A stretch of 34,951 nucleotides of DNA. Origin: a virus (taxonomy: Duplodnaviria > Heunggongvirae > Uroviricota > Caudoviricetes). Within the stretch, counting starts at the first letter, position 1; each line of letters begins with the position of its first letter. Below are positions 1 to 34,951 of the stretch, one piece after another. Under the pieces are notes generated by a model. The model saw only the letters and a list, made by a program, of their open reading frames with translations, searched no databases and was not told where the DNA came from. The DNA lies in IMG/VR virus record IMGVR_UViG_2740892423_000023, positions 1 to 34,951 of that record. One strand, given 5' to 3'. The position numbers were made by a program, and so were the translations under genes.

Positions 1-504
1 AGATGATGCCAGCAGCGCCACCTGATTTTTATCTTCGGCAACGGCTTCTGCATTCTGCTGTACGTTATCCGCCAGCGTCTCGCAGTCGCTCTTAATTTGT
101 TGCGCATCAGCGACATGTTGCCCGGCCTGTCGTTCGCTTTTCGCTGCCGCTTCCGCGCTCTGCTGCGCCTGCGCCACCATTTCCTCAAAGCGTTTCACAA
201 CATCCGGTTTTAAATCGCCTTCATCGAGGGCGGTCAGAAAGTCGTTCAGTGTGCCGGGCTTTGAGTCGTCGTAAACCGAAATGTCACCCACGCAGCACTT
301 AGGGCCGTTCTTTTGCTTGATGTGTACGGTGTATTTGCCTTTTTGTGCTTCAAAGGCATACTGTCCCGCCGCATCGGTTTCAATAACCGCAAATGATTCA
401 GTGACCACTTCACTGGTATTAACCAGTGCATCTAAATAAATTTTGCATTCCGCCATCGGAACGCCAGCGCCATTAATCAGCGCACCTGAAATTAATACAG
501 ACAT
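1..504 (-). CDS. Side-tail-fiber-like protein, N-terminal part only (continues beyond window start)
   Basis: Hand translation from ATG at 504: MSVLISGALINGAGVPMAECKIYLDALVNTSEVV...DDSKPGTLNDFL then Ala/Gln-rich coiled-coil; resembles prophage tail fibre N-terminal domain; open to position 1; not in ORF track because no stop in window. Confidence 0.55.
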   Translation of the reverse strand, partial: MSVLISGALINGAGVPMAECKIYLDALVNTSEVVTESFAVIETDAAGQYAFEAQKGKYTVHIKQKNGPKCCVGDISVYDDSKPGTLNDFLTALDEGDLKPDVVKRFEEMVAQAQQSAEAAAKSERQAGQHVADAQQIKSDCETLADNVQQNAEAVAEDKNQVALLASS

Positions 505-521
505 AAAGCCTCTGAACTGAA

Positions 522-545
522 AACGGCCGCCAGACAGCGACCGTT
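522..545 (-). terminator. Candidate weak intrinsic terminator after tail fiber assembly gene
   Basis: Minus-strand RNA AACGGUCGC-UGUCUG-GCGGCCGUU (9-bp stem with one G-U) followed by UUCAG; lies between tfa stop (552) and next start (504). Confidence 0.3.
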
Positions 546-551
546 ATTGTT

Positions 552-1076
552 TTACACGTCAGGTTTTTCCGGCCACTGAATTAAATCAAAGGAAGATTTA
601 TCGCTGACCTGACTTAAATCCAGCGCCTTTACCGCTTTGATATATGCCATCCACTGCATAAGACGGGCTTTATCATCGTCGCTGATGGTGCCCAGCTCCA
701 GCTCGGTTTTCCAGTCGGAGGTGATGTCCTTCGCTTCATTCAGCAGGCGCTGACGTTGTTTTTCTGCCAGTTGCGAATAATCAACAGGAACAGGCAGCAC
801 TTCGCCGTCTTTGTAATACCAGCTGGCTTCAATGCCAAAACCTTCCGGCAGTTCATCCACTTCCACAATGGTGAAGCCAGCCGGATAAAGACGGGACACG
901 TCTTCAGCCATCGAATAAATCACGCCGGTTTCAGGGTGAATACACAATTTGTATTTCTTCGTGAATTTATCCAGTGATTCATAAAAATCCTGTCCGTCCT
1001 CACTGCGGAAATACTGAATGTTTTCACCATAAGGCATCTCTTCCGGGTAATAACGCGTGACGTTTCTGAGTTCCAT
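552..1076 (-). CDS. Tail fiber assembly protein (Tfa/Mu U-like)
   Basis: ORF 552-1112; start refined to ATG 1076 (MELRNVTRYYPEEMPYG) preceded by AAGGAG; C-terminal DKARLMQWMAYIKAVKALDLS typical of Tfa chaperones. Confidence 0.8.
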   Translation of the reverse strand: MELRNVTRYYPEEMPYGENIQYFRSEDGQDFYESLDKFTKKYKLCIHPETGVIYSMAEDVSRLYPAGFTIVEVDELPEGFGIEASWYYKDGEVLPVPVDYSQLAEKQRQRLLNEAKDITSDWKTELELGTISDDDKARLMQWMAYIKAVKALDLSQVSDKSSFDLIQWPEKPDV

Positions 1077-1090
1077 TATTTTCTCCTTAA

Positions 1091-1894
1091 TTAGCCGGAT
1101 ACCGTGCGCCATCCGCCATTGATATAAATCTGAGTTTGTTTGTAATACACGCCGCCGATGTTATCCGCAGAGCTCCTGCCAGTTTCCTGAACGTTAATAC
1201 CTGACAAAATACAACCTGAAGGCGCGCGAAATACCCAGGAAATTTCGTTACCACCGGGATTGTGAAACACTTCGCTGGTGTATCTGAAATCACGCACAGC
1301 GCCGGAATCGGTGCTGCTGATGGTGATATCGCTGGTGCCATCAAACAGCACATTGTTAATCCTGCGGGCCGTCTGAAGCCGGGTTGCCGTTCCGGCGTTG
1401 CCACTGATGTTGTTGATAGTGATATCCGACGTCAGGGGCATATTGTTAATTTTGCGCGTTTTCGGCGCACCGCCGATGTTATCCAGAAACAATTGTTTAT
1501 TCGGGATGTCTGCGCCGTTACGGTCTTTTGCGAGTCTGGCGTTTGCGTTATCCATCGCAATTTTGACCGCTTTTGGTGTGGCTGCTTCTGTTTCTGATTC
1601 ACTGTTAACAGCGCTGTTAAGCTGTACCACGCCTTTTTGCGTCAGCGATGCATCCGGGACTTTCTGACCAATAAACGAGGTCAGCGCCTCAACCAGCTGG
1701 TTTTGTTTTTCCGGGTCAGGGGTGACGCCAGCCTCCTTAAGAACGTTAATCACCTCCTGCTGCAAATCACGCGTTGCTGCCTGATGATTATTCATAAATT
1801 CAGCAGTAACGATGGTTCCCTCAATTCCCTGAGTCGGGTCACCGTCATGAAATAACTTGTCCGGCGTATTCACCGGGGGCATTAAATTCCGCAT
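1091..1894 (-). CDS. Tail fiber protein (Mu S-like)
   Basis: 267-aa ORF directly upstream of tfa, after baseplate genes; Gly/Asn/Thr-rich C-terminal region; start overlaps upstream stop (TAATG). Confidence 0.65.
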   Translation of the reverse strand: MRNLMPPVNTPDKLFHDGDPTQGIEGTIVTAEFMNNHQAATRDLQQEVINVLKEAGVTPDPEKQNQLVEALTSFIGQKVPDASLTQKGVVQLNSAVNSESETEAATPKAVKIAMDNANARLAKDRNGADIPNKQLFLDNIGGAPKTRKINNMPLTSDITINNISGNAGTATRLQTARRINNVLFDGTSDITISSTDSGAVRDFRYTSEVFHNPGGNEISWVFRAPSGCILSGINVQETGRSSADNIGGVYYKQTQIYINGGWRTVSG

Positions 1895-2466
1895 TATTCC
1901 TCCACCTCATACGTGAAATAACAGTCTGTAAAAGCCGGTTTAAGGTCTTTAAAGGTATTTTCTAAAATGGATTCACCGAAGGCCGTCAGCGGTTCACCGG
2001 TTGCCGATGCCCCCGTTCTGAACCGGTAGAGCGGTGTTTTTGTCCCGATAACGTTGACCTGCCACGCCCAGCGGATTTCCGGTATCAGCAGACGATCGCC
2101 ACAGCGGTTTATCCCCACCCGGAACGGTCGTGGCTCCGTAATGGTGATGGTATAACCCAGACTGGCGGCAAGGCTCTTAAAGTAAGGGATTGACAGCCCG
2201 CCCGTGGCTGCCATTTTCACCAGAATGTTCTGCCTCCGCTCCTGTTGTGTTGCCCCTTCACGGGGGGCAATACCGTACACACGCTCCCAGTCGGACAGCG
2301 TCATCGATGCCTGCAACGGGGTGATTTGTGCCAGAACGCGCGCCGCTGACGCCTTCACGGCCTCCATGACGTCAGCCTCGGCGGTCAGTTCTGCGGAAAT
2401 ATATTTCCCGTTCGGGTCATAACTGACAGGTGGCAGCATGGCGCGAAATAAATCGACCATATTCAT
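1894..2466 (-). CDS. Tail protein, Mu gp48-like (DUF2313-like)
   Basis: ORF 1894-2502; start refined to ATG 2466 (MNMVDLFRAMLPP) with GAGGGG RBS, 2 nt after upstream stop; position after baseplate J. Confidence 0.65.
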   Translation of the reverse strand: MNMVDLFRAMLPPVSYDPNGKYISAELTAEADVMEAVKASAARVLAQITPLQASMTLSDWERVYGIAPREGATQQERRQNILVKMAATGGLSIPYFKSLAASLGYTITITEPRPFRVGINRCGDRLLIPEIRWAWQVNVIGTKTPLYRFRTGASATGEPLTAFGESILENTFKDLKPAFTDCYFTYEVEE

Positions 2467-2470
2467 AAAA

Positions 2471-3550
2471 TCACCCCTCACGTGGAAAAGGCTGAATATC
2501 AATATTTCCGGGGCGCAGCCATTCCCACGTTGACGCGTTAATAATGGCTTTTACGTTGCCTGCTGGCGTAATGATTCGCCGGTCACTGATACCGGAAATT
2601 AATGAAATCTGGGTTTCCAGTTGTGAAATAATTAATTCCTGCCCCGGCTCCAGCCGGTTCATAAAATCCGTGATAACGTCAGTTATCTGCGGTTTTATCT
2701 GTTCAACGGTCAGGCCGCTGGTTTTTACCCGGACAACGAAATCAACGGCTTTTTTCGTCGGGGCCAGCACCATCGTGTCCTTCGCTGTCACCGGGCGGAC
2801 TTCCTCAATATGAGCCAGCACGGCATTAATCAGTTCCTGCGAGGGAAGGTCATTGGCTGACGTAATGGCCACATCAACCGTCCCCAGTCCACGACGCAAT
2901 GGCTCCACATATGCCGAGGTAACACCATCCACTTCCAGCGCCCAGCGTTTGTAATCATATTTGTTACCGCCAGCGGGCGGCCTGCGCAGAATATCCAGAT
3001 AACGCGCCAGCAGGTCGGCGTCGCTTTCCCTGTCCGTTCCGCCGGTCAGGGATTTAATCGTCACCGTGCTGTTGATGCCTTCCGGCGGACTGACGAGCGT
3101 TGCCGTCTGCGTCGCGGATGCATTCGTCTGTGCACCCTTGGTGGTGCTTTTTACCGTCACCTCCGCGCTGCCTTCATCACCGATGGTGCAGTCTGCGGTG
3201 GTGGCCACGCTGACACCTTCACCACGAATTTCCGCACCGGCTGGCAGCGTCTTACCGGGTGTGCCGGTAATCACTGCCGGACCGGATGAGGCTGTTGCTT
3301 TTTTACGAAAAACATTGCGCGTGCGGCAGTGCAGCTCCAGATATTCAGGGTCTGCCGTGTCAGGAAACACCTGACGGAGGATCCACCCCTGATGCATATA
3401 AAGCCCGTCCGCCACGCCGGATACGGCATTTGCACGAATGCGGTAATCGCTGTCAGCGCCGGTATCTATGGTTTCTCCCGGCAGGGCGTTAGCGATATCA
3501 CGTAGCTGGCGTTCTGTGTTTTCAGCAACGCCCGGAACAGGAAACGGCAT
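2471..3550 (-). CDS. Baseplate J-like protein (Mu gp47-like)
   Basis: 359-aa ORF; position and size match Baseplate_J family; overlaps neighbours by start/stop coupling. Confidence 0.75.
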   Translation of the reverse strand: MPFPVPGVAENTERQLRDIANALPGETIDTGADSDYRIRANAVSGVADGLYMHQGWILRQVFPDTADPEYLELHCRTRNVFRKKATASSGPAVITGTPGKTLPAGAEIRGEGVSVATTADCTIGDEGSAEVTVKSTTKGAQTNASATQTATLVSPPEGINSTVTIKSLTGGTDRESDADLLARYLDILRRPPAGGNKYDYKRWALEVDGVTSAYVEPLRRGLGTVDVAITSANDLPSQELINAVLAHIEEVRPVTAKDTMVLAPTKKAVDFVVRVKTSGLTVEQIKPQITDVITDFMNRLEPGQELIISQLETQISLISGISDRRIITPAGNVKAIINASTWEWLRPGNIDIQPFPREG

Positions 3551-3900
3551 TACATAATCCTCACAGGGTGTTCAAACGTCTGCGGTGTGCCCGCGTTATC
3601 CGTGACGGTGATTAACAGCAACAGCCAGCCGCGCTGGCCCACTTTCGTGTCAACGGTAATGGCTGTCGCCCGCCCGTCATCAAGCAGGGGCTGAAGTGCC
3701 TGGCTGGCATACTGCGCCGCCAGCCTGTGGACACGGGAAACGTCTTTTTCCCGCTTCAGCTCGTGCAGGCGTGACCCCAGCGACGCATCCGCCCAGTAAC
3801 TGCCAAGCGGTGTCGCCAGTCGCAGATAAACCGCGTTATGGAGTGTATAAATCCGGCGGCGTTCGTAGTCGCCGGTTGCAGGTGAAATCGTCTGGTCCAT
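3550..3900 (-). CDS. Baseplate protein, phage GP46 family (Mu gp46-like)
   Basis: 116-aa ORF MDQTISPATGDYERRRIYTLHNAVYLR between spike and J genes. Confidence 0.7.
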   Translation of the reverse strand: MDQTISPATGDYERRRIYTLHNAVYLRLATPLGSYWADASLGSRLHELKREKDVSRVHRLAAQYASQALQPLLDDGRATAITVDTKVGQRGWLLLLITVTDNAGTPQTFEHPVRIM

Positions 3901-3953
3901 GCCGCCAGTCTGGCAGCATGGACAGGTCAGAATCAGGTGAGGGTGTTCAGCAC

Positions 3954-4607
3954 TTAATTATGCGGCAGGCCAGATATGCCGTGAGGGGTATCGTGTTTAT
4001 GCGTTCCGATTTTAACGCCATTAATGGTGACGTCAACGGAGGTAATCACACCTCCCACATGGTTGATATTGCCTTCAAAGGTGGCGGCGTATTCCTTGCC
4101 TCCACGGATGGCCATGCCACCGTTGCCGGTGATTTTACCTTCCACCGTCAGCTTATCGCTGGCCGTCAGTAACGGTGTCGTGAATGCGGCGTTCTCCTCT
4201 GCCTCAACCTCATAGCGTTTGCATTTCACCCGGTAAACGTCACATTCGGTTTCAACAATCCGCCCGCGCTTCAGTACGATTTTCGCGCCTTCGTCGGTAT
4301 ACAGGGCCACCTCGCCGGGTTTCAGTTCCGTCAGGCGATATGCGCCGTGCTCTGTGGCCACGACGACGGTATGGGAGGTATTACCATTCAGCGGAACGGC
4401 AATACCCATCGAGCCGGGCGGCGGGGATGTGGTGAGGCCGTAATGCTGAAAATACTCCGCACCGTCCAGCTGTTCGCCTGCCAGCCCGTTCAGCTGAAGT
4501 AGCTGTACTTTGGTCGAACTGTCCACCGTACCGGTCACCACCCTGAATGCCTGGCGAACGGCGGCCAGTGCCTGCTGTATGCGCTGATTAACCTTGTCCC
4601 ACATCAT
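3954..4607 (-). CDS. Baseplate spike/assembly protein V-like (Mu gp45-like)
   Basis: 217-aa ORF; gpV-like pattern with C-terminal THKHDTPHGISGLP; ATGA overlap with upstream gene. Confidence 0.75.
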   Translation of the reverse strand: MMWDKVNQRIQQALAAVRQAFRVVTGTVDSSTKVQLLQLNGLAGEQLDGAEYFQHYGLTTSPPPGSMGIAVPLNGNTSHTVVVATEHGAYRLTELKPGEVALYTDEGAKIVLKRGRIVETECDVYRVKCKRYEVEAEENAAFTTPLLTASDKLTVEGKITGNGGMAIRGGKEYAATFEGNINHVGGVITSVDVTINGVKIGTHKHDTPHGISGLPHN

Positions 4608-5815
4608 TTCTCCCAGACCTTAACAATGGCGACCTCTTTTTTCTTTTTGCCCCTGCGGTGATGGCGTTTCTTCTCGCGCGGGAAGGCATCTGGTATCCAC
4701 ACGCCATCCTCCTTAAAGCGGAGCCGGGTTGTCTGCCCGCTCCGGCCTCCGCTGAACTCACGCCCCATCAGGAAAAAGATGGCATCAATGCCGTGGGGTT
4801 CGCTGACAATTCGCACACGCTGGCCGGGCTGCCACAGGACACCGTCCGTCGTGCGATGACCTGCAACCAGTGCGACGATATTCAGCCCCGACAGGCGGGC
4901 ATCACTCATCATTTTTTTGGCGCGCCAGTTCACCTGCTCCATGTTACTGGTGTCGCCCTGGGTGATTATCTGCGGGCGGTAATAATCCACGGCGGGGTCG
5001 GTGGCCACGGCTTTCATGTTATGAATGCCTGTCTGACCATTGTCCGTATTACCGCTGTCCTGCCCGGATAATGTGCGCACGCTGCCGTCCTTGTTCCAGA
5101 TATCCAGCGGCACCACGGCCAGTTGTTTCTTGCTGTCTGCGCGGCGGGCGTGGCTCTGGGCCAGCACCGTCAGCTCGGAGAAACAGCCGTTAATGGACCG
5201 GGTATCGTCCAGCTCCATCACGTTGTTCCCGGTGCCGTCCAGCTTCATAATCAGCGTGTCCACCGGCGTGGTGGTGTAGTCAGGGCCACCCACAACCAGC
5301 GTCCCGTCAGGCTCAAACCACGGCCATAAGCCGCGACCGGCGGCAGCTTTAGCCAGTGCATCCCACGCACGCATCCCCGGCTCTATAACGACCTTGTCAT
5401 TACGTGACACACCGGACGCCTGAATACGGATGCGCTGTATCCCCAGCGGTCTGACTATCCTGTCGATGACCTCGTCCAGTGTCAGCTGGTTGGCGCTGAA
5501 CACCGGTGCGGCACAGTCCACCAGGATGGCGGCATCATCACGCCCGGACAGGGTCAGCGTGCAGCTCTGACGGGATACACTGCGGCGCACGCTGTCCACG
5601 CGACCACTGAGGACCGTCTCGTCTCCCACCTGCAAACGGACCGGCGCACCCCGGACGATATCCGCCGGGAACACCTTTTCAGGCAGTCCCAGCTGAAGCT
5701 GCCACCCGTCGGCGGCTTTCAGGAAATCGCTGTCAATACGATAACTGCTCCAGTCAGAATGCGACCTTCCGGCAATGACCAGGCTGATTTTGTCGTCGTT
5801 ATTTTGCATAGGCAT
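4604..5815 (-). CDS. Baseplate hub / late control D-like tail protein (Mu gp44-like)
   Basis: 403-aa ORF between DNA-circulation protein and spike gene; size and position typical. Confidence 0.75.
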   Translation of the reverse strand: MPMQNNDDKISLVIAGRSHSDWSSYRIDSDFLKAADGWQLQLGLPEKVFPADIVRGAPVRLQVGDETVLSGRVDSVRRSVSRQSCTLTLSGRDDAAILVDCAAPVFSANQLTLDEVIDRIVRPLGIQRIRIQASGVSRNDKVVIEPGMRAWDALAKAAAGRGLWPWFEPDGTLVVGGPDYTTTPVDTLIMKLDGTGNNVMELDDTRSINGCFSELTVLAQSHARRADSKKQLAVVPLDIWNKDGSVRTLSGQDSGNTDNGQTGIHNMKAVATDPAVDYYRPQIITQGDTSNMEQVNWRAKKMMSDARLSGLNIVALVAGHRTTDGVLWQPGQRVRIVSEPHGIDAIFFLMGREFSGGRSGQTTRLRFKEDGVWIPDAFPREKKRHHRRGKKKKEVAIVKVWEK

Positions 5816-7148
5816 TAATCACCATCCCGGCGGTTATGTTGTTCGGGTCACGCAGCTGCGGGTTCAGACGTTGCAGCTCTGCCGCACGGCTGTAATCACC
5901 GTACCACTGCCACGCCAGCAACAGCAGACAGCTGTCCGCCTGCACCTGTTTCTGCGTCAGCGGTGGGCGGCGTGACAGAACCAGCAGGCCGACATCCTGC
6001 ACGGATGCCGCCACGTTCTTCATGCTCTGAATGATTTCCGGGTACATCAGCCCCAGTGGTGATGCGGTTTCGGTTATCCATTCGCGTTCGCCTTCATAGC
6101 GTTCACGGAACAGCGTGATGGCTGCCTGTAAGCGGGTGCGCACATCCCCGACCAGTCGCCCGATATCCGCCGGTATAAGCTGCTCTGACTGGGCCTCATC
6201 TGACAGTATCGCCGTCGCCACGCTGGCCAGCTCTGAGGCCGCCAGAACCGCATAAGCCGCTTTCACGTCCTGCACGTCTTCCACGGACGCATCCGGCGGA
6301 AGTGCCACAGACGGCGTTTTATCACCGCTGACCAGCGCGACCGGCAGCGCGACCAGCTCATCCATATCTGCCATCACCTCATTCCAGCAGGTCATCACGG
6401 TCGCAGAACTGGCGACGCTGTCTTCTCCGGTCAGCCCGGTCGTGGTGGCGGAATCAGAACGCTCCAGCACCGGCACCGCGTGCCCGACATCTGACGTGTG
6501 GATTTCCAGCACCTCTGCCAGCCCACCGATGAACTTTCCGGGTTCGCTGGCCAGCGACATCATATTGTCGATGGATGAGAGAAAATCGCTTTTGAACGTC
6601 AGCAGGGTATTTACCAGTGTGGCGCGCACTGTCTGGATTTTTTTAATCACGCTGTTAATGGTCTTTAAAGGGGCTGTAACAGCGTCAAATAATTCGCTTA
6701 ACTGTGCCAGTAACTTATCCAGTTCTTCAAATAACTTCTGTGCAAACAACTCCGGTAACGGGGTGCTGAACAACGCGCTGCCGGTGCGGTTCTCCAGAAA
6801 GCTCATGTCGATGGTGCAGCTGTCCGGGCTTTCTGCGTCATGGCGAATGCTGTAGCCGGTCACAATCACCGACGGAACGGAGCCGTAAACCGGGTGAATC
6901 AGCTCACCATCGCCGCCTTTATCCAGGGCGGCGATCAGCTTTTCAAGTTTATATTCGTAATACTCCCCCCACAGGAACGCCGTCATGCGGAACGGTCGCG
7001 CCTTGCGTCCGAGGTCGTGCAAATCTGCCCCGTCAACAAACGGGTATTCATAGACCGCATGGTCGCGGCTGATTTGTTCATCCGTGTTCAGTACATCAAA
7101 CTGCACGCCACGAAAGGAGGCGTTTTGCAGGTTTTCAGCCCAGCCCAT
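5799..7148 (-). CDS. DNA circulation protein (Mu N-like), C-terminal LysM-like region
   Basis: 449-aa ORF MGWAENLQNASFRGVQFDV; start shares one nt with tape measure stop (TGATG). Confidence 0.75.
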   Translation of the reverse strand: MGWAENLQNASFRGVQFDVLNTDEQISRDHAVYEYPFVDGADLHDLGRKARPFRMTAFLWGEYYEYKLEKLIAALDKGGDGELIHPVYGSVPSVIVTGYSIRHDAESPDSCTIDMSFLENRTGSALFSTPLPELFAQKLFEELDKLLAQLSELFDAVTAPLKTINSVIKKIQTVRATLVNTLLTFKSDFLSSIDNMMSLASEPGKFIGGLAEVLEIHTSDVGHAVPVLERSDSATTTGLTGEDSVASSATVMTCWNEVMADMDELVALPVALVSGDKTPSVALPPDASVEDVQDVKAAYAVLAASELASVATAILSDEAQSEQLIPADIGRLVGDVRTRLQAAITLFRERYEGEREWITETASPLGLMYPEIIQSMKNVAASVQDVGLLVLSRRPPLTQKQVQADSCLLLLAWQWYGDYSRAAELQRLNPQLRDPNNITAGMVINAYAK

Positions 7149-9382
7149 CAGTAAGTGCCTCCCGTGCCTCTGTTACCGTCCTGAAGGTTGTATTTATTCA
7201 CCGCCTCTGCGATAACCTGCCCGTCGAGCACCACCTGAGTGGTGACGTTAACCGGGGGCGCTGGCGGCTGTCCGCCATTCTGAACGCCGGGCTGACCACC
7301 ACGTTTACCGGATGCATTAATGGTATCAGCCGCGGTCATCCCGGCTTGCTGTCGGACTTGTTCTGGTGTCGGCAGAGAATCACCGGCGATAACCCCGGTT
7401 TTTTTCAGTTCGTCAAGATACTGCTGGATCCATTTCTCGTTTTCTGTTGAGTAACCTTCGCCAAACTGCCACCACGGCTGATATTTTTCACGGGCAGCAT
7501 CAATCAGCCACTGAGGATATTTAGCCCGTATATTTTTCCAGCGCTCCTCGCTTCCTTCGACGGCGGCGTCTTCTTCCGGGCTGGTTGCGGTAGCCAGTGC
7601 CGTAACGGTGCCACCGAAAGAAAGCAGGCCACCGGCAATGCCGGGAAGTTTTAACCCTTTGCCTTTCTTAATTGTGGTTTCAAGCACATCACCAACAACG
7701 TCGCCAATCTTGCCACCGGATTTTCCCCCGGTCAGGATTTTGACCCCGGCCCATGTCAGGGCCGCTGCGGTCATCGCTTCAATGGCGGTCGTGGCTGCCA
7801 CCACTGCCGTGGTCAGTCCCGGAAACTTTTCACCCGCCCAGCTTATGGCATCAGCCACAGCACCGGACGCATCAGCCAGCTTTTTCACGCTGTCCATTTG
7901 TGAAAATTCAAGCGTGTTTTTAGCCTGTTCGGTTTTAAAATCATTCGTGCCTGACGTGAATTCGAAATCCACATCACCAGTTCGTTGACCTTCAGGAAGT
8001 GACCGTTGTTTTTCAATTTCAGCTTCAACCTTTTTGCGAAACTCAGGATTCTGGCGGTAGGCCAGAGCGCCCAGTAGCGCCTGACGGTCCTGAAGGATCT
8101 CACCAACCCCAAACCCTTCAAGAATAGTGGCCATAGAGTCCAGAATTTCAGCCTGTTCTTTTTTATCCTTTGATGCAGCCAGTTTTTTTTGAAGTTCCTG
8201 ATAGGCCGGATTGTTTTTTACAACAGCATCAAGAACCCGGTTAAACGCCTCAATCGGATCAATGCCTCGCTCACGGGCCATGGTCATTGTTCCTGGTAAA
8301 TCAATATACTTACCGTTGGCCATTTTTATATTTGCAGCAGCATCTGCGGCCTGCTTACTGTTAATTTTATCCAGAAAATTTAGCGTGTTATTGGCTGCCT
8401 CTTTACCATTTCCGGCTGTGATACCCGCAGCTTCATTTGCTGTCAGTATCTTCTGAAAACCATCCAGACCCCACATCCCTGTTTTTTGCGCAATCCCGAG
8501 TTGCCCGGGAAGGGCTTCTGCCATGTCCTTCAGTTCAACCCGACCTTCTTTACCGGCTGCAATCGCCATATTCAGCGCAACGGGAATATCTTTATCACTG
8601 ACGTTAAAAGTATCTCTGAGGGATACTGCAATTGTCGCCAGCTCTTTTGGTAATGCACCTGATGCTGTGGCATATTTCATAATCTGCGGAAGCCATTTAT
8701 CCGCAGTGTCATAATCAACCCCTGCTGCCAACAATTCATTCATTGTGTCAGCAGCATCCTCTTTTGAGCCTCCGCCGTACATCACGGCATTTTTAATACT
8801 GCTTTTCAGTTTTTCTTTCCCGGCCTGTCGACCTGCCAGACCACCATCACTGAAGGCAGTATTGGCCATTTCACTCAATCGACGATCAAAGCTCATCTGC
8901 TTTTTGACCGGCTGTGTCATAATGGCAGTACCTGCTGCGATGCCACCACCAATCGTCAGGACGTTGCCGCCAATATTGGCCGCCTTTGCCAGCGTGCCGA
9001 CACCACGCATTTCCCGCTTCAGTTCCCGGATTTGCTCTTTCGTGGCACGCCATGCCCGCGCCTGTTCGCGGGCAGACATGACGCCACTACGGGCAAGGCG
9101 GTTATAACTGGCTTCAGTAAGGGCGATTTCCCGGCGGATTTCATGCTCCGAACGGATGCCAAGCGTTTCCCGGGCACGGGCTGCACGCTGTAATTCGGTG
9201 ACAACCCTTTTTGTGCTGTTGATGCTCTCATCATCGGTGCGTTTCTGCTCCTGACCTGCCTTTTTGGTTGCTTTTTCCACTCCTTCAGTGGCTTTTACAA
9301 CCTTCTTTTTTCCCTTTTCCAGAACCTGCGAGGCTTCGTCCTTCGCAGTCAGGGTCATGCCAACTTTGAAATTACCGGCCAT
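7148..9382 (-). CDS. Tail tape measure protein
   Basis: 744-aa ORF, Ala/Gly/Lys-rich with coiled-coil character, immediately downstream of tail chaperone. Confidence 0.85.
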   Translation of the reverse strand: MAGNFKVGMTLTAKDEASQVLEKGKKKVVKATEGVEKATKKAGQEQKRTDDESINSTKRVVTELQRAARARETLGIRSEHEIRREIALTEASYNRLARSGVMSAREQARAWRATKEQIRELKREMRGVGTLAKAANIGGNVLTIGGGIAAGTAIMTQPVKKQMSFDRRLSEMANTAFSDGGLAGRQAGKEKLKSSIKNAVMYGGGSKEDAADTMNELLAAGVDYDTADKWLPQIMKYATASGALPKELATIAVSLRDTFNVSDKDIPVALNMAIAAGKEGRVELKDMAEALPGQLGIAQKTGMWGLDGFQKILTANEAAGITAGNGKEAANNTLNFLDKINSKQAADAAANIKMANGKYIDLPGTMTMARERGIDPIEAFNRVLDAVVKNNPAYQELQKKLAASKDKKEQAEILDSMATILEGFGVGEILQDRQALLGALAYRQNPEFRKKVEAEIEKQRSLPEGQRTGDVDFEFTSGTNDFKTEQAKNTLEFSQMDSVKKLADASGAVADAISWAGEKFPGLTTAVVAATTAIEAMTAAALTWAGVKILTGGKSGGKIGDVVGDVLETTIKKGKGLKLPGIAGGLLSFGGTVTALATATSPEEDAAVEGSEERWKNIRAKYPQWLIDAAREKYQPWWQFGEGYSTENEKWIQQYLDELKKTGVIAGDSLPTPEQVRQQAGMTAADTINASGKRGGQPGVQNGGQPPAPPVNVTTQVVLDGQVIAEAVNKYNLQDGNRGTGGTY

Positions 9383-9530
9383 TTTTCTGCTTACCTTTTC
9401 TGCGTTTCTTTCTGAGGGATTTAAATGACTGGCGGGTGGTCTGCGAGGTGCCCTTCCTTCCTGAGCCGCCGCCGTTCAGCCTGTCAACGGCGGCAAGCCA
9501 GCCGTCCAGCTCGGGACGGCTCATGGTCAT
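9372..9530 (-). CDS. Small ORF in -1 frame between chaperone and tape measure (candidate frameshift extension or independent small gene)
   Basis: Hand translation MTMSRPELDGWLAAVDRLNGGGSGRKG...; the -1 frame relative to gp41 is open from 9629 to 9372; weak AAGAG before ATG 9530. Confidence 0.35.
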   Translation of the reverse strand: MTMSRPELDGWLAAVDRLNGGGSGRKGTSQTTRQSFKSLRKKRRKGKQKNGR

Positions 9531-9544
9531 GATTTGCTCTTCGG

Positions 9545-17709: not shown

Positions 17710-19297
17710 TCAGTCGCCCCCAGATATCCGCCACAAAAAATGCCTGTGTCAGCAACTGCCGCAGCGTGTCATCCGGCAGTTCCGGCCACGCTTCCGCCAG
17801 TACATTCATGGCCTCGTCTGCATCCCGGCCTTCCTGTATGGCCTGCACCAGCGGGGCCACCAGTTCGTTCATCCTCTGCGCGATGGCCTCTGCCGGAAGC
17901 TCTGCCCGGTCGATGGCGTTCTGTGCCGGGTCGTCCTCTCCGTTGTCCTGCTGACTGAGTGCAGCAACATTCAGCCGCTCACGCAGCTGGTTGAGGCCCG
18001 CCTGCACAGGGAGACGCTGTGCCACCGGCACCAGTACCTCTTCGCCGTCTTTCGGGGTGGGGATGCCGGTTTTTTTGCGCACCCACGACGCCGGGATATC
18101 CTTCATTCCCACATTGTTGAGCAACACGCTGACGGCTTCTGCCACACCCTTAATGTCGGCTTCCTGCTGCACATCAAACACCAGTCGCGGCAGACGGCGT
18201 GGCGGGATATCCTGCCAGCCGTTGAGGCTGGCCATCATCTGTATCAGGCTGCTGAACATGCCGGACAGCTGGCGTGCATCGGCGGCCAGAATGTCGTGCC
18301 GGACCTCGTTATGCACATTACCCAGCGCGTTGGTGGAGGTTTTACCGTCAGCCTGGCTGGTCAGCGTACTGCCCAGAATCACTTTTGAGGTGGTACGCTC
18401 CGCCCATTCCACCATCGACATGAACGCCTCCGGCCCGCCGGACGCGGCTTCCTTGAACTCGATTTCGTTACCCTGCGGCAGTGCGGCCACCGCTTCATGG
18501 CCCAGATTGACCAGGGCTTCGAGAATGTTGTCCCGGTCCTCGTCACTGGTGCCCTGTGCATAGTAAGCAATGCGCGCCGGAAGGCCGTAAATCTCCAGAA
18601 ATTCTGCCATATCACGCAGCGCAAAGTTTTTGAACAGATACGGCCAGACCAGTACGCGGAACAGGCCGGATGAACCCAGGAACCCCGACCGGGCGTTGTA
18701 ACGGTGAACCAGCCAGCCGAACGGCCACAGCGCGGAACCGTCTTTACCATCTTCCCCACGATTGCCGTCATCCAGCCGGAGTTCGTCATTGTGCTCCGGC
18801 AGGGTAATGAACCAGTTATGCGGGCGCAGCGTCACCGCATCCGGTAACCACGTTTTATCCACGAACGCCCAGCTGATTTCCTGACAGCTGAAGCCATAAC
18901 CGACACTGCTCATCCCGTTGAGGATGATGTCCTCCATGTCCGGGATGCCGTGCAGCCACTCATCCACGGCGGCGGCCAGCTCCTTTTCTGCCTTCGAGGC
19001 ATTGCGGGGCGGCTCCACCGACCAGTCCAGCGTCAGCAACGCTTTTTTGCGCTTTTCCATCTCGGCGAACAGATGGCCATCACGTTCTTCCATATCCGCA
19101 AACAGCATCGCCTGCGCCGGAAGATAACCGCGTTCGGCAGCTTCCAGAATGCGCGGCAGTTTTCTGATGTTCAGACCACGGGACGGGTGGTCGGGATAAA
19201 TGCGCAGCCGTTCCGCCACTCGGACCGACTGCGTGGTTTTGAGTGCCTCACGTTTCAGCGGGCGTCCGTAAATATCAACAAGCTGTGCCATTACCAT
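17696..19297 (-). CDS. Portal protein (Mu gp29-like, DUF935-like)
   Basis: 533-aa ORF MVMAQLVDIYGRPLKRE after large terminase. Confidence 0.8.
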   Translation of the reverse strand: MVMAQLVDIYGRPLKREALKTTQSVRVAERLRIYPDHPSRGLNIRKLPRILEAAERGYLPAQAMLFADMEERDGHLFAEMEKRKKALLTLDWSVEPPRNASKAEKELAAAVDEWLHGIPDMEDIILNGMSSVGYGFSCQEISWAFVDKTWLPDAVTLRPHNWFITLPEHNDELRLDDGNRGEDGKDGSALWPFGWLVHRYNARSGFLGSSGLFRVLVWPYLFKNFALRDMAEFLEIYGLPARIAYYAQGTSDEDRDNILEALVNLGHEAVAALPQGNEIEFKEAASGGPEAFMSMVEWAERTTSKVILGSTLTSQADGKTSTNALGNVHNEVRHDILAADARQLSGMFSSLIQMMASLNGWQDIPPRRLPRLVFDVQQEADIKGVAEAVSVLLNNVGMKDIPASWVRKKTGIPTPKDGEEVLVPVAQRLPVQAGLNQLRERLNVAALSQQDNGEDDPAQNAIDRAELPAEAIAQRMNELVAPLVQAIQEGRDADEAMNVLAEAWPELPDDTLRQLLTQAFFVADIWGRLNADS

Positions 19298-20949
19298 CCT
19301 CCTGAACCAAAACGCCCGTCACGGTCACGCCCGGTGCTGCGTGGGGTGTGAATCTGAAATTTTGCGCTGCGCGATACCGCCAGCGTCCACAGCATGTGCA
19401 GACAGTCCGGGCCATCATCGTGGTCGGCTTTGGGGTAGTGGCGCAGCTGGTCAATCAGCGTCTGATGTGTGTGACTGATACGAATCAGGCCGTTGGCCAT
19501 ATGCGGCTGAAGGGATTCGATACGCAGTGCCTTATCCTCCAGCGGGATGACCGGCAGCGCCGGAACCGGCACGCCCAGCGCCGCCGAACGCTCAACCAGC
19601 ACGGTACGCAGAAACTCCTGAAACTGGACGGACTCAAACGACCAGCACAGACAGTGATATTCCCGCTGATACTTAATCACGTCTTCGATAAGTTTGTTTG
19701 GCAGACGTCGGCGGATATCGGCTTCAACCACATCCAGAATGCCGGTAAAGCGGTTAAAGCCCCCCACGAGAATGGCCGACGGGTCGCGGTTTTTGTTTTT
19801 CTTCCCGAGGCTGGGGTCAACAGCGCCGTAGAATACCCATTCATCAAGACGGTTAACCCAGAATTTAATGCAGCCCGCAAACAGCGCGTCTTCACCGCTG
19901 ACCGGGTCGTTCTGGTATTCAGAATCAAAGGTGTCATGACCGTCACGGACACGGATTTTCATCAGCGCCAGCAGGGGACGCGCCGCCCATGACACCACTG
20001 ACCCGGCGAGCATGTCGGCTTCGTTCTGCCGGTAAAGTGCCTCCGCCGCTTCCGGCTGTTTATTGCGGATGAGTTCTTCCCACTCGTCCCACAGCTTCAT
20101 GTTGGCAGGCCACTGAATAACAGCCTTAAAGCGGGCCGTTTTCCACATCGGGTTATTGAGTGTGCGCGACAGCACGGAGTCGTAATGCAGGATGGTTCCG
20201 ATATAAATAATATCGGTTTTACCGCCAGCCTCGCCCAGCGGCATCACAGTTTTGGTGAGCCAGTCATGCAGCTTGTCGCGCTGCTCCGGGTTACGCACCA
20301 TCTCGTCGTTCTCGATGTCGTCGAGGATGACCAGGTCAGGACGGTACGGACCGTGGCGCAGACCACGCAGTTTTTTACCACTACCGGCAACGGTCACCTT
20401 GATATTGTTGGCCGTGACGATGGTCCCCATACGCCAGACGCGCCCCTGTCCGCACACCTCCGGGAAATCGTTTTTTAAACGGGGGTTAAATTCCAGTTCA
20501 GCCTTGATGGCTTCCAGCATCGGATAAGCCTGGTCGATACTGTCCATAATGATGACCGGGTAATGCTTAATGGCCCGGATAATGGTCCACAGGGTAAACA
20601 GCTGAGTCACCAGCGTGGATTTTGCTTCACCACGGGGCGCGGCGATGGCGTCGTTCTCCGGGGCCGGGCTTGCCACAACCTGTGGCAGACGGCTGAACAG
20701 GTATTTATGCAGCTCGCTTTTTGCCGGGTTGCGGACGTAATGCGGGAAATAGTTTTCGACAAAATAATCGTAGCCCGTCACCGGGTCGCAGACTGCCGCC
20801 CGGCGGGCCTGTGTGGCCTGCGGGTTAACATCGAACCCCAGACATTCAGCCTCGATGGTCTGGCGGAGGTTGGCGATGTATTCCTGTAAGCTTCTCTGAA
20901 ACTCTTTAATGGAAAGTTTACGTTTTGCCACGTCACACCTGGTATACAA
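19291..20949 (-). CDS. Terminase large subunit
   Basis: 552-aa ORF; deviant Walker A (AAPRGEAKST), Walker B-like LVILDDIENDE; start is TTG 20949 or GTG 20931 (AGGTG RBS). Confidence 0.8.
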   Translation of the reverse strand: MYTRCDVAKRKLSIKEFQRSLQEYIANLRQTIEAECLGFDVNPQATQARRAAVCDPVTGYDYFVENYFPHYVRNPAKSELHKYLFSRLPQVVASPAPENDAIAAPRGEAKSTLVTQLFTLWTIIRAIKHYPVIIMDSIDQAYPMLEAIKAELEFNPRLKNDFPEVCGQGRVWRMGTIVTANNIKVTVAGSGKKLRGLRHGPYRPDLVILDDIENDEMVRNPEQRDKLHDWLTKTVMPLGEAGGKTDIIYIGTILHYDSVLSRTLNNPMWKTARFKAVIQWPANMKLWDEWEELIRNKQPEAAEALYRQNEADMLAGSVVSWAARPLLALMKIRVRDGHDTFDSEYQNDPVSGEDALFAGCIKFWVNRLDEWVFYGAVDPSLGKKNKNRDPSAILVGGFNRFTGILDVVEADIRRRLPNKLIEDVIKYQREYHCLCWSFESVQFQEFLRTVLVERSAALGVPVPALPVIPLEDKALRIESLQPHMANGLIRISHTHQTLIDQLRHYPKADHDDGPDCLHMLWTLAVSRSAKFQIHTPRSTGRDRDGRFGSGGW

Positions 20950-20958
20950 ATATCAGAC

Positions 20959-20976
20959 GGCCCGGAAAACCGGGCC
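20959..20976 (-). other. Perfect stem-loop between terminase small and large subunit genes
   Basis: GGCCCGG-AAAA-CCGGGCC, 7-bp GC stem, 6 nt after terS stop. Confidence 0.5.
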
Positions 20977-20983
20977 GCTGTGG

Positions 20984-21484
20984 TTAACTGAAATTATCCT
21001 CAAGCTCTTTAGCGAAGCCTTCGAGCACCTCAAGAAACGGGGCATACTGTGCCGGGTGACGCTCCTTGATGAACGCGCCGAGCCGCTGCACCACTTCCAG
21101 TGCCGTGGCGAGCCGGTCGGTTTCCGGCAGGATTTTTTTACTGCTGGCCACCGCCTTACTGAGACTGTCAGACAGACTCGCCAGCAGTTCGACGGACTCC
21201 TGCGGCGGGATGTCCGGGTTCTGGTTCAGCCGTTCAAGCGTCGTCTGACACTTCACCACCAGACTGATAAGCACGGTGCGGGCGACACTTTCCAGCCCGT
21301 CACCGGCGAGCGCGTGAGCGGCACGCAGCTTGTCCCAGTCGTCGCCGTTCTTCATCGCCTGCGTTTTCCAGCGCCGCGCGGTGTCGTGCGGCACGGCGTA
21401 CTTCATGGCGACGATATCCAGCGGAAGCTGGTCAAAGATGTACCCGTTACGGACTTTGTCCCTGATATCCTGTGACCACGCCAT
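20984..21484 (-). CDS. Terminase small subunit-like protein (Mu gp27-like, DUF1804-like)
   Basis: 166-aa ORF MAWSQDIRDKVRNGYIFDQLPLD with AAGGA RBS, immediately upstream of large terminase. Confidence 0.6.
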   Translation of the reverse strand: MAWSQDIRDKVRNGYIFDQLPLDIVAMKYAVPHDTARRWKTQAMKNGDDWDKLRAAHALAGDGLESVARTVLISLVVKCQTTLERLNQNPDIPPQESVELLASLSDSLSKAVASSKKILPETDRLATALEVVQRLGAFIKERHPAQYAPFLEVLEGFAKELEDNFS

Positions 21485-21690
21485 TAAGTGTCCTTCTGAG
21501 CCTGTTCAATCAGGCATTTAACTTCGTCAGGATTTTCAAGAACATACACGTTTTTCCCGGTATCCAGTTCAATGACCGTGCCACCATATGCACCGCACTG
21601 ACGGTAAAAATGGGTGATGCGTTCAGCGAGCACCATGACAGCGCCAGCACCTCCTGAACCTGTGTATTCCGTAAATCTGATAATGCTCAC
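21484..21690 (-). CDS. Small hypothetical protein (start uncertain: GTG 21690 or ATG about 21633)
   Basis: ORF 21484-21771 overlaps the lipoprotein gene; likely internal start. Confidence 0.35.
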   Translation of the reverse strand: MSIIRFTEYTGSGGAGAVMVLAERITHFYRQCGAYGGTVIELDTGKNVYVLENPDEVKCLIEQAQKDT

Positions 21691-21709
21691 TGTGTCAGAC
21701 CTTAAAAAA

Positions 21710-21892
21710 TCAGCTCTGTGAACACTGCCGGATGCCGTCAATAATCCGGCAGACCTGCGCCGCCGCGTCAAACAGCTGGCCCGCCCTGTTAATGTCTGTG
21801 CATCCCACCGGAAGCAACATCATCAGAAACAGGGCCAGAACACAGCGCGCGGCTTTACGTGGCGTTCTGTGGGTCCAGTGACTTCTGTTCAT
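21710..21892 (-). CDS. Small predicted lipoprotein (possible o-spanin-like lysis protein)
   Basis: 60 aa: basic N-region, hydrophobic CVLALFLMMLLPVG followed by Cys (lipobox-like), directly after endolysin. Confidence 0.45.
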   Translation of the reverse strand: MNRSHWTHRTPRKAARCVLALFLMMLLPVGCTDINRAGQLFDAAAQVCRIIDGIRQCSQS

Positions 21893-21905
21893 AACCCGTC
21901 CCGCA

Positions 21906-22283
21906 TCAGCGTTTTAACTGGAAATGAGGCCCGTCTTTCAGCGTTTTCCAGTCTCCGCCCCATTCGATGGCGACACCCAGCTCTGCGGCAGCCTGTTTAA
22001 AGGCACGGGCGATTTTTTCGTATAACGGCCAGTCCCATGAAATGGTGCTACCAACGTAAGCCACGACATCAACGGCATCGCCAGTAAGGTGACGGCTGTT
22101 CATGGTCTGGCTCTTGCCTTCAGCGACAAGTTGTTTCTGACGTTCTTTCGTGCGTAAACCTTCGGTAATACCAAAATCGACGTCCGACAACGCCAGCGCA
22201 CGGCGTACAACCGCCACCAGTTGTGGCTTTACGCCAGCCAGATTTTTCTCGCTACGTTGACTGAAACGGAATTTTTCCGACAT
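21906..22283 (-). CDS. Endolysin, peptidase M15-like (L-alanyl-D-glutamate peptidase type)
   Basis: ORF 21906-22334; start refined to ATG 22283 (MSEKFRFSQRS) with GGAGGT RBS; SRHLTGDAVDV and WGGDW...DGPHF motifs. Confidence 0.75.
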   Translation of the reverse strand: MSEKFRFSQRSEKNLAGVKPQLVAVVRRALALSDVDFGITEGLRTKERQKQLVAEGKSQTMNSRHLTGDAVDVVAYVGSTISWDWPLYEKIARAFKQAAAELGVAIEWGGDWKTLKDGPHFQLKR

Positions 22284-22285
22284 AT

Positions 22286-22564
22286 TTACCTCCGCAGTAA
22301 CGAAAGGATTTTTGACAAATTCCCGTGCGCCCACACGATAAGCGCACAGAAAACCAGATTCAGCGCCACAACCAGCCAGCTGGAGTGCGTGTATGTACCG
22401 GACAGCCAGCGGAACGGGATGATGATGTAGCCGAGCATCAGCCAGTACGCCAGCCAGGTAATCATCGGCTTATGCGCCGCACCGTGGCGACGATACACAA
22501 ACAACCCCAGCACAATGGCGAGACACAGCCAGACGTTCACGATACCGGCAAGGCTACTTTCCAT
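22286..22564 (-). CDS. Holin-like membrane protein (3 predicted TM helices)
   Basis: ORF 22286-22570; ATG 22564 with GGAGGGGG RBS; three hydrophobic segments and basic C-terminus; precedes endolysin. Confidence 0.5.
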   Translation of the reverse strand: MESSLAGIVNVWLCLAIVLGLFVYRRHGAAHKPMITWLAYWLMLGYIIIPFRWLSGTYTHSSWLVVALNLVFCALIVWAHGNLSKILSLLRR

Positions 22565-22946
22565 TTCCACCCCCTCCGCCGCGCAGTCTGGAAAACAGGC
22601 CGAACAGCGATGAAATTTCCTGTTGATAAAGAAAGGTCAGTATCTTGATGGATAACGCCGAGACACCGACCGCACACAATGCATCGAGCGGCTTGTCGTT
22701 GTAGTGGGTCAGCCACTGCATCAGTGACGCAGCCACGCCAGCCCCCAGAACGCCAACCACAAACGCGACGAGCAGGTGGATGGCCATTCGCCAGACCGGG
22801 ATTTCTTTCTGTTGCGTGACAACAAAAAGCGCCCCGGCAAACGCGCCCACCACGACCCCGAAATCGGTATTGGTGAGAAGACCAAACACACTGGCACCAC
22901 CGATGGTGACTGCCACAGCTCCGCCGCCTGATAAGGGTTCAGACAT
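22554..22946 (-). CDS. Membrane protein (about 4 TM helices), possible holin/antiholin
   Basis: ORF 22554-23006; ATG 22946 (MSEPLSGGG) with AGGAG RBS; Gly/Ala/Val-rich hydrophobic segments. Confidence 0.45.
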   Translation of the reverse strand: MSEPLSGGGAVAVTIGGASVFGLLTNTDFGVVVGAFAGALFVVTQQKEIPVWRMAIHLLVAFVVGVLGAGVAASLMQWLTHYNDKPLDALCAVGVSALSIKILTFLYQQEISSLFGLFSRLRGGGGGNGK

Positions 22947-23081
22947 GAGTTTCTCCTGTAAATCTGAGCCACTGACGGCCCGTAAATAACACCCTGTCAA
23001 AGGCACAAAAGCCTTTTGCAGGGCGCTATCCCTTAAGGTGCCTTGTGGTCTGAGTGGACAGGGTAAACGGTCTGGTGTGGT

Positions 23082-23108
23082 GGGTACTGCTGGGGGTGTT
23101 CAGCACCC
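23082..23108 (-). promoter_or_regulatory. Conserved 27-bp late-region motif upstream of lysis genes
   Basis: Minus-strand GGGTGCTGAACACCCCCAGCAGTACCC; 23 of 27 positions identical to the site upstream of I. Confidence 0.45.
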
Positions 23109-23133
23109 CCGGCAGGTTGATTAGCTGGATGGG

Positions 23134-23421
23134 TTAAAGGGAAGCGAGTTTTAATGGTGGCTTATAACACGCCTGCGCAAGCAGGTTAGCTCTTTCCACG
23201 GCTTTACGCATTTCCCGTTCTGCGTCCAGCATCCTGTTTACGGCTGACAGCACTTCATTATGATTCGTTTCTGACTCCGGCCTTTGGGCCTGTCTCGCCA
23301 GATAACTGGATAAATTACATATCTCAGCATGTCGGCGACGGGCTGCATCCCGGGCCTTGTCTGAAAATGCGGTATATTCACCGAGTGCTGCGTAGTCGAT
23401 ATTGGTGTCAGAACTCATCAT
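23134..23421 (-). CDS. Hypothetical protein (95 aa)
   Basis: ORF with AAGGAGA RBS immediately after the mor terminator; no family recognised. Confidence 0.5.
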   Translation of the reverse strand: MMSSDTNIDYAALGEYTAFSDKARDAARRRHAEICNLSSYLARQAQRPESETNHNEVLSAVNRMLDAEREMRKAVERANLLAQACYKPPLKLASL

Positions 23422-23448
23422 TTCGTGTCTCCTTTTTTCTGAGTCTCA

Positions 23449-23916
23449 TTAATCAAAAAGCCCCACCTGGGTGGGGCTTTTCAGCGAAGTCTGTTTTTGT
23501 CGTCGGTGTATCAGTTGCCATGCGTACCGGTCTGAAATGCCGTAACGGGGACAGAGCAGTGCCAGCGCCTGCCGGTGTGAGCATCCGCCTTTTACATGCT
23601 GCTGTAAATCAGCCATAAAACGGGTGTTACGCAAGGCACGTAACGCATGATCGCAACGGGGAATGTAAAACGGTGCGCCGCCAAGAAAACGGATCAGTTT
23701 GTTGATTTCGTCTTCGGTCAGCACGTCATGTAACAGGGCATGGACACCGCCGGTTCGTTCGGCGTGTGCGCCGGTTTTACCGCTTAACGTCACGCCACCA
23801 AAAGAACGGATTAACCGGGTCAGGGCGGGGAAGCCAATCACGCTAATCAGTTGCTGCACGGAATCAGGCAACAGTGCCTGCGCATCGCGAAGATCTGTTT
23901 CACTGAAGGTCTGCAT
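23449..23916 (-). CDS. Mor/C-family transcriptional activator (only copy in window)
   Basis: 155-aa ORF with GGAGA RBS; C-terminal region ...FYIPRCDHALRALRN...RYGISDRYAWQLIHRR resembles the Mor/C DNA-binding region. Confidence 0.75.
   Translation of the reverse strand: MQTFSETDLRDAQALLPDSVQQLISVIGFPALTRLIRSFGGVTLSGKTGAHAERTGGVHALLHDVLTEDEINKLIRFLGGAPFYIPRCDHALRALRNTRFMADLQQHVKGGCSHRQALALLCPRYGISDRYAWQLIHRRQKQTSLKSPTQVGLFD
23455..23482 (-). terminator. Intrinsic terminator, bidirectional-type, overlapping last codons of the Mor/C gene
   Basis: AAAAAGCCCCACC-TG-GGTGGGGCTTTT; minus-strand hairpin followed by UUUUUGAUUAA; Mor stop at 23449. Confidence 0.7.
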
Positions 23917-23945
23917 GATGGCGTCTCCGGTAGTAACTTACTGTT

Positions 23946-23951
23946 ATTATA
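23946..23951 (-). promoter_or_regulatory. Consensus -10 hexamer (TATAAT on minus strand) upstream of the Mor/C gene
   Basis: Minus-strand GGCTATAATAACAG about 30 nt upstream of ATG 23916; weak -35 (TGTACA) 16-17 bp upstream. Confidence 0.4.
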
Positions 23952-23979
23952 GCCATACATGATCGCCTGTACAGACCAC

Positions 23980-24005
23980 AAAAAAGCCCCTGCAAGGCAG
24001 GGGCT
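23980..24005 (-). terminator. Intrinsic terminator between GemA and Mor/C genes
   Basis: Minus-strand AGCCCCUG-CCUUG-CAGGGGCU (8-bp stem) followed by UUUUUUGUGG. Confidence 0.65.
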
Positions 24006-24011
24006 GATTCT

Positions 24012-24434
24012 TTATTGTTTATGTGCTGCTCTGGCTCGTTTTCTGGCGTCTTTTGTCAGCGCCACCATCACCCCGAAAAGCTGTTCATCCGTCAGCCATT
24101 CGATCACATGTTGCTTATACATGTGAGATGCCAGTCCTTCTGCATACGCCCAGGAACGACCGGCATCAGCCAGCAACGCTTCAATTTTGGATAATACCGA
24201 TTTTCTGCTCATTGCAACACGGGGGCGGCGACCTTTACCGACGGGCGCTTTGCGCGGGAATCCCTGTTCGTGCATATATTCCCGGATGATGCGCAGTTCA
24301 TCGAGGTTGCAGCGTGTGGTGCTGGTTTTACCGGTCAGGCGGGCCAGCGTCTGGCGATAAAGGGCATCATCCCACCCCAGATACGCCTGACCGGCTTTAA
24401 TGGCTCCGATCATCTTTTTCAGCATGTTTGTTAT
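24012..24434 (-). CDS. gemA: GemA-like regulatory protein (DUF1018-like)
   Basis: ORF 24012-24551; start refined to ATG 24434 (MLKKMIGAIKAGQAYLGWDDALYRQTLARLTGK), characteristic N-terminal pattern; position before Mor. Confidence 0.65.
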   Translation of the reverse strand: MTNMLKKMIGAIKAGQAYLGWDDALYRQTLARLTGKTSTTRCNLDELRIIREYMHEQGFPRKAPVGKGRRPRVAMSRKSVLSKIEALLADAGRSWAYAEGLASHMYKQHVIEWLTDEQLFGVMVALTKDARKRARAAHKQ

Positions 24435-24675
24435 CCTCAAAACGCACGGTAAAACGTGAAACACCAATCCCTGACAGAAACGCGGCGGCACGGTCAAGAG
24501 ACAGCCACGTCTTGTAATCGCCACGGCGTTCCTGTAGAAAATAGGACACACCAGCGCGGCGATTCACAGCGAATAGATGATACACACCACCGAACCGCTG
24601 CACGACGAACTCATCCACGCCACCGCTTTCAGCCTGTTGCCGGAAGGCTGCCATTCCGATTTGTTCAATCTTCAT
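24397..24675 (-). CDS. Hypothetical protein (92 aa), possible DNA-binding protein
   Basis: ORF 24397-24711; ATG 24675 (MKIEQIGMAAFRQQ); no SD; preceded by palindromic hairpins. Confidence 0.45.
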   Translation of the reverse strand: MKIEQIGMAAFRQQAESGGVDEFVVQRFGGVYHLFAVNRRAGVSYFLQERRGDYKTWLSLDRAAAFLSGIGVSRFTVRFEDNKHAEKDDRSH

Positions 24676-24698
24676 AATGACCAAAACACTACTTTTGG

Positions 24699-24724
24699 CA
24701 GACCAAAACATATGTTTTGGTCTG
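24699..24724 (-). promoter_or_regulatory. 26-bp perfect palindrome upstream of the 92-aa gene
   Basis: CAGACCAAAACATATGTTTTGGTCTG; a second related inverted repeat CCAAAAC-N5-TTTTGG at 24681-24698 abuts the start codon. Confidence 0.55.
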
Positions 24725-24742
24725 TTATTGGTTATTATTTAA

Positions 24743-24925
24743 TTACTTTGCGTTAGTGTGATTCTTCCAGCGGTTTTGCGCCGCGCTGGGCTTTTTGCAA
24801 CAGCTGTGCCCCATCACCCCGCAACACCCCGTCAACCTCACTCGTCTGTTACTAATCCTCAACCATCGCCAGATCCCAACACCGTTTCTGCGAGCTAACA
24901 GAATTTTTGCCTTACGATTTTTCAT
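24743..24925 (-). CDS. Small basic Cys-rich ORF (60 aa), hypothetical
   Basis: AGGAGAG RBS 7 nt before ATG; ATGA overlap with preceding small ORF; composition atypical. Confidence 0.25.
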   Translation of the reverse strand: MKNRKAKILLARRNGVGIWRWLRISNRRVRLTGCCGVMGHSCCKKPSAAQNRWKNHTNAK

Positions 24926-25095
24926 CGTTTTGCTCTCCTGCGTTTCTTTGCTGCTCGTCTCGCCGCCGCAATGCCTGTACGGCGTTTCGGTGCCGGGATG
25001 ATGCTGTCAGCCATCAGGACATGCGGCTTTGCAATTAGCGCAGAAGCCCAAAATCGAGTCGGATACGGTAACAAGCCGATACATGCCACACGCAT
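24922..25095 (-). CDS. Small basic ORF (about 57 aa), hypothetical
   Basis: Hand translation MRVACIGLLPYPTRFW...RRAAKKRRRAKR; GGAGGTGA SD formed by last codons of upstream gene; TAATG start overlap. Confidence 0.25.
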   Translation of the reverse strand: MRVACIGLLPYPTRFWASALIAKPHVLMADSIIPAPKRRTGIAAARRAAKKRRRAKR

Positions 25096-25484
25096 TACTC
25101 ACCTCCCTTACCCTGAAGCATGGCGGCGCAGCAGGCGTTCCATGAAATTTCCTGAAGGGAACGACGAATCTGTGTGCTGCATATACTCCTCCCTGACTCC
25201 TGGCTGTTAAACCATGTTTCAAATTCCGGCACCACCGTCGCTGGCGGGGCAGCGTAGAGTGGAATGCCTCTCCCTCCATAAGAAAATTCGTTGCGAGCGT
25301 TATACTCACGACCATCTGCGTCATCACGCATCCATGCCACCGGCTCTGCTTCCAGCGATGCCAGCGCGATACGAAACACATTGGCAAGCAGGCTGTTTGA
25401 AGATTGGTTATCGTGCGCCGGGTCGCTCAGGAAACCAGTGATGAATGATTTAATCTCCGCTTTTTCTCTGGTTATAGTGGTCAT
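25095..25484 (-). CDS. Hypothetical protein (129 aa)
   Basis: ORF 25095-25565; start refined to ATG 25484 (MTTITREKAEIKS) with AGGAG RBS, just after upstream stop. Confidence 0.5.
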   Translation of the reverse strand: MTTITREKAEIKSFITGFLSDPAHDNQSSNSLLANVFRIALASLEAEPVAWMRDDADGREYNARNEFSYGGRGIPLYAAPPATVVPEFETWFNSQESGRSICSTQIRRSLQEISWNACCAAMLQGKGGE

Positions 25485-25485
25485 A

Positions 25486-26076
25486 TCACTCTCCTTTGAT
25501 GCGAATGCCTGCGGCACGTAGCACATTAACTTCCACGATGCGCACAGTTGGTTTGTACATCTCAATTGCTGTCAGCCAGTCAGCGCCAGTCATGCGCTTT
25601 TCTGCATCGCCATTAGTCCACTTAACCGGTACACCAATAGCCTTCATCGCGATTTCTATTTCCCCGGCAATGGCGCTTTTTCCGCAACCAGTAAAACCAG
25701 ATACAACGACAAGAACTTCGCCTTTGGCTGGTTTTATTTCCCGTGCTTCCAGTTCTGCTATGCGCTTCTCTGCGGCTTCCAGCTTCTTGTAAAGAGCATC
25801 CCAACTTGTCGAGTTATCCATAACCAGCTTTGTAACCCGCTCTTCGCGTGATTTGTAATACTCCAGTTCATCCAGCAGTGCCAGCACGGTAGCCGGATTG
25901 GCTGCTGCTATGAATCGCTTATTGGCGCGATTATCTGGTCCTGAGCATGATGCTATGTAGTAATTTGCGTTCAGTCCGGCATCAGCAATTACCCCATAGT
26001 AATCATCAGAACACCATTCGCCTGGTGTTGCATTTTCTGCCGCCATTCGCAGTGCCTGATAGTTAACTTCACTCAC
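25486..26076 (-). CDS. Ead/Ea22-like protein
   Basis: 196-aa ORF, GTG start with AGGAGG RBS; N-terminal ...ALRMAAENATPGEW... typical of Ea22-like proteins of lambdoid phages. Confidence 0.6.
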   Translation of the reverse strand: MSEVNYQALRMAAENATPGEWCSDDYYGVIADAGLNANYYIASCSGPDNRANKRFIAAANPATVLALLDELEYYKSREERVTKLVMDNSTSWDALYKKLEAAEKRIAELEAREIKPAKGEVLVVVSGFTGCGKSAIAGEIEIAMKAIGVPVKWTNGDAEKRMTGADWLTAIEMYKPTVRIVEVNVLRAAGIRIKGE

Positions 26077-26329
26077 TGGTTGCCTCCTTTTTCCATGTTT
26101 TCAGACTTTCACCACAGAACGGGCAAAATGAGACTCGAATAGGTGATTTAGAAAACTCACCAGAACGCAACATCACCAAATCAGGTCCACGGGTTAAACT
26201 CTCATTCCAGATTTTGTATAGCAGTAAGCCTTTTCTTACTGAGCATTCAGCATCGTGCTCAAGAGACTTTGCCAATGCAGCACACGGCTCTATTCGATTG
26301 CCATTAATTCGACACTTTAATTCACTCAC
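26069..26329 (-). CDS. Small Cys-containing protein (87 aa), possible zinc-binding
   Basis: ORF 26069-26392; GTG 26329 with GGGAGGAG RBS, GTGA overlap with upstream ORF; paired Cys (C-x13-C ... CPFC). Confidence 0.4.
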   Translation of the reverse strand: MSELKCRINGNRIEPCAALAKSLEHDAECSVRKGLLLYKIWNESLTRGPDLVMLRSGEFSKSPIRVSFCPFCGESLKTWKKEATSE

Positions 26330-26490
26330 TTCAACTCCTCCCGACGACGTTCCTGAAGTTCCAGCATTGCGGCCCGGAAATCCTGCCACCATTCCTCATC
26401 GGCAACGGGGCTGTTTCGCTCCAGCACCTTGTCCGCATCGGCAATCAGTCTGGTCAGGCTCTTATCGCTTATTCTGGTTTGCTGGTTCAC
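26326..26490 (-). CDS. Small hypothetical protein (54 aa)
   Basis: Hand translation from GTG 26490 with AGGAGG RBS: VNQQTRISDKSLTRLIADADKVLERNSPVADEEWWQDFRAAMLELQERRREELK. Confidence 0.4.
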   Translation of the reverse strand: MNQQTRISDKSLTRLIADADKVLERNSPVADEEWWQDFRAAMLELQERRREELK

Positions 26491-26777
26491 TGCGCCGCCT
26501 CCTGTTCATTTTTTTCACTCCGGTATACCAAAATCACGACATCACCTACGGGGATAACGCGGGTTGGTTCTCCCGGCTCTATGCTGTCGATATCGAAGGC
26601 CTCAAAAAACGCATTCATTGCCTTCTGCTGCTGCGTCTGTTTACGGTGCTTATTCCATGTTTTCAGGAATACAAGGGACAGCCACATCCCGGCGCGGAGC
26701 ATGATGTAACACCAACCGAGAAGAGCGATGCCTGCATTCATGGCTATATCTATCGTTATCGTTTTATCAATGACCAT
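26487..26777 (-). CDS. Small membrane protein (96 aa, hydrophobic N-terminal half)
   Basis: AGGAGG RBS; hydrophobic ITIDIAMNAGIALLGWCYIMLRAGMWLSLVFL. Confidence 0.5.
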   Translation of the reverse strand: MVIDKTITIDIAMNAGIALLGWCYIMLRAGMWLSLVFLKTWNKHRKQTQQQKAMNAFFEAFDIDSIEPGEPTRVIPVGDVVILVYRSEKNEQEAAQ

Positions 26778-26997
26778 TGCCAGCCTCCTGTTTTGCCACT
26801 TTAAACGCCCGTAACATCGGGACCGTCTTACCGTAGATGACGGTTCTCATTAAAAGACCGCCACCGCTCTGATGGTGCACTTCAGGGGCCGCAAACAGCG
26901 CCGCATCCACAACCCGGCAATAGCGACGGAACTCCCAGAACCAGCAGGTGACAATGATTTTTGCAGTAACCCCATAGTCATAAAATTCAATATTCAT
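26767..26997 (-). CDS. Hypothetical protein (76 aa)
   Basis: ATGA overlap with upstream ORF; AAGGAGG upstream. Confidence 0.45.
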   Translation of the reverse strand: MNIEFYDYGVTAKIIVTCWFWEFRRYCRVVDAALFAAPEVHHQSGGGLLMRTVIYGKTVPMLRAFKVAKQEAGNGH

Positions 26998-27221
26998 TTG
27001 CAGTTAAACCTCCTTTTGTGACGTTCTACAGCGGCTTTCATGGCGTTGTGTACGGTTCTTTTAATAATCCGGTGTCCCGCACTGTCATAGAACCGCCACC
27101 GGGAAGCCCCCGGATATTTAGGGAACTCAACCGCCGCGCTACCGTCATTCATCCTGTATTCGTGGCGTTCTCCGGGAGGCTGGTATATTGCTTCGGTAAC
27201 ACTGAGAAGTTTAAAAGCCAT
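26994..27221 (-). CDS. Hypothetical protein (75 aa)
   Basis: GGAGGGGG RBS 5 nt before ATG 27221, immediately after DUF2786-like gene stop. Confidence 0.45.
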   Translation of the reverse strand: MAFKLLSVTEAIYQPPGERHEYRMNDGSAAVEFPKYPGASRWRFYDSAGHRIIKRTVHNAMKAAVERHKRRFNCK

Positions 27222-27223
27222 CG

Positions 27224-27934
27224 TTACCCCCTCCCCAGTGCCAGCGGTCTGTTGCTCTGACCATTAACCCCCTGATGCAGCCTGGCGTTTTTCCCGGCGA
27301 TAAAACCGGCAGTAGCGGCAAACTCTGCACCCCGACACGCTTTAGCTGTGCGCATATCCCCGTCGCGCAGTCCTTTAGTGCTGTGCAGGTTCTTTCTGTA
27401 AAGCTCAAGGCGACTTTTTTCTTCCGGGGAGACGTCATACACCGCAATGACATCACGGGCACCAAAGACCCAGCCTTCGCAGAACTGGTCGCCACGGGCT
27501 ACCCGCGTGGACGGGCCGCAACGTTTGCAGTGTTTATCCTGATATTTCTTGCGCTCTGCCATCATCTGACGGGAAAGCACATCAAACGCGTAAGCCGCGA
27601 TTTCCGGGCGGCTGTCAGAGCCATAAAAACGCACGTGACGTTTGAGTGAACCAGAAGCCCGGTACTCACCGGATATGTAACACTCGACACCGAAGGCTTT
27701 ACAGACCAGGTCACACAGGATGTGCATATAACGCGGCGGCGTACTGGCATCACTCGGCGCACCCGCGCTGGCAGCTTCCTGAATGTCGAACAATTCAGCG
27801 TCGTTTTCGCTGATGCCATGCTGGCGCATATAAACCTGGGCTTTTGCAATAGCGTTAGCGGCTTCTTCCGGGCTTGATGTCCCTCTGGCAAGGCGTAACA
27901 GTTTTTTGATTTTGGCAATGTATTTATCTTTCAT
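27224..27934 (-). CDS. DUF2786-like protein (236 aa)
   Basis: N-terminus MKDKYIAKIKKLLRLARGTSSPEEAANAIAKAQVYMRQHGI matches the pattern I recall for DUF2786. Confidence 0.55.
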   Translation of the reverse strand: MKDKYIAKIKKLLRLARGTSSPEEAANAIAKAQVYMRQHGISENDAELFDIQEAASAGAPSDASTPPRYMHILCDLVCKAFGVECYISGEYRASGSLKRHVRFYGSDSRPEIAAYAFDVLSRQMMAERKKYQDKHCKRCGPSTRVARGDQFCEGWVFGARDVIAVYDVSPEEKSRLELYRKNLHSTKGLRDGDMRTAKACRGAEFAATAGFIAGKNARLHQGVNGQSNRPLALGRG

Positions 27935-27947
27935 GGTCGTCTGAACC

Positions 27948-28130
27948 TCAGCATCCTGAATTCTGAATTACGCGACTTCCGGCACGGCCTTCAGGAGCGT
28001 GGGGAGCTCGTTCTGGCTGCGGCGCTGAATGAACATCTGCTGTTGATTGAGAACTGGTCGCAAGACGATTAAAACAAACGATTGTCAGATTAATTTCGCG
28101 GGCGAATTTTTTTTGCTTAGCGATATTCAT
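27948..28130 (-). CDS. Small ORF (60 aa), doubtful
   Basis: GAGGAAG RBS 9 nt before ATG 28130, directly after repeat copy A; product low-complexity. Confidence 0.25.
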   Translation of the reverse strand: MNIAKQKKFAREINLTIVCFNRLATSSQSTADVHSAPQPERAPHAPEGRAGSRVIQNSGC

Positions 28131-28146
28131 AAATAAACTTCCTCAG

Positions 28147-28205
28147 ATTCAGGCGTAAGCCAGCCCCGGCGGGTTTACGCCATATACAAATAAAATTAAA
28201 AACAG
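28147..28205 (-). repeat. Repeat copy A: 35-bp GC-rich palindromic core plus A/T-rich tail
   Basis: attcaggcgtaagccagccccggcgggtttacgcc at 28147-28181, identical to 28772-28806; outer arms GGCGTAA/TTACGCC. Confidence 0.8.
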
Positions 28206-28210
28206 ACTTA

Positions 28211-28762
28211 TTAACTACGACATTCAGCTTTCCGGTAATGACGGTCAACAGACTTTACGAACGCCTTCACATCACGGGAAATCGAATCCAGCGGATAATA
28301 TTCATTCAGCAGTTCCATTCCACTGAATCGAATCTGAAAAAAATCAGGCTTATCTTTATATGACTCCATCAGGTCAATAAACCGCAACTGACGCGGGAGG
28401 GATTCCTGCACGCCTGAAATAGTGAGCAAATCACCTTCAAGAATGTCCCGGAGGTCTTCCATACCCTCCCTACATGACTGCATGGATATTCTTGTCAGTA
28501 TGTTGCGTGTCGCGAGGTACAGTGCCACCGTGTCATTTGCCATCATGGCGAACAAATCCCCCTGAATATAAGCCCCCTTACTGGCCATAGCATTCCCGGC
28601 AATCTGGGCATTAAGTACCACATCCATAAAACTACCGGGTCCTCCCAGACGTCCCAGCAATGATGACGCCCATAACGTTACATTGGTTAACTTCTCAGAT
28701 GAACGGGTAGCAAAACCTTCAGGAGTAACAATAAAATCCCAGACTTTATCTTTCATATACAA
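28211..28762 (-). CDS. Hypothetical protein (183 aa), repeat-flanked cargo gene
   Basis: AAGGGGA RBS; no family recognised; lower GC than flanks; bracketed by repeat copies A and B. Confidence 0.6.
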   Translation of the reverse strand: MYMKDKVWDFIVTPEGFATRSSEKLTNVTLWASSLLGRLGGPGSFMDVVLNAQIAGNAMASKGAYIQGDLFAMMANDTVALYLATRNILTRISMQSCREGMEDLRDILEGDLLTISGVQESLPRQLRFIDLMESYKDKPDFFQIRFSGMELLNEYYPLDSISRDVKAFVKSVDRHYRKAECRS

Positions 28763-28771
28763 ATCCCCTTA

Positions 28772-28831
28772 ATTCAGGCGTAAGCCAGCCCCGGCGGGTT
28801 TACGCCTGTTTTAAATAACAATTAAAAACAA
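28772..28831 (-). repeat. Repeat copy B: 35-bp GC-rich palindromic core plus A/T-rich tail
   Basis: Identical 35-bp core at 28772-28806 followed by tgttttaaataacaattaaaaacaa, similar to the copy A tail. Confidence 0.8.
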
Positions 28832-28837
28832 ATTAAA

Positions 28838-29029
28838 TTAATGCGGTGCTTTCAGTGTTTCGACTTTTACGAAATAAGGCTCGACATTAATTTCAACCAC
28901 ACAACCACATTTAAAATCTCTGGCCGGTGAAACGGTTTTCACCACACGACCACCACGCAACGCCGGATGTGCAGTGTGCATGAAGCGAGTCCCTACCGGA
29001 TACTGCTTATTAAAGTTCTTCGCATTCAT
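28838..29029 (-). CDS. Hypothetical protein (63 aa)
   Basis: GGAGG RBS 7 nt before ATG 29029. Confidence 0.45.
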   Translation of the reverse strand: MNAKNFNKQYPVGTRFMHTAHPALRGGRVVKTVSPARDFKCGCVVEINVEPYFVKVETLKAPH

Positions 29030-29243
29030 GGCGTGGCCTCCAGCCCTTCAGGTGAGCGTTAGCGCAGAACTCCGCACGATGTTCAGCCCAGATACGACGC
29101 AGGGTACTACATGGGCTTTGTGCTGCCTTACGCCACAGCTTTTCAGCCCCGGCATAATCGCCGCGTTGTTCTGCTCTGGATGCACCCAGCGAATACGCTG
29201 CGCAACTATTTCCGGCTCTGTACTCTTTGATATCCTGATGCAT
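29010..29243 (-). CDS. Hypothetical protein (about 77 aa)
   Basis: ORF 29010-29354; start refined to ATG 29243 (MHQDIKEYRAGN), 2 nt after upstream stop. Confidence 0.45.
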   Translation of the reverse strand: MHQDIKEYRAGNSCAAYSLGASRAEQRGDYAGAEKLWRKAAQSPCSTLRRIWAEHRAEFCANAHLKGWRPRHECEEL

Positions 29244-29244
29244 G

Positions 29245-29889
29245 TTAAACCCCTGCAATATCAAGCGGGATTGCGCGGTATTCATCAGAATCACCGACGC
29301 GCTCATACACGCGGATATAGCTTTTGCTGCCAACCACCTGGACGGCTTCACCAATCAGCGTCATGGCGTTATCCCAGCGCTCCTCCGTAATATCGAGACG
29401 ACGCAGAGCCAGAACGCGCCCGGTGTTAATATTGCCTTCCTTGTCCGTGCTGAATGCCTCACTGATGATGGCTTTAATTTCAGGGCGCGCTCCTTCCGTC
29501 CAGTCAGCCAGGCAATCATCAATCAGCGATTTCGCGGTCTGGATGCGCTCATCAAACGCGATACGGTCCTGCATAGCGCGCTGAATCTTGTAGCGTCCGT
29601 CAAAGCTGTAAAGCGTGATATTGCCTTTTTTACCGCCTTTCACAGCGCCGTATTTCTCCGCCGACAGGTCAATAAATGCCTGAATATCACCAAACGCGCG
29701 CAGTTTCAGTTCACGCAGCGAGGCGGAGGCAGCAATCACCATCTCCACAAGCTCACCGACCAGCTGCTCGCGGTCGCGGTCAATATCTTTGATAAGGCTT
29801 TCAGGTGTCATTACGCCACGGGCATCCACCCAGTAACCTTCAGGCGCTTGAGTTTTCGTGTATTGCTTAACTTTATTTTCAGTCGTCAT
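29245..29889 (-). CDS. Conserved Mu-like early protein (214 aa; possibly DUF3164-like)
   Basis: MTTENKVKQYTKTQAPEGYWVDARGVMTPESL...; family name from memory only. Confidence 0.5.
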   Translation of the reverse strand: MTTENKVKQYTKTQAPEGYWVDARGVMTPESLIKDIDRDREQLVGELVEMVIAASASLRELKLRAFGDIQAFIDLSAEKYGAVKGGKKGNITLYSFDGRYKIQRAMQDRIAFDERIQTAKSLIDDCLADWTEGARPEIKAIISEAFSTDKEGNINTGRVLALRRLDITEERWDNAMTLIGEAVQVVGSKSYIRVYERVGDSDEYRAIPLDIAGV

Positions 29890-29918
29890 AATTAAATTAC
29901 CTCAGTGATATTTACAGA

Positions 29919-30134
29919 TTAATGTGTGTTATGCGCGCAGGGTTCCACGCCAACAGAAAATAAATCAACGCCGTTAAATTCTTTATTAAGAGTTTGATTC
30001 ATTGCCTCCCATAACCGTTGTCTTACTCCGACCTCTTCATCCGTAAATCCTTTTTTATCAACAGCCCCCATGCTTCTGACACGAAGCGTACCGTTTTCAT
30101 CGGTATAGATAATTACTTCTAACTTAACCGCCAT
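29919..30134 (-). CDS. Hypothetical protein (71 aa)
   Basis: ORF 29919-30155; likely start ATG 30134 (MAVKLEVIIYTDENG) with AAGGTGGA RBS. Confidence 0.45.
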   Translation of the reverse strand: MAVKLEVIIYTDENGTLRVRSMGAVDKKGFTDEEVGVRQRLWEAMNQTLNKEFNGVDLFSVGVEPCAHNTH

Positions 30135-30315
30135 GTTTTCCACCTTTGAAATCAAACGATTTAAAAATAATTTCGTTCATAAAACAGTGAGTTTTTATGA
30201 TAATGTCGGAAACCTGCTCTCCCGTGACATCAGGCGGCAACTGATACGTCGCGACGGCTTTCTCCGGTTTACCAGGCCTGTCCAGGCTGAAAGTTAACTC
30301 AAGCTCTAATGACAT
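30124..30315 (-). CDS. Hypothetical protein (63 aa)
   Basis: GAGGAA RBS 6 nt before ATG 30315. Confidence 0.45.
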   Translation of the reverse strand: MSLELELTFSLDRPGKPEKAVATYQLPPDVTGEQVSDIIIKTHCFMNEIIFKSFDFKGGKHGG

Positions 30316-30330
30316 TTTCAGTTCCTCGTT

Positions 30331-30597
30331 TTACTGCCATACGACGGTGCAGCCGTCGATACAGGATGTTTTCACCACGCGGCGCAGGCCGCTGAATGTC
30401 TGGACGATTTCCGTTACCGGCCATACAGGACCACCCACAGGTGGGCAGGCATAAACCACAGGTAAACGGTGATGTTGCCCCGTTACACGACCGCCGGTGG
30501 TGTGGATGGCCACACGGGCACGGGAACGGACGGCATTAATGGTCTGCTTTTCCATCGTCTTGTTCTCCATCAGTGAATTAACATTTCTGCGCTGCAT
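30331..30597 (-). CDS. Hypothetical protein (88 aa)
   Basis: ORF 30331-30648; ATG 30597 overlaps upstream stop (TAATG). Confidence 0.4.
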   Translation of the reverse strand: MQRRNVNSLMENKTMEKQTINAVRSRARVAIHTTGGRVTGQHHRLPVVYACPPVGGPVWPVTEIVQTFSGLRRVVKTSCIDGCTVVWQ

Positions 30598-30947
30598 TAT
30601 CTGAGTGCAAACGCAAGTCGTGGCTGATAACGGGGAAGACGGGCACACATACGCGCAAGACGATAAGCCCGACGAAACCCCTGTAAAGTCTGCTCAAAAG
30701 GAATAATCATTAATCGCGCACAGCATTCATCAACATCCCAGTCGTCGCTGGTATTTCCGGTTCCATTGATTTCCCGTTCACGGGAATACAAATCAATGCG
30801 CAGTTCACCCGGCACGAAGCAATCAACAAACGGAATAATTTCACCAGGGGTTCCATTAGAATAAATACAACCATTACGACCAATACTCTGTAGTGCCCTT
30901 ATTTCATTTCTGAGAGCCATTTTTTCCATGCGCAAAACTCCAGTCAC
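30597..30947 (-). CDS. Hypothetical early protein (116 aa; start GTG 30947 or ATG 30929)
   Basis: First gene after MuB (kil-region position); GTGA overlap with MuB stop. Confidence 0.45.
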   Translation of the reverse strand: MTGVLRMEKMALRNEIRALQSIGRNGCIYSNGTPGEIIPFVDCFVPGELRIDLYSREREINGTGNTSDDWDVDECCARLMIIPFEQTLQGFRRAYRLARMCARLPRYQPRLAFALR

Positions 30948-31837
30948 TTAATTAACATTTCGGAGAATTTCTCAATAGCTTTTACGCTCACTGGCACTTT
31001 GGTGACATCACTCATCCGGTACACGCCACGCACCAGTTTGAACAGGCGACGGGCGTTACCACGCGAATATGTATAAAGCGCCTCGCCGATTTCTGGCGTT
31101 TCCGCTTCCGGCATCAATTCTGTGGCTATTGGCGTAAAATCCTCTGGCGACAACGTATTCCCCATATCAAGCGCCACACCCACACGACTGTATAACTGAG
31201 CGAACTCCCCGCGATTACCCTTAAGATTAGTCACAAGGCGCGGCATACCCGCCAGAACAATCCCGATACCCGCCTTGTCATGCAGACGGCGCAGAACCTC
31301 CAGTGCACGGTAGGGGAGTAGCTCGGCTTCATCCACCATCAGCAGACGACCGGAATCACGCAGTTCGCGCACACAGACATCAATCAGTTCGTGAATACTG
31401 CCGCGAACCTTTACCCCCAGCTGGCGACACAGCTCCCCGAGTAGCGCCCTGGCTGTATAGCCGGTGTCAGCCTCAATCAGTATCGCATCCCGGTTTCTGG
31501 CGGCGTATTCACTCAGAATCATTGTTTTTCCAAGACCAGCCTCGCCATGCAGCACGCAGATTTCACAATACGCATGAGCATAAGAGAGCATCTCCAGCCC
31601 TTTATCTGCCATTTCCGTGGCGACAAATTTCGCTTTAACACGACGATTACTTTGCTTCTCCAGCTCACGACTGACAAAGGAAGATATACGCTCTTCAACG
31701 TCAGTAACGTCACCTACATATTTACCCTGTAAGTACTGGTTGATAACGGCGCTACTACGACCAATTGCACGACCAACGTGGGTCTGCGTATAGCCGCAAC
31801 GGGCCATTACGTCATTTAATTGCGTAATTAAACTCAT
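30944..31837 (-). CDS. Transposition ATPase, MuB-like (AAA+)
   Basis: 297-aa ORF; Walker A GEAGLGKT, Walker B LLMVDEAE; directly downstream of transposase. Confidence 0.9.
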   Translation of the reverse strand: MSLITQLNDVMARCGYTQTHVGRAIGRSSAVINQYLQGKYVGDVTDVEERISSFVSRELEKQSNRRVKAKFVATEMADKGLEMLSYAHAYCEICVLHGEAGLGKTMILSEYAARNRDAILIEADTGYTARALLGELCRQLGVKVRGSIHELIDVCVRELRDSGRLLMVDEAELLPYRALEVLRRLHDKAGIGIVLAGMPRLVTNLKGNRGEFAQLYSRVGVALDMGNTLSPEDFTPIATELMPEAETPEIGEALYTYSRGNARRLFKLVRGVYRMSDVTKVPVSVKAIEKFSEMLIK

Positions 31838-31854
31838 ATTAAATACCTTTTAAA

Positions 31855-33930
31855 TTAACGGTTGTTTGTGCCGTCTTTCTTTAAATTGCGGTCACGCTCG
31901 GATGCAAAGAAATAAAGTTCTTCTTTTTTCTTTTCCTCCTTACGCTCCAGACCAAATCCAAAATTAAAGTCAGGTTTCTGCGTAATAGCCGGGGTAAGCT
32001 CGCGTTTAGCCTCTTCGATTTTCTGCGTGGCCCGTGCAATGCGGCCTCTGACGCGTTTCTCCAGTTTTTGTTCGATAACTGGTTTAGCGAAGGCATCAAC
32101 CTTGTTACCGTTCCAGATGGCATCGCAGATATAAGAGCCATCAGCCCGCCGGACAATGACACTGTTTGCGTCATGAATATCGTAACTGACCCTGACTTCA
32201 TTCCCGTGCTCTGCGGCCAGCTCATACGAGTAATAAATATTGTTGAATAACTGAATTTCCCCGCGAAATGTTTTGCGCGTCACCTCCGGCCTGAACATTT
32301 CATGCAGCTCTTCCGGCGACAGGAAATCAATTTCAACATTCTGCTCTTTTATCAGTTTCCGGCGATACGCTGCCGGGCTGTAATATTCGCCATCCTCTTT
32401 GCGGGGAAGGCTGCTGTGTGGCCGGTTGTTATAGCGTCTGACCTCCAGCTCTATGGCGGCCATCAGTTGCTCAAAGGTGGGGATTTCATCCCTCGCCTTA
32501 ACCTGCCGTTTTGTCAGCTCTTTCCCTTTGTGGGTGGCCTTAATGGCTGACTGCATAATCCGTTGCTGCATCATTACGGTTTCCTTGTCTGCATCCCTTG
32601 CGCAGTACGTCTGGAAACTCAGAGCCACGTCTTTAGGTATTCCTTTGTTTGCCCGTTCAATCACCCCGCGCCCCTGCGGGTTACCTGGTATCCCCGTGTG
32701 ATGTTCTACACCCAGCCGGGGCAGAATCCCGGTAATATCGGCATCAAGCACCCGGTTTTTTTCACCGCCCCCGTTATCGGAGTAATAAATCAGCGGTATC
32801 CCGTGCTGCGCCATGCCGTAACGTAACGCATCAGCAACGGCTATCACGTTCTCCGACAGGGACAGTGACCAGCCCACAACAAAGCGTTGCCCAGCATCCA
32901 TAACCAGCGTCACTTCTGGCCGGAAAATATTGCCGGTCAGGGGGTTAAACGCGGTCATTTTCATACAGTGACCATCCCCGACCCATACCGCATTAACCGG
33001 TAATGATGTCCAGTCGCGCCGCACAAAGGGATTGAGCGAACGCCAGGCTGAACCGGTGGAGCGGAAACGCTCTTTAACAATCACCGGGACGCTGCTTAAC
33101 ACCCGTCTTACTGCGTGAACTGAAGGCAGTGCCGCCAGCATTCCCGCATCATTCGCGTGTTTTTCATGCCACCAGGCTGAAAACTCACGATACGCATATT
33201 CAACAGTCGGGCGCTTCCATGAGCGATAGAACATAAAGAAATCGCTCAACCACCAGACCTGCTCCCACGGTGTTCCCTTATGATGACCGGGAGCCAGTAA
33301 CGCCAGTAACTGATTGGCATCACCGCGCGCCATCAGCCAGGCGGAATACCATTCCTGTAAACTCCCTGTACTGACGCCAGTTCGCTTACCCTGTCGGGCA
33401 TTGGCGGTATTACCTGCCACAATAACGCGCTCGGGCAAAGCCTCCTGGCGGATACCATCAACGATGTGTTTTATCGCTGCCGTCCTGGACATTCCTGCGT
33501 ATTCACGCAGTTTATGCACTTCGGTAGCCAGCAATATCCGCGCATCAGCGATGGCCTTTTGCTTGTCGGTCAGTGCCTGAACTTCGCGTAATGCCAGTTC
33601 CGGGCATTTGACCATCACCTCCAGCTCATCGCGGACGGTGACGTTTTTAGCTGCCTTCTGCTCAACCACTGCGGGCAGTTGCGCATCTTCCAGGACCTGA
33701 TGGGTCAGGCGTTGACGTAAAACCTTCTGAACATCTTTAGGTAAACTGGATATATGGTACTCATATATTTTCCCCTGAACTCCAGACTTCCTTCTTCTTG
33801 TCCAGTTCGCTCGTTTAGCTTTTTGAGTGATCCCCTGTACAGTTTTCGGTAGCCCTTGAAGCCCTGTTAGTTCATTCAACGTAAACCATTCAGGTTCGAA
33901 CTTGACTTCATAGTCGTTGTTCTTATTCAT
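31855..33930 (-). CDS. DDE transposase, MuA-like
   Basis: 691-aa ORF; N-terminal winged-helix region (LTGLQGLPKTVQGITQKAKRANW) related to the repressor N-terminus; overlaps ner stop. Confidence 0.9.
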   Translation of the reverse strand: MNKNNDYEVKFEPEWFTLNELTGLQGLPKTVQGITQKAKRANWTRRRKSGVQGKIYEYHISSLPKDVQKVLRQRLTHQVLEDAQLPAVVEQKAAKNVTVRDELEVMVKCPELALREVQALTDKQKAIADARILLATEVHKLREYAGMSRTAAIKHIVDGIRQEALPERVIVAGNTANARQGKRTGVSTGSLQEWYSAWLMARGDANQLLALLAPGHHKGTPWEQVWWLSDFFMFYRSWKRPTVEYAYREFSAWWHEKHANDAGMLAALPSVHAVRRVLSSVPVIVKERFRSTGSAWRSLNPFVRRDWTSLPVNAVWVGDGHCMKMTAFNPLTGNIFRPEVTLVMDAGQRFVVGWSLSLSENVIAVADALRYGMAQHGIPLIYYSDNGGGEKNRVLDADITGILPRLGVEHHTGIPGNPQGRGVIERANKGIPKDVALSFQTYCARDADKETVMMQQRIMQSAIKATHKGKELTKRQVKARDEIPTFEQLMAAIELEVRRYNNRPHSSLPRKEDGEYYSPAAYRRKLIKEQNVEIDFLSPEELHEMFRPEVTRKTFRGEIQLFNNIYYSYELAAEHGNEVRVSYDIHDANSVIVRRADGSYICDAIWNGNKVDAFAKPVIEQKLEKRVRGRIARATQKIEEAKRELTPAITQKPDFNFGFGLERKEEKKKEELYFFASERDRNLKKDGTNNR

Positions 33931-34126
33931 AACGTGATGGCCAAATTTCTTCTGGCTTTTTACCGATCACACTAGCGACAATCATTTCTGCTTTGGGCCA
34001 TTTTGTACGTAGAACATTACCCAAACTTCTTGATTTCATTCCATGCTCTCGTGAAAGCCGACTAAAGTTTGTTCCTTTCTTTTCTAGTTCCGCCTTGATA
34101 TCTGACGGATGCATATCTTGTCTCAC
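33923..34126 (-). CDS. ner: Ner-like DNA-binding protein
   Basis: 67 aa; ...NVLRTKWPKAEMIVASVIGKKPEEIWPSRY matches the Ner/Nlp signature; GTG start with GAGGT RBS. Confidence 0.8.
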   Translation of the reverse strand: MRQDMHPSDIKAELEKKGTNFSRLSREHGMKSRSLGNVLRTKWPKAEMIVASVIGKKPEEIWPSRYE

Positions 34127-34372
34127 GTCTCTACCTCTTCACATAAATCAACAGATATGAGATCTTGAGTGATTACTCGCATGTGTACGCGATTGAGTTA
34201 CTCACCTGCGTGAAGAATACTAGATTTAAACAATGTTTAAGTCAACATGTTTAAATCTGTGTTTAAAACATTTTGGCGACCGTGTGACTTATCGTTTTGT
34301 TTTTGAGGTAATTTTTGTGTTTTAAACAAAAGCTCTATTTCATGCTCTTTTGTTTAAATCTAAGGGGGTAGA
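34127..34372. promoter_or_regulatory. Divergent immunity control region (operators and promoters for repressor and ner-A-B)
   Basis: AT-rich 246-bp gap with repeated TGTTTAA units and near-palindromes GAGTGATTACTC (34167-34178) and GAGTTACTC (34194-34202). Confidence 0.6.
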
Positions 34373-34951
34373 ATGAAACAAGAATGGGTTGCCGCAAAAG
34401 ACCTGGTAGGGCTTCATGGTTTACCTGCCACAATTCAGGGAATTCACCAAAAAGCCAAAAGGGGCGGATGGCGCAAAGAGAAAAGAATTACACCTGGTGT
34501 GAAGGGACATCAGGTATACTTCTACTTACCTGATTTGCCTGAAAAAATACGCTGCTCCTTGGTGTCGAAAGACGGAGAAACTCCAGTGAGGAATGATTTA
34601 AACAAAGGGTTGATATCAATACTGGAAATGACATCCGCAGAAGATCAATTCAATCTTTTTCGCGCTTTGTGTGAATTTGGCATCAAAGGAGTCCTAGAAC
34701 ACCTACAACAACCCACCAGGCAAGCTACGCAGGCCGACAGCGACCAGGACGAACAGGAGAATGCCATCAGAAGCCTAAACATCAGGGAATCGCTTAAAGA
34801 CGTTATATGTATGGCTCTAGATGGTAATGAAGAAACCGACAAAGAGATTTTGCGACGCATCGAATCTCGTGCACGGGCTGGGTCGCCAGGTGGTCAGACC
34901 GTTGCCACGCCGGAGCAAGAAACGAAGCCTGTAAGCAAAAAATCAGCATGA
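34373..34951 (+). CDS. Mu c-like repressor
   Basis: 192-aa ORF with AAGGGGG RBS; N-terminus LVGLHGLPATIQGIHQKAKRGGW parallels the transposase N-terminal DNA-binding domain; divergent from ner. Confidence 0.75.
   Translation: MKQEWVAAKDLVGLHGLPATIQGIHQKAKRGGWRKEKRITPGVKGHQVYFYLPDLPEKIRCSLVSKDGETPVRNDLNKGLISILEMTSAEDQFNLFRALCEFGIKGVLEHLQQPTRQATQADSDQDEQENAIRSLNIRESLKDVICMALDGNEETDKEILRRIESRARAGSPGGQTVATPEQETKPVSKKSA

What the first reader, a model, noticed from the sequence alone, without database searches (positions are those of the whole stretch)
1..1894. Two tail-fiber genes in tandem: Mu S-like fiber plus Tfa, followed by a lambda-type side-tail-fiber-like gene
After the S-like fiber (267 aa) and its Tfa chaperone, a further gene starts at 504 with a tail-fibre N-terminal domain and runs off the window. 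Mu normally switches host range by inverting a G segment. Here a second co-directional fiber gene suggests dual fibers or a mosaic host-range module. No inverted repeats or invertase are visible in the window.
Basis: partly seen in the sequence, partly recalled or inferred. Interest (0 to 1): 0.35.

Follow-up and report, generated by a model that had tools for sequence, protein, structure and literature searches.

The report
Mu-like prophage with two tail fibres
The end of this Mu-like E. coli prophage's tail operon encodes a short Mu-type baseplate fibre with its chaperone, followed by the start of a lambda-type side fibre; this replaces Mu's invertible host-range switch, and the same layout is already present, though unstudied, in sequenced phages such as phiP27.

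Summary
On the minus strand the window encodes three genes. The first is a 267-aa fibre (1091-1894) whose first 141 residues match the constant part of Mu S. The second is a Tfa chaperone (552-1076; the true start is 1076, not 1112). The third starts at 504 and has a full PF08400 lambda-Stf N-terminal domain.

The window is a Mu-like transposable prophage with a contractile tail. It has no invertase and no gix-type repeats. The window edge coincides with a draft-contig break inside multi-copy stf DNA.

Seven closed E. coli relatives, each inserted at a different site, carry fibre-2 (567-759 aa). It is followed by a DUF4376 chaperone-type gene in six of them. Both genes lie inside the Mu-type right end, and there is no gin. 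Fibre-2 is intact in five of the seven, and its 5' part is under purifying selection (dN/dS 0.03-0.09).

The same four-gene layout occurs in phiP27, Rac-SA53, vB_Apl-pPE4 and an E. coli W prophage. The pair of PF08400 fibre plus DUF4376 gene also sits directly after P2-type gpD and after lambda stf-tfa. It therefore behaves as a portable accessory-fibre cassette.

The most likely reading is that both fibres are on the virion at once, in place of G inversion. I rate it a new member of a known kind, of modest interest.

The parts
1894..2466 (-). gp48/YmfQ-type baseplate wedge protein (190 aa). This is the protein that carries the fibre docking loop in Mu. It is context for fibre-1.
   Evidence: PF10076 Phage_Mu_Gp48, E 2e-31. 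PDB 9ki1 Mu gp48, E 8e-9. Gene callers use the ATG at 2466. In Mu the S N-terminus docks on gp48 loop 133-155 (PMC11915804).
1472..1894 (-). Fibre-1, residues 1-141: the Mu S constant-part homologue, which is the baseplate anchor plus the Phage_fiber_2 repeat. The homology ends at the position of Mu's gix crossover.
   Evidence: 41% identity to Mu S residues 12-171, E 5e-32. PF03406 at residues 83-123. PDB 5yvq/8ju3. 97-99% identical in Mu-like relatives.
1091..1471 (-). Fibre-1, residues 142-267 plus stop: a short variable receptor-binding part. The tip (about 1101-1300) is a swapped cassette.
   Evidence: Only 74-78% nucleotide identity to most relatives in 1101-1300, but 96-99% to L006. Residues 195-267 are 78% identical to Rac-SA53 tail1. 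Residues 207-267 match the tip of the phiTE short tail fibre, 9cuy, E 4.5e-14.
552..1076 (-). Tfa, the tail fibre assembly chaperone for fibre-1 (174 aa).
   Evidence: PF02413, E 7e-22. Mu U, E 1e-22. PDB 5yvq_B, E 2e-16. PHROG 136, E 1e-56. Start at 1076 supported.
522..545 (-). A 10-bp G+C-rich hairpin (AACGGTCGCT-GTCT-GGCGGCCGTT) followed by TTCAGTT, lying between the Tfa stop and the fibre-2 start. It is a weak terminator or attenuator-like element, or a relic of the former operon end.
   Evidence: The 71-nt stretch folds at -22.9 kcal/mol, z -3.0. The terminator scan lists an inner 5-pair stem here, 526-538. It is kept with wobble-compatible changes in relatives. An unrelated hairpin (GCCGCC-CGCA-GGCGGC plus T5) sits at the same place in a sister lineage. 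phiP27 and pPE4 types have no hairpin.
226..504 (-). Fibre-2, residues 1-93: a lambda gpStf-type N-terminal 'collar' domain (the beta-sandwich virion anchor).
   Evidence: PF08400, E 1.8e-50. PDB 9e7m Ur-lambda gpStf residues 1-93, E 4.6e-17. XM1 collar spike gp40, E 7e-4 for the fragment and 4e-8 for the full-length relative.
1..225 (-). Fibre-2, residues 94-168: the linker and the start of an Ala/Gln/Glu-rich shaft. The gene is cut by the window edge.
   Evidence: Translation. Continues identically in L002 and in STEC308. Bases 1-299 are 90-97% identical to many multi-copy stf genes.

Best explanation
Window 1-2466 is the distal end of the late tail operon of a Mu-like transposable prophage with a contractile tail. 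This lineage lacks Mu's G segment and Gin.

Its host-recognition region has two parts.
(a) A resident Mu-type fibre. The S-like N-terminus docks on the gp48 wedge protein. The C-terminal tip is short and exchangeable. A Tfa chaperone folds it.
(b) An appended accessory cassette. Only the first 168 codons of its fibre are in the window. That fibre has a lambda-Stf 'collar' N-domain, a long coiled-coil shaft and a highly variable tip. In close relatives a DUF4376 chaperone-type gene follows it, and the Mu-type right end lies about 80 bp beyond.

Both fibres are co-directional and are probably made together from the late transcript. Fibre-2 would need read-through of a weak hairpin. Particles would then carry six baseplate fibres plus a second set of side fibres anchored elsewhere. 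The second anchor would be a ring of collar domains, as at the lambda tube/tip junction or the XM1 neck.

Host range is varied by recombination, not by DNA inversion. The exchanged parts are the fibre-1 tip and, above all, the fibre-2 shaft and tip, which recombine with stf genes of co-resident prophages.

Shown: the gene identities, the absence of an invertase, the position inside the prophage, conservation and purifying selection, and the portability of the cassette.
Inferred: co-expression, presence of fibre-2 in the virion, and its anchoring site.
For: Identity of the parts.

The element is a Mu-like transposable phage with a contractile tail. It has MuA, a MuB-like ATPase, a Mu-type repressor, Mor, gp36/gp37, a sheath protein and baseplate J.

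No Gin or gix in the window. None in the complete 38-kb relative in STEC313.

Fibre-2 lies inside the right end at seven different insertion sites, with a DUF4376 gene in six.

Fibre-2 lengths are 567, 608, 684 and 759 aa, while fibre-1 is always 267 aa (same calls).

Purifying selection: dN/dS 0.03-0.09 for fibre-2 codons 1-168, against 0.07-0.10 for gp48.

The same four-gene layout is present in phiP27 L54-L57, Rac-SA53 tail1-4, vB_Apl-pPE4 gp67-70 and an E. coli W prophage.

Of 80 IMG/VR loci with this N-domain subfamily:
- 48 lie after fibre-1 plus Tfa with two baseplate types;
- 21 lie directly after P2-type gpD;
- 5 lie in a further gpU-gpD lineage;
- 2 lie after lambda stf-tfa.
Of 46 complete copies with enough downstream sequence, 43 are followed at once by a DUF4376 gene.

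DUF4376 proteins are experimentally required fibre chaperones in Alteromonas phage V22 and Campylobacter CJIE1 (PMC7289586, PMC7882524).

Mu S occupies the six gp48 docking loops (PMC11915804). Stf N-domains form a 12-mer collar on Ur-lambda (PMC12617516). A homologous N-domain anchors XM1 gp40 to the myophage neck (PMC10457771).

There are precedents for two fibre sets on a simple baseplate: Sf14 and phiTE.
Against: There are no virion proteomics, microscopy or expression data for any member.

Fibre-2 is cut by the window edge, so its integrity in this particular genome is unknown.

Two of seven relatives have a damaged fibre-2: a frameshift in RM9088 and an internal deletion in TUM9812. Several of those prophages are defective elsewhere too.

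A terminator-like hairpin lies between tfa and fibre-2, and no sigma-70-like promoter was found. Fibre-2 may therefore be poorly expressed.

No candidate docking partner co-varies with the N-domain. The N-domain is 70-77% identical across tail lineages whose baseplate and sheath proteins are at most about 30% identical or undetectable. The sheath of a contractile tail covers the tube site that lambda uses.
Confidence: 0.62

Rival explanations
1. The fibre-2 and DUF4376 pair is hitch-hiking recombinational cargo. It was picked up from other prophages at the end of the operon, is not incorporated into this phage's particles, and persists only because it is recent or neutral.
For: A terminator-like hairpin lies directly upstream and no promoter was found. 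Two of seven relatives have a disrupted fibre-2. The 5' DNA is shared at 90-97% with many stf genes, so gene conversion could keep it looking intact. No partner protein co-varies with it.
Against: dN/dS is 0.03-0.09. The pair is present in every Mu-like relative examined, down to 83% nucleotide identity. The chaperone-type gene is retained in 43 of 46 complete copies. The N-domain forms its own subfamily: about 60-80% identity within these contexts against about 43% to lambda Stf. The tips vary in length and sequence, as expected for a receptor-binding protein in use.
Confidence: 0.17
2. The two fibres are used alternatively rather than together. The hairpin between tfa and fibre-2 would act as a regulated terminator or attenuator, so that only some bursts or conditions produce fibre-2-bearing particles. 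This would be a transcriptional substitute for G inversion.
For: Two unrelated hairpins occupy the same junction in two Mu-like sublineages. The window version keeps its pairing through wobble-compatible changes.
Against: The U-tract of the window version is weak (TTCAGTT). The second version is degraded in L115. phiP27-type and pPE4-type modules have a 23-nt spacer with no hairpin. No regulator is evident. Fibre-1 would be made in either state, so this could only add fibre-2, not switch between them.
Confidence: 0.12
3. A G-segment-like invertible switch exists but lies just outside the window, with the invertase and an inverted alternative fibre end downstream.
For: Classical Mu, P1 and e14 work this way. 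The fibre-1 homology to Mu S stops exactly at the gix position.
Against: In seven closed relatives the prophage ends about 80 bp after the DUF4376 gene, or right after fibre-2 in one case. None has an invertase or inverted fibre genes. The window has no gix-like sequence. Fibre-2 has its own start codon and its own anchor domain.
Confidence: 0.03
4. The gene at 504 belongs to a neighbouring lambdoid prophage or remnant, not to the Mu-like element.
For: PF08400 is typical of lambdoid side tail fibres. 278 of 282 phage records that match it do so below 60% identity, and those listed are mostly lambdoid or Stx-converting phages.
Against: The Mu-type right end and the interrupted host genes lie beyond fibre-2 and the DUF4376 gene at seven unrelated chromosomal sites. 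The spacer to tfa is only 47 nt.
Confidence: 0.02

Closest known systems
Stx2e phage phiP27, genes L54-L57 (NC_003356). The same layout is in Rac-SA53 tail1-4, vB_Apl-pPE4 gp67-70 and the E. coli W prophage at uspF.
   Same: The four-gene order is identical at the distal end of a contractile-tail operon: fibre, PF02413 Tfa, PF08400 fibre, DUF4376 protein, then the prophage end. The fibre-2 N-domain is 71-77% identical. The DUF4376 protein is 84-89% identical to that of the window's closest relative.
   Different: Those phages are integrase-type, not transposable. Their baseplate proteins are at most 26% identical or undetectable. Their fibre-1 lacks the close Mu S N-terminus. They have a 23-nt spacer and no hairpin before fibre-2. 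None has been studied functionally for the second fibre, as far as the paper library shows.
Phage Mu S/U with the invertible G segment and Gin
   Same: The same baseplate gene order, gp47-gp48-S-U. Fibre-1 residues 1-141 are homologous to the constant part of S. Tfa is homologous to U.
   Different: The window has no S'/U', no gix, no gin and no mom. Fibre-1 is 267 aa against 504 aa for S. A second complete fibre gene with a different anchor domain stands where the inverted genes would be.
Ur-lambda side tail fibre gpStf with Tfa
   Same: The N-terminal collar domain is homologous (PDB 9e7m, E 4.6e-17; PF08400 full length). It is followed by a linker and a long shaft.
   Different: Identity is only about 43%. 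The host tail here is contractile, so lambda's gpV/gpM collar site is under a sheath. The partner in relatives is a DUF4376 protein with no detectable similarity to Tfa. The tip is different.
Vibrio myophage XM1 collar spike gp40
   Same: An Ig-like N-domain plus a trimeric coiled coil, detectably homologous (E 7e-4 for the fragment, 4e-8 over residues 2-208 of the full-length relative). It is anchored on a contractile-tailed virion away from the baseplate.
   Different: The similarity is distant. gp40 has a tailspike-like C-terminus. It is not encoded next to the baseplate genes, and its neck partners have no shown counterpart here.
Shigella phage Sf14 and Pectobacterium phage phiTE: two fibre types on one simple or Mu-like baseplate
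   Same: Two different fibres are present at once on a myophage. The tip of fibre-1 (residues 207-267) is homologous to the phiTE short tail fibre tip.
   Different: In those phages both fibres attach to baseplate wedges through baseplate-type N-termini. Neither uses a PF08400 collar domain. Sf14 lacks chaperone genes.

Membership tests
Mu gp49 (S)-type baseplate tail fibre | N-terminal part homologous to the constant region of Mu S, which anchors to gp48 | tested here: met
   41% identity, residues 4-141 against Mu S 12-171, E 5e-32. PDB 5yvq/8ju3/9ki1.
Mu gp49 (S)-type baseplate tail fibre | Encoded directly downstream of a gp48-type wedge protein | tested here: met
   PF10076, E 2e-31. 9ki1 gp48, E 8e-9. 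The genes abut at 1894. Conservation of the docking loop itself was not examined.
Mu gp49 (S)-type baseplate tail fibre | Followed by a U-type (PF02413) assembly chaperone | tested here: met
Gin/Cin/Pin invertible host-range segment | Serine invertase gene next to the fibre genes | tested here: not met
   No Gin-like hit in the window (best E about 1). None in seven closed relatives.
Gin/Cin/Pin invertible host-range segment | gix-type inverted repeats flanking oppositely oriented alternative fibre ends | tested here: not met
   The gix search allowing 9 mismatches finds nothing in the fibre region. Inverted repeats are at most 26 nt at 77%. All fibre genes are co-directional.
Lambda Stf-type side tail fibre | PF08400 N-terminal collar domain | tested here: met
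   E 1.8e-50, 134 of 134 profile positions. 9e7m, E 4.6e-17.
Lambda Stf-type side tail fibre | Linker and long trimeric coiled-coil shaft after the N-domain | tested here: inconclusive
   An Ala/Gln/Glu-rich sequence runs from about residue 100. It aligns with the XM1 gp40 coiled coil to residue 208. No coiled-coil or structure prediction was run.
Lambda Stf-type side tail fibre | Cognate PF02413 Tfa encoded downstream | tested here: not met
   Not visible in the window. In relatives the downstream gene is a DUF4376 gene, which has no similarity to Tfa.
Lambda Stf-type side tail fibre | Non-contractile lambda-type tail (J, gpV/gpM collar site) | tested here: not met
   The window encodes a sheath protein, baseplate J, gp46 and gp48. 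It has no J homologue.
phiP27-type tandem dual-fibre module | Co-directional order of fibre, Tfa, PF08400 fibre, DUF4376 protein at the end of the tail operon, next to the prophage end | tested here: inconclusive
   The first three genes are present in the window. The fourth gene and the prophage end lie beyond the window. They are present in relatives that are 95-98% identical.
phiP27-type tandem dual-fibre module | Fibre-2 N-domain of the subfamily found in these contexts | tested here: met
   71-77% identity to phiP27, Rac-SA53 and pPE4, against about 43% to lambda.
Mu-like transposable phage | MuA transposase, MuB-type ATPase, Mu-type repressor, Mor | tested here: met
Mu-like transposable phage | Random insertion sites and Mu-type ends | tested here: inconclusive
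   Neither end is in the window. Relatives sit at seven different loci with a common right end ...CGCGAAGTTACA. The 5-bp target duplication in STEC313 is ambiguous by 1 nt.

The most novel reading that the evidence does not exclude
The PF08400 fibre plus DUF4376 gene pair is a self-sufficient, portable 'plug-in' side-fibre cassette. Its collar N-domain can ring-assemble on structurally conserved tail parts of unrelated long-tailed phages without a dedicated adaptor. The contexts seen are Mu-like, phiP27-like, Rac-SA53-like and P2-like contractile tails, and lambda. On contractile tails it would sit away from the baseplate, for example at the neck as in XM1. That would give temperate myophages a second receptor-binding system that exchanges freely by recombination.
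Probability: 0.35. Interest if true: 0.55.

Novelty: new member of a known kind. Interest (0 to 1): 0.32.

Why it matters
It shows a second way for Mu-family phages to diversify host range. The first is the textbook Gin/G-segment inversion. Here a resident baseplate fibre is combined with an appended lambda-type side fibre whose tip is swapped by recombination with stf genes of co-resident prophages.

The cassette turns up at the end of the tail operon in at least five tail lineages. If its collar domain really docks without a lineage-specific partner, it would be a convenient handle for retargeting temperate phages or tailocins.

There is also a practical point. The shared stf DNA is a predictable break point in draft assemblies, so automated prophage calls will often truncate this module.

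Tried and rejected
(1) An exact-product look-up with the 186-aa Tfa ORF found nothing, because the true start is at 1076. The 267-aa fibre did find two draft contigs, but both break inside fibre-2. The rest of the gene in the source genome could not be recovered.

(2) A scan of species-representative genomes with gp48 gave 34 loci in other genera. None has a PF08400 second fibre. One (Morganella, L015) has a Gin homologue, the classical arrangement. This scan did not find the source and showed that the dual layout is not a general Mu-family trait.

(3) I looked for a docking partner that co-varies with the fibre-2 N-domain by comparing all window proteins with phiP27, Rac-SA53, pPE4 and Mu. 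None was found.

(4) I checked whether the DUF4376 protein is a diverged Tfa. There is no detectable pairwise similarity.

(5) A gix relic at the constant/variable junction of fibre-1 was rejected. The protein motif is conserved (DRNGADIPNK.LF), but by my manual codon-by-codon comparison of the 18 nt at the gix position only about half the bases match (window bases; the gix sequence is from memory and no Mu DNA was fetched), and the mismatch-tolerant gix scan found no hit there.

(6) Structure prediction was not run. The sequence matches to solved structures were already significant, and the tools cannot model the multimeric docking that matters.

(7) Literature searches for PF08400, Rac-SA53, phiP27 tail fibres and two-fibre Mu-like phages found no functional study of this module.
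Full report
WHAT IS IN THE WINDOW. All genes in 1-2600 read on the minus strand.

After baseplate J (2471-3550) comes a gp48/YmfQ-type wedge protein (1894-2466; PF10076, E 2e-31; PDB 9ki1 gp48, E 8e-9).

Next is a 267-aa fibre at 1091-1894. It carries the Phage_fiber_2 repeat (PF03406, E 4e-21). Residues 4-141 align with Mu S residues 12-171 at 41% identity (E 5e-32; PDB 5yvq/8ju3). The homology stops at ...DRNGADIPNKQLFLDNIG. This is exactly where Mu's G-segment boundary (gix) lies in S. The remaining 126 residues are unrelated to S apart from a faint match at the extreme C-terminus. The last 61 residues match the tip of the phiTE short tail fibre (9cuy, E 4.5e-14).

A Tfa chaperone follows (PF02413, E 7e-22; Mu U, E 1e-22; 5yvq_B, E 2e-16). 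Its real start is the ATG at 1076 (174 aa, with an AAGGAG upstream), not the ATG at 1112 in the ORF list. Gene callers and RefSeq use 1076 in identical or related loci, and the 186-aa product is not on record.

After a 47-nt spacer a third gene starts at 504. It stays open to base 1 (168 codons). It matches PF08400 end to end (E 1.8e-50) and the solved N-terminal domain of Ur-lambda gpStf (9e7m, residues 1-93, E 4.6e-17).

THE ELEMENT. The window is a Mu-like transposable prophage with a contractile tail. It encodes a MuA-type transposase, a MuB-like AAA ATPase, a Mu-type repressor, Mor, gp36 and gp37 neck proteins, a sheath protein and baseplate J. Mu Gin finds nothing in the window (best E about 1). 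A mismatch-tolerant gix search finds nothing in the fibre region, and inverted repeats there are short and imperfect.

WHY THE GENE RUNS OFF THE WINDOW. The window starts 1 nt short of the end of draft contig JRGD01000067.1. A second draft contig with identical proteins ends 86 nt further on. Bases 1-299 are 90-97% identical to stf genes found in 136 of 5426 complete E. coli genomes, at up to 7 places per genome. The edge is most likely an assembly break at a repeat, not a biological truncation.

WHAT LIES BEYOND, FROM CLOSED RELATIVES. Twenty-three complete E. coli genomes share the whole 1-2500 junction, at 83-95.6% identity among those listed. I examined seven of them. Each sits at a different chromosomal site:
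- beside yjiK (STEC308);
- between yjfJ and yjfK (STEC313);
- in chbG (RM9088);
- inside another prophage (08-00022);
- in an aldehyde dehydrogenase pseudogene next to puuR (TUM9812);
- in a sugar ABC transporter substrate-binding gene next to ytfR (SA53-3);
- near fadR (M8).

In every one, fibre-2 continues as a 567-759-aa gene. In six it is followed by a 177-198-aa DUF4376 gene. About 80 bp after that gene, where I read the junction (STEC308, RM9088 and STEC313), comes a common end...GAAAAAAACGCGAAGTTACA, and then unrelated host DNA.

The STEC313 copy is a complete 38-kb prophage running from the repressor to this end, with no gin and no mom. Fibre-2 is intact in five of the seven. RM9088 has a frameshift and TUM9812 an internal deletion. 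SA53-3 has a 608-aa fibre-2 with no DUF4376 gene annotated.

Codons 1-168 of fibre-2 have dN/dS of 0.03-0.09 against these relatives. That is as low as gp48, at 0.07-0.10.

MOSAIC STRUCTURE. Sliding identity shows two exchange zones. One is the fibre-1 tip (window 1101-1300): 74-78% identity to most relatives but 96-99% to another. The other is everything in fibre-2 beyond about codon 107, which is replaced outright in SA53-3 and M8. Fibre-1 length is constant at 267 aa, whereas fibre-2 length varies. Diversification here is by cassette exchange.

THE LAYOUT IS NOT UNIQUE. phiP27 (L54-L57), Rac-SA53 (tail1-4), vB_Apl-pPE4 (gp67-70) and an E. coli W prophage all end their contractile-tail operons in the same way: fibre, Tfa, PF08400 fibre, DUF4376 protein, then the attachment site or integrase.

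The fibre-2 N-domain is 71-77% identical among these phages. By contrast, 278 of 282 phage records match it below 60% identity; those listed are mostly lambdoid or Stx-converting phages, and lambda Stf is about 43% identical. Baseplate and sheath proteins of these lineages are at most about 30% identical to the window's, or undetectable.

I scanned IMG/VR with the 168-aa fragment and obtained 80 loci. Their contexts were as follows:
- 31 follow fibre-1 plus Tfa with a pPE4/Rac-SA53-type baseplate.
- 17 follow fibre-1 plus Tfa with a Mu/phiP27-type baseplate.
- 21 lie directly after P2-type gpU-gpD, with no fibre or Tfa in between.
- 5 are in another gpU-gpD lineage, after fibre-1 plus Tfa.
- 2 lie after lambda J-lom-stf-tfa.
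- 4 are unclear.

Of 46 complete copies with enough downstream sequence, 43 are followed at once by a DUF4376 gene. Fibre lengths range from 405 to 1047 aa.

The unit that moves is therefore the two-gene pair of PF08400 fibre plus DUF4376 gene. [quoted passage not shown]

A scan of species-representative genomes with gp48 found no second fibre in 34 Mu-type loci from other genera. The classical Gin arrangement appeared in Morganella. The dual layout is a mosaic of Escherichia-associated prophages.

HOW IT MOST LIKELY WORKS.

Established knowledge:
- In Mu the trimeric N-terminus of S docks on a loop of gp48, one fibre per wedge and six per particle (PMC11915804). Fibre-1 has that N-terminus and should fill those sites.
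- In Ur-lambda the gpStf N-domains (residues 1-91) form a 12-membered collar round the tube at the gpV/gpM junction. A flexible linker joins them to four trimeric coiled-coil fibres (PMC12617516).
- In the myophage XM1 a detectably homologous N-domain (E 7e-4; 4e-8 with the full-length relative) anchors six gp40 trimers to the neck (PMC10457771).
- DUF4376 proteins are required for fibre function in Alteromonas phage V22 and Campylobacter CJIE1.

Inference: the prophage makes both fibres from the late operon and carries them together. Fibre-2 would be held by a collar of N-domains at a site other than the gp48 loops. On a contractile tail the neck is the best precedent. The DUF4376 protein would fold the variable tip.

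Two fibre sets on one simple baseplate have precedents in Sf14 and phiTE.

Not shown: expression, incorporation into the particle, and the docking site.

A COMPLICATION. A 10-bp G+C-rich hairpin lies between tfa and fibre-2 at 522-545, followed by TTCAGTT. The 71-nt stretch folds at -22.9 kcal/mol with z -3.0. Relatives keep it through wobble-compatible changes.

A sister Mu-like sublineage with a different Tfa C-terminus has an unrelated hairpin at the same place (GCCGCC-CGCA-GGCGGC plus T5), although it is degraded in one locus. phiP27-type and pPE4-type modules have a 23-nt spacer and no hairpin. No sigma-70-like promoter was found in 1-2600.

I read the hairpin as either the former end of the operon, marking where the cassette was appended, or an attenuator that sets the ratio of fibre-2 to fibre-1. 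It also keeps the rival readings (poorly expressed cargo, or conditional expression) alive.

VERDICT. This is a new member of a known but functionally unstudied module type, first sequenced in phiP27. Here it sits in a Mu-like transposable phage in place of the G-segment switch.

Interest is modest. A specialist would not be surprised by two receptor-binding proteins. The portability of the collar-domain cassette across at least five tail lineages, and its unknown docking site on contractile tails, are testable and mildly new.

Noticed in passing
window 1152-1166 and 1470-1484: An exact 15-nt direct repeat (minus strand GGATAACATCGGCGG, encoding DNIGG) occurs twice inside fibre-1. One copy lies at the constant/variable junction, which corresponds to the Mu gix position. 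The other lies 22 codons from the C-terminus. Together they bracket the variable part. By my own estimate about 0.004 such exact 15-mers are expected by chance in 3 kb. It may be a recombination scar or a substrate for tip exchange.
   Followed up: partly
L111 and L129 (IMG/VR), about 1-7500: Lambda-like loci with J, lom, stf and a lambda-type tfa (92-94% identical) are followed by a second PF08400 fibre gene, 63-68% identical to the window's N-domain. These appear to be lambdoid siphophages with two Stf-type fibres in tandem.
   Followed up: partly
L089, L063 and 19 similar IMG/VR loci, about 1000-10800: A P2-type sheath, tube, E, tape measure, gpU and gpD are followed directly by a PF08400 fibre and a DUF4376 gene. 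The accessory cassette sits after the last tail gene, away from the phage's own H/G-type fibre genes.
   Followed up: partly
window 21710-23006: The lysis cassette (two holin-like ORFs, an endolysin and a small ORF) is 49-87% identical in protein to phiP27 L28-L32. This is a second mosaic link to phiP27 besides the fibre-2 cassette.
   Followed up: no
window 34373-34951: The Mu-type repressor ORF (192 aa, PF02316) ends exactly on the last base of the window. In STEC313 the prophage left end, with repeated ATTCTGGGCG motifs that are probably transposase-binding sites, lies about 340 nt further on. The window therefore lacks both prophage ends.
   Followed up: partly
window 20949-20984, compared with L052 15625-16414: STEC313 has a 246-aa DNA methyltransferase gene between the DUF1804 gene and terL. 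The window has only a 35-nt gap there, so this gene is variably present in the lineage.
   Followed up: no
L050 (E. coli SA53-3) 3485-5320: The 608-aa fibre-2 ends 9 nt from a truncated host substrate-binding-protein gene next to ytfR. No DUF4376 gene or Mu-type right end is annotated. IMG/VR locus L119, which has a fibre-2 ORF of the same 608-aa length, does have a DUF4376 gene. The right end of the SA53-3 prophage therefore seems to be deleted.
   Followed up: no
L006 (E. coli JNE21-009) 5889-9340: The same fibre-1 and Tfa (91-97% identical) are followed not by fibre-2 but by a 351-aa hypothetical protein. Beyond it lies a second, oppositely oriented phiP27-like tail gene set, and the gp48 gene is a pseudogene. 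This is a rearranged or compound prophage.
   Followed up: no

Follow-up and report, generated by a model that had tools for sequence, protein, structure and literature searches.

The Mu-like prophage analysed here carries, in the place of the Mu lysis module, a four-gene cassette that ends with a gene for a 60-aa lipoprotein-like protein (hereafter "D"). The reading that we tentatively favor, with slightly more doubt than confidence, is that the Mu module was replaced and that D, in the slot of the spanin, serves as a lysis factor for the outer membrane that needs no inner-membrane subunit from the phage. The basis of this reading is gene position and co-occurrence. As D sits where related phages carry a two-protein spanin, it is a testable candidate for one-protein outer-membrane breakage.

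Genes of the lysis cassette

The DNA analysed (the "window," 34,951 nucleotides) is an E. coli Mu-like prophage. It shares 98.6% identity with an E. coli chromosomal Mu-like prophage that has GemA, Mor, DUF1804 and terL. The lysis cassette lies between the Mor/C-type regulator and the DUF1804 and terminase genes of this transposable phage and runs on the minus strand from 22946 to 21710. A megablast search of the cassette against a phage collection gave no match. A first-pass annotation of the window had described a protein with four transmembrane (TM) segments, a holin-like protein with three, an M15-like endolysin and a 60-aa lipoprotein, and the four genes are indeed found in this order:

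22554..22946, minus strand: Phage_holin_8 protein, 130 aa (Pfam PF16931, 3e-25, 89.1 bits; PHROG 198 "holin," 9e-42)
22286..22570, minus strand: Phage_holin_3_7 protein, 94 aa from a GTG start (Pfam PF05449, 5e-17, 62.0 bits; PHROG 217 "holin," 2e-31)
21906..22283, minus strand: Peptidase_M15_4 endolysin, 125 aa (Pfam PF13539, 1e-12, 48.9 bits; PHROG 465 "endolysin," 4e-74)
21710..21892, minus strand: D, 60-aa lipoprotein-like product of the terminal cassette gene, a candidate outer-membrane lysis factor (PHROG 7528, 2e-40)

The gathering scores of the three Pfam families are 26.4 (PF16931), 25.4 (PF05449) and 25 (Peptidase_M15_4). Both membrane proteins thus match holin families, in Pfam and in PHROGs, and an NCBIfam search with the two gave nothing significant. 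The TM counts also agree with the first description. Hydropathy revealed four hydrophobic segments in the 130-aa protein (residues 7-25, 27-46, 49-78 and 86-107) and three in the 94-aa protein, and the loops of both are short. The gene of the 94-aa protein overlaps the stop of the upstream gene and has an alternative ATG at 22564. Its homologs in HK639, mEp390, phiP27 and SPN1S carry holin annotation. Presumably, one of the two proteins acts as the holin, with the other serving as regulator or co-holin.

An N-terminal hydrophobic segment, whether signal or SAR, is missing from the endolysin, which is predicted to be a cytoplasmic LAS-type Zn peptidase. Its translation includes the motifs SRHLTGDAVD and GPHF, and we take the H-x6-D of SRHLTGD and the C-terminal His of GPHF to be the Zn ligands of LAS enzymes. 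With the endolysins of phiP27, phiSTEC1575-Stx2k and pPE4 it shares 86-91% identity. In sister Mu-like prophages its place is taken by a GH108-like endolysin (PHROG 315).

Mu itself lyses its host without a holin, by means of the SAR endolysin gp22, the overlapped spanins gp23/gp23.1 and the DUF2730 releasin gp25 (PMC9239132). The window cassette occupies the same genomic place, but differs in having two holin-family genes, the cytoplasmic M15 peptidase and D. Of the products encoded downstream of the endolysin, D, E and DUF1804 were scanned, and none matched DUF2730. Given the two holin-family proteins, the M15 peptidase and the lack of a DUF2730 protein, the replacement of the Mu module that had been suggested at first pass is the right reading.

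Sequence and conservation of D

The D gene starts 13 nt downstream of the endolysin stop codon and encodes MNRSHWTHRTPRKAARCVLALFLMMLLPVGC followed by TDINRAGQLFDAAAQVCRIIDGIRQCSQS. This is a real gene: it matches PHROG 7528 (function unknown) with residues 1-59 on profile positions 1-59 of 60, and its dN/dS of 0.32 over 79 distinct alleles indicates purifying selection. Searches of Pfam (E≤1) and NCBIfam linked D to no curated spanin or other family, and a sequence search of the PDB returned noise only. Three parts of the protein can be distinguished:

21803..21892, minus strand: signal-peptide part, residues 1-30, with a basic n-region (M-x-R-x-H-W-T-H-R-x-P-R) and an h-region
21800..21814, minus strand: lipobox L-P-V-G-C, residues 27-31, read from the sequence (Cys31 codon at 21800-21802)
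21713..21802, minus strand: mature part, 30 residues, C-x16-C-x8-C, no Pro, net charge 0, predicted helical, Thr at +2

The sole hydrophobic segment comprises residues 14-32, and the last 28 residues are polar. The protein contains four Cys (residues 17, 31, 48 and 57), one fewer than the first-pass annotation had counted, and only C31, C48 and C57 are conserved across the family. A set of 24 diverse homologs shows no variation at G30, C31, C48 and C57; the last two are the periplasmic Cys of the mature part and are predicted to be available for intermolecular disulfides.

Conservation of the signal peptide is unusually high. In alignment A3, positions at least 90% conserved make up 15 of the 30 in the signal peptide (16 of 31 with Cys31) versus 3 of the 29 in the mature part. 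The two parts have pN values of 0.131 versus 0.147 and pS values of 0.27 versus 0.45. Signal sequences of o-spanins generally diverge (PMC6139136).

The lipobox of the main D family is the canonical L-V-G-C, and most members have LVGC, LAGC or LMGC. The Pro at −3 of the window allele, LPVGC, falls outside the consensus [LVI][ASTVI][GAS]C (PMC6139136). It is thus conceivable that LPVGC in the window subfamily is not lipidated, and that D is a periplasmic peptide that is either signal-anchored or processed by signal peptidase I, an antiholin-like regulator for instance. The n-region is indeed long and highly basic, and in the available part of the spanin tables of PMC6139136, PVGC, PLGC and PAGC do not occur and PSGC matches only outside the signal peptide. 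However, G30 and C31 are invariant, non-standard lipoboxes such as AWAC have been proven functional (PMC6139136), and the Mu-like subfamily has the same mature Cys pattern and gene position as members with canonical lipoboxes. We consider non-lipidation very unlikely.

AlphaFold2, run with a 24-sequence alignment, modeled D as one continuous helix with a pLDDT of about 70 (65-73), a result that tells no more than "helical." Jpred assigned 25 of 30 residues of the phiP27 homolog to helix (PMC6139136). The mature part would measure ~4.5 nm as a helix and ~10 nm fully extended. We also considered an amphipathic or cationic peptide. The hydrophobic moment of the mature window allele (0.20) equals the shuffle mean and the net charge of the mature part ranges from −4 to +3 across the family. 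As the window allele is not clearly amphipathic and the charge is not conserved, a mechanism like that of antimicrobial peptides is unsupported.

Distribution of D and its place among lysis genes

The D family comprises about 200 protein clusters in enterobacterial prophages, with several hundred loci in E. coli, Salmonella, Citrobacter and Yersinia, including those of Stx2e and Stx2k phages. The nearest RefSeq genome lacks an annotation of the gene. The D alignment is too diverse for pattern scans; a scan of genome contigs found one locus, and the P0018 scan of viral contigs gave no match. Our literature search on the family found no experimental paper.

D homologs are the last lysis gene, downstream of the endolysin, in Mu-like prophages, phiP27, phiSTEC1575-Stx2k and pPE4. 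We collected 117 non-redundant contexts seeded with D. The holin_8 and holin_3_7 genes accompany D in 111 of these, and the endolysin is of the M15 type in 76, GH108-like (PHROG 315) in 38 and of a third type, with matches to tail-lysozyme and endolysin PHROGs, in two. D almost always comes immediately after the endolysin, and this holds across the three endolysin types and two holin systems. In ~70% of the 117 contexts, D starts 1-14 nt past the endolysin stop or overlaps it. Given a spacing of 13 nt or an ATGA overlap, and with no promoter-like site scored immediately upstream of D, its translation is, as far as gene layout indicates, closely coupled to that of the endolysin.

To compare D with spanins, we used 65 non-redundant loci seeded with the holin genes. 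D alone is present in 43, a two-component spanin alone in 16, both in none and neither in six. D and the spanin pairs are thus mutually exclusive in this set (Fisher p = 1e-10, ignoring relatedness). In part this is lineage structure: an epsilon15-type endolysin is found in 13 of the 16 spanin-bearing loci. The same detector found no spanin pair in any of the 117 D-seeded contexts. HK639, mEp390 and SaltyDalty have the same holin pair and, after the endolysin, a short overlapped i/o-spanin pair. This holin pair also occurs with a lambda-type Rz with embedded Rz1 (locus L220) and with another Rz/Rz1 pair (L264). Because D fills the slot of the two-component spanin in these sister cassettes, it is most likely the outer-membrane-breaking factor. 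The first-pass annotation had left the outer-membrane step unaccounted for. This holds in that no recognizable i-spanin is present, but not in full, given that D fills the spanin slot and never co-occurs with a spanin pair.

The same data bear on the possibility that D is an accessory late protein with a role in lysis timing, outer-membrane modification or receptor blocking (to keep out superinfecting phages or to spare progeny from being lost on debris). In that case these phages would have no spanin at all and would depend on shear, low outer-membrane stability or another, unrecognized factor. T5 Llp and phi80/N15 Cor, small phage lipoproteins that act in exclusion, set a precedent, and the D gene is unannotated in the closest RefSeq genome. 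Either D or its lipobox Cys has been lost in L218, in L217 (where the allele lacks the lipobox Cys) and in the six loci with neither D nor spanin. With neither D nor spanin in six loci, and with the lipobox Cys gone from at least one allele, D could be dispensable. In a published survey, 13% of phages had no identified spanin and 31 genomes had a lipoprotein gene with no linked i-spanin (PMC6139136). An accessory protein would, however, be expected to occur independently of spanins, and the two co-occur in none of the 59 holin-seeded loci carrying either and none of the 117 D-seeded contexts. Moreover, D is close-coupled to the endolysin, and it moves with the lysis cassette rather than with receptor-binding genes. 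The cassette is found on differing backbones, with myovirus-type tail genes in Mu-like prophages and phiP27, and with different packaging genes in phiSTEC1575-Stx2k and pPE4. For these reasons, we regard an accessory role as quite unlikely.

Searching for an inner-membrane partner, we considered all start codons in six frames of the whole 35-kb window and found no i-spanin and no embedded Rz1 frame, in the cassette or elsewhere, in agreement with the first-pass annotation. Neither D nor the two membrane proteins matched a known spanin family, as they would in a canonical cassette. The D gene is the only lipobox ORF on the coding strand of the window, and near the cassette no ORF combines a lone N-terminal TM segment with a periplasmic tail. 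Two candidates were rejected. The first is a 96-aa membrane protein of the early region (26487-26777, PHROG 667), which is far from the cassette and has a strongly basic stretch after its TM segment, so its C-terminus is probably cytoplasmic. The second is a 95-aa coiled-coil-like protein upstream of the holin (23134-23421), which has only a weak match to an Rz-like PHROG (E = 0.29) and no TM segment. Nor did we find an i-spanin partner in the 117 D contexts or a credible i-spanin in the complete phiP27 genome.

The lack of a recognized partner matters for the reading of D as an ordinary o-spanin, which would lyse by bridging and fusing the membranes together with a host protein, a holin-family or tail-anchored protein, or uncleaved D precursor. 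The lipoprotein-like signal, the +2 sorting residue, the periplasmic Cys and the position after the endolysin all fit an o-spanin, and the unusually conserved signal peptide would suit a precursor with a membrane-embedded role. Furthermore, the phiP27 homolog is already cataloged as the o-spanin of a "separated" pair (Kongari, 2018; PMC6139136), the shortest in that survey with 62 periplasmic residues. We found that the o-spanin entry (20706-20861) is the D homolog, with 57% identity, called from a downstream start. The i-spanin entry (20348-20542) is a 64-aa TTG ORF without a PHROG match, and an ORF antisense to it matches PHROG 36812 at 5e-20. This 64-aa ORF is absent from the window and occurs in only 3 of the 117 D contexts, all of them copies of phiP27. 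We thus set it aside, as it has no family match, its antisense ORF is better supported and it does not accompany D across the contexts. As an i-spanin partner for the D family it is the only one published, and it looks spurious.

Another candidate is a small tail-anchored membrane protein (PHROGs 4493/1115) encoded immediately upstream of D in ~35 contexts. The window and most contexts lack it, and as it also precedes the lambda-type Rz in L220, it is not a D-specific partner. D alleles that are ~87% identical are paired with unrelated holin systems, holin_8/holin_3_7 in L030 and a PHROG 126 holin in L031, so no specific phage membrane partner is conserved. With a mature part of 30 residues and no partner, D cannot bridge the periplasm, and the short loops of the holin-family proteins do not make it bridgeable. 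We therefore consider an o-spanin with an unrecognized partner unlikely, while taking it seriously.

For D as a factor acting without such a partner, we envisage the following steps. A Mu-type module of SAR endolysin, overlapped spanins and releasin would have been swapped for a mobile holin/endolysin cassette that lambdoid Stx phages also carry. Late transcription would yield the two holin-family membrane proteins and the soluble M15 peptidase, which would need holin holes to reach the murein. The 60-aa D precursor would be exported by Sec, lipidated at Cys31 and, because its +2 residue is Thr and not Asp, sorted to the outer membrane. There it would build up as a helical lipopeptide, 30 residues long and carrying two conserved Cys, and would break the outer membrane once the murein is gone. 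It would need no phage inner-membrane subunit for this: a tail of 30 residues is too short to cross the periplasm, and D has no conserved membrane partner. How it does this is a matter of speculation: disulfide-linked oligomers could perturb the inner leaflet, or D could act like small lytic lipoproteins such as the colicin release proteins, with the signal peptide also mattering. A weak point of this reading is that it gives no account of how an exported lipoprotein is kept from doing damage before the murein has been broken down.

Of all the steps of phage lysis, the breaching of the outer membrane is understood least; the only factors characterized are spanins, which fuse the membranes, and a single disruptin, a cationic peptide. 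In the D family, the spanin slot is held by a lipoprotein on its own, and this in the host where lysis genetics is most tractable. If D is self-sufficient, the "shortest spanin pair" of phiP27 becomes a one-component system, which corrects the spanin catalog. Annotation would also improve, as the D gene frequently goes unannotated or is given a wrong start. D would be a minimal exportable lipopeptide that breaches the outer membrane, with a bearing on toxin release from Stx and LT-II phages, in which toxin genes lie in or beside the D cassette. A broader proposal, which we hold to be somewhat doubtful, is that D represents a third class of phage outer-membrane disruptor, a Sec/Lol-exported lipopeptide of ~30 residues that acts on the outer membrane from its inner leaflet and requires neither an inner-membrane subunit nor membrane fusion. 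Such proteins would have taken the place of two-component spanins repeatedly in enterobacterial prophages, Shiga-toxin phages among them, and the conserved signal peptide might be active as a second product, as it is in bacteriocin release proteins.

Comparison with known outer-membrane disruption systems

Two-component spanins, such as lambda Rz/Rz1 and the pairs of HK639, mEp390 and SaltyDalty, share several features with D, which likewise comes last after the endolysin and has a putative lipoprotein signal and conserved periplasmic Cys. In contrast to them, D has no i-spanin gene and no spanin-family match. Its mature part is only 30 residues long, helical and without Pro, and its signal peptide is as conserved as the mature part. 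The unimolecular spanin gp11 of T1 is a closer parallel in being a single gene with an N-terminal lipoprotein-like signal in the spanin slot. However, D lacks a C-terminal TM domain, and with 30 mature residues it cannot anchor in both membranes.

The disruptin gp28 of phiKT is a cationic amphipathic peptide of 56 aa with no export signal that complements lambda spanin mutants. Like gp28, D is a small single polypeptide in place of spanins. It differs in having a signal peptide and lipobox, a net charge of 0 and, in the window allele, no significant hydrophobic moment.

The colicin lysis or bacteriocin release lipoproteins and entericidin B have precursors of ~45-60 aa and mature lipopeptides of ~30 aa, and are lytic or permeabilize the outer membrane. 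In bacteriocin release proteins, the stable signal peptide adds to the effect. Although D has no Pfam match to this group (Lysis_col) at E≤1, and is phage-borne within a holin/endolysin cassette, it belongs to the same size class as the colicin lysis and release lipoproteins, and its conserved signal peptide would fit.

The cassette and its surroundings

The genes of the whole region lie on the minus strand, and the cassette is read from 22946 to 21710. Pfam and PHROG matches agree with the gene order that the first-pass annotation had given for 21710-22946, namely two membrane proteins, an M15-type endolysin and a 60-aa lipoprotein-like gene. The five cysteines it had claimed for the 60-aa protein are four in the sequence (MNRSHWTHRTPRKAARCVLALFLMMLLPVGC followed by TDINRAGQLFDAAAQVCRIIDGIRQCSQS).

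Genes of the lysis cassette
A, 22554-22946, minus strand: 130 aa; Phage_holin_8, 89.1 bits (cut-off 26.4); PHROG 198 "holin"; four hydrophobic segments
B, 22286-22570, minus strand: 94 aa; Phage_holin_3_7, 62 bits (cut-off 25.4); PHROG 217; three hydrophobic segments
C, 21906-22283, minus strand: 125 aa; Peptidase_M15_4, 48.9 bits (cut-off 25); PHROG 465 "endolysin", 4e-74
D, 21710-21892, minus strand: 60 aa; sole match PHROG 7528 (unknown function), 2e-40

B overlaps the stop codon of A, and 13 nt separate the stop codon of C from the start of D. C has neither a signal segment nor a SAR segment, and is thus a cytoplasmic endolysin dependent on a hole-forming holin. A to C are ordinary components, and the cassette is of the canonical holin/endolysin type. 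It stands in place of the module of Mu, as the first-pass annotation had suggested: Mu relies on a holin-free set of SAR endolysin, overlapped spanin pair and DUF2730 releasin (PMC9239132), whereas the window has a holin-family pair.

Past D come an uncharacterized 50-68-aa gene, the gene for a DUF1804 protein and terL; the genes ahead of A encode an uncharacterized 95-aa protein, a Mor-family activator and GemA. The 50-68-aa gene (21484-21690, PHROG 7691, with a weak FlbD-like match at E = 0.0016) occurs at this position in Mu-like prophages only, and its annotated start codon varies among genomes. The 95-aa protein (23134-23421, PHROG 7152) is helical without a TM segment and has two allelic types, only ~44% identical, among otherwise near-identical prophages. 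Some sister prophages carry a DNA methyltransferase gene between DUF1804 and terL (comparison locus L005, 4165-4905), which the window lacks. A chromosomal Mu-like prophage in E. coli STEC346, the closest RefSeq genome, matches the window at 98.6% identity; D is left unannotated there (L004, 3195-3465). In the phiP27 RefSeq record an out-of-frame overlapping ORF (L32) is annotated in place of D (NC_003356, 20679-20861).

Neighbors of D and alternative cassette endings

Among 117 non-redundant D-centered contexts, holin_8 and holin_3_7 homologs each occur in 111. The endolysin is of the M15 type in 76, of PHROG 315 (which we take to be GH108-like) in 38, and of a third type with tail-lysozyme/endolysin PHROG matches in two. 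A few divergent loci have a single PHROG 126 holin instead of the holin pair, and D alleles ~87% identical are paired with unrelated holin systems (L030 versus L031). Thus, the constant companions of D are only "a holin" and "an endolysin," and no particular membrane protein is constant. In ~70% of the contexts the start of D either overlaps the endolysin stop (ATGA) or follows it by 1-14 nt. A clean case of endolysin swapping within the cassette comes from Mu-like prophages that are nearly identical except for an M15 or a GH108-like endolysin. A 181-aa GH108-like endolysin replaces the M15 gene of the window (21906-22283) at L010 (4459-5004), and likewise at L011, L014-L017, L019 and L021-L024; the holins and D are kept, and in these GH108-like prophages D overlaps the endolysin stop (ATGA).

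In ~35 contexts a small membrane protein, tail-anchored and 37-60 aa long (PHROGs 4493/1115/3246, unknown function), is encoded directly 5′ of D (e.g., L002 3326-3499, L149 5662-5844). It is missing from the window, lies directly 5′ of a lambda-type Rz in L220 (4584-4721), and may be an unrecognized accessory lysis protein. Toxin genes, encoding heat-labile enterotoxin IIa, LT-II-like A/B pairs, a pertussis-like toxin, and Stx2e or Stx2k, lie within or adjoin this cassette type (L178 2922-4062, L211 3943-5089, L217 3942-5087, L212 4448-5666, L001 324-1559). Given this placement, toxin release may be tied to the holin/endolysin/D lysis module.

We scanned the 34,951-bp window in six frames for a lipobox or a single N-terminal hydrophobic segment, allowing each ATG, GTG and TTG as a start and setting the minimum ORF length to 35 aa. 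D is the only lipobox ORF of the coding strand, and the scan found no type-II membrane candidate in or near the cassette, bearing out the reported absence of an i-spanin. In the early region, 26487-26777 (PHROG 667) was rejected, as KTWNKHRKQTQQQK directly follows its hydrophobic segment and the C-terminal domain should be cytoplasmic. D matched no spanin or other family in Pfam or NCBIfam, only PHROG 7528.

Searching with holin B (tblastn) retrieved 127 phage records. HK639 and mEp390 share the holin pair, followed by an epsilon15-type endolysin and two genes both annotated "Rz-like spanin": one for a protein of 89-91 aa whose N terminus bears a TM segment, the other, overlapping it, for a small lipoprotein. 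SaltyDalty has a spanin pair 3′ of a GH108-like endolysin; among IMG/VR loci, L220 has holin_8, holin_3_7, M15 and then a lambda-type Rz with embedded Rz1, and L264 has another Rz/Rz1 pair. Across 65 non-redundant holin-seeded loci, 43 cassettes end in D only, 16 in a two-component spanin only, six in neither and none in both (Fisher p = 1e-10, uncorrected for shared ancestry). The same detector found no spanin pair in the 117 D-seeded contexts. D and two-component spanins are mutually exclusive. Shared lineage accounts for part of this pattern, since the epsilon15-type endolysin is present in 13 of the 16 loci with spanins; still, either ending is seen among M15 and GH108-like cassettes, never the two together. 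Alternatively, phages with D might truly lack spanins and use D as an accessory protein. The loss of D or of its lipobox cysteine at some loci favors this, but its exclusivity with spanins and tight coupling to the endolysin make it unlikely.

The published phiP27 partner

In the spanin survey of Kongari et al. (2018; PMC6139136), phiP27 is entered under the "separated" two-component spanins; it is a singleton in each of the two subunit tables and has the shortest combined periplasmic length (62 residues) of 528 systems. By the published coordinates, its o-spanin is the D homolog called from an internal Met, and its i-spanin is a 64-aa TTG ORF (20348-20542; L001 3170-3364). We rejected this ORF as the partner of D: it has no PHROG match, lies antisense to a 90-aa ORF (L001 3154-3426) matching PHROG 36812 at 5e-20, and is confined to phiP27 copies (3 of 117 contexts), being absent from the window. 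Scanning the complete phiP27 genome turned up no other i-spanin candidate. From these comparisons we conclude that the pairing is probably an artifact and D an orphan; the i-spanin catalog entry looks wrong. The D family had thus already surfaced in the literature as a singleton o-spanin, with a partner that fails scrutiny.

Conservation and probable action of D

Searching 1.84 billion representative proteins in full with HMMER recovered only 13 D-family representatives, and a profile search of a 5.8-billion set recovered 202 clusters at 90% identity, all named "hypothetical" or "lipoprotein," from Escherichia, Salmonella, Citrobacter, Yersinia, Enterobacter and Cronobacter. IMG/VR holds >270 D loci. 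In a 24-sequence alignment R12, L19, L23, G30, C31, C48 and C57 are invariant, and 16 of 31 signal-half positions are at least 90% conserved versus 3 of 29 mature-half positions. The signal half reads M-x-R-K-H-W-T-H-R-x-P-R, then A-L-V-A-I-L-V-P-F-L-L-V-G-C. Such conservation is striking, whereas o-spanin signal sequences diverge within families (Kongari et al., PMC6139136). Among 79 distinct alleles dN/dS is 0.32 overall (signal half 0.42, mature half 0.24), and pS is lower in the signal half (window 21803-21892; 0.27) than in the mature half (0.45), which hints at nucleotide- or RNA-level constraint or recent recombination. D is a conserved gene under selection, in the place after the endolysin that spanins hold in sister cassettes. 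In some prophages D may be degenerate: its lipobox Cys is Gly (LLVGG) in L217 (6268-6450), and L218 (4164-4406) retains only an out-of-frame remnant.

The mature peptide has 30 residues (C-x16-C-x8-C), is proline-free and is predicted to be helical. Its +2 residue is Thr, Val, Ala or Ser, each of which would, by the +2 rule, direct sorting to the outer membrane. The lipobox is a canonical LVGC in most members. In the Mu-like subfamily of the window it is LPVGC, and the Pro at -3 is outside the consensus given in PMC6139136 and without precedent in the parts of its spanin tables that we searched. That this allele escapes lipidation is very unlikely. D would be lipidated, sorted to the outer membrane and there supply the outer-membrane step of lysis, probably acting alone or with a host factor. 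A phage inner-membrane subunit is probably not involved, because 30 residues make a helix of ~4.5 nm, much too short to cross the periplasm, and a conserved partner is missing. The same geometry and missing partner speak against D being an o-spanin with an unrecognized partner, which we think rather unlikely. As in spanins, D may oligomerize through disulfides, to judge from its conserved Cys pair.

We file D as a putative lipoprotein that takes the spanin slot with no inner-membrane subunit, and it may prove to be a distinct class of outer-membrane disruptor. Standard lambda complementation in E. coli gives a direct way to put the "spanin-less coliphage" question to the test with D. With an export signal, a net charge of 0 (family range -4 to +3) and no significant amphipathicity, D is not disruptin-like. 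In bacteriocin release lipoproteins, a stable signal peptide adds to envelope damage; a Pfam search gave no sequence homology to these proteins, but the conserved signal peptide of D recalls theirs.

What the first reader, a model, noticed from the sequence alone, without database searches (positions are those of the whole stretch)
23082..23108. Lysis-operon copy of the late motif, with a downstream 13-bp palindrome
This is the second copy of the motif above, about 135 bp upstream of the first lysis-cassette start codon (22946). A separate near-perfect 13-bp palindrome CAAAAGCCTTTTG (23006-23018) lies between the motif and the RBS. The different spacing from the I-gene copy (about 35 bp there) suggests a longer leader or additional control on lysis timing.
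Basis: seen in the sequence. Interest (0 to 1): 0.35.

Follow-up and report, generated by a model that had tools for sequence, protein, structure and literature searches.

The report
Mu-like prophage late lysis promoter
The motif is the activator-binding half of the promoter that switches on the lysis genes late in the growth of a Mu-like E. coli prophage, and the nearby palindrome is only the tip of a hairpin that arrived with a lysis cassette shared with lambda-like phages, so the feature is real but ordinary.

Summary
The window is a Mu-like prophage of E. coli with all genes on the minus strand. The motif GGGGTGCTGAACACCnnCnnCAGTACCC occurs exactly twice, before the lysis genes and before protease gene I. 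A shorter third copy lies before the gp46-like baseplate gene.

Its conserved core is a 16-bp imperfect dyad, GCTGA-N6-YCAGC. A yAnnnT hexamer follows at a fixed distance, which places the dyad at about -43.5. This is the published layout of Mor/C-dependent promoters of phage Mu. The phage's single Mor/C-family gene lies just upstream.

The same layout precedes the lysis and I genes in eight diverged relatives, including Salmonella, Serratia, Xenorhabdus and Aeromonas. A profile built only from those relatives finds exactly these three sites in the window.

The 13-bp palindrome occurs at chance frequency and is intact in only 6 of 15 close relatives. It is the tip of a stable leader hairpin shared with lambdoid prophages such as phiP27. 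There, two hairpins with T-runs precede the holin. Here the T-runs are interrupted or deleted.

The long lysis leader (about 107 nt) is therefore supported. An extra control on lysis timing is untested.

The parts
23449..23916 (-). Gene for the phage's only Mor/C-family activator (155 aa), the presumed binder of the motif
   Evidence: Pfam PF08765 Mor: 29.1 bits against a cutoff of 24.9, E = 1e-6. PHROG 836 'late transcriptional activator': E = 1.2e-42. PGAP annotates it as 'Mor transcription activator family protein'. The C-terminal QVGLFD aligns with the QPDLF clamp-binding motif of MuC (PMC12867686).
23134..23421 (-). 95-aa ORF of unknown function between the activator gene and the lysis promoter
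   Evidence: No Pfam hit. PHROG 7152, unknown function, E = 1.9e-50. Other E. coli relatives carry an unrelated ORF here, and their homology to the window starts at the motif.
23082..23109 (-).
   Evidence: Exact pattern match, two per window, 0 expected.
23089..23104 (-). 16-bp imperfect dyad GCTGA-ACACCC-CCAGC, the proposed binding site for an activator dimer, centred at about -43.5
   Evidence: GCTGAA is invariant, and C12, C17 and (T)CA(G/A)C are conserved, in 15 sites from 8 diverged prophages. The profile hit at 23059-23107 scores 18.0 bits, E = 1.3e-4.
23087..23115 (-). 12-bp-arm inverted repeat CTGCCGGGGGTG ctgaa CACCCCCAGCAG overlapping the dyad; specific to the lysis copy
   Evidence: pair I2, 92% complementary. 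Unique in the window. As RNA it folds to -21 kcal/mol, z = -3.8, with no U-run after it.
23060..23065 (-). Predicted -10 hexamer TACCCT
   Evidence: A yAnnnT hexamer starts exactly 39 nt after the G of GCTGAA in all 18 aligned promoter copies. Its A (position 2) and T (position 6) are invariant, at 2.0 bits each.
23051..23055 (-). Predicted transcription start of the lysis operon (inferred, not mapped)
   Evidence: Standard 5-9 nt distance downstream of the -10 hexamer. This gives a leader of about 107 nt to the ATG at 22946.
22984..23031 (-). Leader hairpin 1 (12 + 6 base pairs); its tip carries the palindrome
   Evidence: -28.2 kcal/mol, z = -6.9. It is homologous to a hairpin followed by a T5-T9 run upstream of the holin in lambdoid prophages. 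The change CCCTG/CAGGG to CCCGG/CCGGG in relatives is compensatory.
23006..23018 (.). 13-bp palindrome CAAAAGcCTTTTG from the finding
   Evidence: Present. Chance frequency. Not conserved among close relatives. Created by loop shortening: GGCATCTGCGGGTGCC in the lambdoids is GGCTTTTGTGCC here.
22966..22981 (-). Leader hairpin 2, GGGCC gtcagt GGCTC, without a T-run
   Evidence: -7.9 kcal/mol. The lambdoid homologues read GGGCCGCTGGTGGCCC TTTTTTATTT and are called terminator-like. No terminator-like site is called in the window leader.
22953..22957 (-). Shine-Dalgarno AGGAG of the first holin gene
   Evidence: Read from the sequence. Conserved in all homologues.
21906..22946 (-). Lysis cassette: holin (PF16931), second holin (PF05449), M15 endolysin
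   Evidence: The same cassette lies downstream of Q and tRNA genes in lambdoid prophages and in Stx2e phage phiP27.
15785..15842 (-). Gene I copy: motif 15842-15815, dyad 15837-15822, hexamer CATCAT 15798-15793, ATG 15785
   Evidence: Profile hit of 19.6 bits, E = 3.9e-5.
3895..3955 (-). gp46 copy: dyad 3951-3936, hexamer CAGACT 3912-3907, ATG 3900, and a hairpin at 3923-3895 that includes the start codon
   Evidence: Profile hit of 15.4 bits, E = 9e-4, from a model that contained no gp46 sites. Hairpin covariation and fold.

Best explanation
The motif is the upstream half of an activator-dependent late promoter, the counterpart of Plys of phage Mu.

How it most likely works. The phage's single Mor/C-family protein (gene at 23916-23449) binds as a dimer to the imperfect dyad GCTGA-N6-CCAGC (23104-23089). 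That dyad is centred about 43.5 bp upstream of the start. The bound dimer enables sigma-70 RNA polymerase to use a promoter that has a -10 hexamer (TACCCT, 23065-23060) but no usable -35. Transcription starts near 23053 and reads the holin-holin-endolysin cassette.

The same promoter type drives protease gene I and the gp46 baseplate genes. The window therefore has three late promoters.

Why the lysis leader is long (about 107 nt). The lysis cassette, together with about 85 bp upstream of its ATG (homology runs up to about 23029), is shared with lambdoid prophages. There, two hairpins followed by T-runs precede the holin ribosome-binding site, downstream of a Q antiterminator gene in one context examined. 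In the Mu-like lineage the T-run of hairpin 2 is deleted and that of hairpin 1 is interrupted. The loop of hairpin 1 is also shortened, and this by chance produces the 13-bp palindrome.

Shown here: the sequences, the copies, cross-genus conservation with fixed spacing, the family of the activator, the homology and the differences of the leader.

Inferred: activator binding, the exact start site, activator dependence, and the direction of the cassette exchange.
For: (1) The motif occurs exactly twice, with 0 expected. A third core copy exists.

(2) Eight prophages have activators only 51-82% identical to the window's. They include Salmonella, Serratia, Xenorhabdus and Aeromonas. Every intergenic GCTGAA[CG]C[CT] site downstream of the activator gene (15 of 15) lies upstream of the lysis genes or of gene I. 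Each carries a yAnnnT hexamer starting exactly 39 nt after the G. The 3 other matches are inside genes and lack the hexamer.

(3) In the alignment, GCTGAA, C12, C17, and the A and T of the hexamer are invariant, while the 23-nt spacer is variable.

(4) With the hexamer at -12 to -7, the 16-bp dyad spans -51 to -36, centred at -43.5. [quoted passage not shown]

(5) A sequence profile built only from the 15 foreign sites finds three full-length hits in the 35-kb window: I at 19.6 bits, lysis at 18.0 and gp46 at 15.4. The next hit is a partial match of 7.9 bits.

(6) The activator belongs to the Mor/C family. Its C-terminal QxGLF aligns with the clamp-binding motif of MuC (PMC12867686).

(7) In other E. 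coli relatives the homology to the window begins at 23113/23109, the upstream edge of the motif. The motif therefore travels with the lysis module.

(8) Leader: DNA homology to holin regions of lambdoid prophages begins at 23029-23006. One such context (L002) lies downstream of Q and tRNA genes, and phiP27 carries the cassette after tRNA and stx2e genes. The alignments show two hairpins plus T-runs in the lambdoids. Hairpin 2 is called terminator-like there, whereas nothing is called in the window leader.
Against: No transcript 5' end, binding or expression data exist for this phage. The start site, and with it the -43.5 position, rest on a predicted -10 hexamer (TACCCT, 3 of 6 matches to TATAAT).

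The right half-site is imperfect here (CCAGC). It is poorer at gene I (TCCAC).

The lysis copy also forms a strong hairpin (-21 kcal/mol), so a role at the RNA level is not excluded.

The recognition sequence does not resemble the Mu C-dependent promoter region read in Plys. The activator is only 20-28% identical to Mu Mor and C.

The direction of the cassette exchange (lambdoid to Mu-like) is inferred from distribution and from T-run loss. It is not demonstrated.
Confidence: 0.78

Rival explanations
1. Leader hairpin 1, whose tip is the palindrome, is not a vestige. It is a working attenuator, meaning a partial intrinsic terminator or an mRNA-stability or translation element. It would limit read-through from the activator-orf95 unit and tune the level or timing of holin expression.
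For: The hairpin is very stable (-28.2 kcal/mol, z = -6.9). A fully compensatory change keeps the outer stem in relatives: T-A becomes G-C, that is CCCTG/CAGGG becomes CCCGG/CCGGG. G-U wobbles appear in lambdoid homologues, which fits an RNA-level structure. A U-rich tail, UUAUUU, remains. No canonical terminator separates orf95 from the holin.
Against: The T-run is interrupted in all 14 Mu-like relatives that keep the hairpin. One relative (L022) lacks both hairpins and keeps the promoter and the holin. The terminator scan calls nothing here. The 'compensatory' pair could have come in by recombination with a lambdoid allele that already has CCGGG, such as phiP27.
Confidence: 0.3
2. The 12-bp-arm inverted repeat around the lysis copy acts as the 3'-end or terminator hairpin of the upstream activator-orf95 transcript. 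This role would replace, or add to, that of a promoter element.
For: -21 kcal/mol, z = -3.8, located 19 nt after the orf95 stop. In the other relatives a hairpin of different geometry also abuts or overlaps the left side of the lysis copy. In Mu the annotated terminator after C overlaps the start of the annotated Plys promoter feature.
Against: No U-run follows it. The I and gp46 copies keep the sequence without such a hairpin. What is conserved across genera is sequence plus spacing to a -10 hexamer, not the structure. At most this is an added role.
Confidence: 0.15
3. The 13-bp palindrome is an operator for a dimeric DNA-binding protein that controls the lysis genes.
For: Perfect 6-bp arms, located between the promoter and the ribosome-binding site.
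Against: Chance frequency: 7 in the window against 8.5 expected. It is broken in 8 of 14 near-identical relatives that keep the hairpin and absent in L022. It is absent in the lambdoid homologues, where the loop is 4 nt longer. Its centre (23012) differs from that of the conserved hairpin (23007.5).
Confidence: 0.04
4. The repeated motif has no regulatory role. It would be a recombination joint or a remnant of a duplication.
For: Homology to other E. coli relatives starts exactly at the motif.
Against: The core and its spacing to the hexamer are conserved where the flanks are unalignable, across at least five genera, always on the coding strand in front of late operons.
Confidence: 0.03

Closest known systems
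[quoted passage not shown]
   Same: A Mor/C-family activator gene sits directly upstream of the lysis genes. The site is a 16-bp imperfect dyad at about -43.5. There is a -10 hexamer but no usable -35, and a C-rich spacer. Several copies precede the lysis, head (I) and baseplate operons. A hairpin overlaps the upstream edge of the lysis promoter. Sources: PMC2582627, PMC4461284.
   Different: The recognition sequence is different: GCTGA-N6-TCAGC, against the TTAT...ATAA-containing region of Mu Plys. The window has one activator gene instead of the Mor-then-C cascade. The third promoter lies between gp45 and gp46, not inside gene N. The I and gp46 start codons lie 6-7 nt after the hexamer with no Shine-Dalgarno sequence, whereas Mu I has a leader of about 25 nt and an RBS. 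No mom gene or promoter is seen in the window.
Phage Mu middle promoter Pm, activated by Mor
   Same: The same protein family and the same promoter architecture: a dyad just upstream of a poor -35 (10.1101/2025.05.02.651988; PMC4287176). The window protein is about as distant from Mor as from C.
   Different: Pm drives the middle operon that contains C. Here the motif drives late operons directly. The activator's own gene is preceded by a terminator and a TATAAT without this motif.
Terminator-like hairpins before the holin of lambdoid prophages (for example Stx2e phage phiP27), presumably read through by Q-modified polymerase
   Same: About 70-76% DNA identity from hairpin 1 through the holin genes. 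Both hairpins, the ACGGGCCG...GG(C/T)C core and the AGGAG ribosome-binding site are conserved.
   Different: Lambdoid copies carry T5-T9 after hairpin 1 and TTTTTTATTT after hairpin 2, and hairpin 2 is called terminator-like. The window has TTATTT and AGATTT. No Q gene is annotated in the near-identical prophage stretch examined, which runs from the transposase gene to the head genes. That the lambdoid hairpins terminate, and that Q overrides them, rests on established lambda biology and was not tested here.

Membership tests
Mor/C-dependent promoter of Mu-type transposable phages | The phage encodes a Mor/C-family activator | tested here: met
   PF08765 at 29.1 bits, above the cutoff of 24.9. 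PHROG 836 at E = 1.2e-42. The gene lies 25 bp upstream of orf95 and 340 bp upstream of the motif.
Mor/C-dependent promoter of Mu-type transposable phages | An imperfect dyad-symmetry element of about 16 bp centred near -43.5, just upstream of or overlapping the -35 region | tested here: met
   GCTGA-N6-YCAGC spans -51 to -36 when the conserved hexamer is placed at -12 to -7. The position depends on a predicted start site, not a mapped one.
Mor/C-dependent promoter of Mu-type transposable phages | A recognisable -10 hexamer and no typical -35 hexamer | tested here: met
   TACCCT here, and yAnnnT with invariant A2 and T6 in 18 of 18 copies. The -35 region reads AGTACC. The sigma-70 consensus scan finds no promoter on this strand.
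Mor/C-dependent promoter of Mu-type transposable phages | Several copies in front of the late operons (lysis, head, tail) | tested here: met
   Three full-length profile hits, before the holin, I and gp46 genes, and nothing else above 8 bits.
Mor/C-dependent promoter of Mu-type transposable phages | The activator binds the dyad, and transcription depends on it | not testable with these tools
   Needs EMSA or footprinting and reporter or in vitro transcription assays.
Mor/C-dependent promoter of Mu-type transposable phages | Sequence similarity to the Mu C or Mor sites themselves | tested here: not met
   The Mu Plys and PI regions share no GCTGAAC core, so the specificity is different. This affects 'same site', not 'same kind of promoter'.
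Intrinsic (Rho-independent) terminator, applied to leader hairpins 1 and 2 | A G+C-rich stem-loop immediately followed by a run of T/U | tested here: not met
   The stems are present, but the tails are TTATTTAC and AGATTTAC, and no site is called in the leader. The lambdoid homologues of hairpin 2 meet the criterion.
Q-type antitermination module of lambdoid phages | A Q antiterminator gene upstream of the terminators and the lysis genes | tested here: not met
   Q is present in a lambdoid context. None is annotated in the Mu-like prophage stretch from the transposase gene to the head genes. The tail half of the window was not annotated for this.
Palindromic operator | The palindrome is conserved in relatives that keep the regulated gene | tested here: not met
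   Intact in 6 of 15 close relatives and absent from the lambdoid homologues.
Known RNA families (Rfam 15) | A match to a curated covariance model | tested here: not met
   No hit at gathering score in the whole window. No hit at E <= 1 in 22850-23200.

The most novel reading that the evidence does not exclude
In this clade of Mu-like phages the activator-dependent late promoters may start transcription on the start codon itself for two of the three late operons (I and gp46). This would give leaderless mRNAs. At gp46 a covarying hairpin would hide the AUG in read-through transcripts, so that only promoter-initiated transcripts are translated. The lysis operon is the exception, with a long leader. 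Its hairpin, derived from lambdoid terminator-like hairpins, would have been retuned into an attenuator that sets lysis timing.
Probability: 0.3. Interest if true: 0.6.

Novelty: new member of a known kind. Interest (0 to 1): 0.3.

Why it matters
It gives a usable rule for locating late promoters and the late regulon in a widespread group of Mu-like prophages: GCTGA-N6-TCAGC, then 23 nt, then yAnnnT. The lysis region of this prophage is found in 117 of 5,426 complete E. coli genomes, including STEC isolates, and related prophages occur in Salmonella, Serratia, Xenorhabdus and Aeromonas.

It shows that a Mor/C-type activator can keep the promoter geometry known from Mu while using a different recognition sequence.

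It also documents that a lysis cassette shared between lambdoid and transposable phages carries its upstream leader with it. The T-runs that follow the leader hairpins in the lambdoid copies are missing in the phage that has no antiterminator. For the specific finding the result is mostly clarification: the motif is explained and the palindrome is incidental.

Tried and rejected
(1) First reading of the motif as an RNA hairpin or terminator because of the 12-bp arms. Rejected as the main role: the I and gp46 copies lack the hairpin and no U-run follows it.

(2) A -10 element directly after the motif (TACCCA or GATTCT), or an ECF-sigma-like GAAC...TCTGA promoter. Rejected: those positions are not conserved across genera and the spacing does not fit. 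The only conserved downstream block is the hexamer 39 nt after the G of GCTGAA.

(3) A sigma-70 promoter inside the leader, using the TTGACA in the 3' arm of hairpin 1. No -10 follows at 16-18 nt, and the scan finds nothing on this strand.

(4) An N-terminally extended holin starting at the in-frame GTG at 23006. Rejected: the homologues differ in this stretch by indels that are not multiples of three.

(5) A fourth motif copy at 21629-21571, found with a loose regular expression. Rejected: it lies inside an ORF and gets no profile hit.

(6) Searches that gave nothing: megablast of 21800-24000 against the phage collection; the search for related loci with the single activator protein in genome contigs; Rfam; a literature search for leaderless mRNAs in Mu-like phages.

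(7) I could not reconcile my own reading of the TTAT...ATAA symmetry in Mu Plys (centre about -46 from a predicted start) with the published -43.5. I therefore cite the published value and allow +/-2 bp on all positions.

Full report
WHAT THE WINDOW IS. The region 21800-24000 is 99.2% identical to a prophage of E. coli STEC316, and matches are found in 117 of 5,426 complete E. coli genomes. PGAP annotates that prophage as Mu-like. The gene order is: Mu transposase, AAA ATPase, GemA, a 'Mor transcription activator family protein', a hypothetical protein, two holins, an M15 peptidase, DUF1804, TerL, a DUF935 portal protein, a Mu F-like protein, a virion morphogenesis protein, the phage protease I, and Mu gpT. 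In the window all of these genes are on the minus strand. Pfam confirms Mor (PF08765), the two holins (PF16931, PF05449), Peptidase_M15_4, the Mu-like I protein, and Mu Gp45 and GP46.

CHECK OF THE OBSERVATION. On the minus strand, 23109-23082 reads GGGGTGCTGAACACCCCCAGCAGTACCC. The pattern GGGGTGCTGAACACCNNCNNCAGTACCC matches exactly twice, at 23082-23109 and 15815-15842, with none in 100 shuffles. The lysis copy ends 136 nt before the holin ATG at 22946. The I copy ends 29 nt before the ATG used by PGAP (15785).

A third copy of the core, AAGTGCTGAACACC, lies at 3955-3942. It sits between the stop of the gp45-like gene and the ATG of the gp46-like gene at 3900.

The palindrome CAAAAGcCTTTTG at 23006-23018 is exact. 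Palindromes of this type (6+1+6) occur 7 times in the window against about 8.5 expected, so it is not remarkable by itself. It lies inside a larger imperfect inverted repeat with arms at 22986-23004 and 23011-23029.

WHAT THE MOTIF IS. I collected prophages whose Mor-family protein is 51-82% identical to the window's. They come from Salmonella, Serratia, Xenorhabdus, Aeromonas and several metagenome or read-archive assemblies.

In all of them a GCTGAA(C/G) core lies upstream of the lysis genes, and in the seven whose contig reaches gene I it also lies upstream of that gene. I listed, without any filter, every GCTGAA[CG]C[CT] downstream of the activator gene in the eight loci. Fifteen of the 18 matches are these intergenic sites. 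All 15 carry a yAnnnT hexamer that starts exactly 39 nt after the G. The three others lie inside genes and lack the hexamer.

In the ungapped alignment, GCTGAA, two further C positions, and the A and T of the hexamer are invariant. The 23-nt spacer is variable but C-rich. The consensus is GCTGAACCCcCTCA(G/A)C, an imperfect inverted repeat of GCTGA and TCAGC separated by 6 bp.

If the hexamer is taken as the -10 element (-12 to -7), this 16-bp dyad spans -51 to -36 and is centred at -43.5. The Mu literature describes exactly this. [quoted passage not shown] The cryo-EM preprint on Mor and C likewise places the dyad just upstream of a non-optimal -35 (10.1101/2025.05.02.651988).

As an independent test I built a sequence profile from the 15 foreign sites only and scanned the whole window with filters off. 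It gave three full-length hits, all on the minus strand: I at 19.6 bits (E = 3.9e-5), lysis at 18.0 bits (E = 1.3e-4) and gp46 at 15.4 bits (E = 9e-4). The next hit is a partial match of 7.9 bits. The gp46 site was not represented in the training set.

THE ACTIVATOR. The 155-aa protein passes the Pfam Mor threshold. It matches PHROG 836, 'late transcriptional activator'. It is only distantly related to Mu Mor and C: BLASTP E-values of about 1e-4, and 20-28% identity in the alignment.

Its C-terminal QVGLFD aligns with the C-terminal QPDLF of MuC. Q150 and L153 are invariant in the alignment. MuC uses that motif to bind the beta sliding clamp, and this is required for late transcription (PMC12867686).

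Only one Mor/C gene was identified in the window. The Xenorhabdus relative has two. The recognition sequence does not resemble the Mu Plys or PI regions that I read from AF083977.

THE LYSIS COPY IN DETAIL. The dyad is GCTGA-ACACCC-CCAGC at 23104-23089. The hexamer TACCCT is at 23065-23060. The predicted start is near 23053, which gives a leader of about 107 nt.

It is shared only by the lysis and I copies of the E. coli lineage and of L026. It is absent from the gp46 copy and from the other genera.

The lysis copy also lies inside a 12-bp-arm inverted repeat at 23087-23115. As RNA this folds to -21 kcal/mol and has no U-run after it. In the other relatives a hairpin of different geometry also abuts or overlaps the left edge of the lysis copy. 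In Mu the annotated terminator after C overlaps the start of the annotated Plys feature. A secondary role as the 3' hairpin of the upstream transcript is therefore possible.

In a second class of E. coli relatives the gene upstream is different, and homology to the window starts at 23113/23109, the edge of the motif. The promoter belongs to the lysis module.

THE PALINDROME AND THE LONG LEADER. A sensitive search of E. coli genomes with 22850-23200 gave a third class of 218 genomes at 60-80% identity. Their homology starts at 23029-23006, in the hairpin region, and continues into a 'putative holin'.

These are lambdoid-type prophages. In one context the cassette lies downstream of antiterminator Q and tRNA genes. 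In Stx2e phage phiP27 it lies after tRNA and stx2e genes.

Alignment of ten sequences shows two conserved hairpins between the upstream gene and the holin ribosome-binding site. In the lambdoid copies hairpin 1 (AAAGGCAUC-UGCG-GGUGCCUUU with an outer ACACC/GGUGU stem) is followed by T5-T9. Hairpin 2 (GGGCCG...CGGCCC) is followed by TTTTTTATTT and is called terminator-like by the scan.

In the window and in all Mu-like relatives that keep the region, three things differ. The T-run after hairpin 2 is gone (AGATTT). The T-run after hairpin 1 is interrupted (TTATTT). The loop of hairpin 1 is 4 nt shorter: GGCATCTGCGGGTGCC has become GGCTTTTGTGCC. That last change creates CAAAAGGCTTTTG. No terminator-like site is called in the window leader.

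Fifteen IMG/VR relatives with a 92-100% identical activator contain the region. The palindrome is intact in 6 of them, reads ..TTCTG in 3, is replaced by AAAAGTCATTCT(G/T)TG in 5, and is deleted together with both hairpins in 1 (L022). The palindrome is therefore incidental.

The hairpin itself is stable: -28.2 kcal/mol, z = -6.9. The whole leader folds to -45.2 kcal/mol, z = -4.4. Its outer stem shows one fully compensatory change among relatives, CCCTG/CAGGG to CCCGG/CCGGG. A residual role as attenuator or stabiliser cannot be excluded. I give it about 0.3.

The lysis cassettes of the relatives from other genera are different (PF05106, PF04971 and others) and have short, unrelated leaders. 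All of them sit behind the same promoter type. The unusual spacing at the lysis copy thus reflects module exchange, not a special design of the promoter.

COMPARISON WITH WHAT IS KNOWN, AND NOVELTY. The promoter has the architecture of Mu Plys, PI, PP and Pmom and meets every feature of that class that can be tested by sequence. It differs in four ways:
- the recognition sequence;
- the apparent one-step cascade, with a single activator;
- the position of the third promoter (in Mu, PP lies inside gene N);
- the lack of leaders at I and gp46.
I file it as a new member of a known kind. Rfam has nothing here. I found no paper in the searchable library that describes this motif.

SIDE OBSERVATIONS. 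At gene I the start codon lies 6-7 nt after the hexamer, with no Shine-Dalgarno sequence. This holds in the window and in all seven relatives that reach gene I. The same holds at gp46 in nearly all of 52 distinct upstream sequences from 80 IMG/VR loci, including phages that have other upstream motifs. Both mRNAs are therefore predicted to be leaderless. Mu itself has ordinary leaders and ribosome-binding sites at both genes.

At gp46 the hexamer forms the loop and closing pair of a hairpin that includes the AUG (3923-3895; -26.2 kcal/mol, z = -6.3). On 34 sequences, 82.6% of cells are paired, against 28-38% when the partners are slid. There are 30 double-change cells, and 0 of 500 shuffles reach the observed score. 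The closing A-U pair is invariant, whereas most of the other stem pairs vary, five of them through changes on both sides. This invariance fits a constraint from -10 recognition. These points are recorded below and were only partly followed up.

VERDICT. Interest is modest.

Noticed in passing
window 3895-3955 (- strand); loci L040-L119: A third late promoter lies between the gp45-like and gp46-like genes. The gp46 ATG (3900) follows the hexamer CAGACT by 6 nt and has no Shine-Dalgarno sequence. The hexamer and the start codon sit in a hairpin, GTCCATGCTGCCA-gac-TGGCGGCATGGAC. This hairpin covaries across 34 diverse Mu-like phages (82.6% of cells paired against 28-38% when slid; 30 double changes). 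This suggests leaderless translation from the promoter transcript and a hidden AUG in read-through transcripts.
   Followed up: partly
window 15785-15798 (- strand); L024, L027-L032: The start codon of protease gene I lies 6-7 nt after the conserved hexamer (CATCAT, TACGCT or TATGCT), with no Shine-Dalgarno sequence, in the window and in seven diverged relatives. This predicts a leaderless mRNA. Mu gene I has a leader of about 25 nt and an annotated RBS.
   Followed up: partly
window 15872-15902 (- strand): An AT-rich tandem element, CGTTTTTAAAAGGGTTTTAAAAACGGTTTTA, lies about 35 bp upstream of the gene I dyad. A similar element is present in all relatives that reach gene I. It is in the same G-I intergenic position where the Mu record marks the gyrase cut site, and the Mu sequence there has similar TTTTTAAA(A/C)CG repeats. 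It may be a counterpart of the strong gyrase site.
   Followed up: no
window 23946-24005 (- strand): A canonical intrinsic terminator (AGCCCCTGC cttg CAGGGGCT TTTTTT, 24005-23979) directly follows GemA. A perfect TATAAT without a -35 follows at 23951-23946, ahead of the activator gene. The activator gene and orf95 look like a separate 'middle' unit. Its own activation is unexplained, since only one Mor/C-family gene was identified in the window.
   Followed up: no
window 23452-23469 (- strand; residues 150-155 of the activator): The C-terminal QVGLFD aligns with the C-terminal clamp-binding motif QPDLF of MuC and is conserved in all relatives (PMC12867686). The window protein and its relatives have no counterpart of the N-terminal QHDLF stretch of MuC.
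   Followed up: partly
window 21906-23031; L002, L003, L035, L036: The holin-holin-M15 endolysin cassette and about 85 bp of its upstream leader are shared, at about 70% DNA identity, with lambdoid prophages, Stx2e phage phiP27 and an Actinobacillus phage record. The holin CDS of phiP27, as annotated, starts just upstream of the terminator-like hairpin and so spans it.
   Followed up: partly
L031 10679-11968: A related Mu-like prophage carries a T6SS Hcp gene and a Tlde1-domain gene as cargo between the activator gene and its lysis promoter.
   Followed up: no
L022 10793-10900: One close relative has a short lysis leader without either hairpin and a better -10 hexamer (TATCCT). It is a natural deletion control for the function of the hairpins.
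   Followed up: no

What the first reader, a model, noticed from the sequence alone, without database searches (positions are those of the whole stretch)
23917..24011. Single Mor/C-family activator insulated by terminators, with its own consensus -10
An intrinsic terminator (stem AGCCCCUG/CAGGGGCU plus U6) lies between gemA and the activator gene, and a second strong terminator lies directly after it. A perfect TATAAT hexamer (23946-23951, minus strand) with a poor -35 sits between the upstream terminator and the activator start. Mu has two paralogous activators, Mor and C, in a cascade. Here only one family member is present and it looks like a separate transcription unit driven by an activator-dependent-type promoter, implying a shortened or differently wired early-to-late cascade.
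Basis: partly seen in the sequence, partly recalled or inferred. Interest (0 to 1): 0.45.

Follow-up and report, generated by a model that had tools for sequence, protein, structure and literature searches.

The report
Stand-alone promoter for phage late activator
In this Mu-like E. coli prophage the only late-gene activator sits in its own small transcription unit, between two conserved terminators and behind a conserved ordinary-looking promoter, which is a modest rewiring of phage Mu's two-step Mor-to-C relay.

Summary
The 95-bp gemA-activator spacer holds a strong intrinsic terminator (24005-23980, minus strand) and a promoter-like site, TGTACA-16 bp-TATAAT. A second terminator lies inside the activator's last codons. 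No second Mor/C homologue exists in the window or in the rest of a near-identical prophage.

Comparison with 80 non-redundant relatives shows three wirings:
- the activator gene overlaps gemA, 41 loci;
- two paralogous activators act in series, 14 loci;
- this clade has terminator, promoter ("P_act") and a single activator, 18 loci from E. coli, Salmonella and Edwardsiella.

Across 17 distinct upstream contexts the hairpin persists with at least five different stem sequences. CTGTACA-N3-GATCA-N9-TATAAT stays invariant.

A matrix built from relatives finds exactly three Mu-style late promoters in the window. Each has a 16-bp dyad, GCTGAAC...CAGC, at -51 to -36, a -10 and no -35. They precede lysis, head and baseplate genes. 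P_act has no such dyad, so it is not a Mor/C-dependent promoter.

A single activator is the norm in Mu-like phages and has been published. What is new is the conserved, insulated unit with a non-Mor/C promoter. What controls that promoter is unknown.

The parts
24012..24425 (-). gemA, the last gene of the early operon in this phage
   Evidence: Pfam GemA E = 2.6e-18. Annotated 'regulatory protein GemA' in a 98.9%-identical RefSeq prophage.
23980..24005 (-). Terminator 1: hairpin AGCCCCUGC-CUU-GCAGGGGCU (24005-23985) plus U-run; it ends the early transcript
   Evidence: Scan hit. Energy -19.7 kcal/mol, z = -3.9. All 17 distinct upstream contexts keep a hairpin plus T-run, with at least 5 different stem sequences.
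23959..23974 (-). Invariant element CTGTACAGGCGATCAT. It contains the -35-like hexamer TGTACA (23973-23968) and a GATC Dam site (23964-23961), and spans about -35 to -20
   Evidence: CTGTACA and GATCA are invariant in 19 distinct sequences, including Salmonella (66% aa identity) and Edwardsiella (54%) relatives, while interspersed bases vary.
23946..23951 (-). -10 hexamer TATAAT of P_act; predicted transcription start near 23939
   Evidence: the only TATAAT in the window, either strand. Invariant in all relatives of the clade. The start site is inferred, not mapped.
23449..23916 (-). The only Mor/C-family activator gene (155 aa, 'W-type' subfamily); Shine-Dalgarno GGAG at 23928-23925
   Evidence: Pfam Mor 29.1 bits. 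PHROG 836 'late transcriptional activator' E = 1.2e-42. A subfamily profile hits Mu C structure 9l0x at E = 0.0011. About 27% identity to Mu Mor over a 78-residue local match, and 13 of 21 residues identical to Mu C in the best segment.
23455..23482 (-). Terminator 2, embedded in the last codons (KSPTQVGLF); the stop codon is at 23451-23449
   Evidence: Energy -20.6 kcal/mol, z = -4.2. Conserved across the clade. In Edwardsiella the stem changes CAC/GTG to CGC/GCG, which alters two codons (T to A, V to A) and keeps the pairing.
23134..23421 (-). 95-aa gene of unknown function (PHROG 7152) between terminator 2 and the lysis promoter. It has no promoter of its own that I could detect, so it probably depends on read-through of terminator 2
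   Evidence: PHROG 7152 E = 1.9e-50. Present in 18 of 18 P_act loci. No late dyad lies upstream of it.
23060..23104 (-). Predicted late promoter for the lysis genes: dyad GCTGAACACCCCCAGC (23104-23089), -10 TACCCT (23065-23060)
   Evidence: Matrix from 22 relatives' sites gives 21.0 bits against a maximum of 9.7 in shuffles; dyad alone 17.7 bits. The same motif sits at the same place in relatives.
15793..15837 (-). Predicted late promoter for the head protease/scaffold operon: dyad GCTGAACACCTTCCAC (15837-15822), -10 CATCAT (15798-15793)
   Evidence: 25.9 bits. A homologous site is present in diverged relatives L122, L124, L125, L130 and L136.
3907..3951 (-). Predicted late promoter in the baseplate region, upstream of the gp46-like gene: dyad GCTGAACACCCTCACC (3951-3936), -10 CAGACT (3912-3907)
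   Evidence: 21.5 bits; dyad alone 18.6 bits, the best in the window.

Best explanation
The gemA-activator spacer marks the boundary between the early operon and a self-contained 'middle' transcription unit.

- Terminator 1 stops transcripts coming from the early promoter.
- Immediately after it, a sigma-70-type promoter, P_act (-35-like TGTACA, 16 bp, TATAAT), starts a roughly 0.5-kb mRNA for the phage's only Mor/C-family activator.
- Terminator 2, built into the last codons, ends most of that mRNA before the lysis genes.
- The activator then switches on three Mu-style late promoters for lysis, head and baseplate genes. Each has a 16-bp dyad, GCTGAAC...CAGC, centred at -43.5, a -10 and no -35.
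- P_act carries no such dyad. It is therefore not fed by a Mor-like protein and is not auto-activated in the Mor/C manner. In this clade the Mor-dependent step of the Mu relay has been replaced by a promoter that RNA polymerase can read directly.
- The invariant non-consensus bases CTGTACA-N3-GATCA, at about -35 to -20, suggest that an unidentified early-phase input sets the timing. That input could be a phage or host protein, or the Dam methylation state after replication.

Shown by computation: the sequence features, their conservation, the absence of a second homologue, and the late-promoter set. Inferred: promoter activity, the start site, terminator efficiency, and all regulation of P_act.
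For: - Terminators: both are strong. Both are kept with compensatory changes in relatives whose activators are only 54-66% identical.
- Upstream contexts: at least five unrelated upstream gene contexts all join the same module at the hairpin.
- Promoter conservation: CTGTACA, GATCA and TATAAT are invariant in 19 distinct sequences while neighbouring bases vary.
- TATAAT: it is the only one in the window, against 7.35 expected.
- Single activator: no second Mor/C homologue.
- Late promoters: a matrix trained on relatives finds exactly three sites in 35 kb. All are on the coding strand, all are intergenic, and they score 21-26 bits against 9.7 or less in shuffles. P_act scores -29 bits, and the dyad-only best there is -3.2 bits.
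- Geometry: the dyad lies at -51 to -36 if the -10 is at -12 to -7. That equals the published Mor and C sites (PMC4287176, PMC2582627).
- Two-activator relatives: the W-type gene is the second activator and is preceded by an ACTGAACCC dyad. The same dyad marks the late promoters of phages that have only the first-type activator. This shows what a Mor/C-dependent promoter looks like in this group.
- Mu layout: Mu has the same order of terminator and next promoter after mor.
Against: - No transcript data exist.
- A 10/12 promoter match is expected about three times per window by chance.
- The -35 lacks the TTG core.
- A promoter able to fire without phage input would make the late activator in lysogens, which should be harmful. 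P_act must therefore be controlled somehow, and I found no regulator: Pfam recognises no extra transcription factor among the early genes, and the early operator repeats (TTTAAAC type) are absent from P_act.
- The 95-aa gene after terminator 2 has no detectable promoter, so terminator 2 cannot be fully efficient.
Confidence: 0.55

Rival explanations
1. Read-through model. The activator is effectively the last early gene, as in relatives where it overlaps gemA. Terminator 1 only attenuates transcription and delays or limits activator synthesis. The TATAAT contributes little.
For: In 41 of 80 related loci the activator gene overlaps or abuts gemA with no terminator or promoter. The pE operon of Pseudomonas phage Fc02, mapped by RNA-seq, contains the gemA and mor homologues, and mor is the last gene of the corresponding operon in Mu (PMC9936078). 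A promoter match of this quality is expected by chance.
Against: The hexamers are invariant across 19 contexts and down to 54% protein identity, while flanking bases vary. It is the only TATAAT in a window depleted of that hexamer. The terminator is canonical and strong, with a 9-bp stem of 7 G-C pairs and a U-run, and it is maintained by compensatory change.
Confidence: 0.15
2. Constitutive, moron-like unit. P_act fires without any phage factor, even in the lysogen, at a level too low to activate late promoters. Late expression follows only when replicative transposition multiplies the template and supplies DNA-loaded sliding clamps for the activator.
For: Promoter-gene-terminator insulation is the layout of autonomously expressed prophage genes. 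The activator keeps the C-terminal clamp-binding motif QVGLF. Mu C needs the clamp for activation, and family members generally carry such a motif (PMC12867686). No operator for the prophage repressor is evident at P_act.
Against: Mu C supplied alone activates late promoters in vivo and is toxic when overproduced (PMC12867686), so steady synthesis in a lysogen looks risky. This model does not explain why the non-consensus bases CTGTACA and GATCA are invariant.
Confidence: 0.15
3. Classical Mor/C-type control of P_act, either by positive autoregulation or by a hidden second family member, as in Mu Pm.
For: The left part of the invariant element (CTGTACA) differs by one base from the core of the late dyad (CTGAACA). 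In Edwardsiella a GCTGAACCC motif lies upstream of the terminator.
Against: There is no dyad at -51 to -36: that stretch is GGGGCTTTTTTGTGGT. The matrix scores are -29 and -3.2 bits. The CTGTACA sits at about -36 to -30, which is the wrong geometry. There is no second homologue in the window or in the full prophage.
Confidence: 0.05

Closest known systems
Phage Mu middle operon: terminator after mor, Mor-dependent promoter Pm, gene C, then Plys
   Same: An intrinsic-terminator-like hairpin directly follows the last early gene and is followed within tens of bases by the promoter of the late-activator gene. The activator gene is followed by another hairpin and then the lysis promoter. Late promoters have a 16-bp imperfect dyad centred at -43.5, a -10 and no -35 (PMC2582627).
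   Different: Pm has no -35 and needs Mor. Its Mor dyad (-51 to -36, AGTAAAGCCGGTTAAT) overlaps the hairpin (and the primer coordinates in PMC4390567). In this window there is no Mor-like first activator, the hairpin lies upstream (-66 to -46), a -35-like hexamer and a consensus -10 are present, and the unit holds the activator alone instead of four genes. The protein is only about 27% identical to Mu Mor over a 78-residue local match, and matches Mu C mainly over a 21-residue segment.
Single-activator Mu-like phages with mor coupled to gemA (Pseudomonas D3112/JBD24/Fc02 group, VW-6B, Klebsiella ST405-OXA48phi1.1, Serratia prophage L011)
   Same: They have one Mor/C-family gene, placed between gemA and the lysis genes. 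Late promoters carry (A/G)CTGAACCC dyads.
   Different: The activator gene overlaps the gemA stop and belongs to the early operon (PMC9936078). There is no terminator and no separate promoter.
Pasteurellaceae Mu-like phages vB_MhM_3927AP2 and SuMu
   Same: They have a single Mor homologue and lack C, as noted in PMC4553209. In 3927AP2 the record annotates terminators and a sigma-70-like promoter between gemA and the unit that holds mor.
   Different: The promoter sequence is different. Two other genes, one an XRE-type regulator, precede mor in that unit. The activator is only about 33% identical, and there is no terminator embedded in the coding sequence.
Two-activator relatives (prophages of Xenorhabdus, Photorhabdus and 12 other non-redundant loci, e.g. 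L016, L017, L069, L074, L080)
   Same: The second activator belongs to the same subfamily as the window protein (44-56% identity). It is followed by the same GCTGAACCC late dyad.
   Different: A first paralogue, 36% identical to the second, lies upstream. The second gene is preceded by an ACTGAACCC dyad plus an AATACT -10, which is a Mor/C-type middle promoter, and not by P_act.
P2 ogr / 186 B late-activator genes with their own promoters, and T4 MotA-dependent middle promoters (both recalled from memory, not tested here)
   Same: The analogy is functional only. In the first case a late activator is transcribed from a dedicated promoter. In the second a good -10 is combined with a non-consensus element near -30 that is read by an early phage protein.
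   Different: The proteins are unrelated. No homologue of Ogr, B, MotA or AsiA was looked for or seen.

Membership tests
Mor/C family of phage transcription activators (Pfam PF08765) | Sequence match to the family model above the curated threshold | tested here: met
   29.1 bits against a cut-off of 24.9, E = 1e-6. PHROG 836 E = 1.2e-42. A subfamily profile hits Mu C structure 9l0x at E = 0.0011 and Mor 1rr7 at E = 0.76.
Mor/C family of phage transcription activators (Pfam PF08765) | Invariant linker residues GG..(F)Y(I)P.G, corresponding to C residues G70, G71, Y75, P77 and G79 (PMC2582627) | tested here: inconclusive
   FLGGAPFYIPRCD keeps GG, F, Y, I and P. The last 'invariant' G is Cys here and throughout this subfamily.
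Mor/C family of phage transcription activators (Pfam PF08765) | Small size (about 100-150 aa) with the DNA-binding region near the C-terminus | tested here: met
   The protein is 155 aa. The family-model match covers residues 50-143, and the alignment to the C-terminal half of C covers residues 68-154. The extra length comes from two insertions relative to Mor and C.
Mor/C family of phage transcription activators (Pfam PF08765) | Clamp-binding motif (C-terminal QPDLF-like), reported as general for the family (PMC12867686) | tested here: met
   C-terminal QVGLF. Q and L are nearly invariant in the 18-sequence alignment. No N-terminal Qx[DE][LM]F motif is present.
Mor/C family of phage transcription activators (Pfam PF08765) | Acts at promoters with a 16-bp imperfect dyad centred at -43.5, a -10 and no -35 | tested here: met
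   Three such sites lie in the window in front of late operons. The geometry is the same in 22 relatives. Actual binding was not tested.
Mor/C family of phage transcription activators (Pfam PF08765) | Oligomeric binding (dimer or tetramer) and contacts with the alpha C-terminal domain and sigma region 4 | not testable with these tools
   Known for Mu Mor and C (PMC4287176; bioRxiv 10.1101/2025.05.02.651988).
Mor/C-dependent promoter (Mu Pm or late-promoter type), as a classification of P_act | Activator dyad at -51 to -36 | tested here: not met
   That stretch is GGGGCTTTTTTGTGGT. The best dyad-only score in 23900-24030 is -3.2 bits, against 17.6-18.6 bits for the real sites.
Mor/C-dependent promoter (Mu Pm or late-promoter type), as a classification of P_act | No recognisable -35 hexamer (1-2 of 6 in Pm, PMC4287176) | tested here: not met
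   TGTACA matches 4 of 6 at 16-bp spacing and is invariant in relatives.
Sigma-70 promoter | -10 and -35 hexamers at 16-18 bp spacing, conserved in relatives | tested here: met
   10 of 12 positions match. The hexamers are invariant in 19 sequences. It is the only TATAAT in the window.
Sigma-70 promoter | Transcription actually starts there | not testable with these tools
   No transcript data are available. The start near 23939 is inferred.
Rho-independent terminator (both hairpins) | G+C-rich stem-loop followed by a U-run; structure kept through compensatory change | tested here: met
   At least five stem variants occur for terminator 1. Terminator 2 shows a compensatory CAC/GTG to CGC/GCG change in Edwardsiella. 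Termination efficiency was not tested.

The most novel reading that the evidence does not exclude
In this clade the Mor-dependent middle promoter of transposable phages has been replaced by a sigma-70 promoter whose invariant TGTACA-N3-GATCA element couples synthesis of the late activator to the lytic state by a route outside the Mor/C family. One possibility is the Dam methylation state of the GATC after replicative transposition, as with the IS10 transposase promoter. Another is an unrecognised early protein acting near -30; candidates that co-occur strictly with the promoter are the 76-aa early gene at 26997-26767 and the 95-aa gene after the activator. That would be a new kind of early-to-late switch for Mu-like phages.
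Probability: 0.2. Interest if true: 0.6.

Novelty: new variant of a known kind. Interest (0 to 1): 0.35.

Why it matters
The Mor-to-C relay of Mu is the textbook model for timing in transposable phages. This comparison shows that it is a minority solution. The same activator subfamily is used in three ways:
- as the last early gene;
- as the second step of a two-activator relay;
- in this clade, in an insulated unit behind a promoter that no Mor/C protein is predicted to read.

The comparison also gives testable binding-site predictions: GCTGAAC-type dyads for this subfamily and ACTGAAC-type dyads for its paralogue. It further gives a compact, conserved promoter in which the signal that starts late development is still unknown. 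The practical value is modest. It should improve annotation of late promoters and terminators in Mu-like prophages of enterobacteria. These prophages are present in 58 of 5426 complete E. coli genomes, several of them STEC isolates.

Tried and rejected
- **Second Mor/C homologue.** I ran an HMM of 18 family members against all six-frame ORFs of at least 30 aa, and phmmer with Mu Mor, Mu C and three others. Nothing scored better than E = 0.14-0.77 except the known gene. Nothing was found in the tail end of a near-identical prophage.
- **Other transcription factors among the early genes.** Pfam found only Ner (HTH_35) and the Mu-type repressor.
- **Second copy of the P_act element.** CTGTACAGGGGATCAC lies inside the transposase gene at 33842-33827, with two mismatches and about 0.02 such matches expected (my estimate). 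It is present in only 2 of 19 relatives and has no -10 downstream, so it is chance.
- **Prophage repressor operators.** These are TTTAAAC-type repeats at 34360-34190. None is present at P_act.
- **Host-factor sites, by inspection only, no tool run.**
  - LexA box CTG-N10-CAG: it fits Salmonella and Edwardsiella, but the last G varies (T, C or G) while the rest is invariant.
  - CRP, FNR and IHF: poor matches.
- **Exact-pattern scans.** The strict P_act pattern gave 0 hits in viral contigs. A relaxed pattern gave 14 metagenome loci with no Mor or GemA, so they are chance matches.
- **Rfam.** Only far-sub-threshold hits to sRNA terminators at terminator 2.
- **RNA structure in the spacer beyond the terminator.** z = -2.1, mostly due to the hairpin itself.

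Full report
**What the window is.** The window is a Mu-like prophage read on the minus strand.
- The gene order is: Mu-type repressor (plus strand, 34373 to the window end), Ner, transposase A (33930-31855), B, small early genes, a 91-aa gene, gemA (24425-24012), the spacer in question, a Mor/C-family gene (23916-23449) and a 95-aa gene.
- After these come two holins, an M15 endolysin, a DUF1804 protein, the large terminase subunit, head genes and tail genes.
- Copies of 23300-24700 that are 95-99% identical occur in 58 of 5426 complete E. coli genomes.
- In strain STEC316 the prophage lies between agaF and agaE.

**Checking the observation.**
- Terminator 1 is AGCCCCUGC-CUU-GCAGGGGCU at 24005-23985 plus a U-run. 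Its energy is -19.7 kcal/mol, z = -3.9, and no shuffle of 200 folds as well.
- Terminator 2 (23482-23455) has -20.6 kcal/mol and z = -4.2. It lies inside the last codons and not after the gene.
- TATAAT is at 23951-23946. The -35 is weak but not missing: TGTACA at 16 bp matches 4 of 6, giving 10 of 12 overall.
- A match of that quality is expected about three times in 35 kb by chance, and two are seen. The score alone therefore proves nothing.
- What does count is that this is the only TATAAT on either strand of a window depleted of that hexamer (1 seen, 7.35 expected, P = 0.01). It lies in one of the few intergenic gaps, and it is conserved.

**Is there a second Mor/C protein?** No.
- An HMM built from 18 family members, including Mu Mor and Mu C, finds the known gene at E = 1.5e-67. 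The next six-frame ORF scores E = 0.77.
- The part of a 98.9%-identical prophage that lies beyond the window has no hit and no such annotation.
- The protein is equally remote from Mu Mor and Mu C: 27% identity to Mor over 78 residues, and a 21-residue best segment against C. Mor and C are 37% identical to each other.
- It belongs to a subfamily with two insertions relative to Mor and C.

**Relatives show three wirings.** I collected the protein's relatives from annotated phages, species genomes and viral contigs. I then located Mor-family and GemA genes in every locus with HMMs.
- Among 80 loci that are non-redundant by activator protein:
  - 33 have a single activator of a sister subfamily ('A-type', about 40% identical) overlapping gemA;
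  - 8 have a single activator of the window subfamily ('W-type') overlapping gemA, and a ninth (L015) probably does too but was classed under 'other' because of its GTG start;
  - 14 have two activators in series, A-type first and W-type second, 36% identical to each other;
  - 18 have the window's arrangement;
  - 7 have other arrangements.
- A single activator is therefore the rule. Its occurrence has been remarked in print for Mannheimia and Haemophilus phages (PMC4553209). In a Pseudomonas phage whose early operon was mapped by RNA-seq, that operon contains the gemA and mor homologues (PMC9936078).

**What Mor/C-dependent promoters look like in this group.**
- Downstream of every W-type gene lies GCTGAAC(C/A)C. 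This is the start of a 16-bp imperfect dyad, for example GCTGAACCCTCTCAGC.
- A hexamer of the TAnnnT kind (TACACT, TATACT, CACAAT) begins 39 nt after the dyad start.
- With the -10 at -12 to -7 the dyad occupies -51 to -36. That is exactly the published position of the Mor site in Pm and of the C sites in Mu late promoters (PMC4287176, PMC2582627).
- A-type activators go with ACTGAACCC dyads. In single-A phages these sit before the lysis genes. In two-activator phages they sit before the W-type gene, while GCTGAACCC follows it.
- That pattern is what a relay predicts: the first activator reads the middle promoter, and the second activator reads the late promoters.

**Late promoters of the window.** A matrix trained on 22 relatives' sites finds exactly three sites in the window.
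- All three are on the coding strand and in intergenic gaps:
  - 23104-23060, before the holins;
  - 15837-15793, before the head protease;
  - 3951-3907, before a gp46-like baseplate gene.
- They score 21-26 bits against 9.7 or less in 20 shuffles.
- On the dyad alone they score 17.6-18.6 bits, and the next best site scores 10.0.
- The head site recurs in diverged relatives.

**P_act is something else.**
- The region 23900-24030 scores -29 bits on the full matrix and -3.2 bits on the dyad alone. The stretch at -51 to -36 is the 3' arm and T-run of terminator 1.
- All 18 loci of the clade share hairpin, T-run, 4-6 nt, then CTGTACA-N3-GATCA-N9-TATAAT. They come from E. coli, from Salmonella (66% protein identity) and from Edwardsiella hoshinae (54%).
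- At least five unrelated upstream genes abut this module.
- The hairpin is always present, at -14.5 to -22.8 kcal/mol, but with at least five different stem sequences. It is therefore selected as a structure, as a terminator should be, and not as a protein-binding sequence.
- CTGTACA, GATCA and TATAAT never vary, while the bases between them do.
- Terminator 2 is also kept. In Edwardsiella the change CAC/GTG to CGC/GCG preserves pairing at the cost of two amino-acid changes.
- Relatives with the coupled or two-activator wiring lack both P_act and the embedded terminator.

**How it most likely works.**
- Early transcripts end at terminator 1. RNA polymerase with sigma-70 starts at P_act, near 23939 (inferred). 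Most transcripts end at terminator 2. The activator then turns on the three late promoters.
- The layout parallels Mu. In Mu the hairpin after mor is followed at once by Pm. From primers JM6 and MLK7 in PMC4390567, Pm +1 is base 9224 of NC_000929. The Mor dyad AGTAAAGCCGGTTAAT therefore overlaps that hairpin.
- The difference is the input. Pm has no -35 and needs Mor. P_act has a -35-like hexamer and a consensus -10, and no Mor/C site.
- What times P_act is unknown. A freely active promoter for the late activator should be dangerous in a lysogen, because Mu C alone activates late promoters and is toxic when overproduced (PMC12867686).
- The invariance of non-consensus bases at about -35 to -20 points to a bound factor or to the methylation state of the GATC.
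- I found no candidate by homology.
- Two nearby genes co-occur closely with P_act. The 76-aa early gene (26997-26767) is present in 18 of 18 P_act loci and 0 of 40 others. The 95-aa gene after the activator is present in 18 of 18 P_act loci and 4 of 40 others. This is confounded by shared ancestry and is only a lead.

**Rivals.**
- Read-through from the early promoter, with the TATAAT irrelevant, fits the coupled relatives but not the conservation.
- A constitutive unit gated by gene dosage and clamp supply fits the insulation and the retained clamp-binding motif. It does not explain the invariant non-consensus bases.
- Mor/C-type autoregulation or a hidden paralogue is contradicted by the matrix scans and the HMM searches.

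**Verdict.**
- It is partly wrong: a single activator is ordinary, and the promoter is not of the Mor/C-dependent type.
- This is a new variant of a known kind, of moderate interest. The open point is the signal that P_act reads.

Noticed in passing
window 23466-23452 (minus strand): The 3' arm and U-run of terminator 2 (GTGGGGCTTTTTGAT) encode VGLFD. With the preceding CAG this gives QVGLF, which matches the C-terminal clamp-binding motif reported for the Mor/C family (PMC12867686). One stretch therefore serves as both terminator and protein motif. The Edwardsiella relative keeps both (QAGLF) through compensatory changes.
   Followed up: partly
window 15798-15783 and 3912-3898; L122 around 19303-19380; L125 around 17375-17450: At the predicted head and baseplate late promoters the ATG start codon begins 7-8 nt after the -10 (CATCAT-gccgcgt-ATG; CAGACT-ggcggc-ATG). 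The predicted start site therefore falls on the A of the ATG, which suggests leaderless mRNAs. The same spacing holds at the second, downstream late-promoter site found in two diverged relatives (TACGCT-ggcccc-ATG; CATGAT-gccgcct-ATG).
   Followed up: partly
loci L016, L017, L061, L064, L066, L068, L074-L077, L079-L083, just upstream of the second activator gene: In two-activator relatives a hairpin plus T-run (for example AACACCTTCC...GGAGGTGTTTTT) begins right after the AATACT -10 of the middle promoter. The predicted start lies inside the 5' arm. Upstream read-through RNA would form the full terminator, while promoter-initiated RNA would form only a truncated one.
   Followed up: no
loci (A-type versus W-type activators): The first base of the dyad tracks the activator subfamily. 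ACTGAAC(C/G)CC goes with A-type in 25 distinct single-activator sites and upstream of the second gene in all but one (L082) of the two-activator loci examined. GCTGAAC goes with W-type in 24 plus 14 sites. This is a predicted specificity determinant that separates middle from late promoters.
   Followed up: partly
window 24724-24699 (minus strand), between the preceding ORF stop and the 91-aa gene start at 24672: There is a perfect 26-bp palindrome, CAGACCAAAACATATGTTTTGGTCTG, followed by a further inverted pair CCAAAAG...GTTTTGG (the second half reading GTTTTGGTC). A weak promoter-like site (ATCACA-17-AATAAT, 24762-24734) lies just upstream. This may be an internal operator or promoter, or a structured element inside the early operon.
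   Followed up: no
window 33842-33827 (minus strand), 5' part of the transposase A gene: CTGTACAGGGGATCAC differs by two bases from the P_act element. It is present in only 2 of 19 relatives and has no -10 after it, so it is probably chance.
   Followed up: yes
window 26997-26767 (76-aa ORF) and 23421-23134 (95-aa ORF, PHROG 7152): Both unknown genes are present in 18 of 18 loci that carry P_act. The 76-aa gene is present in 0 of 40 loci with other wirings, and the 95-aa gene in 4 of 40. This could reflect shared ancestry only.
   Followed up: partly
whole window: The hexamer TATAAT is strongly depleted: 1 occurrence on both strands against 7.35 expected from dinucleotide composition.
   Followed up: yes
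window about 24760-25110 (query positions 392-743 of 25500-22500): A roughly 350-bp stretch near the Ea22-like gene (25486-26076, Pfam Ead_Ea22) is 79-93% identical to unrelated phages: phiV10, O157 typing phages, P1/RCS47 and Stx phages. The features annotated under those matches include ead/Ea22-like proteins. The rest of the region has no close match among phage records, so this looks like a mosaic insert in the early region.
   Followed up: no

What the first reader, a model, noticed from the sequence alone, without database searches (positions are those of the whole stretch)
24679..24724. 26-bp perfect palindrome and related inverted repeat immediately upstream of the gene preceding gemA
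CAGACCAAAACATATGTTTTGGTCTG (24699-24724) is a perfect 26-bp palindrome. A second element, CCAAAAC-N5-TTTTGG (24681-24698), abuts the ATG at 24675, which has no SD. The shared arms allow alternative pairings in the mRNA, so this may be a translational operator or attenuator-like RNA switch, or alternatively a DNA operator for a dimeric regulator controlling the 92-aa/GemA/Mor segment.
Basis: seen in the sequence. Interest (0 to 1): 0.5.

Follow-up and report, generated by a model that had tools for sequence, protein, structure and literature searches.

The report
Tandem palindromic operator before gemA unit
A conserved 46-base pair of back-to-back palindromes sits directly in front of a small unknown gene and gemA in an E. 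coli Mu-like prophage; it looks like an ordinary but uncharacterised control site (protein-binding operator and/or mRNA hairpins) for that gene pair.

Summary
CAGACCAAAACATATGTTTTGGTCTG (24699-24724) is a perfect 26-bp palindrome, the longest in the window (reached in 1 of 200 simulations). It abuts a degenerate second copy (24679-24698) exactly 22 bp away. Together they give four alternating CCAAAA/TTTTGG half-sites and fill the whole leader of a 92-aa gene on the minus strand (ATG 24675, no SD). This gene overlaps gemA.

In E. coli relatives, sequence identity begins at or about 12 nt before the palindrome, whatever accessory genes lie upstream. Prophages whose protein is only 62-71% identical keep the half-site register (CC/GG at fixed positions, ATG 44-48 nt downstream) while the centres vary. 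Half of the very distant homologues of the 92-aa protein, in unrelated mobile elements, also carry a TTTG/CAAA inverted repeat upstream.

I read it as a cis-regulatory operator tied to the 92-aa gene and probably recognised by a protein, possibly the basic, eL38-like 92-aa product itself. DNA-level control of a weak internal promoter is slightly favoured. An mRNA-level translational operator is a close rival: two isoenergetic folds, -21.0 and -21.1 kcal/mol, both bury the SD position. Control of mor is unlikely, because a strong terminator separates gemA from mor. The finding is ordinary in kind, and the element itself is uncharacterised.

The parts
24699..24724 (-). Unit 1 (P1): perfect 26-bp palindrome CAGACCAAAAC-ATAT-GTTTTGGTCTG. 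Half-site 1 is at 24715-24720 and half-site 2 at 24703-24708.
   Evidence: Arms are invariant in about 20 E. coli-type variants except for one A>G change that gives G.U in the sense RNA. The top pair shows C:G, A:T, T.G and mismatches. Four pairs have changes on both sides across the family.
24679..24698 (-). Unit 2 (P2): degenerate copy GCCAAAAG-TAGT-GTTTTGGTC. Half-site 3 is at 24693-24698 and half-site 4 at 24681-24686. Half-site 4 occupies the position where relatives have a GGA Shine-Dalgarno-like motif.
   Evidence: (D2, 22-bp spacing). The centre varies freely (TAGT, TGAT, CGAT, CAAT, TAAT) while the hexamers are invariant.
24693..24708 (.). Junction inverted repeat TTTTGG-N4-CCAAAA (half-sites 2 and 3), the best-conserved part across all lineages.
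   Evidence: In one search the central helix is 93.8% paired and invariant. It is also present in L006, L008, L027, L028 and L035.
24728..24734 (-). Semi-conserved TAAYCAA motif (TAACCAA here) 3 nt upstream of the palindrome. It is shared by four otherwise unrelated upstream contexts. Possible readings are -10/-35-like, a T-rich tail on the antisense strand, or an AU-rich single-stranded RNA segment.
   Evidence: Sequence comparison. The function is inferred only.
24734..24762 (-). Promoter-like match ATCACA-17-AATAAT (9 of 12). It would start transcripts 2-5 nt before the palindrome. It is specific to this upstream context.
   Evidence: It is not found at the same place in contexts B and C, and 2 matches are about what shuffles give (mean 2.3).
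24397..24675 (-). The 92-aa gene (phrog_7844, no Pfam family). The protein is basic (pI 9.2) and its predicted fold is eL38-like. It is the gene directly served by the element.
24012..24425 (-). gemA (PF06252). It overlaps the 92-aa gene by 29 nt and has its own GAGGA Shine-Dalgarno sequence. It is the last gene before the terminator.
23985..24005 (-). GC-rich hairpin plus T-run that ends the 92-aa/gemA unit and insulates mor.

Best explanation
The element is a tandem operator. It consists of two 22-bp palindromic units, giving four alternating CCAAAA/TTTTGG half-sites two helical turns apart. These units make up the whole leader of the 92-aa gene at the distal end of the early region of an E. 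coli Mu-like prophage. I propose that a sequence-specific dimeric protein binds the DNA here and limits expression of the 92-aa/gemA unit. The most likely binder is the basic 92-aa product itself (autoregulation). It would act either by occluding a weak internal promoter whose -10 lies just upstream of, or inside, unit 1, or by blocking RNA polymerase that arrives from the early promoter. The transcript of the same sequence necessarily forms 5'-proximal hairpins that bury the position of the missing Shine-Dalgarno sequence, so a second layer of control on the mRNA is likely. What is shown: the element exists, is non-random, is conserved in register, is tied to this gene family, and marks the boundary of the conserved module. 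What is inferred: that a protein binds it, which protein that is, that binding is to DNA rather than RNA, and that an internal promoter exists.
For: (1) Half-site sequence and spacing are conserved with no insertions or deletions over 44 nt in prophages whose protein is 62-71% identical (L006, L008, L027, L028), while the centres and flanks diverge. The 22-bp phasing equals two helical turns. (2) In the same register the RNA folds of distant relatives are weak (-0.9 to -8.5 kcal/mol), so sequence rather than stability is what is kept. (3) In E. coli relatives there are at least four unrelated upstream contexts. Identity begins at the palindrome or at the TAAYCAA motif about 12 nt before it, and BLAST joints fall exactly on its first base. 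(4) Four of eight very distant homologues, in unrelated mobile elements, carry a TTTG/CAAA inverted repeat within 70 nt of their ATG, against 0.24 expected. L288 and L290 come from the same type of element, so this is about three independent cases. The protein is basic, pI 9.2. (5) In L008 a terminator-like hairpin is followed by TTAACC-16-TATATT, whose hexamers flank and overlap half-sites 1 and 2. In contexts B-D an NNTAAT hexamer sits 6-8 nt before the palindrome, and in this window there is an AATAAT match. (6) A related unit occurs in a lambdoid prophage after two terminators and before a Fic/Doc module, as one copy (L175) or two copies (L035). Copy-number variation of this kind is typical of operators. 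(7) Precedent: the Mu gem operon is reported to be expressed constitutively in lysogens (Paolozzi & Ghelardini 1992, as cited in PMC3820752).
Confidence: 0.38

Rival explanations
1. Translational operator or bistable leader on the early polycistronic mRNA. In this reading the four half-sites fold either as two hairpins (P1+P2) or as one long hairpin. Both folds sequester the -11 to -6 region of an SD-less start codon and keep translation of the 92-aa gene low. An RNA-binding protein, possibly the eL38-like 92-aa product, or the choice between folds would tune it.
For: The element ends 3-5 nt before the ATG, and the ATG is at a near-constant distance (44-48 nt) in all lineages. Half-site 4 replaces the GGA Shine-Dalgarno-like motif of relatives, and its unpaired probability is 0.02. 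The two folds are isoenergetic (-21.0 and -21.1), and they stay within about 1 kcal/mol of each other in most E. coli variants. P1 shows compensatory changes: C:G>A:U in E2348/69 and A:U>U:A in L027/L028. It also shows two wobble-compatible single changes on the sense strand. Covariation exceeded all 500 shuffles. The position is operon-internal in L006, L285, L288 and L290. The protein fold resembles the RNA-binding protein eL38.
Against: Stem sequences are conserved rather than covarying. Loop lengths never change. Folds in distant relatives are marginal. There is no sense-strand bias in stability among distant relatives. Symmetric changes are also expected in a DNA palindrome. The shuffle test can be exceeded through relatedness alone, as the tool's own caveat states. 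Translational operators are much rarer than DNA operators.
Confidence: 0.3
2. Protein-independent structural RNA element. Here a hairpin at the border between variable accessory genes and the conserved 92-aa/gemA module acts as a 5' stem-loop stabiliser after RNase E cleavage in the AU-rich TAAYCAA segment, as an RNase III-type processing site (the long hairpin), or as a folding insulator.
For: The stable P1 (-16.1 kcal/mol) sits exactly at the mosaic border and is preceded by an AU-rich single-stranded motif. The long form has 17 pairs over about 20 positions.
Against: The same objections apply as for the RNA rival above. In addition, the stable hairpin is confined to the E. coli lineage. An 11-17-bp A/U-rich stem is short for RNase III. 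No experimental data on processing were found.
Confidence: 0.1
3. Recombination or mosaic-junction sequence with no regulatory role. The palindrome would be a hotspot or a leftover joint where accessory genes (lambdoid ead/Ea22 block, secreted-protein morons) are exchanged between Mu-like and lambdoid prophages.
For: Homology breakpoints coincide with the palindrome edge in E. coli genomes and in the lambdoid L035/L175/ArgO145 comparison. Extra genes are inserted just upstream in contexts B and C.
Against: This does not explain the conserved register up to the start codon in distant prophages that lack such mosaicism. It does not explain the TTTG/CAAA repeats next to distant homologues. A junction position is also what one expects of the first functional base of a conserved module. 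No recombinase or invertase is encoded in the prophage.
Confidence: 0.1
4. Intrinsic terminator, and possibly the 3' end of a small antisense RNA, for transcription on the window's plus strand, antisense to the early genes.
For: On the plus strand P1 is followed by a T-rich tail, and the scan scores it as terminator-like in three different contexts. The semi-conserved TAAYCAA motif reads TTGRTTA on that strand. CATAAT, a 5-of-6 -10-like hexamer, lies at 24673-24678.
Against: The T-runs are interrupted. No acceptable -35 was found and no plus-strand promoter was detected. The interior of the stem is A/U-rich. This reading does not explain unit 2 or the conserved register.
Confidence: 0.05

Closest known systems
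Tandem palindromic operators of autoregulated small phage and plasmid genes (for example the two adjacent palindromes of the P1 phd-doc promoter, or the lambdoid OR/OL sites); from general knowledge
   Same: Adjacent inverted repeats with conserved half-sites and variable centres. They are phased by whole helical turns and placed at the start of the regulated unit. Copy number varies. A related unit lies in front of a Fic/Doc module.
   Different: No binding protein has been identified, and the neighbouring protein has no classical DNA-binding fold. No convincing core promoter was found.
Autogenous translational operators (T4 gp32, gp43 and RegA targets; ribosomal-protein operators; Mu Com acting on the mom leader); from general knowledge
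   Same: Structured RNA abuts or covers the ribosome-binding region of the regulated gene. The adjacent gene encodes a small basic protein with a ribosomal-protein-like fold. Mu offers a precedent for hairpin-controlled translation.
   Different: RNA binding is untested. Stem sequence rather than structure is conserved. Folds in relatives are weak.
Mu Pm / Mor-binding dyad that doubles as the early terminator (AGCCGGttaatCCGGCTTTTTTT in Mu)
   Same: A dyad-symmetric element in the gemA-mor neighbourhood of a Mu-type early region.
   Different: Mor-type dyads in Mu and in this prophage are G+C-rich and are followed by a T-run and a -10. Examples here are 24005..23985, 23456-23481 and 23092-23110. 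The element under study is A/T-rich, has no such downstream promoter, and lies upstream of mor.
hix/gix sites of Hin/Gin DNA invertases (26 bp; half-site TTATCCAAAACC); recalled from memory
   Same: The length is 26 bp and the half-site contains CCAAAAC.
   Different: Only 7 of 12 half-site positions match. The outer TTATC that the invertase helix reads is absent. There is no partner site in the window and no invertase in the prophage.
Promoter-stem-loop cassettes (PeSL) at module borders of T4-type phages; from general knowledge
   Same: A conserved short regulatory sequence containing a stem-loop lies exactly at the border of a hypervariable accessory-gene region.
   Different: There is a single site per genome rather than a dispersed repeat family.

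Membership tests
Rho-independent terminator (sense strand, early mRNA) | G+C-rich stem-loop immediately followed by a U-run on the transcribed strand | tested here: not met
   On the minus strand P1 is followed by CCAAAAG and the long hairpin by AUUAUGAAG. The scan reports no minus-strand site here.
Rho-independent terminator (antisense, plus strand) | Stem-loop followed by at least 5 T in 8, and a transcript that needs terminating | tested here: inconclusive
   The pattern scan scores it in three contexts. However, the tails are interrupted and no plus-strand promoter was found.
Mor/C-type activator site (Mu middle/late promoters) | G+C-rich dyad centred about 43 bp upstream of a start site, with a -10 but a poor -35 | tested here: not met
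   The element is A/T-rich, and a start site 43 bp downstream would fall inside the ORF. Genuine GC-rich dyads lie elsewhere.
Mu-type c repressor / Ner operator | The same motif repeated in the c-ner intergenic control region | tested here: not met
   There is no CCAAAA/TTTTGG repeat with up to 2 mismatches, and no repeats at all, in 34600-34850.
Sigma-70 promoter with overlapping operator | -35 and -10 hexamers 16-18 bp apart, conserved among relatives, with the operator overlapping them or the start site | tested here: inconclusive
   There are 9-of-12 matches in this window and in L008 but not in contexts B and C. Weaker NNTAAT/TAAYCA motifs are semi-conserved.
Autogenous translational operator | RNA structure overlapping the ribosome-binding site | tested here: met
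   Both predicted folds pair the -11 to -6 region, with an unpaired probability of 0.02.
Autogenous translational operator | Specific binding of the encoded protein to that RNA | not testable with these tools
   Only indirect hints are available: an eL38-like fold, pI 9.2, and co-occurrence of the motif with the gene family.
Hin/Gin recombination site | 26-bp site with two TTATCNAAAACC half-sites, a partner site, and a cognate serine invertase | tested here: not met
   The length matches but only 7 of 12 half-site positions do. There is no partner and no invertase.
Any Rfam RNA family | Covariance-model score at or above the gathering threshold | tested here: not met
   The best hit is 19.8 bits against a threshold of 55.8 (Plastid-psbA-2, E 1.1), which is a chance match.
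RNase III processing site | About 20 bp of mostly continuous double-stranded RNA, cleaved by RNase III | not testable with these tools
   The long fold has 11+6 pairs around a 3x3 internal loop. Cleavage cannot be assessed with these tools.

The most novel reading that the evidence does not exclude
A rare family of small basic proteins with an eL38-like fold (11 cluster representatives among 1.8 billion proteins) forms a new autoregulatory pair with a TTTG/CAAA palindrome. In E. coli Mu-like prophages the palindrome has been duplicated into a bistable leader RNA with two isoenergetic folds. In this reading the protein reads the leader to set translation of the SD-less 92-aa gene, and indirectly of gemA, which would make it a new phage translational repressor-operator system.
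Probability: 0.15. Interest if true: 0.6.

Novelty: new member of a known kind. Interest (0 to 1): 0.35.

Why it matters
GemA and its neighbours are among the least understood conserved genes of transposable phages. In Mu the gem operon is said to be expressed even in lysogens and to alter host supercoiling and ligase phenotypes. GemA homologues were recently linked to sensitivity to the Gabija defence system (PMC12407980). A defined cis-control element in front of the gemA unit gives a concrete handle for asking when and how this unit is expressed. The element also marks the exact border at which accessory genes are swapped in these prophages. If the 92-aa protein binds it, an orphan protein family gains a function. 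Otherwise it is an ordinary operator- or hairpin-type regulatory site.

Tried and rejected
- **Mor-binding site:** rejected. Mor-type dyads in Mu and in this prophage are GC-rich and lie elsewhere.
- **c/Ner operator:** rejected. The motif is absent from the control region.
- **Sense-strand terminator or attenuator:** rejected. There is no U-run.
- **gix/hix-like invertase site:** rejected.
- **Strong gyrase site or enhancer:** rejected on position. The element is about 11 kb from the left end of a 37.5-kb prophage.
- **ATG in the palindrome centre (24711) as the true start, giving a 104-aa protein:** rejected. It is out of frame or absent in the ATGT and E2348/69 variants.
- **Small hydrophobic peptide encoded by the lambdoid copy:** rejected. 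The reading frame is closed after four codons in the single-unit version.
- **Rfam:** nothing found.
- **INPHARED phages:** no copy of the element.
- **Pattern scans of metagenomes and viral contigs:** these returned mostly chance or unrelated hits, namely coding regions and 22-bp TTATTTTGGATATCCAAAATAA arrays.
- **Homology between the 92-aa protein and proteins next to the lambdoid copy:** none.
- **Literature on TSS maps for E2348/69:** nothing usable.
- **afdb50 fold library:** unavailable.
- **Viral-contig scans for distant homologues:** these failed.

Full report
**Context.** The window is most of a roughly 37.5-kb Mu-like prophage of E. coli. It is 99.4% identical over the query to one inserted in the aga operon of strain STEC316, and all phage genes lie on the minus strand. 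Reading in the direction of transcription, the order is:
- a lambdoid-type ead/Ea22 block, ending with a 60-aa ORF (24925..24743, phrog_1380);
- the element;
- a 92-aa gene (24675..24397; phrog_7844, no Pfam family);
- gemA (24425..24012, PF06252), which overlaps the 92-aa gene by 29 nt and has its own GAGGA Shine-Dalgarno sequence;
- a strong hairpin with a T-run (24005..23985);
- a promoter-like site;
- mor (23916..23449).

**The observation.** The 26-bp perfect palindrome at 24699-24724 and the inverted repeat at 24681-24698 are both there.
- The second repeat is a degenerate direct copy of the first, displaced by exactly 22 bp.
- In mRNA sense the region reads CAG-ACCAAAAC-ATAT-GTTTTGGT-CT-GCCAAAAG-TAGT-GTTTTGGT-CATT-ATG. 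That gives four alternating half-sites, with a third inverted repeat (TTTTGG-N4-CCAAAA) across the junction.
- The palindrome is the longest in the window and was matched in only 1 of 200 simulations.
- The motif occurs nowhere else in the 35 kb, including the c/ner control region.
- There is no Shine-Dalgarno sequence before the ATG.

**Conservation in close relatives.**
- In about 20 distinct E. coli-type copies the hexamers never change, while the centres of both units vary freely.
- The pair at the top of P1 is seen as C:G, A:T (a double change in E2348/69), T.G and two mismatches. One outer A>G change gives a G.U pair in the sense RNA.
- At least four unrelated sequences lie upstream. One is the lambdoid 60-aa ORF, as in this window. 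Others are extra genes, including a 136-aa secreted protein.
- Identity starts at the palindrome, preceded only by a semi-conserved TAAYCAA motif about 12 nt earlier. BLAST alignments in other genomes begin at its first base.
- The element therefore belongs to the conserved 92-aa/gemA module and marks its upstream border.

**Conservation in distant relatives.** Prophages whose 92-aa protein is only 62-71% identical (Intestinirhabdus L006, L008, L027/L028) have otherwise unalignable intergenic DNA.
- They still keep the register without a single insertion or deletion. Taking the G of GACC as position 0, CC is at positions 2-3, GG at 18-19, CC at 24-25 and GG at 40-41, and the ATG is at 44-48.
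- The inner half-sites are the best conserved.
- The fourth half-site is GGAATGG or GGATTGG, which looks like a Shine-Dalgarno sequence, where E. coli has GTTTTGG.
- The Leminorella copies are partly degenerate.
- On a gap-free alignment of 16 distinct sequences, helix P1 has four pairs with changes on both sides, and its covariation exceeded all 500 shuffles. P2 has none, and the junction helix is invariant. The tool warns that relatedness alone can produce such a result.
- In this register the RNA folds of the distant relatives are weak (-0.9 to -8.5 kcal/mol) and show no sense-strand advantage.

**RNA folding in this window.**
- P1 alone is -16.1 kcal/mol.
- P1+P2 is -21.0 and a single long hairpin (1:4 plus 2:3) is -21.1, with an ensemble split of about 44:56.
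- In both folds the -11 to -6 region is paired, while the AUG is about 66% open.
- Most E. coli variants keep the two folds within about 1 kcal/mol of each other. E2348/69, L017 and L114 do not.

**The neighbouring protein.**
- The family is tiny: 13 clusters in the first search and 11 representatives among 1.8 billion proteins.
- The protein is basic, pI 9.2.
- The AlphaFold model has pLDDT 81 and topology beta-alpha-beta-beta-beta-alpha-beta.
- Very distant homologues (about 25-45% identity) sit in unrelated elements: integrase islands, a Yersinia plasmid-like region, and myovirus-like prophages.
- Four of eight carry a TTTG/CAAA inverted repeat within 70 nt of their start, against 0.24 expected. 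They are TCCAAAataTTTGGA, TATTTGcagccaaCAAATA, ATTTGcaggtaaCAAAT and ACATTTGaatccagCAAATGT. Two of the four come from the same type of element.
- This links the motif to the protein family and is the basis for proposing autoregulation.

**A second context.**
- A lambdoid contig (L035) has ACCAAAAGtgttGTTTTGGcttACCAAAACgatcGTTTTGGT after two terminators and about 110 nt before a 59-aa gene plus a Fic/Doc gene.
- Six E. coli genomes have a single unit at the same place.
- Homology breakpoints again fall at the element.
- No 92-aa homologue is adjacent.
- Other pattern hits were chance or unrelated arrays.

**Promoters.**
- The scan finds ATCACA-17-AATAAT ending 10 nt before the palindrome. It is specific to this context and occurs at background frequency.
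- In L008 a terminator-like hairpin is followed by TTAACC-16-TATATT, whose hexamers flank half-site 1 and overlap half-site 2.
- Contexts B-D have NNTAAT 6-8 nt before the palindrome, but with poor -35 hexamers.
- An internal promoter is therefore possible but not shown.
- The Mu gem operon is reported to be constitutively expressed in lysogens (cited in PMC3820752).
- Mu itself has an unrelated GC-rich palindrome just before gemA.

**Interpretation.**
- Four observations argue for a protein-recognised operator tied to this gene: sequence-level conservation of half-sites at fixed helical phasing, weak RNA folds in relatives, variable copy number, and the association with the protein family. 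I favour DNA-level action (0.38).
- Four other observations keep a translational operator or bistable leader as a close rival (0.30): the fixed distance to an SD-less start, the compensatory and wobble changes in P1, operon-internal positions in several relatives, and the eL38-like fold.
- Lesser rivals are a protein-independent stabiliser or processing hairpin (0.10), a mere recombination joint (0.10) and an antisense terminator (0.05).
- mor is probably outside the controlled unit because of the terminator at 24005..23985.
- Known families that were tested and excluded are the Mor dyad, c/Ner operators, sense terminators or attenuators, gix/hix sites and Rfam families.

**Verdict.** This is a real, selected, uncharacterised cis-regulatory element of an ordinary kind. 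Interest is modest and rises only if the 92-aa protein proves to be a new RNA- or DNA-binding autoregulator.

Noticed in passing
window 23946-24005: Right after gemA there is a GC-rich hairpin AGCCCCTGCcttGCAGGGGCT with a T-run, followed by TGTACA-16-TATAAT upstream of mor. The design matches Mu's Pm/Mor dyad-terminator (AGCCGGttaatCCGGCTTTTTTT), but in Mu that element lies after mor. This suggests mor here has its own, possibly Mor-dependent, promoter.
   Followed up: partly
window 23456-23481: A palindrome with 12-bp arms, AAAAGCCCCACCtgGGTGGGGCTTTT, lies at the very 3' end of mor. It is the second-longest palindrome in the window and is a likely bidirectional terminator or Mor-type dyad.
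   Followed up: no
window 23092-23110: A GC-rich dyad GGGGGTGctgaaCACCCCC lies in the 127-nt gap before the holin genes. It is a candidate Mor-dependent late (lysis) promoter site.
   Followed up: no
window 24758-25600 and beyond: A lambdoid/P1-type ead/Ea22 block, including 60-aa and 57-aa ORFs of phrog_1380 and phrog_13831, is embedded in the Mu-like early region. BLAST joints fall at 24758 and 24926. Hundreds of E. coli chromosomes and plasmids share only the 43 nt at 24758-24800.
   Followed up: partly
L035 5941-5984; L175 2500-2520: A related palindromic unit lies in a lambdoid prophage after two terminators and before a 59-aa gene plus a Fic/Doc toxin module. There are two tandem units in L035 and one in six E. 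coli genomes.
   Followed up: partly
window 15878-15902: A palindrome with 11-bp arms, CGTTTTTAAAACCCTTTTAAAAACG, lies in the late (head/tail) region.
   Followed up: no
L053, L097, L108, L112 and many other metagenome contigs: Long arrays of a 22-bp unit TTATTTTGGATATCCAAAATAA, with the same half-sites and the same 22-bp period, occur in unrelated environmental contigs. They look like iterons or satellite repeats.
   Followed up: no
window ~28023-28241 (plus strand): One annotated gene (WP_000564495.1 in STEC316) lies on the opposite strand inside the otherwise unidirectional early region, next to the DUF2786 gene.
   Followed up: no
L030 4194-4213 (phage Mu 8193-8212): Mu has its own unrelated GC-rich palindrome GGCGGTGTTG/CAGCACCGCC about 20 nt before the gemA start, between the divergent gp15 and gemA genes.
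   Followed up: no
L284-L291: Distant homologues of the 92-aa protein occur outside Mu-like phages: in integrase islands, in a Yersinia region next to an Hha-family gene, and in myovirus-like prophages next to a major-capsid-like gene. The protein is therefore a free-standing mobile-element gene and not a Mu-specific one.
   Followed up: partly

Follow-up and report, generated by a model that had tools for sequence, protein, structure and literature searches.

Two small, strongly basic open reading frames on the minus strand of the window (the whole 34,951-nucleotide stretch of DNA that was analysed, a Mu-like E. coli prophage) are very likely genuine small protein-coding genes of the early operon, together making up a portable accessory cassette. 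The preliminary description had reported two tiny chained ORFs at 24743-25095, and they are present exactly as noted, on the minus strand; the overlaps TAATG and ATGA and the two strong Shine-Dalgarno (SD) sequences that it listed can all be found in the sequence. The features referred to below are:

25095-25484, minus strand: upstream neighbour, an apparently chimeric Ea22-related gene (129-aa ORF)
25099..25106, minus strand: Shine-Dalgarno sequence of ORF57, GGAGGTGA, read from the sequence
24922..25095, minus strand: ORF57, 57 aa, with ATG at 25095-25093 and TGA at 24924-24922
24933..24939, minus strand: Shine-Dalgarno sequence of ORF60, AGGAGAG, read from the sequence
24743..24925, minus strand: ORF60, 60 aa, with ATG at 24925-24923 and TAA at 24745-24743
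24397-24675: downstream neighbour, a 92-aa gene (phrog_7844) that precedes gemA
24758..25109, minus strand: mosaic block with sharp edges, from the ORF57 SD to ORF60 codon 56

The predicted products are MRVACIGLLPYPTRFWASALIAKPHVLMADSIIPAPKRRTGIAAARRAAKKRRRAKR for ORF57 and MKNRKAKILLARRNGVGIWRWLRISNRRVRLTGCCGVMGHSCCKKPSAAQNRWKNHTNAK for ORF60. Both are about 6-7 kDa, with a pI of about 12 and net charges of +14 (ORF57) and +16 (ORF60), in agreement with their initial characterization as Arg/Lys-rich. The CC..C..CC clustering ascribed to the second ORF has to be corrected: ORF60 has four cysteines, arranged as CC-x6-CC (C34, C35, C42, C43).

The two genes are tightly packed against each other and against the gene before them. 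At 25097-25093, TAATG overlaps the TAA of the upstream gene with the ORF57 ATG by 1 nt, and at 24925-24922, ATGA overlaps the ORF57 TGA with the ORF60 ATG by 4 nt, suggesting that translation along the series may be coupled. The ORF57 SD, which is kept in relatives, lies within the final codons of the upstream gene (...KGGE-stop), and the ORF60 SD within the final codons of ORF57. In 35 of 125 copies a single A-to-G change converts the upstream TAA to TAG and the ORF57 ATG to GTG, and both signals stay functional. ORFs of this size are frequent by chance (42 of at least 30 aa overlap the surrounding 3-kb stretch), so the case for ORF57 and ORF60 rests on comparison with relatives; the SDs, the chaining by overlaps and, above all, conservation in relatives appear to raise the pair above chance.

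Copies of the genes in other phages hold their reading frames. ORF57 is open, at 51-60 aa, in all 125 copies drawn from IMG/VR with a frame-agnostic 24-nt DNA motif, and in 128 of 129 copies selected by anchoring on the junction; ORFs of the ORF60 family are intact, with their C-terminal motif, in 214 of 238 copies. These counts come from copies that are mostly from closely related Enterobacteriaceae phages, some of them chosen by motifs inside the ORFs. The indels that distinguish ORF57 alleles are 3, 6 and 21 nt long, all multiples of three. ORF57 alleles that have diverged further (to about 60% identity) are still 52-57 codons long in three phage backbones: a second Mu-like prophage, the nin region of a lambdoid phage and a phage associated with Salmonella. 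In each of them the next ORF has 59-62 codons and overlaps ORF57 by 4 nt.

Analysis of codon-substitution patterns in relatives, proposed as a check when the ORFs were first described, bore out the coding interpretation: Nei-Gojobori dN/dS in the annotated frame is 0.29 for ORF57 (46 unique sequences) and 0.30 for the ORF60 family (50 unique sequences), as against 0.8-1.4 in four other frames. The remaining frame, the antisense one that shares wobble positions with the genes, also has low values (0.33 for ORF57, 0.51 for ORF60), which would be the expected shadow of the sense gene, and it carries stops in 3 of 46 ORF57 and 12 of 50 ORF60 sequences. A 79-aa ORF on the plus strand (24971-25210) was considered as a true gene in its own right and set aside. 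It lies in this wobble-sharing frame opposite ORF57 (dN/dS 0.33), is cut by stop codons in some relatives and extends into the variable gene upstream; a shadow ORF is its most likely reading.

Within each gene, constraint is unevenly distributed. In ORF57 the C-terminal 22 residues have a pN/pS of 0.25 and the N-terminal part one of 0.49, and each invariant residue of the C-terminal portion is encoded by several synonymous codons. In the ORF60 family, dN/dS is 0.14 in the SNRR motif, 0.21 in SAAQNRWKNH and 0.60 in the variable core, a value that gives no evidence of diversifying selection in the core; the value of 0 in the first ten codons is partly imposed by the search pattern. The codon for the invariant Ser26 can be AGC, AGT or TCA, and those for Arg28 and Arg60 are drawn from both arginine codon boxes (CGN and AGR). 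Of the options offered in the preliminary description, that of real small proteins is thus the one upheld, by the open frames, the frame-specific dN/dS of about 0.3, the codon-box switches and the ORF57 indels in multiples of three. Frameshifts or stops in relatives, which had been named as evidence to the contrary, do occur, but in a minority of lineages: ORF57 or ORF60 is frameshifted in P0075 (95 contigs), P0095, P0097 (91 contigs), L129 (3156-3338, which carries a 4-nt duplication) and L115, while most frames remain open. The persistence of frameshifted versions in these lineages indicates that the genes can be dispensed with, as prophage accessory genes usually can.

Both genes belong to families already catalogued among phage proteins. 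ORF57 matches phrog_13831 over its full length (E=1.4e-37; residues 1-57 against positions 1-58 of a 58-position HMM). Its N-terminal half is moderately hydrophobic and variable, and its C-terminal part is a highly conserved Arg/Lys/Ala-rich helix (PKRRTGIAAARRAAKKRRRAKR). ORF60 likewise matches phrog_1380 over its full length (E=2.5e-29; residues 1-60 against positions 1-60 of a 62-position HMM). Members of its family share the motifs MKNRKAK, (R/K)hSNR(R/K) and SAAQNRWKNH, arranged around a core that varies in both sequence and length. Among 1.84 billion representatives, the family HMM picked up just 40 clusters at 50% identity, almost all of 25-112 aa and one of 196 aa, all in the same family and none linked to a characterised domain. 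The ORF60 family is therefore narrow, though spread over 40 such clusters it still appears to hold real divergence. A homologue was sought in the Rac prophage of K-12, with ydaF and ydaG considered, and none was found there.

The two families differ in their independence. ORF60-family genes occur in one to three tandem copies, with or without ORF57, whereas ORF57 is always followed by an ORF60-family member in the copies sampled. At loci selected by an ORF60-family start, ORF57 is the upstream neighbour in 13 cases and a shortened remnant of it in 10; another copy of the family precedes the gene in 8, and an unrelated gene does so in 26, of which two are ORF57 copies that the classifier missed. 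Taken together with the constant company that ORF57 keeps, this survey marks ORF60 as autonomous and ORF57 as an optional upstream partner. Most junctions lacking ORF57 retain the SD and spacer GGAGA(G/A)(C/T)AAA(A/G)CGATG, and some use a different SD. Alleles of ORF57 and ORF60 reassort freely.

Several arrangements within these families deserve mention in their own right. Tandem arrays consist of two or three diverged paralogs of 58-64 aa linked by ATGA overlaps, as in RCS47 (L004, 1665-1841), phiV10 (L003, 1515-1885) and many IMG/VR loci; the window has one copy. A precise deletion of ORF57 is seen in L180, L135, L140, L145 and similar loci, where the end of an Ea22-like gene (GCATTCGCA(T/C)CAAAGGAG) is joined straight to the ORF60 SD, and which looks like the outcome of recombination between two similar SD/linker sequences. 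The 59-aa P0155 is unrelated to the family in its first 40 residues and has the same AAQNRWKNYLRTKGE ending, which suggests that the 3' end of the gene may act as a shared recombination linker.

In the window the pair is placed in the early semi-essential operon of the Mu-like prophage, on the minus strand. The nearest complete genome, STEC316 (99.2% identity across 1.3 kb), carries on the same strand a Mu transposase, an AAA (MuB-like) ATPase, DUF3164, an Ead/Ea22-like gene, GemA and Mor, together with lysis, terminase, head and tail genes. The 129-aa ORF immediately upstream (MTTITREKAEIKSF...GKGGE) looks chimeric: PGAP calls just its first 55 codons in STEC316, as a pseudogene “missing C-terminus”, and its final stretch of about 35 nt (25142-25110) reappears at other gene ends in related phages.

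Homology to other phages begins and ends at identical positions, 25109 and 24758, in dozens of genomes, so defining a mosaic block that leaves out the final four codons and stop of ORF60. The block is carried by Stx lambdoid phages (78.6% identical), by P1-like phage-plasmids (e.g., RCS47), by phiV10 (about 93% identical, annotated as PhiV10p49/PhiV10p50) by other Mu-like prophages and by some further phages; in 933W, the space between L0069 (Ea22-like) and L0068 where it lies is unannotated. Among complete E. coli genomes it has matches in 596 of 5426, at 428 chromosomal and 271 plasmid places. In three lambdoid prophages (L127-L129, 3001-3344) the pair lies not in the exo-xis region but in the nin region, with the replication genes ahead of it and DUF551, hok/gef and the Q antiterminator behind; the cassette is evidently not bound to one operon.

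What the two proteins do can be approached through their composition. High positive charge is kept in every allele and paralog. The cysteines are not: their number ranges from 0 to 4 among alleles and paralogs and no cysteine column is conserved, so that the cysteine cluster of ORF60 is best regarded as incidental, with no metal-binding signature, and a small metal-binding protein built on it was rejected as a candidate. AlphaFold2, run with family alignments, gives all-helical models of low confidence (pLDDT 66 for ORF57, 60 for ORF60), in which the sole reasonably confident element is the predicted ORF57 helix at residues 40-56 (pLDDT about 80). Pfam, NCBIfam and PADLOC hold no family for either protein, and sequence-profile searches of the PDB gave no meaningful match. 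Neither peptide nor locus is mentioned in the literature and supplements consulted, among them a Ribo-seq study of small genes in EHEC and a preprint on small proteins of UPEC; a search there for direct signs of translation, such as ribosome footprints, peptides or tagged products, found none.

From these properties, small and helical accessory proteins that bind nucleic acid would be the best inference. A tentative proposal, one that could well be wrong, is that soon after induction the two proteins bind nucleic acid (RNA or DNA) or some other polyanionic target in the host, in a dispensable host-modulating or regulatory capacity; it draws on composition only, that is, on the conserved charge and the predicted helices. 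The sequence of events is probably as follows. ORF57 and ORF60 are transcribed within the minus-strand early (semi-essential) operon, and each is translated, presumably early after induction, from its own SD embedded in the end of the preceding gene. The resulting peptides would act as helical polycations on nucleic acid or another polyanionic target, ORF60 being able to act alone and ORF57 serving as an optional partner that comes only with an ORF60-family gene in every copy sampled. The pair probably recombines among Mu-like, lambdoid (exo-xis and nin), P1-like and phiV10-like phages by way of conserved gene-end linkers.

A bolder and rather doubtful extension is that the MKNRKAK...SNRR...SAAQNRWKNH proteins, with ORF57 as an option, form a new class of portable Arg-rich nucleic-acid-binding peptides that are exchanged as cassettes and whose variable core sets the target. 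If so, unrelated temperate phages (Mu-like, lambdoid, P1-like, phiV10-like) would be exchanging such peptides among themselves and amplifying them in tandem, with cores directed at targets such as an RNA of the host or phage, the ribosome or a defence system based on nucleic acids.

Other explanations of the region give the peptides a smaller role, or none. One possibility, though an unlikely one, is that ORF57 and ORF60 are spacer or linker cistrons, translated into peptides that hardly matter: their translation would keep ribosomes on a long early transcript, hold translational coupling and prevent Rho-dependent polarity, and their conserved ends would supply the cassettes next to them with ribosome-binding sites and with linkers for homologous recombination. 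Much about the gene boundaries is consistent with this. Gene ends across the region encode the SD of the next gene (...KGE-stop / AAAGGAG...), and the block boundaries lie exactly there; some phages have lost ORF57 by an exact deletion between the two SDs; the otherwise unrelated P0155 has just the C-terminal AAQNRWKNxLRTKGE in common with the family; and the free reassortment of alleles and the weak constraint on the middle of ORF60 (dN/dS 0.60) and the N-terminal half of ORF57 (pN/pS 0.49) are also in keeping with it. The strongest purifying selection, however, is found not at the gene ends but at internal motifs, with a dN/dS of 0.14 in SNRR and codon-box switches at its Ser and Arg positions, which argues for a functional product. 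The C-terminal helix of ORF57 is moreover maintained over synonymous variation well upstream of the approximately 15 nt that the ORF60 ribosome-binding site needs, and the high net positive charge is kept even where the sequence changes.

ORF57 might instead be a membrane-active or toxic peptide (a type I toxin, or Kil-like), its N-terminal half in the membrane and its basic tail in the cytoplasm, with ORF60 a separate gene. Its first 30 residues are hydrophobic in all alleles (maximum 19-residue Kyte-Doolittle mean 1.1-1.56, compared with at most 0.96 in ORF60) and are followed by a strongly basic tail, its best PDB match, a weak one, is to a light-harvesting membrane helix (E=0.22), and in some lambdoid settings this accessory region also contains a hok/gef-family toxin gene. 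These values nevertheless fall below the usual transmembrane threshold of 1.6, the segment is broken by conserved Pro and Arg residues, the most conserved part of the protein is the basic helix rather than the hydrophobic half, and no toxin or defence family in Pfam or PADLOC matches; the idea seems quite improbable. More improbable still, to the point of being hard to sustain, is a non-coding role for the region, as a leader or a small regulatory RNA on one strand or the other whose ORFs are fortuitous; this option had been left standing in the preliminary description. Prophages of pathogenic E. coli encode many sRNAs, a stretch of about 270-650 nt goes without annotation here in PGAP and in 933W, and nucleotide conservation is high across the ORF57/ORF60 junction, all of which could speak for an RNA. 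A search for sRNAs, suggested at the outset, returned no Rfam family at the gathering threshold and nothing significant at a permissive E<=10; predicted folding is no better than in shuffled sequences (minimum free energy z-scores of -0.25 sense and -1.51 antisense); a tRNA scan found nothing; and no convincing promoter/terminator pair brackets the block. That the frames are preserved, that indels in ORF57 come in multiples of three and that dN/dS is low specifically in the annotated frame would in any case be unexpected for an RNA gene.

The closest known counterparts of the two putative small-protein genes are the phrog_13831/phrog_1380 pairs of phiV10 (PhiV10p49/PhiV10p50) and of the L0068-L0069 gap in 933W, which have the same gene order, overlaps and SDs, at a block nucleotide identity of 78-93% to the window. 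They differ in backbone, lambdoid or phiV10 rather than Mu-like, and in the last four codons of ORF60 (TNAK in the window), the latter because the mosaic junction falls at 24758. In lying directly after an Ead/Ea22-like gene of an early operon, the pair is also comparable to lambda ea8.5/orf55 and to the extra ORFs of Phi24B and 933W. [quoted passage not shown] Unlike these, the ORF57/ORF60 pair is found in nin regions, P1-like plasmids and Mu-like early regions as well, and neither ORF is related in sequence or predicted fold to Ea8.5, a zinc-finger/homeodomain fusion.

A looser likeness is to the arginine-rich-motif (ARM) RNA-binding peptides of lambda and P22 N and HK022 Nun, which are also short, Arg-rich, predicted-helical segments of early phage proteins; by analogy, the Arg/Trp motif QNRWKN of ORF60 and the Ala/Arg/Lys helix of ORF57 have something of an ARM-like look. 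ORF57 and ORF60 have no detectable sequence homology to N or Nun, are half the size of N and too short to accommodate counterparts of its NusA/RNAP-binding regions, and neither a boxB-like conserved hairpin nor an excess of RNA structure was detected in or next to the block, by Rfam or by folding against shuffled sequences.

For genome annotation, the comparison indicates that both ORFs should be called. RefSeq and GenBank records currently call zero, one or two genes over the block, which about 11% of complete E. coli genomes carry, and in STEC316 RefSeq PGAP annotates nothing over the 645-nt gap that contains both. Both are already catalogued as hypothetical phage proteins. They add to the many small early proteins that temperate phages encode and that are still uncharacterised; some members of this set, e.g., Orf73/TraR-like and Kil, have proved to reprogram the host. 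A cassette that moves among four unrelated phage backbones is a reasonable, if not urgent, candidate for functional screening.

A minor observation concerns the AT-rich stretch that separates the stop of ORF60 from the ATG of the next gene (24675). A perfect 22-bp palindrome, composed of GACCAAAACAT and ATGTTTTGGTC, occupies 24701-24722 of the window and is accompanied by a third half-site at 24679-24689; it could serve the Mu-like backbone as an operator or another site of protein binding, or form a weak hairpin. The same palindrome sequence is also present in STEC316 and in L058.

Follow-up and report, generated by a model that had tools for sequence, protein, structure and literature searches.

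A conserved DUF2786 gene and a variable downstream slot in the early region of a Mu-like Escherichia coli prophage

The interval between the transposition genes and GemA of this prophage consists of two layers, a backbone layer formed by a gene for a DUF2786-like protein and a variable slot comprising everything downstream of it, which here holds 75-, 76-, 96-, 54- and 86-aa genes, an Ea22-like gene and an EaA fragment. We consider it likely that the interval represents the middle of the early operon of an E. coli Mu-like prophage, in which the DUF2786 backbone gene is followed by a swappable slot of dispensable, host-modulating genes. The cluster is in itself a catalogued and ordinary accessory early region, made up of real genes whose roles are predicted at most. 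Its features are as follows, with positions referring to the window, that is the whole stretch of 34,951 nucleotides analysed:

29245-29889, minus strand: DUF3164 gene (PF11363, E=2.8e-80), upstream backbone neighbour
27224-27934, minus strand: DUF2786-like gene, 236 aa
26994-27221, minus strand: 75-aa gene
26767-26997, minus strand: 76-aa gene
26487-26777, minus strand: DUF4752 gene (hydrophobic), 96 aa
26326-26490, minus strand: 54-aa gene, GTG start
26069-26329, minus strand: gene for a protein with four Cys, 86 aa, GTG start
25486-26076, minus strand: Ea22-like gene, 196 aa
25095-25484, minus strand: 129-aa ORF, probable EaA/DUF551-type fragment
24679-24722, no strand: double palindrome, CAGACCAAAAC-ATATG-TTTTGGTCTG, then CCAAAAG-N6-TTTTGG
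24012-24425, minus strand: GemA gene (PF06252, E=2.6e-18), downstream backbone neighbour

Positions 26069-27934 of the minus strand thus hold six head-to-tail genes, after which the Ea22-like gene follows, and both coordinates and junctions bear out the initial annotation, which had placed a run of small coupled accessory genes between the transposition genes and GemA and had listed among them a 236-aa DUF2786-like protein and two proteins of about 75 aa (75 and 76 aa). All seven junctions from the DUF2786 gene to the 129-aa ORF lie between +2 and -11 nt: the DUF2786 and 75-aa genes are separated by a gap of +2 nt reading TAAcgATG, the 75-aa and 76-aa genes overlap by 4 nt (ATGA), the 76-aa and DUF4752 genes by 11 nt, the DUF4752 and 54-aa genes as well as the 54-aa and 86-aa genes by 4 nt each (GTGA), and the 86-aa and Ea22-like genes by 8 nt, while the Ea22-like gene and the 129-aa ORF are 1 nt apart. 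Of the overlaps originally listed, ATGA and GTGA are therefore present and TAATG occurs at no junction. The strong Shine-Dalgarno sequences that had been noted are likewise found, in that AGGAG or GGAGG lies at -16 to -4 of all seven consecutive starts after DUF2786; such a 5-mer core precedes 2.7% of all ATG and GTG codons on the minus strand, and by our arithmetic from this background the chance of seven consecutive sites is about 1e-11. The pattern of stop and start codons that overlap or lie a few nucleotides apart, with the Shine-Dalgarno sequence inside the upstream gene, is that by which translational coupling is recognised in sequence, and it suggests that the genes of the cluster are translationally coupled. 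A scan for promoters and terminators gave no internal excess inside the cluster and an Rfam scan gave no match there, which fits one long transcript; the lack of such an excess is the indirect evidence for co-transcription and coupled translation in vivo, both of which are predicted.

Each ORF of the cluster matches a PHROG family at E<=1e-33 and all are under purifying selection (dN/dS 0.03-0.44), so that they are genuine genes; spurious or unconserved ORFs, named beforehand as the outcome that would undo the cluster, were not what the comparison returned. Indeed the cluster is already annotated at 99-100% protein identity in RefSeq E. coli Mu-like prophages. The statement that none of the genes has an assigned function held throughout Pfam, PHROGs, NCBIfam, PADLOC, PDB sequences and the literature searched: Pfam and PHROGs returned only families without assigned function, NCBIfam gave chance-level matches only, and no functional study of DUF2786, DUF4752, DUF3164, PF10979 or DUF7168 was found in the literature searched.

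In transposable-phage early operons of this type, the DUF2786 gene is a conserved part of the backbone. Its place in the transposable phages of many Proteobacteria, from Enterobacteria to Pseudomonas, lies downstream of DUF3164 or Gam and upstream of GemA and Mor, Mu-type markers occur on the same strand in 54 of 80 DUF2786 loci from other genera, and its divergence across all E. coli prophages compared is low (dS 0.05-0.16, dN/dS 0.03-0.11). Separation of variable cargo from conserved core by synteny had been proposed at the outset, and the downstream slot is indeed cargo; DUF2786, which had been treated as cargo too, belongs to the backbone. The protein contains PF10979 (residues 4-43, 47.5 bits against a cut-off of 23.9) and PF23771 (residues 60-187, 101.6 bits against 25.5), both above the gathering threshold and in N-to-C order, and the family counts 14,101 representatives at E<=1e-3, which among the best 150 of the 14,101 profile matches are mostly stand-alone proteins of 220-245 aa. 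A Foldseek search with the AF2 model (pLDDT 88.4) gave 25 viral DUF2786-type models at E<=1e-3, those in BFVD being uncharacterised family members only, and the fold is also present in the unrelated, non-transposing phages Sinorhizobium phiM12, Delftia PhiW-14 and mycobacteriophage Hawkeye; a PDB sequence search gave nothing meaningful and no solved structural homologue. Furthermore, DUF2786 is found in entry or establishment operons of integrative-conjugative elements and conjugative plasmids, and the gene is present on the conjugative plasmid pACICU2. Since the protein is basic (pI 9.4), has conserved Arg residues and gives sub-significant fold matches to KH domains, we infer that it may bind nucleic acid or a host factor and may aid establishment of the mobile element after entry or induction.

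Upstream, DUF3164 sits where Gam sits in other DUF2786 loci, and of 73 such loci 36 contain DUF3164 without Gam and 12 contain Gam without DUF3164, while no locus contains both (Fisher p=1.7e-4). That no Gam-like protein had been recognised proved correct, as Pfam detects no PF07352 in the early region and tblastn with Mu Gam finds nothing in the window. DUF3164 was considered as a divergent Gam and rejected (profile-profile comparison probability 0.15%), and a role of DUF2786 as a substitute for Gam was rejected as well, since 13 loci contain both.

The slot begins directly 3' of DUF2786, where the adjoining gene is tightly coupled in most loci and yet, over 82 loci, belongs to 48 clusters that are unrelated to one another. 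Eight E. coli Mu-like prophages have the same gene order as here in their annotation; in these, MuA, MuB, DUF3164, ANR, DUF2786, GemA and Mor are constant and the genes after DUF4752 differ. The cassette is identical to that of STEC308/346, with dS of 0.65-1.3 against E2348/69, and its DUF4752, 86-aa and Ea22 genes have DNA in common with Stx, Rac and P1-like phages. Where backbone ends and cargo begins depends on the lineage, since within the E. coli prophages the 75-aa and 76-aa genes and DUF4752 are themselves fairly constant. The downstream edge of the cassette is marked by the double palindrome, which emerged from a repeat search, directly precedes a 92-aa gene that itself lies before GemA, and is kept in four E. 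coli prophages including that of strain 54214, where the upstream sequence is different.

The first gene of the slot encodes a basic 75-aa protein (pI 10.2; phrog_9400, E=2e-40; dN/dS 0.10-0.13), present in four of four E. coli prophages compared (the STEC308 copy being truncated) and in five of 80 other loci; among the loci examined its hosts are only E. coli, Erwinia, Yersinia pekkanenii and Candidatus Symbiopectobacterium. The 76-aa protein (phrog_1001, E=1e-35; dN/dS 0.15-0.22) is 76-100% identical across four E. coli Mu-like prophages and has relatives of 31-49% identity in 100 phage records, mainly of Stx and other Escherichia phages and Klebsiella phages. The small hydrophobic membrane protein of the initial annotation corresponds to the 96-aa DUF4752 protein (PF15944, 123 bits against a cut-off of 27, 84 of 84 profile positions; phrog_667; dN/dS 0.26), which has a probable N-terminal membrane segment, judging from a maximal 19-residue Kyte-Doolittle score of 1.64 at residues 9-27, and whose gene, at 72-75% nucleotide identity, recurs in Stx phages beside an Ea22-like gene. 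The acidic 54-aa protein (pI 5.0; phrog_14672, E=2e-33; dN/dS 0.27-0.36) shows 85-98% identity among four E. coli prophages and has three carriers among isolated phages, all of Yersinia. It is a gene as had been claimed, though not a missed one, as it is annotated in RefSeq (WP_165835416.1); the usual omission of PGAP, which mostly leaves it unannotated, is the 75-aa ORF.

The supposed 87-aa protein with a Cys pair turned out to have 86 residues and four conserved cysteines (C6, C16, C69 and C72), which probably form a zinc site; its AF2 model is unusable (pLDDT 54). This protein (phrog_4030, E=4e-38; dN/dS 0.44) is 86% identical to rac21 of phage Rac-SA53 and 78% identical to gp100 of the P1-like phage JL22, and only 54 clusters are found among 5.8e9 proteins, all matches with a named source being from E. 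coli, Salmonella or Citrobacter. The Ea22-like gene was correctly identified (PF13935, residues 2-109, 76.9 bits against a cut-off of 27, E=2.9e-21). Its product consists of a conserved N-terminal module, residues 1-77 of which are 90% identical to 'Eae' of Rac-SA53, a protein with a different C-terminal half, and of a separate C-terminal domain with the Walker-A-like motif GFTGCGKS, which is 95-99% identical in the best 120 of 724 matching E. coli Ea22-like proteins. A PDB sequence search at E<=1 gave three chance-level matches (aminopeptidase, fructokinase and FtsY) and no Ea22 chain, so that no homology of the C-terminal domain to the solved C-terminal domain of lambda Ea22 was found. Lambda Ea22 promotes lysogeny (PMC7093339) and C-terminal domains are variable among Ea22 proteins (PMC10834534); since the domain found here is not that of lambda, the pro-lysogenic role may not transfer. 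The 129-aa ORF, finally, aligns only to residues 1-127 of the 308 of POCJ13 DUF551 and to residues 1-88 of the 328 of JL22 EaA, is marked as a partial pseudogene by PGAP, and is probably a remnant, namely the N-terminal fragment of an EaA/DUF551-type lambdoid protein.

In the reading that we favour, the region would be the functional equivalent of the non-essential "semi-essential" region of Mu. An early promoter would drive leftward reading of a long operon through the cluster, and the genes would be translated by ribosome hand-over across the overlapping stop and start codons. The slot would lie directly after DUF2786 and its contents would be exchanged by recombination, several of its genes being of kinds common to the early-left "ea/exo-xis" regions of lambda-like phages and to P1-like phages. 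Most likely such genes would bias the lysis-lysogeny decision or host physiology, compare lambda Ea22, and counter-defence may be a role for some of them.

The notion that the cluster is an anti-defence island, in which one or more small genes or the C-terminal domain of the Ea22-like protein would bind and block host immunity soon after induction or infection, appears rather unlikely. In its favour, a 2026 preprint sees a likely anti-immunity reservoir in the recombination/ea-region genes of lambdoid phages, the pool to which the lower half of the cluster belongs, and Oad2 (HK446 gp27) is reported in the same preprint to inhibit the OLD nuclease, to be related to P22 EaE and to be sometimes fused to Ead/Ea22. 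In agreement with this, the 'Eae' protein of Rac-SA53 that shares the Ead N-terminal module holds a 21-aa Oad2-like motif in its C-terminal half, the homologous genes of JL22 adjoin a DNA methyltransferase and a polynucleotide kinase/phosphatase, and the slot is hypervariable. However, the similarity between Oad2 and the Rac-SA53 protein amounts to one short motif, blastp and tblastn of Oad2 against every protein and all six frames of the window gave nothing better than E=1.9, the PHROG matches carry no anti-defence label, and hypervariability is equally expected of other accessory genes. No homologue of a characterised anti-defence protein was thus found, Oad2 included, and the literature searched gave no link between Mu-like early regions and anti-defence and no backing for the claim that the early regions of transposable phages are known hotspots of such genes. 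As the cluster matches neither Mu semi-essential genes nor Gam, defence models or Oad2, an anti-defence function is suggested by analogy only.

A function of DUF2786, perhaps together with the 75-aa protein, as a helper of replication or transposition that, for instance, recruits host replication proteins or shields DNA ends in the stead of Gam likewise seems rather doubtful. The kept position of DUF2786 in the A-B-...-GemA operon, its presence in island modules beside ParA, topoisomerase III and a helicase of the DnaB type, the basic nature of both proteins and the lack of Gam in the window are all consistent with such a role, but DUF2786 occurs together with Gam in the 13 loci mentioned above, Mu transposes without any DUF2786 homologue, the fold is shared by non-transposing phages such as phiM12, PhiW-14 and Hawkeye, and the 75-aa gene is lineage-restricted. 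Unlikely to a somewhat greater degree is a broader proposal, according to which DUF2786/DUF7168 would be a general establishment factor of transposable phages, integrative-conjugative elements and conjugative plasmids, the slot after it a dedicated landing pad for counter-defence genes that evolve fast, and the Ead/Ea22 N-terminal module a scaffold for interchangeable C-terminal inhibitor domains, of which the Walker-A-bearing one would target a host system. Protection of the host by the lysogen, with DUF4752 and its neighbours excluding superinfecting phages or altering the envelope, is very unlikely: DUF4752 has a probable membrane segment and is widespread beside Ea22 in temperate phages, but the early operon that contains these genes is repressed, the scan detected no separate promoter for them, and PADLOC models at E<=0.01 gave just two marginal matches at chance level (E about 0.003, 15-16 bits). 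A pattern due to chance, with spurious ORFs among those listed, is extremely improbable, for even though they are short (54-96 aa), the 75-aa ORF is omitted by PGAP in most genomes and the 129-aa ORF is a fragment, the PHROG matches, dN/dS below 0.5 for all and the seven consecutive 5-mer sites against a background of 2.7% effectively refute this for the six genes in 26069-27934, leaving it standing only for the fragment at 25095-25484.

Knowledge of the genes themselves is unchanged; the annotations of many E. coli genomes already include them, as hypothetical proteins or as DUF proteins. What is obtained is a map for experiments, which sets one widespread backbone gene (about 14,000 representatives) against a delimited exchangeable cassette, together with the observation that Mu-like, lambda-like and P1-like phages draw small early genes from one pool; the mutual exclusion of DUF3164 and Gam at the same position provides a second lead. 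Proof that a small protein of the cassette blocks a defence system or steers lysogeny would allow hundreds of homologues in prophages to be annotated together.

Returning to our preferred reading of a backbone gene followed by a swappable slot, several known systems share parts of the arrangement. The ParA-ParB(BisD)-DUF2857(BisC)-...-TopB cluster of ICEclc, PAGI and gonococcal islands (PMC3334931, PMC7423338) contains a DUF2786/DUF7168 gene of about 43% identity, and in 14 enterobacterial loci DUF2786 directly precedes DUF2857 in a ParA-DnaB-x-DUF2786-DUF2857-...-TopoIII island module, but this is a different type of element, without the small genes found here. The lambdoid exo-xis or 'ea' region (lambda ea22, P22 ea, rac19-rac22 of Rac-SA53 and DUF4752-Ea22 of Stx phages) has an Ea22-like gene (PF13935), a rac21-like Cys protein and DUF4752 in common with the cluster, the nucleotide identity to the phages in question being 72-95%, and in both cases the genes are small, early and non-essential, although here they lie inside a Mu-type early operon and not in a PL operon. 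Like the lower half of the cluster, Oad2 (HK446 gp27) and P22 EaE are part of the lambdoid pool of accessory genes, and in other phages the Ead/Ea22 N-terminal module can carry a C-terminal part of the EaE/Oad2 type, whereas the Ea22-like protein described here has a different, Walker-A-bearing domain. The semi-essential early region of Mu (kil, gp6-gp9, gam, gp11-gp15, then gemA and mor) occupies the same place, between transposition gene B and gemA/mor, and is likewise a one-directional run of small, close-packed and largely uncharacterised genes of the early operon. The gene content nevertheless differs, as had been stated: tblastn of the cluster proteins gave no match in Mu 1-11000, where MuA, GemA and Mor are the only early-region proteins with even a weak match, and the place of Gam in Mu is taken here by DUF3164. 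Pseudomonas phages of the B3/JBD25 type and other Mu-like prophages, finally, share the backbone order DUF3164-DUF2786-GemA-Mor, JBD25 reading A-B-...-PF11363-PF10979-x-x-GemA-x-Mor, and the DUF2786 protein is 35% identical over 99% of its length to its B3/JBD25-type counterpart, while the variable slot, being filled differently, holds unrelated genes after DUF2786.

This part of the window is coded wholly on the minus strand: the genes run from 27934 to 25095 without a break, and sequence reading delineates them as follows:

27224-27934, minus strand, 236-aa gene (DUF2786/DUF7168)
26994-27221, minus strand, 75-aa gene
26767-26997, minus strand, 76-aa gene
26487-26777, minus strand, 96-aa gene (DUF4752)
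26326-26490, minus strand, 54-aa gene, GTG start
26069-26329, minus strand, 86-aa gene, GTG start
25486-26076, minus strand, 196-aa Ea22-like gene, GTG start
25095-25484, minus strand, 129-aa ORF

The intergenic distances are, in gene order, +2, -4, -11, -4, -4, -8 and +1 nt, and AGGAG or GGAGG is found 4-16 nt 5' of all seven starts after the 236-aa gene, the background being 2.7% for all ATG/GTG triplets on the same strand. Sequence reading, junctions and SD sites thus confirm the run of small, closely packed genes described in the initial annotation, some details of which need amending: a TAATG overlap is present at no junction, the cysteine protein has 86 rather than 87 residues and four conserved cysteines rather than one pair, and the 54-aa ORF, taken for a missed gene, is annotated in RefSeq, the usually omitted ORF being the 75-aa one. 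Scans inside the cluster gave no sigma-70-like promoter, no excess of intrinsic terminators and no Rfam match. An identical 10-nt string, AGTGAGTGAA (minus strand), is found at 26320-26329 and 26067-26076 and forms both the 54-aa/86-aa and the 86-aa/Ea22 junction, for which reason the 86-aa and Ea22-like proteins share their first residues (M/V-S-E). The string may help module exchange as a short boundary sequence.

It seems likely that the cluster is the accessory part of an early operon, made up of a backbone gene and then an exchangeable, host-modulating cassette; DUF2786 would probably serve in establishment of the element, and the cassette behind it would supply exchangeable genes that modulate the host. 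In the RefSeq annotation of eight E. coli prophages the constant frame reads Mu transposase, AAA ATPase (MuB), small genes, DUF3164, ANR-family regulator, a 63-aa gene, none to two variable genes, DUF2786, a variable run, a 92-aa gene, GemA and Mor. Full-length relatives of the DUF2786/DUF7168 protein are numerous. When 1.84 billion cluster representatives were searched with a profile from 50 of these relatives, 14,101 matched at E<=1e-3, and the top 150 are mostly stand-alone proteins with 220-245 aa. At least one Mu-type marker lies on the same strand in 54/80 DUF2786 loci from other genera. In the usual arrangement the end of DUF3164 or Gam lies 0.3-0.9 kb upstream, and GemA starts 0.7-5 kb past the DUF2786 start. 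Furthermore, 14 further loci belong to a genomic-island module of ParA, DnaB-type helicase, a 566-aa protein, DUF2786 and DUF2857, followed at some distance by AcaB and topoisomerase III. DUF2857 corresponds to the BisC family of the ICEclc master activator (PMC7423338), and the wider cluster is known from the gonococcal island and from islands of the PAGI type (PMC3334931). Plasmids carry the gene too: it is found in 361 records, of which 258 are typed as conjugative, and in pACICU2 it lies among small genes that all run one way, ahead of parAB. From these contexts in phages, islands and plasmids we can therefore conclude that DUF2786 is not cargo, and it is indeed a conserved component of early or establishment operons in several kinds of mobile element. 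The protein is basic (pI 9.4) with conserved arginines, features which suggest binding of nucleic acid or of a partner. That it acts directly in transposition or replication would fit the neighbouring genes but is rather improbable, since Mu lacks the gene and phages that do not transpose carry it.

DUF3164 (29245-29889) and Gam occupy the same position upstream of DUF2786, and in the 73 DUF2786 loci whose upstream sequence is long enough, DUF3164 alone is present in 36, a Mu-Gam homologue alone in 12, both in none and neither in 25 (Fisher p=1.7e-4). Since the two never co-occur and share a position, DUF3164 is a positional alternative to Gam and may be its non-orthologous replacement; profile-profile comparison (hhalign) of the two found no homology (probability 0.15%). 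DUF2786 itself is ruled out as a Gam alternative, since 13 loci have both genes. Directly after DUF3164, at about 29010-29243, homologous prophages are annotated in RefSeq with a small gene of the ANR (AraC negative regulator) family. ANR-family proteins damp AraC-type virulence regulators, and by analogy the prophage copy could affect host gene expression. Just before DUF2786, the 276-nt gap at 27935-28210 holds a conserved 60-aa ORF (dN/dS 0.3-0.5) that PGAP does not call, and a 183-aa ORF (28211-28762; phrog_7741, no Pfam match) is present by tblastn in only 2/4 E. coli prophages, which points to a second variable slot 5' of DUF2786.

Downstream, the next gene starts -3 to +11 nt from the DUF2786 stop in most loci and falls into 48 unrelated clusters among 82 loci. 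The 75-aa, 76-aa and 54-aa genes are present in 4/4 E. coli prophages compared and DUF4752 in most, while the 86-aa, Ea22-like and EaA-fragment genes are variably present or swapped for divergent versions. Synonymous divergence shows a mosaic structure: DUF2786 has dS 0.05-0.16 against all four prophages, and the cassette from the 76-aa gene onward is identical to that of strains STEC308/346 and has dS 0.65-1.3 against E2348/69. MuB (30944-31837) is only ~81% identical to that of E. coli prophages whose cassette genes (25095-26997) are 99-100% identical, which makes the window a recombinant of different Mu-like lineages. Downstream, the variable stretch is bounded by a double palindrome at 24679-24722, CAGACCAAAAC-ATATG-TTTTGGTCTG and then CCAAAAG-N6-TTTTGG, which adjoins the 5' side of the 92-aa gene (ATG at 24675) preceding GemA, and which is kept in four E. 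coli Mu-like prophages, including that of strain 54214 with unrelated upstream sequence; it may serve as a protein-binding site, form an RNA hairpin or mark a recombination boundary.

Only the lower half of the cluster resembles isolated phages at the DNA level. The Ea22 and 86-aa genes are 80-97% identical to those of many lambdoid (phiV10, Stx phages, Rac-SA53) and P1-like phages (JL22, D6, SJ46), and DUF4752 is 72-75% identical to that of Stx phages, where it immediately precedes an Ea22-like gene, close to ant and to the end of the genome. For the 86-aa protein, identity is 86% with rac21 of Rac-SA53 and 78% with JL22 gp100, and the 76-aa protein has relatives of 31-49% in Stx, other Escherichia and Klebsiella phages. 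The cargo is thus drawn from the lambdoid "ea/exo-xis" accessory gene pool, for which the only experimental data bearing on the cluster are that Ea22 of lambda and Stx phage promotes lysogeny (PMC7093339), that Ea22 forms a tetramer, is built of three parts and varies between phages in its C-terminal domain (PMC10834534), and that Oad2 of HK446, related to P22 EaE and sometimes fused to Ead/Ea22, inhibits the P2 OLD nuclease, as reported in a 2026 preprint. Direct comparison found no Oad2 homologue in the window. The N-terminal 77 residues of the Ea22-like protein are 90% identical to Rac-SA53 'Eae', the C-terminal half of which is unlike the window's and shares only a 21-residue motif with Oad2. 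The C-terminal domain (residues about 100-196; 25486-25779) contains a Walker-A-like GFTGCGKS in only ~80 residues, gave P-loop kinase matches at chance level only, and is 95-99% identical in the best 120 of the 724 E. coli Ea22-like proteins that match; these are 126 to 170 aa long, with N-terminal parts of differing length. This pattern agrees with a modular protein whose C-terminal end can be exchanged, and does not identify a target. The interpretation in the initial annotation is supported in part: it holds for an accessory cluster, but its anti-defence reading is drawn by analogy only, and for the cassette we consider it doubtful. As the scans detected no promoter, exclusion expressed from the lysogen by DUF4752 is unlikely.

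That some ORFs are spurious is excluded for the six genes in 26069-27934. Every cluster ORF matches a PHROG family (E 1e-33 to 1e-69), and pairwise dN/dS against four related E. coli prophages is 0.03-0.11 for DUF2786, 0.10-0.13 for the 75-aa, 0.15-0.22 for the 76-aa, 0.26 for the DUF4752, 0.27-0.36 for the 54-aa and 0.44 for the 86-aa gene; these are genuine coding genes. The 75-aa ORF (26994-27221) is without PGAP annotation in most RefSeq E. coli genomes, where a gap of ~226 nt follows DUF2786; with a PHROG match of E=2e-40 and a strong SD site it is probably a systematically missed gene. The 129-aa ORF aligns solely to the first 88-127 residues of EaA/DUF551 proteins (308-328 aa) and is flagged by PGAP as a partial pseudogene. 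A 57-aa ORF 3' of it (24922-25095) is similar to a small gene of E2348/69 (90% over 42 aa), no convincing ORF is found in the other ~200 nt of 24712-25484, and this stretch looks like the decayed end of the lambdoid cassette.

Pfam assigns the cluster only domains of unknown function, namely DUF2786 and DUF7168 in the 236-aa protein, DUF4752 in the 96-aa protein and Ead/Ea22 over residues 2-109 of the 196-aa protein. NCBIfam, PADLOC and PDB sequence searches of the cluster proteins gave nothing above chance, and a literature search found no functional study of DUF2786, DUF4752, DUF3164 or DUF7168, in agreement with the initial view that none of the ORFs has an assigned function. The region is 97.7% identical over 89% of a 7-kb query to chromosomal Mu-like prophages of STEC308/307/306, 99.2% across part of it to STEC346/316 and 92-95% to E2348/69 and other E. 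coli prophages. Since STEC308/346 carry cluster proteins that are 99-100% identical, the cluster is already known in the catalogue sense; it is a catalogued accessory region without functional characterisation and of little surprise to specialists. The useful outcomes are the split between backbone and cargo with defined cassette boundaries, one gene pool common to Mu-like, lambdoid and P1-like phages, and the mutual exclusivity of DUF3164 and Gam. The absence of Gam noted initially is borne out by Pfam domain search of the window and comparison with Mu Gam, and the gene content is, as also noted, unlike that of Mu, in the first 11 kb of which no cluster protein has a tblastn match and only MuA, GemA and Mor of the prophage match, weakly. 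In Pseudomonas phage JBD25 the gene order is the same as in the Mu-type DUF2786 loci.

Follow-up and report, generated by a model that had tools for sequence, protein, structure and literature searches.

What do two identical palindromic repeats do on either side of one small gene in the early operon of a Mu-like phage, and do they belong to that gene or to the phage? In the window, by which we mean the whole 34,951-nucleotide stretch of DNA that was analysed, a GC-rich 35-bp core occurs as identical copies at 28147-28181 and 28772-28806, with a chance expectation of 0, and our own search recovered it at the same coordinates as the preliminary description. The roughly 60-bp direct repeats with A/T-rich tails that were said there to bracket a single ORF are also real, the pair extending to 56 nt at 86% identity (28147-28202 and 28772-28827). 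The palindromic part measures 30 nt and has two matches in the window at up to three mismatches, compared with 0 in 100 shuffles, and a covariance model search of the window returned two hairpin copies and no others. The window repeats are two copies of one 30-nt GC-rich hairpin element. Read in the mRNA sense, the repeating unit runs from a stop codon through an AT-rich spacer of about 30 nt to the hairpin, then UGAAU, a Shine-Dalgarno sequence and a start codon. Both hairpins end 5-8 nt before the Shine-Dalgarno sequence and about 20 nt before the minus-strand starts at 28756 and 28130, in agreement with the earlier remark that each repeat lies shortly upstream of a ribosome-binding site and start codon on that strand. 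In the order in which they would be read on the mRNA, the features are as follows.

28838-29029, minus strand: 63-aa gene of unknown function (phrog_5591), which usually precedes the hairpin
28807-28837, minus strand: AT-rich spacer from the stop codon of the 63-aa gene to hairpin copy 2, with TTAA and TTTAAA motifs conserved in the family
28777-28806, minus strand: hairpin copy 2, promoter-proximal and resident (covariance model score 51.4 bits), found after the 63-aa gene in nearly every related phage
28757-28776, minus strand: leader of the cargo gene, UGAAU and then the Shine-Dalgarno sequence AAGGGGA (28764-28770)
28211-28756, minus strand: cargo gene for a 181-aa orphan protein (phrog_7741, 'unknown function'), predicted to be all-alpha with a pI of 5.5
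28182-28210, minus strand: AT-rich spacer from the stop codon of the 181-aa gene to hairpin copy 1, travelling with the 181-aa gene
28152-28181, minus strand: hairpin copy 1, promoter-distal, identical in sequence to copy 2
27948-28130, minus strand: 60-aa ORF that comes after hairpin copy 1 and has a Shine-Dalgarno sequence at 28138-28144
27224-27934, minus strand: DUF2786/DUF7168 gene, the first conserved gene past the variable slot

In the mRNA sense hairpin copy 2 reads GGCGTAAACCCGCCGGGGCTGGCTTACGCC and folds into a 7-bp lower stem, an A.C mismatch, two base pairs, a C.U mismatch, two further base pairs and a CGGG loop, while the spacer that precedes it is 84% A+T over 30 nt and follows the consensus A.TTAA...TTAA...TTTAAA.AT. 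Among related copies both sides of the stem have changed together at 7 of 13 pairs, giving a covariation score that exceeds all 500 shuffles and that is 2-5 fold lower in slid controls. The lower-stem variants TAA/TTA, CGA/TCG and CAG/CTG are fully paired every time, and the non-Watson-Crick positions and the NGGG loop are themselves conserved. In the predicted folds the hairpin leaves the Shine-Dalgarno sequence unsequestered. With an AU-rich single-stranded stretch ahead of a stable stem-loop, the arrangement recalls RNase E sites and 5'/3' stabilisers.

The gene between the two copies is present in the ORF listing as 28211-28762 on the minus strand, where a TTG start at 28762 yields the 183 aa first reported for it. 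The ORF itself stands, but its length is better read as 181 aa, because RefSeq homologues and the position of the AAGGGGA Shine-Dalgarno sequence favour the ATG at 28756, and the TTG start is probably wrong. Its median dN/dS is 0.30 (8 distinct alleles), and it is a real gene under purifying selection. The statement that it is visibly more AT-rich than its neighbours is true in comparison to the DUF2786 and DUF3164 genes (46% G+C versus 52-54%, with 53.8% for the whole window) but not in comparison to the adjoining 60-aa and 63-aa genes, which at 47.5% and 45.3% G+C are as AT-rich as the cargo ORF. Relatives of the protein were found in E. coli and Salmonella only, in large homology searches and an exhaustive HMMER scan, and they include a distant 188-aa homologue in Salmonella that is likewise flanked by hairpins. 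The protein had been placed in no recognised family, and our searches bear this out: it has no match in Pfam, NCBIfam or PADLOC, its only PHROGs assignment is phrog_7741, and a profile search found no PDB sequence match. AlphaFold2 models reached a pLDDT of 41.7 and then 54.4, and at such low confidence the Foldseek matches, which are helical bundles with a best E-value of 0.67, are meaningless. No informative homologue or fold bears on the anti-defence, exclusion or host-modulation role put forward for it in the preliminary description. By its position, the 181-aa protein would serve an early-expressed and dispensable accessory function.

The repeat is not owned by the 181-aa gene; it is a resident, deeply conserved element of the phage, present also where the gene is missing and in Mu. 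Mu carries the hairpin at 6368-6397 of AF083977, unannotated in the gap between gam and gp11, and in contigs of the Mu lineage it lies immediately behind gam. Across enterobacterial Mu-like phages it is conserved behind gam, DUF3164 or the 63-aa gene; its exact sequence recurs, in the same place and between widely differing flanks, in 34 IMG/VR contigs, and about 15 enterobacterial genera have near-identical copies. Over 80 loci chosen solely by their upstream protein, identity is 91% in the hairpin, 62% in the neighbouring gene and 56% in the spacer. In Mu and the Mu-like phages of Enterobacterales, the hairpin serves as conserved punctuation between cistrons of the early operon. On one side of it are the conserved early genes (ner, A, B ... 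gam or DUF3164, ANR, 63-aa), on the other the variable 'semi-essential' accessory region. An obligate pairing of the hairpin with the 63-aa protein was rejected, as Mu and one further relative (L071) have the hairpin without the 63-aa gene. A host REP-like intergenic repeat was rejected as well. The core is present in 59 of 5426 complete E. coli genomes (90 places, median 1 per genome), and all nine of the loci that we read, the weakest match included, have it at the same position in a Mu-like prophage; this genome-wide search also answers in the negative the concern, raised in the preliminary description, that the core could be a common host intergenic repeat. An Rfam scan of the window gave no match at the gathering score (best E-value 0.31, to Lnt, with 26 bits against the 55 needed), and a search of the literature for the hairpin sequence or for a stem-loop in Mu gam or the Mu early operon found nothing relevant. 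By-eye comparison with consensus sequences revealed no convincing likeness to a CRISPR-repeat mimic, RfaH ops, lambda nut/boxB, a tRNA-like minihelix, a CsrA site or a MuA att-site.

What lies behind the hairpin differs from phage to phage. One related prophage (L002) has an empty site that is exactly 625 bp shorter and retains a single hybrid repeat, another (L003) is in the same state as the window, and four more (L001, L004, L005 and L007) contain an additional DUF7448 cassette, each with its own variant hairpin. E. coli prophages of the window type have 0, 1 or 2 cassettes, and of the 59 complete E. coli genomes with the repeat, only 28 have the 181-aa gene. Salmonella prophages have arrays of 2-3 hairpins with other cargo, minimal prophages have the DUF2786/DUF7168 gene directly behind the hairpin, and the 60-aa ORF, with the leader UGAAUCUGAGGAAG, is optional among related prophages. 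In all, more than 30 unrelated genes were found behind the hairpin in different phages. The parts of the unit keep regular company: the leader partners the downstream gene, and the spacer and hairpin type partner the upstream gene. The leader of the cargo gene stays with it behind either a type-A hairpin or a type-B hairpin, the latter having another stem, loop and length in the same slot, and wherever the 181-aa gene is present, hairpin copy 1 stands behind it. With its leader, AT-rich spacer and hairpin, the 181-aa ORF makes up an accessory cassette directly behind the resident hairpin. The idea that the gene is gained or lost together with one repeat as an independent module is borne out by these relatives, among them the one with the shorter site and its one hybrid repeat.

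The explanation that we consider probable for the locus as a whole is a hairpin-bounded accessory cassette in the early operon, exchanged by recombination between hairpin copies and bearing a hairpin that acts on the mRNA. The states with 0, 1 and 2 cassettes, the empty site and the arrays together point to gain and loss of cassettes, and presumably also their duplication and shuffling, through recombination between copies of the hairpin. Homologous exchange over the 30-70 bp repeat would account for most of this and may generate arrays of 0, 1, 2 or 3 cassettes. At some cassette junctions, two hairpin types meet that have only about 9 bp in common (CGCC UGAAU), and plain homologous recombination accounts for these less well. 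From the anatomy of the unit, we infer that the cargo gene would have no promoter of its own but be transcribed within the early polycistronic mRNA from Pe, and that it would be translated from its own Shine-Dalgarno sequence. On the mRNA, the hairpin may be a processing, decay-barrier or attenuation structure, and in this way could determine how strongly the core genes upstream are expressed relative to the accessory genes downstream. Its molecular role, as this anatomy suggests, is most likely in mRNA processing, stability or attenuation. The near-invariance of the hairpin exceeds what a simple decay barrier would need and hints at either a sequence-specific partner or homogenisation by recombination.

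A sequence-specific partner is the essence of another reading, in which the hairpin is an RNA or DNA site where a conserved protein, of the phage or of the host, controls whether the gene behind it is translated or transcribed; with the site duplicated along with each cassette, every accessory gene would come under the same control. The conservation of the hairpin sequence far above that of neighbouring coding DNA, the constancy of the non-Watson-Crick positions and the NGGG loop, and the fixed short distance to the downstream Shine-Dalgarno sequence would all suit such a site, and Mu itself offers a precedent, since its Com protein acts on a hairpin of the mom mRNA. The com-mom hairpin is similarly an RNA stem-loop just upstream of a ribosome-binding site, with a gene for a small protein immediately upstream; in contrast, here there is no Com-like zinc-finger protein, the Shine-Dalgarno sequence is free in the predicted folds, and the locus is a different one. 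No candidate binder was identified, the 63-aa protein has no match to known RNA- or DNA-binding families and, being missing from Mu and L071, cannot be a universal partner of the hairpin. The type-B hairpin, moreover, differs in stem, loop and length yet fills the same slot. We regard a protein-gated site as unlikely. A broader proposal, that the hairpin is an undescribed functional element of transposable phages, either a sequence-specific regulatory RNA or DNA site controlling expression of the entire accessory (SEE) region or a structure-directed, attC-like docking site for cassettes that operates without an integron integrase, seems to us similarly doubtful; either role, if true, would explain why the hairpin is kept more strictly than the neighbouring genes.

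Alternatively, the opposite strand could be the active one, with the hairpin as a terminator or insulator against antisense transcription from the variable accessory region into the essential A and B genes. The conserved A.C mismatch of the coding strand becomes a G.U pair when the opposite strand folds. The antisense fold is the better one in 25 of 33 variants, and for window copy 2 it reaches -26 kcal/mol (z = -4.8) versus -22.9 kcal/mol (z = -0.7) for the sense strand; other variants, however, have G.U pairs that favour the sense strand. At least five U occur within the 8 nt after the antisense hairpin in 42 of 101 contexts, with window copy 2 reading UGUUUUAAAU, but over half of the contexts, window copy 1 and Mu among them, have no such tract. 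An oppositely oriented ORF is present in the variable region of at least one relative (L005), but in the window and in most relatives the assigned or annotated early-region ORFs are all on the coding strand, so there would usually be nothing to terminate. On balance we strongly doubt that the hairpin works as a terminator or insulator on the opposite strand.

The preliminary description had recognised the signature of an independently acquired moron or accessory module. As a classic moron, the 181-aa gene would be autonomous: it would have a promoter in the AT-rich tail upstream, a terminator hairpin behind it, and expression while the prophage is repressed. A promoter and a factor-independent terminator are the defining features of morons, which Juhala and co-workers and Hendrix and co-workers reportedly described in lambdoid phages in 2000. 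The likeness to these lies in an optional gene between conserved neighbours, carried by only some relatives and atypical in base composition, here more AT-rich than the core genes and flanked by AT-rich DNA and a GC-rich hairpin. The difference lies in the signals. A sigma-70 promoter in the AT-rich spacer was rejected, with no promoter-like site upstream of the cargo at 28757-28837 and a best match over 128 family contexts of 6.86 of 12, compared with 7.26 in shuffles. A sense-strand intrinsic terminator was likewise rejected: what follows the hairpin on the coding strand is UGAAUCUGAGG, that is UGAAU and a Shine-Dalgarno sequence instead of a U-tract, and over the family this stretch averages 2.6 U in 8 nt and holds five or more in only 2 of 101 contexts. 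The flanks, furthermore, are copies of a resident phage element and not imported signals, since the same element is present without the gene and in Mu, where it is outside the TransTermHP terminator annotations of the record. Because neither a promoter nor a sense-strand terminator was found, the cargo gene is not a classic moron, and we attach very little probability to an autonomous gene of that type. We give hardly any credence to integron-like capture, in which the hairpin would fold in single-stranded DNA and a site- or structure-specific recombination would insert gene plus hairpin at CGCC|UGAAU: gene-plus-3'-hairpin anatomy, cassette arrays, conserved unpaired stem positions and junctions at the 3' edge of the hairpin, even between types that share about 9 bp, would fit it, but no tyrosine recombinase was seen among the approximately 27 window ORFs scanned against Pfam (all matches are Mu-type, namely MuA, MuB, Ner, repressor, portal, F, sheath, GemA and Mor), the hairpin has GGCG...CGCC and then UGAAU with no GTTRRRY, and both the empty-site allele and the longer repeats of 56-72 nt are as expected from ordinary homologous recombination.

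Phage Mu has served as a model for decades; our findings highlight that its early operon carries a strongly conserved, structured intergenic element that is absent from GenBank annotation, Rfam and the searchable literature. The hairpin pinpoints one position of accessory-gene exchange in the Mu-like phages of many enterobacterial genera, and the motif GGCGTAA...TTACGCC behind gam, DUF3164 or the 63-aa gene provides a handle for harvesting prophage accessory genes. The pool so marked, which includes the 181-aa orphan, DUF7448 and several small Cys-rich proteins, is a natural place to seek anti-defence and host-takeover proteins.

Among known systems, the REP/BIME elements of the host, such as the malE-malF REP, are intercistronic mRNA stabilisers with hundreds of extragenic copies across the host chromosome. 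The hairpin shares with them the form of a GC-rich imperfect palindrome of about 30-35 nt between the cistrons of an operon and a possible role as an exonuclease barrier; it differs in being unlike the REP consensus and in its rarity in E. coli genomes, where all loci examined are Mu-like prophages. Integron cassettes likewise consist of an ORF with a 3' imperfect palindrome, stand in one-orientation arrays behind an upstream promoter and conserve unpaired bases in the stem. Their attC sites, however, are 57-141 nt long, have RYYYAAC/GTTRRRY cores and are served by an integron integrase, whereas the present hairpin is 30 nt and has no such cores, no integrase was found among the ORFs scanned, and its breakpoints are compatible with homologous recombination. 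A further system that resembles the Mu-type hairpin is the PeSL cassette (promoter-early stem-loop) of T4-type phages (Arbiol et al. 2010, PMC2839356; Comeau et al. 2014, PMC4122927). In both, a stop codon, an AT-rich stretch, a GC-rich stem-loop, a Shine-Dalgarno sequence and a start codon follow one another, both cluster in hyperplastic regions beside ORFans, and recombination between copies inserts, deletes and shuffles genes; in our phages too, intergenic stem-loop repeats flank ORFans and bound the indels between relatives. The differences are that the Mu-like hairpin has no detectable sigma-70 promoter component, that there is one hotspot per genome in comparison to about 50 PeSL copies, and that the host genome of the element is here a temperate transposable phage, with a near-invariant hairpin across genera inside a single long operon. 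For PeSLs, the effect of the stem-loop on downstream expression has been assayed with reporters (PMC2839356). In parallel to the PeSLs of T4-type phages, the Mu-type hairpin offers, in Mu cts lysogens, a tractable case of how intercistronic hairpins contribute to operon expression and to modular phage evolution.

The repeat-bounded gene lies in the early operon of a Mu-like prophage, approximately 3 kb past B along the direction of transcription. The left (immunity) end of the prophage is at high coordinates, and its genes are arranged as follows.

Layout of the Mu-like prophage in the window
From 34373 onward, + strand: Mu-type repressor
After the repressor, - strand: Ner
31855-33930, - strand: MuA
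30944-31837, - strand: MuB
After MuB, ahead of GemA: small early genes
24012-24551: GemA
23449-23916: Mor-family protein
Beyond the Mor-family gene: Mu portal, F, sheath and tail genes

The preliminary description reported an identical 35-nt core at 28147-28181 and 28772-28806 bracketing one ORF, and this was confirmed. The longer repeat spans 56 nt at 86% identity. Exactly two places in the window match its 30-nt palindromic part, even with three mismatches tolerated, where none is expected by chance. The single enclosed minus-strand ORF exists, though its likely start is not at 28762 (183 aa) but at the ATG at 28756 behind AAGGGGA, giving 181 aa (28211-28756), consistent with the RefSeq annotation of homologues. 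In the mRNA sense (minus strand) both intergenic regions are built in the same way, with a stop codon, an AT-rich spacer of ~30 nt, the hairpin GGCGUAAACCCGCCGGGGCUGGCUUACGCC, UGAAU, a Shine-Dalgarno sequence and a start codon, and they are the only sizeable gaps between genes in that part of the operon. The ORF (46% G+C) is more AT-rich, as had been described, than the DUF2786 and DUF3164 genes (52-54%), but not than the adjacent 60-aa (47.5%) and 63-aa (45.3%) genes, which are similar. Within the AT-rich spacer (28807-28837 and its equivalents in all related loci), conserved TTAA, TTAA and TTTAAA blocks lie near positions -30, -18 and -7 relative to the hairpin; their ~11-12 nt spacing suggests that the DNA is bent or bound by a protein, and the spacer has no promoter-level score.

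The cargo ORF is a real gene (median dN/dS 0.30) encoding an acidic protein (pI 5.5) that is predicted to be all-alpha. It had been described as belonging to no recognised family, and the HMM and structure searches proposed at that point bear this out: there was no match in Pfam, NCBIfam or PADLOC, no PDB sequence was matched, and in PHROGs the protein falls in phrog_7741, 'unknown function'. AlphaFold2 gave a pLDDT of 41.7, or 54.4 once Salmonella rows were added, and Foldseek with this low-pLDDT model returned only non-significant helical bundles. Among 5.8 billion clustered proteins, and among 1.84 billion representatives scanned exhaustively with HMMER, relatives came from E. coli only, at at least 79% identity; a Salmonella branch was added by profile search. 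By position only, the cargo would be an early-expressed, dispensable accessory gene. A 173-aa E. coli protein (P0019), which carries the annotation DUF1804 (PF08822), matches ~55% of the 181-aa cargo at 98% identity and is an apparent chimera or fusion allele.

We show that the gene between the window repeats is optional, with breakpoints inside the repeat. The cargo ORF is found in only 28 of the 59 E. coli genomes carrying the repeat. Strain GF75 (locus L002) has an empty site, exactly 625 bp shorter, whose lone repeat joins the left flank of copy 1 to the tail of copy 2, and strain M8 (L003) is in the same state as the window. In strains STEC313, STEC308, STEC346 and RM9088 (L001, L004, L005, L007), a DUF7448 protein is encoded by a second cassette, which a different hairpin, GGCGCAGGUAAACAGGUCUGCGCC, separates from the 181-aa gene; the stem of this hairpin carries compensatory changes relative to the standard one. 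This comparison of related Mu-like prophages, a check proposed in the preliminary description, yielded empty, one-cassette and two-cassette states and supports the accessory module that the preliminary description envisaged.

The 60-aa ORF after hairpin copy 1 (27948-28130, minus strand) is likewise optional, being missing in L006, L007, L133 and L138, where DUF2786 stands directly behind the hairpin; its 3' side has no hairpin, just a 13-nt gap to DUF2786. In E. coli STEC346, a 72-aa hypothetical ORF (L005, 716-934, + strand) between the 60-aa and DUF2786 genes is the sole opposite-strand gene observed in this variable region. A small early-operon gene at 29010-29243 (minus strand) shares 20 nt with the beginning of the 63-aa gene and is named ANR-family (AraC negative regulator) in RefSeq homologues; the window copy has no Pfam match. 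The gene at 25486-26076 (minus strand) encodes an Ead/Ea22-like protein (PF13935), from a family that is typically found in the early regions of lambdoid phages, a further sign of mosaic accessory content in this Mu-like early region.

The repeat is a conserved phage element and not a property of the cargo gene. An exact-pattern scan located the hairpin in 34 IMG/VR contigs, many with unrelated flanks, and a degenerate search, run on a single genome for each species, recovered it with 0-6 substitutions and an unvarying arrangement in Kluyvera, Buttiauxella, Intestinirhabdus, Citrobacter, Trabulsiella, Pectobacterium, Kosakonia, Phytobacter, Symbiopectobacterium, Photorhabdus, Xenorhabdus, Yersinia, Pantoea, Erwinia and Brenneria. 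To guard against selection bias, 80 loci were picked solely because they encode a homologue of the upstream 63-aa protein; in nearly all of them the hairpin lies ~30 nt past the stop codon of that gene, at ~91% identity where the 63-aa gene has ~62% (nucleotide) and the spacer ~56%. The hairpin is also present in two isolated phages, Klebsiella phage ST405-OXA48phi1.1 and 'Pseudomonas' phage VW-6B. Phage Mu has a clear homologue, GGCGCGAUACGUCAGGAGAUUGCUCGCGCC, at 6368-6397 within the 98-nt gam-gene 11 gap, with the same AT-rich spacer upstream and the leader UGAAAC; the Mu record has no annotation there. All Mu-lineage contigs (Gam at least 90% identical) have the hairpin directly after gam, and more distant Gam-encoding contigs have none at that position. 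This conservation is unexpectedly deep and strict, extending to Mu itself. We found no description of the element in open-access text, a scope largely outside which the older Mu literature falls. Our findings establish that the variable early region is bordered by a conserved and structured intercistronic element, of which the window repeats are two copies.

The sequence variants indicate that the repeat element is a hairpin. Across 33 distinct variants, both sides have changed in 7 of 13 pairs, and the covariation score exceeds all 500 shuffles; when partners are slid, the score drops 2-5 fold and the share of paired cells is roughly halved. Three versions of the 7-bp lower stem occur, each of them fully paired: GGCGUAA/UUACGCC, GGCGCGA/UCGCGCC (Mu) and GGCGCAG/CUGCGCC (type B). 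Conservation extends to an internal region of mismatches and to a G-rich NGGG loop. The antisense strand folds better in 25/33 variants because a conserved coding-strand A.C is G.U on the other strand; G.U pairs favouring the coding strand occur in other lineages, including in the Mu upper stem. A small hairpin, GGCGAATTTTTCGTTATTCGTC, in the slot between DUF7448 and DUF2786 (L038, L139) suggests more hairpin types beyond the reach of the covariance model. Approximately 45 Clostridia and Bacteroidales genomes contain perfect hairpins with the same outer arms and varying loops (GGCGTAAGTCC-loop-GGACTTACGCC; GTDB contigs L043, L047, L058, L060, L063, L064, L066, L068, L072, L075, L081, L091, L092, L094, L101, L104 and others). 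These are probably a separate family sharing arms by chance, and no Rfam family lies at any of the positions checked.

With regard to known classes of element, the hairpin matched no Rfam family. A coding-strand terminator is ruled out by a mean of 2.6 U in the 8 nt behind the hairpin; on the antisense strand, a modest U-run occurs in 42/101 contexts, including window copy 2 (UGUUUUAAAU), and is missing at window copy 1, Mu and most other contexts. A sigma-70 promoter is ruled out, as the best match does not exceed shuffled spacers. A host REP, or the common host intergenic repeat considered in the preliminary description, is dismissed by the presence of the repeat in 59 of 5426 complete E. 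coli genomes, at this locus of a Mu-like prophage in 9/9 loci examined, weakest match included. The element is not a strict-sense moron, integron cassette or REP, because each fails a defining feature. The original observation is confirmed and the accessory module is supported; the proposed moron signature is not supported, given the promoter and terminator results and the occurrence of the element in Mu.

More than 30 unrelated genes begin directly behind the hairpin across different phages, including DUF2786, the 181-aa family, DUF7448, the 60-aa gene, a 125-aa CxxC protein, 59-aa and 71-aa proteins and GemA-like proteins. Arrays occur in Salmonella prophages.

Hairpin arrays in Salmonella prophages (HP, hairpin; HP', variant hairpin)
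L035: 63aa - HP - DUF7448 - HP' - 125aa - HP - 88aa
L140: 63aa - HP' - 188aa - HP - 88aa

The Salmonella 188-aa protein is a distant cargo homologue (39% identity over the C-terminal 66 residues, E = 8e-10) and is hairpin-bounded; the cargo family therefore fills the same slot in two genera. When contexts are compared, the leader behind CGCC tracks the downstream gene, and the AT spacer and the type of hairpin track the upstream gene, so the mobile unit is [leader, ORF, spacer, hairpin]. In L144 (IMGVR_UViG_2778261572_000005), from ~3337 onward, a partial tandem duplicate of the 181-aa cassette lies behind its own hairpin; its ORF is just 123 aa and diverges past the first 8 residues (MKDKVWS...), as if the cassette had been duplicated and had then decayed. 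Homologous recombination between hairpin copies is consistent with the empty-site allele and with the longer repeats of 56-72 nt. Junctions joining different hairpin types have only ~9 bp in common, leaving room for a more specific exchange mechanism.

We propose that the cargo would be transcribed from Pe as part of the early operon, with its own Shine-Dalgarno sequence for translation, that the hairpin would act on the early-operon mRNA, and that the same hairpin may supply portable homology through which cassettes are exchanged. A stable stem-loop behind an AU-rich single strand is the setting classically associated with RNase E cleavage and with 5' or 3' protective hairpins. Given how strictly its sequence is conserved, the hairpin may alternatively be recognised by a sequence-specific binder or have a dedicated role in recombination. 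Of the systems described so far, the nearest is found in T4-type phages: the PeSL, in which stem-loops lower downstream reporter expression (PMC2839356). Its layout and evolutionary consequence are the same as those of the Mu-like hairpin. Unlike the T4-type PeSL, the Mu-like hairpin has no promoter component, forms one hotspot per genome and resides in a temperate transposable phage.
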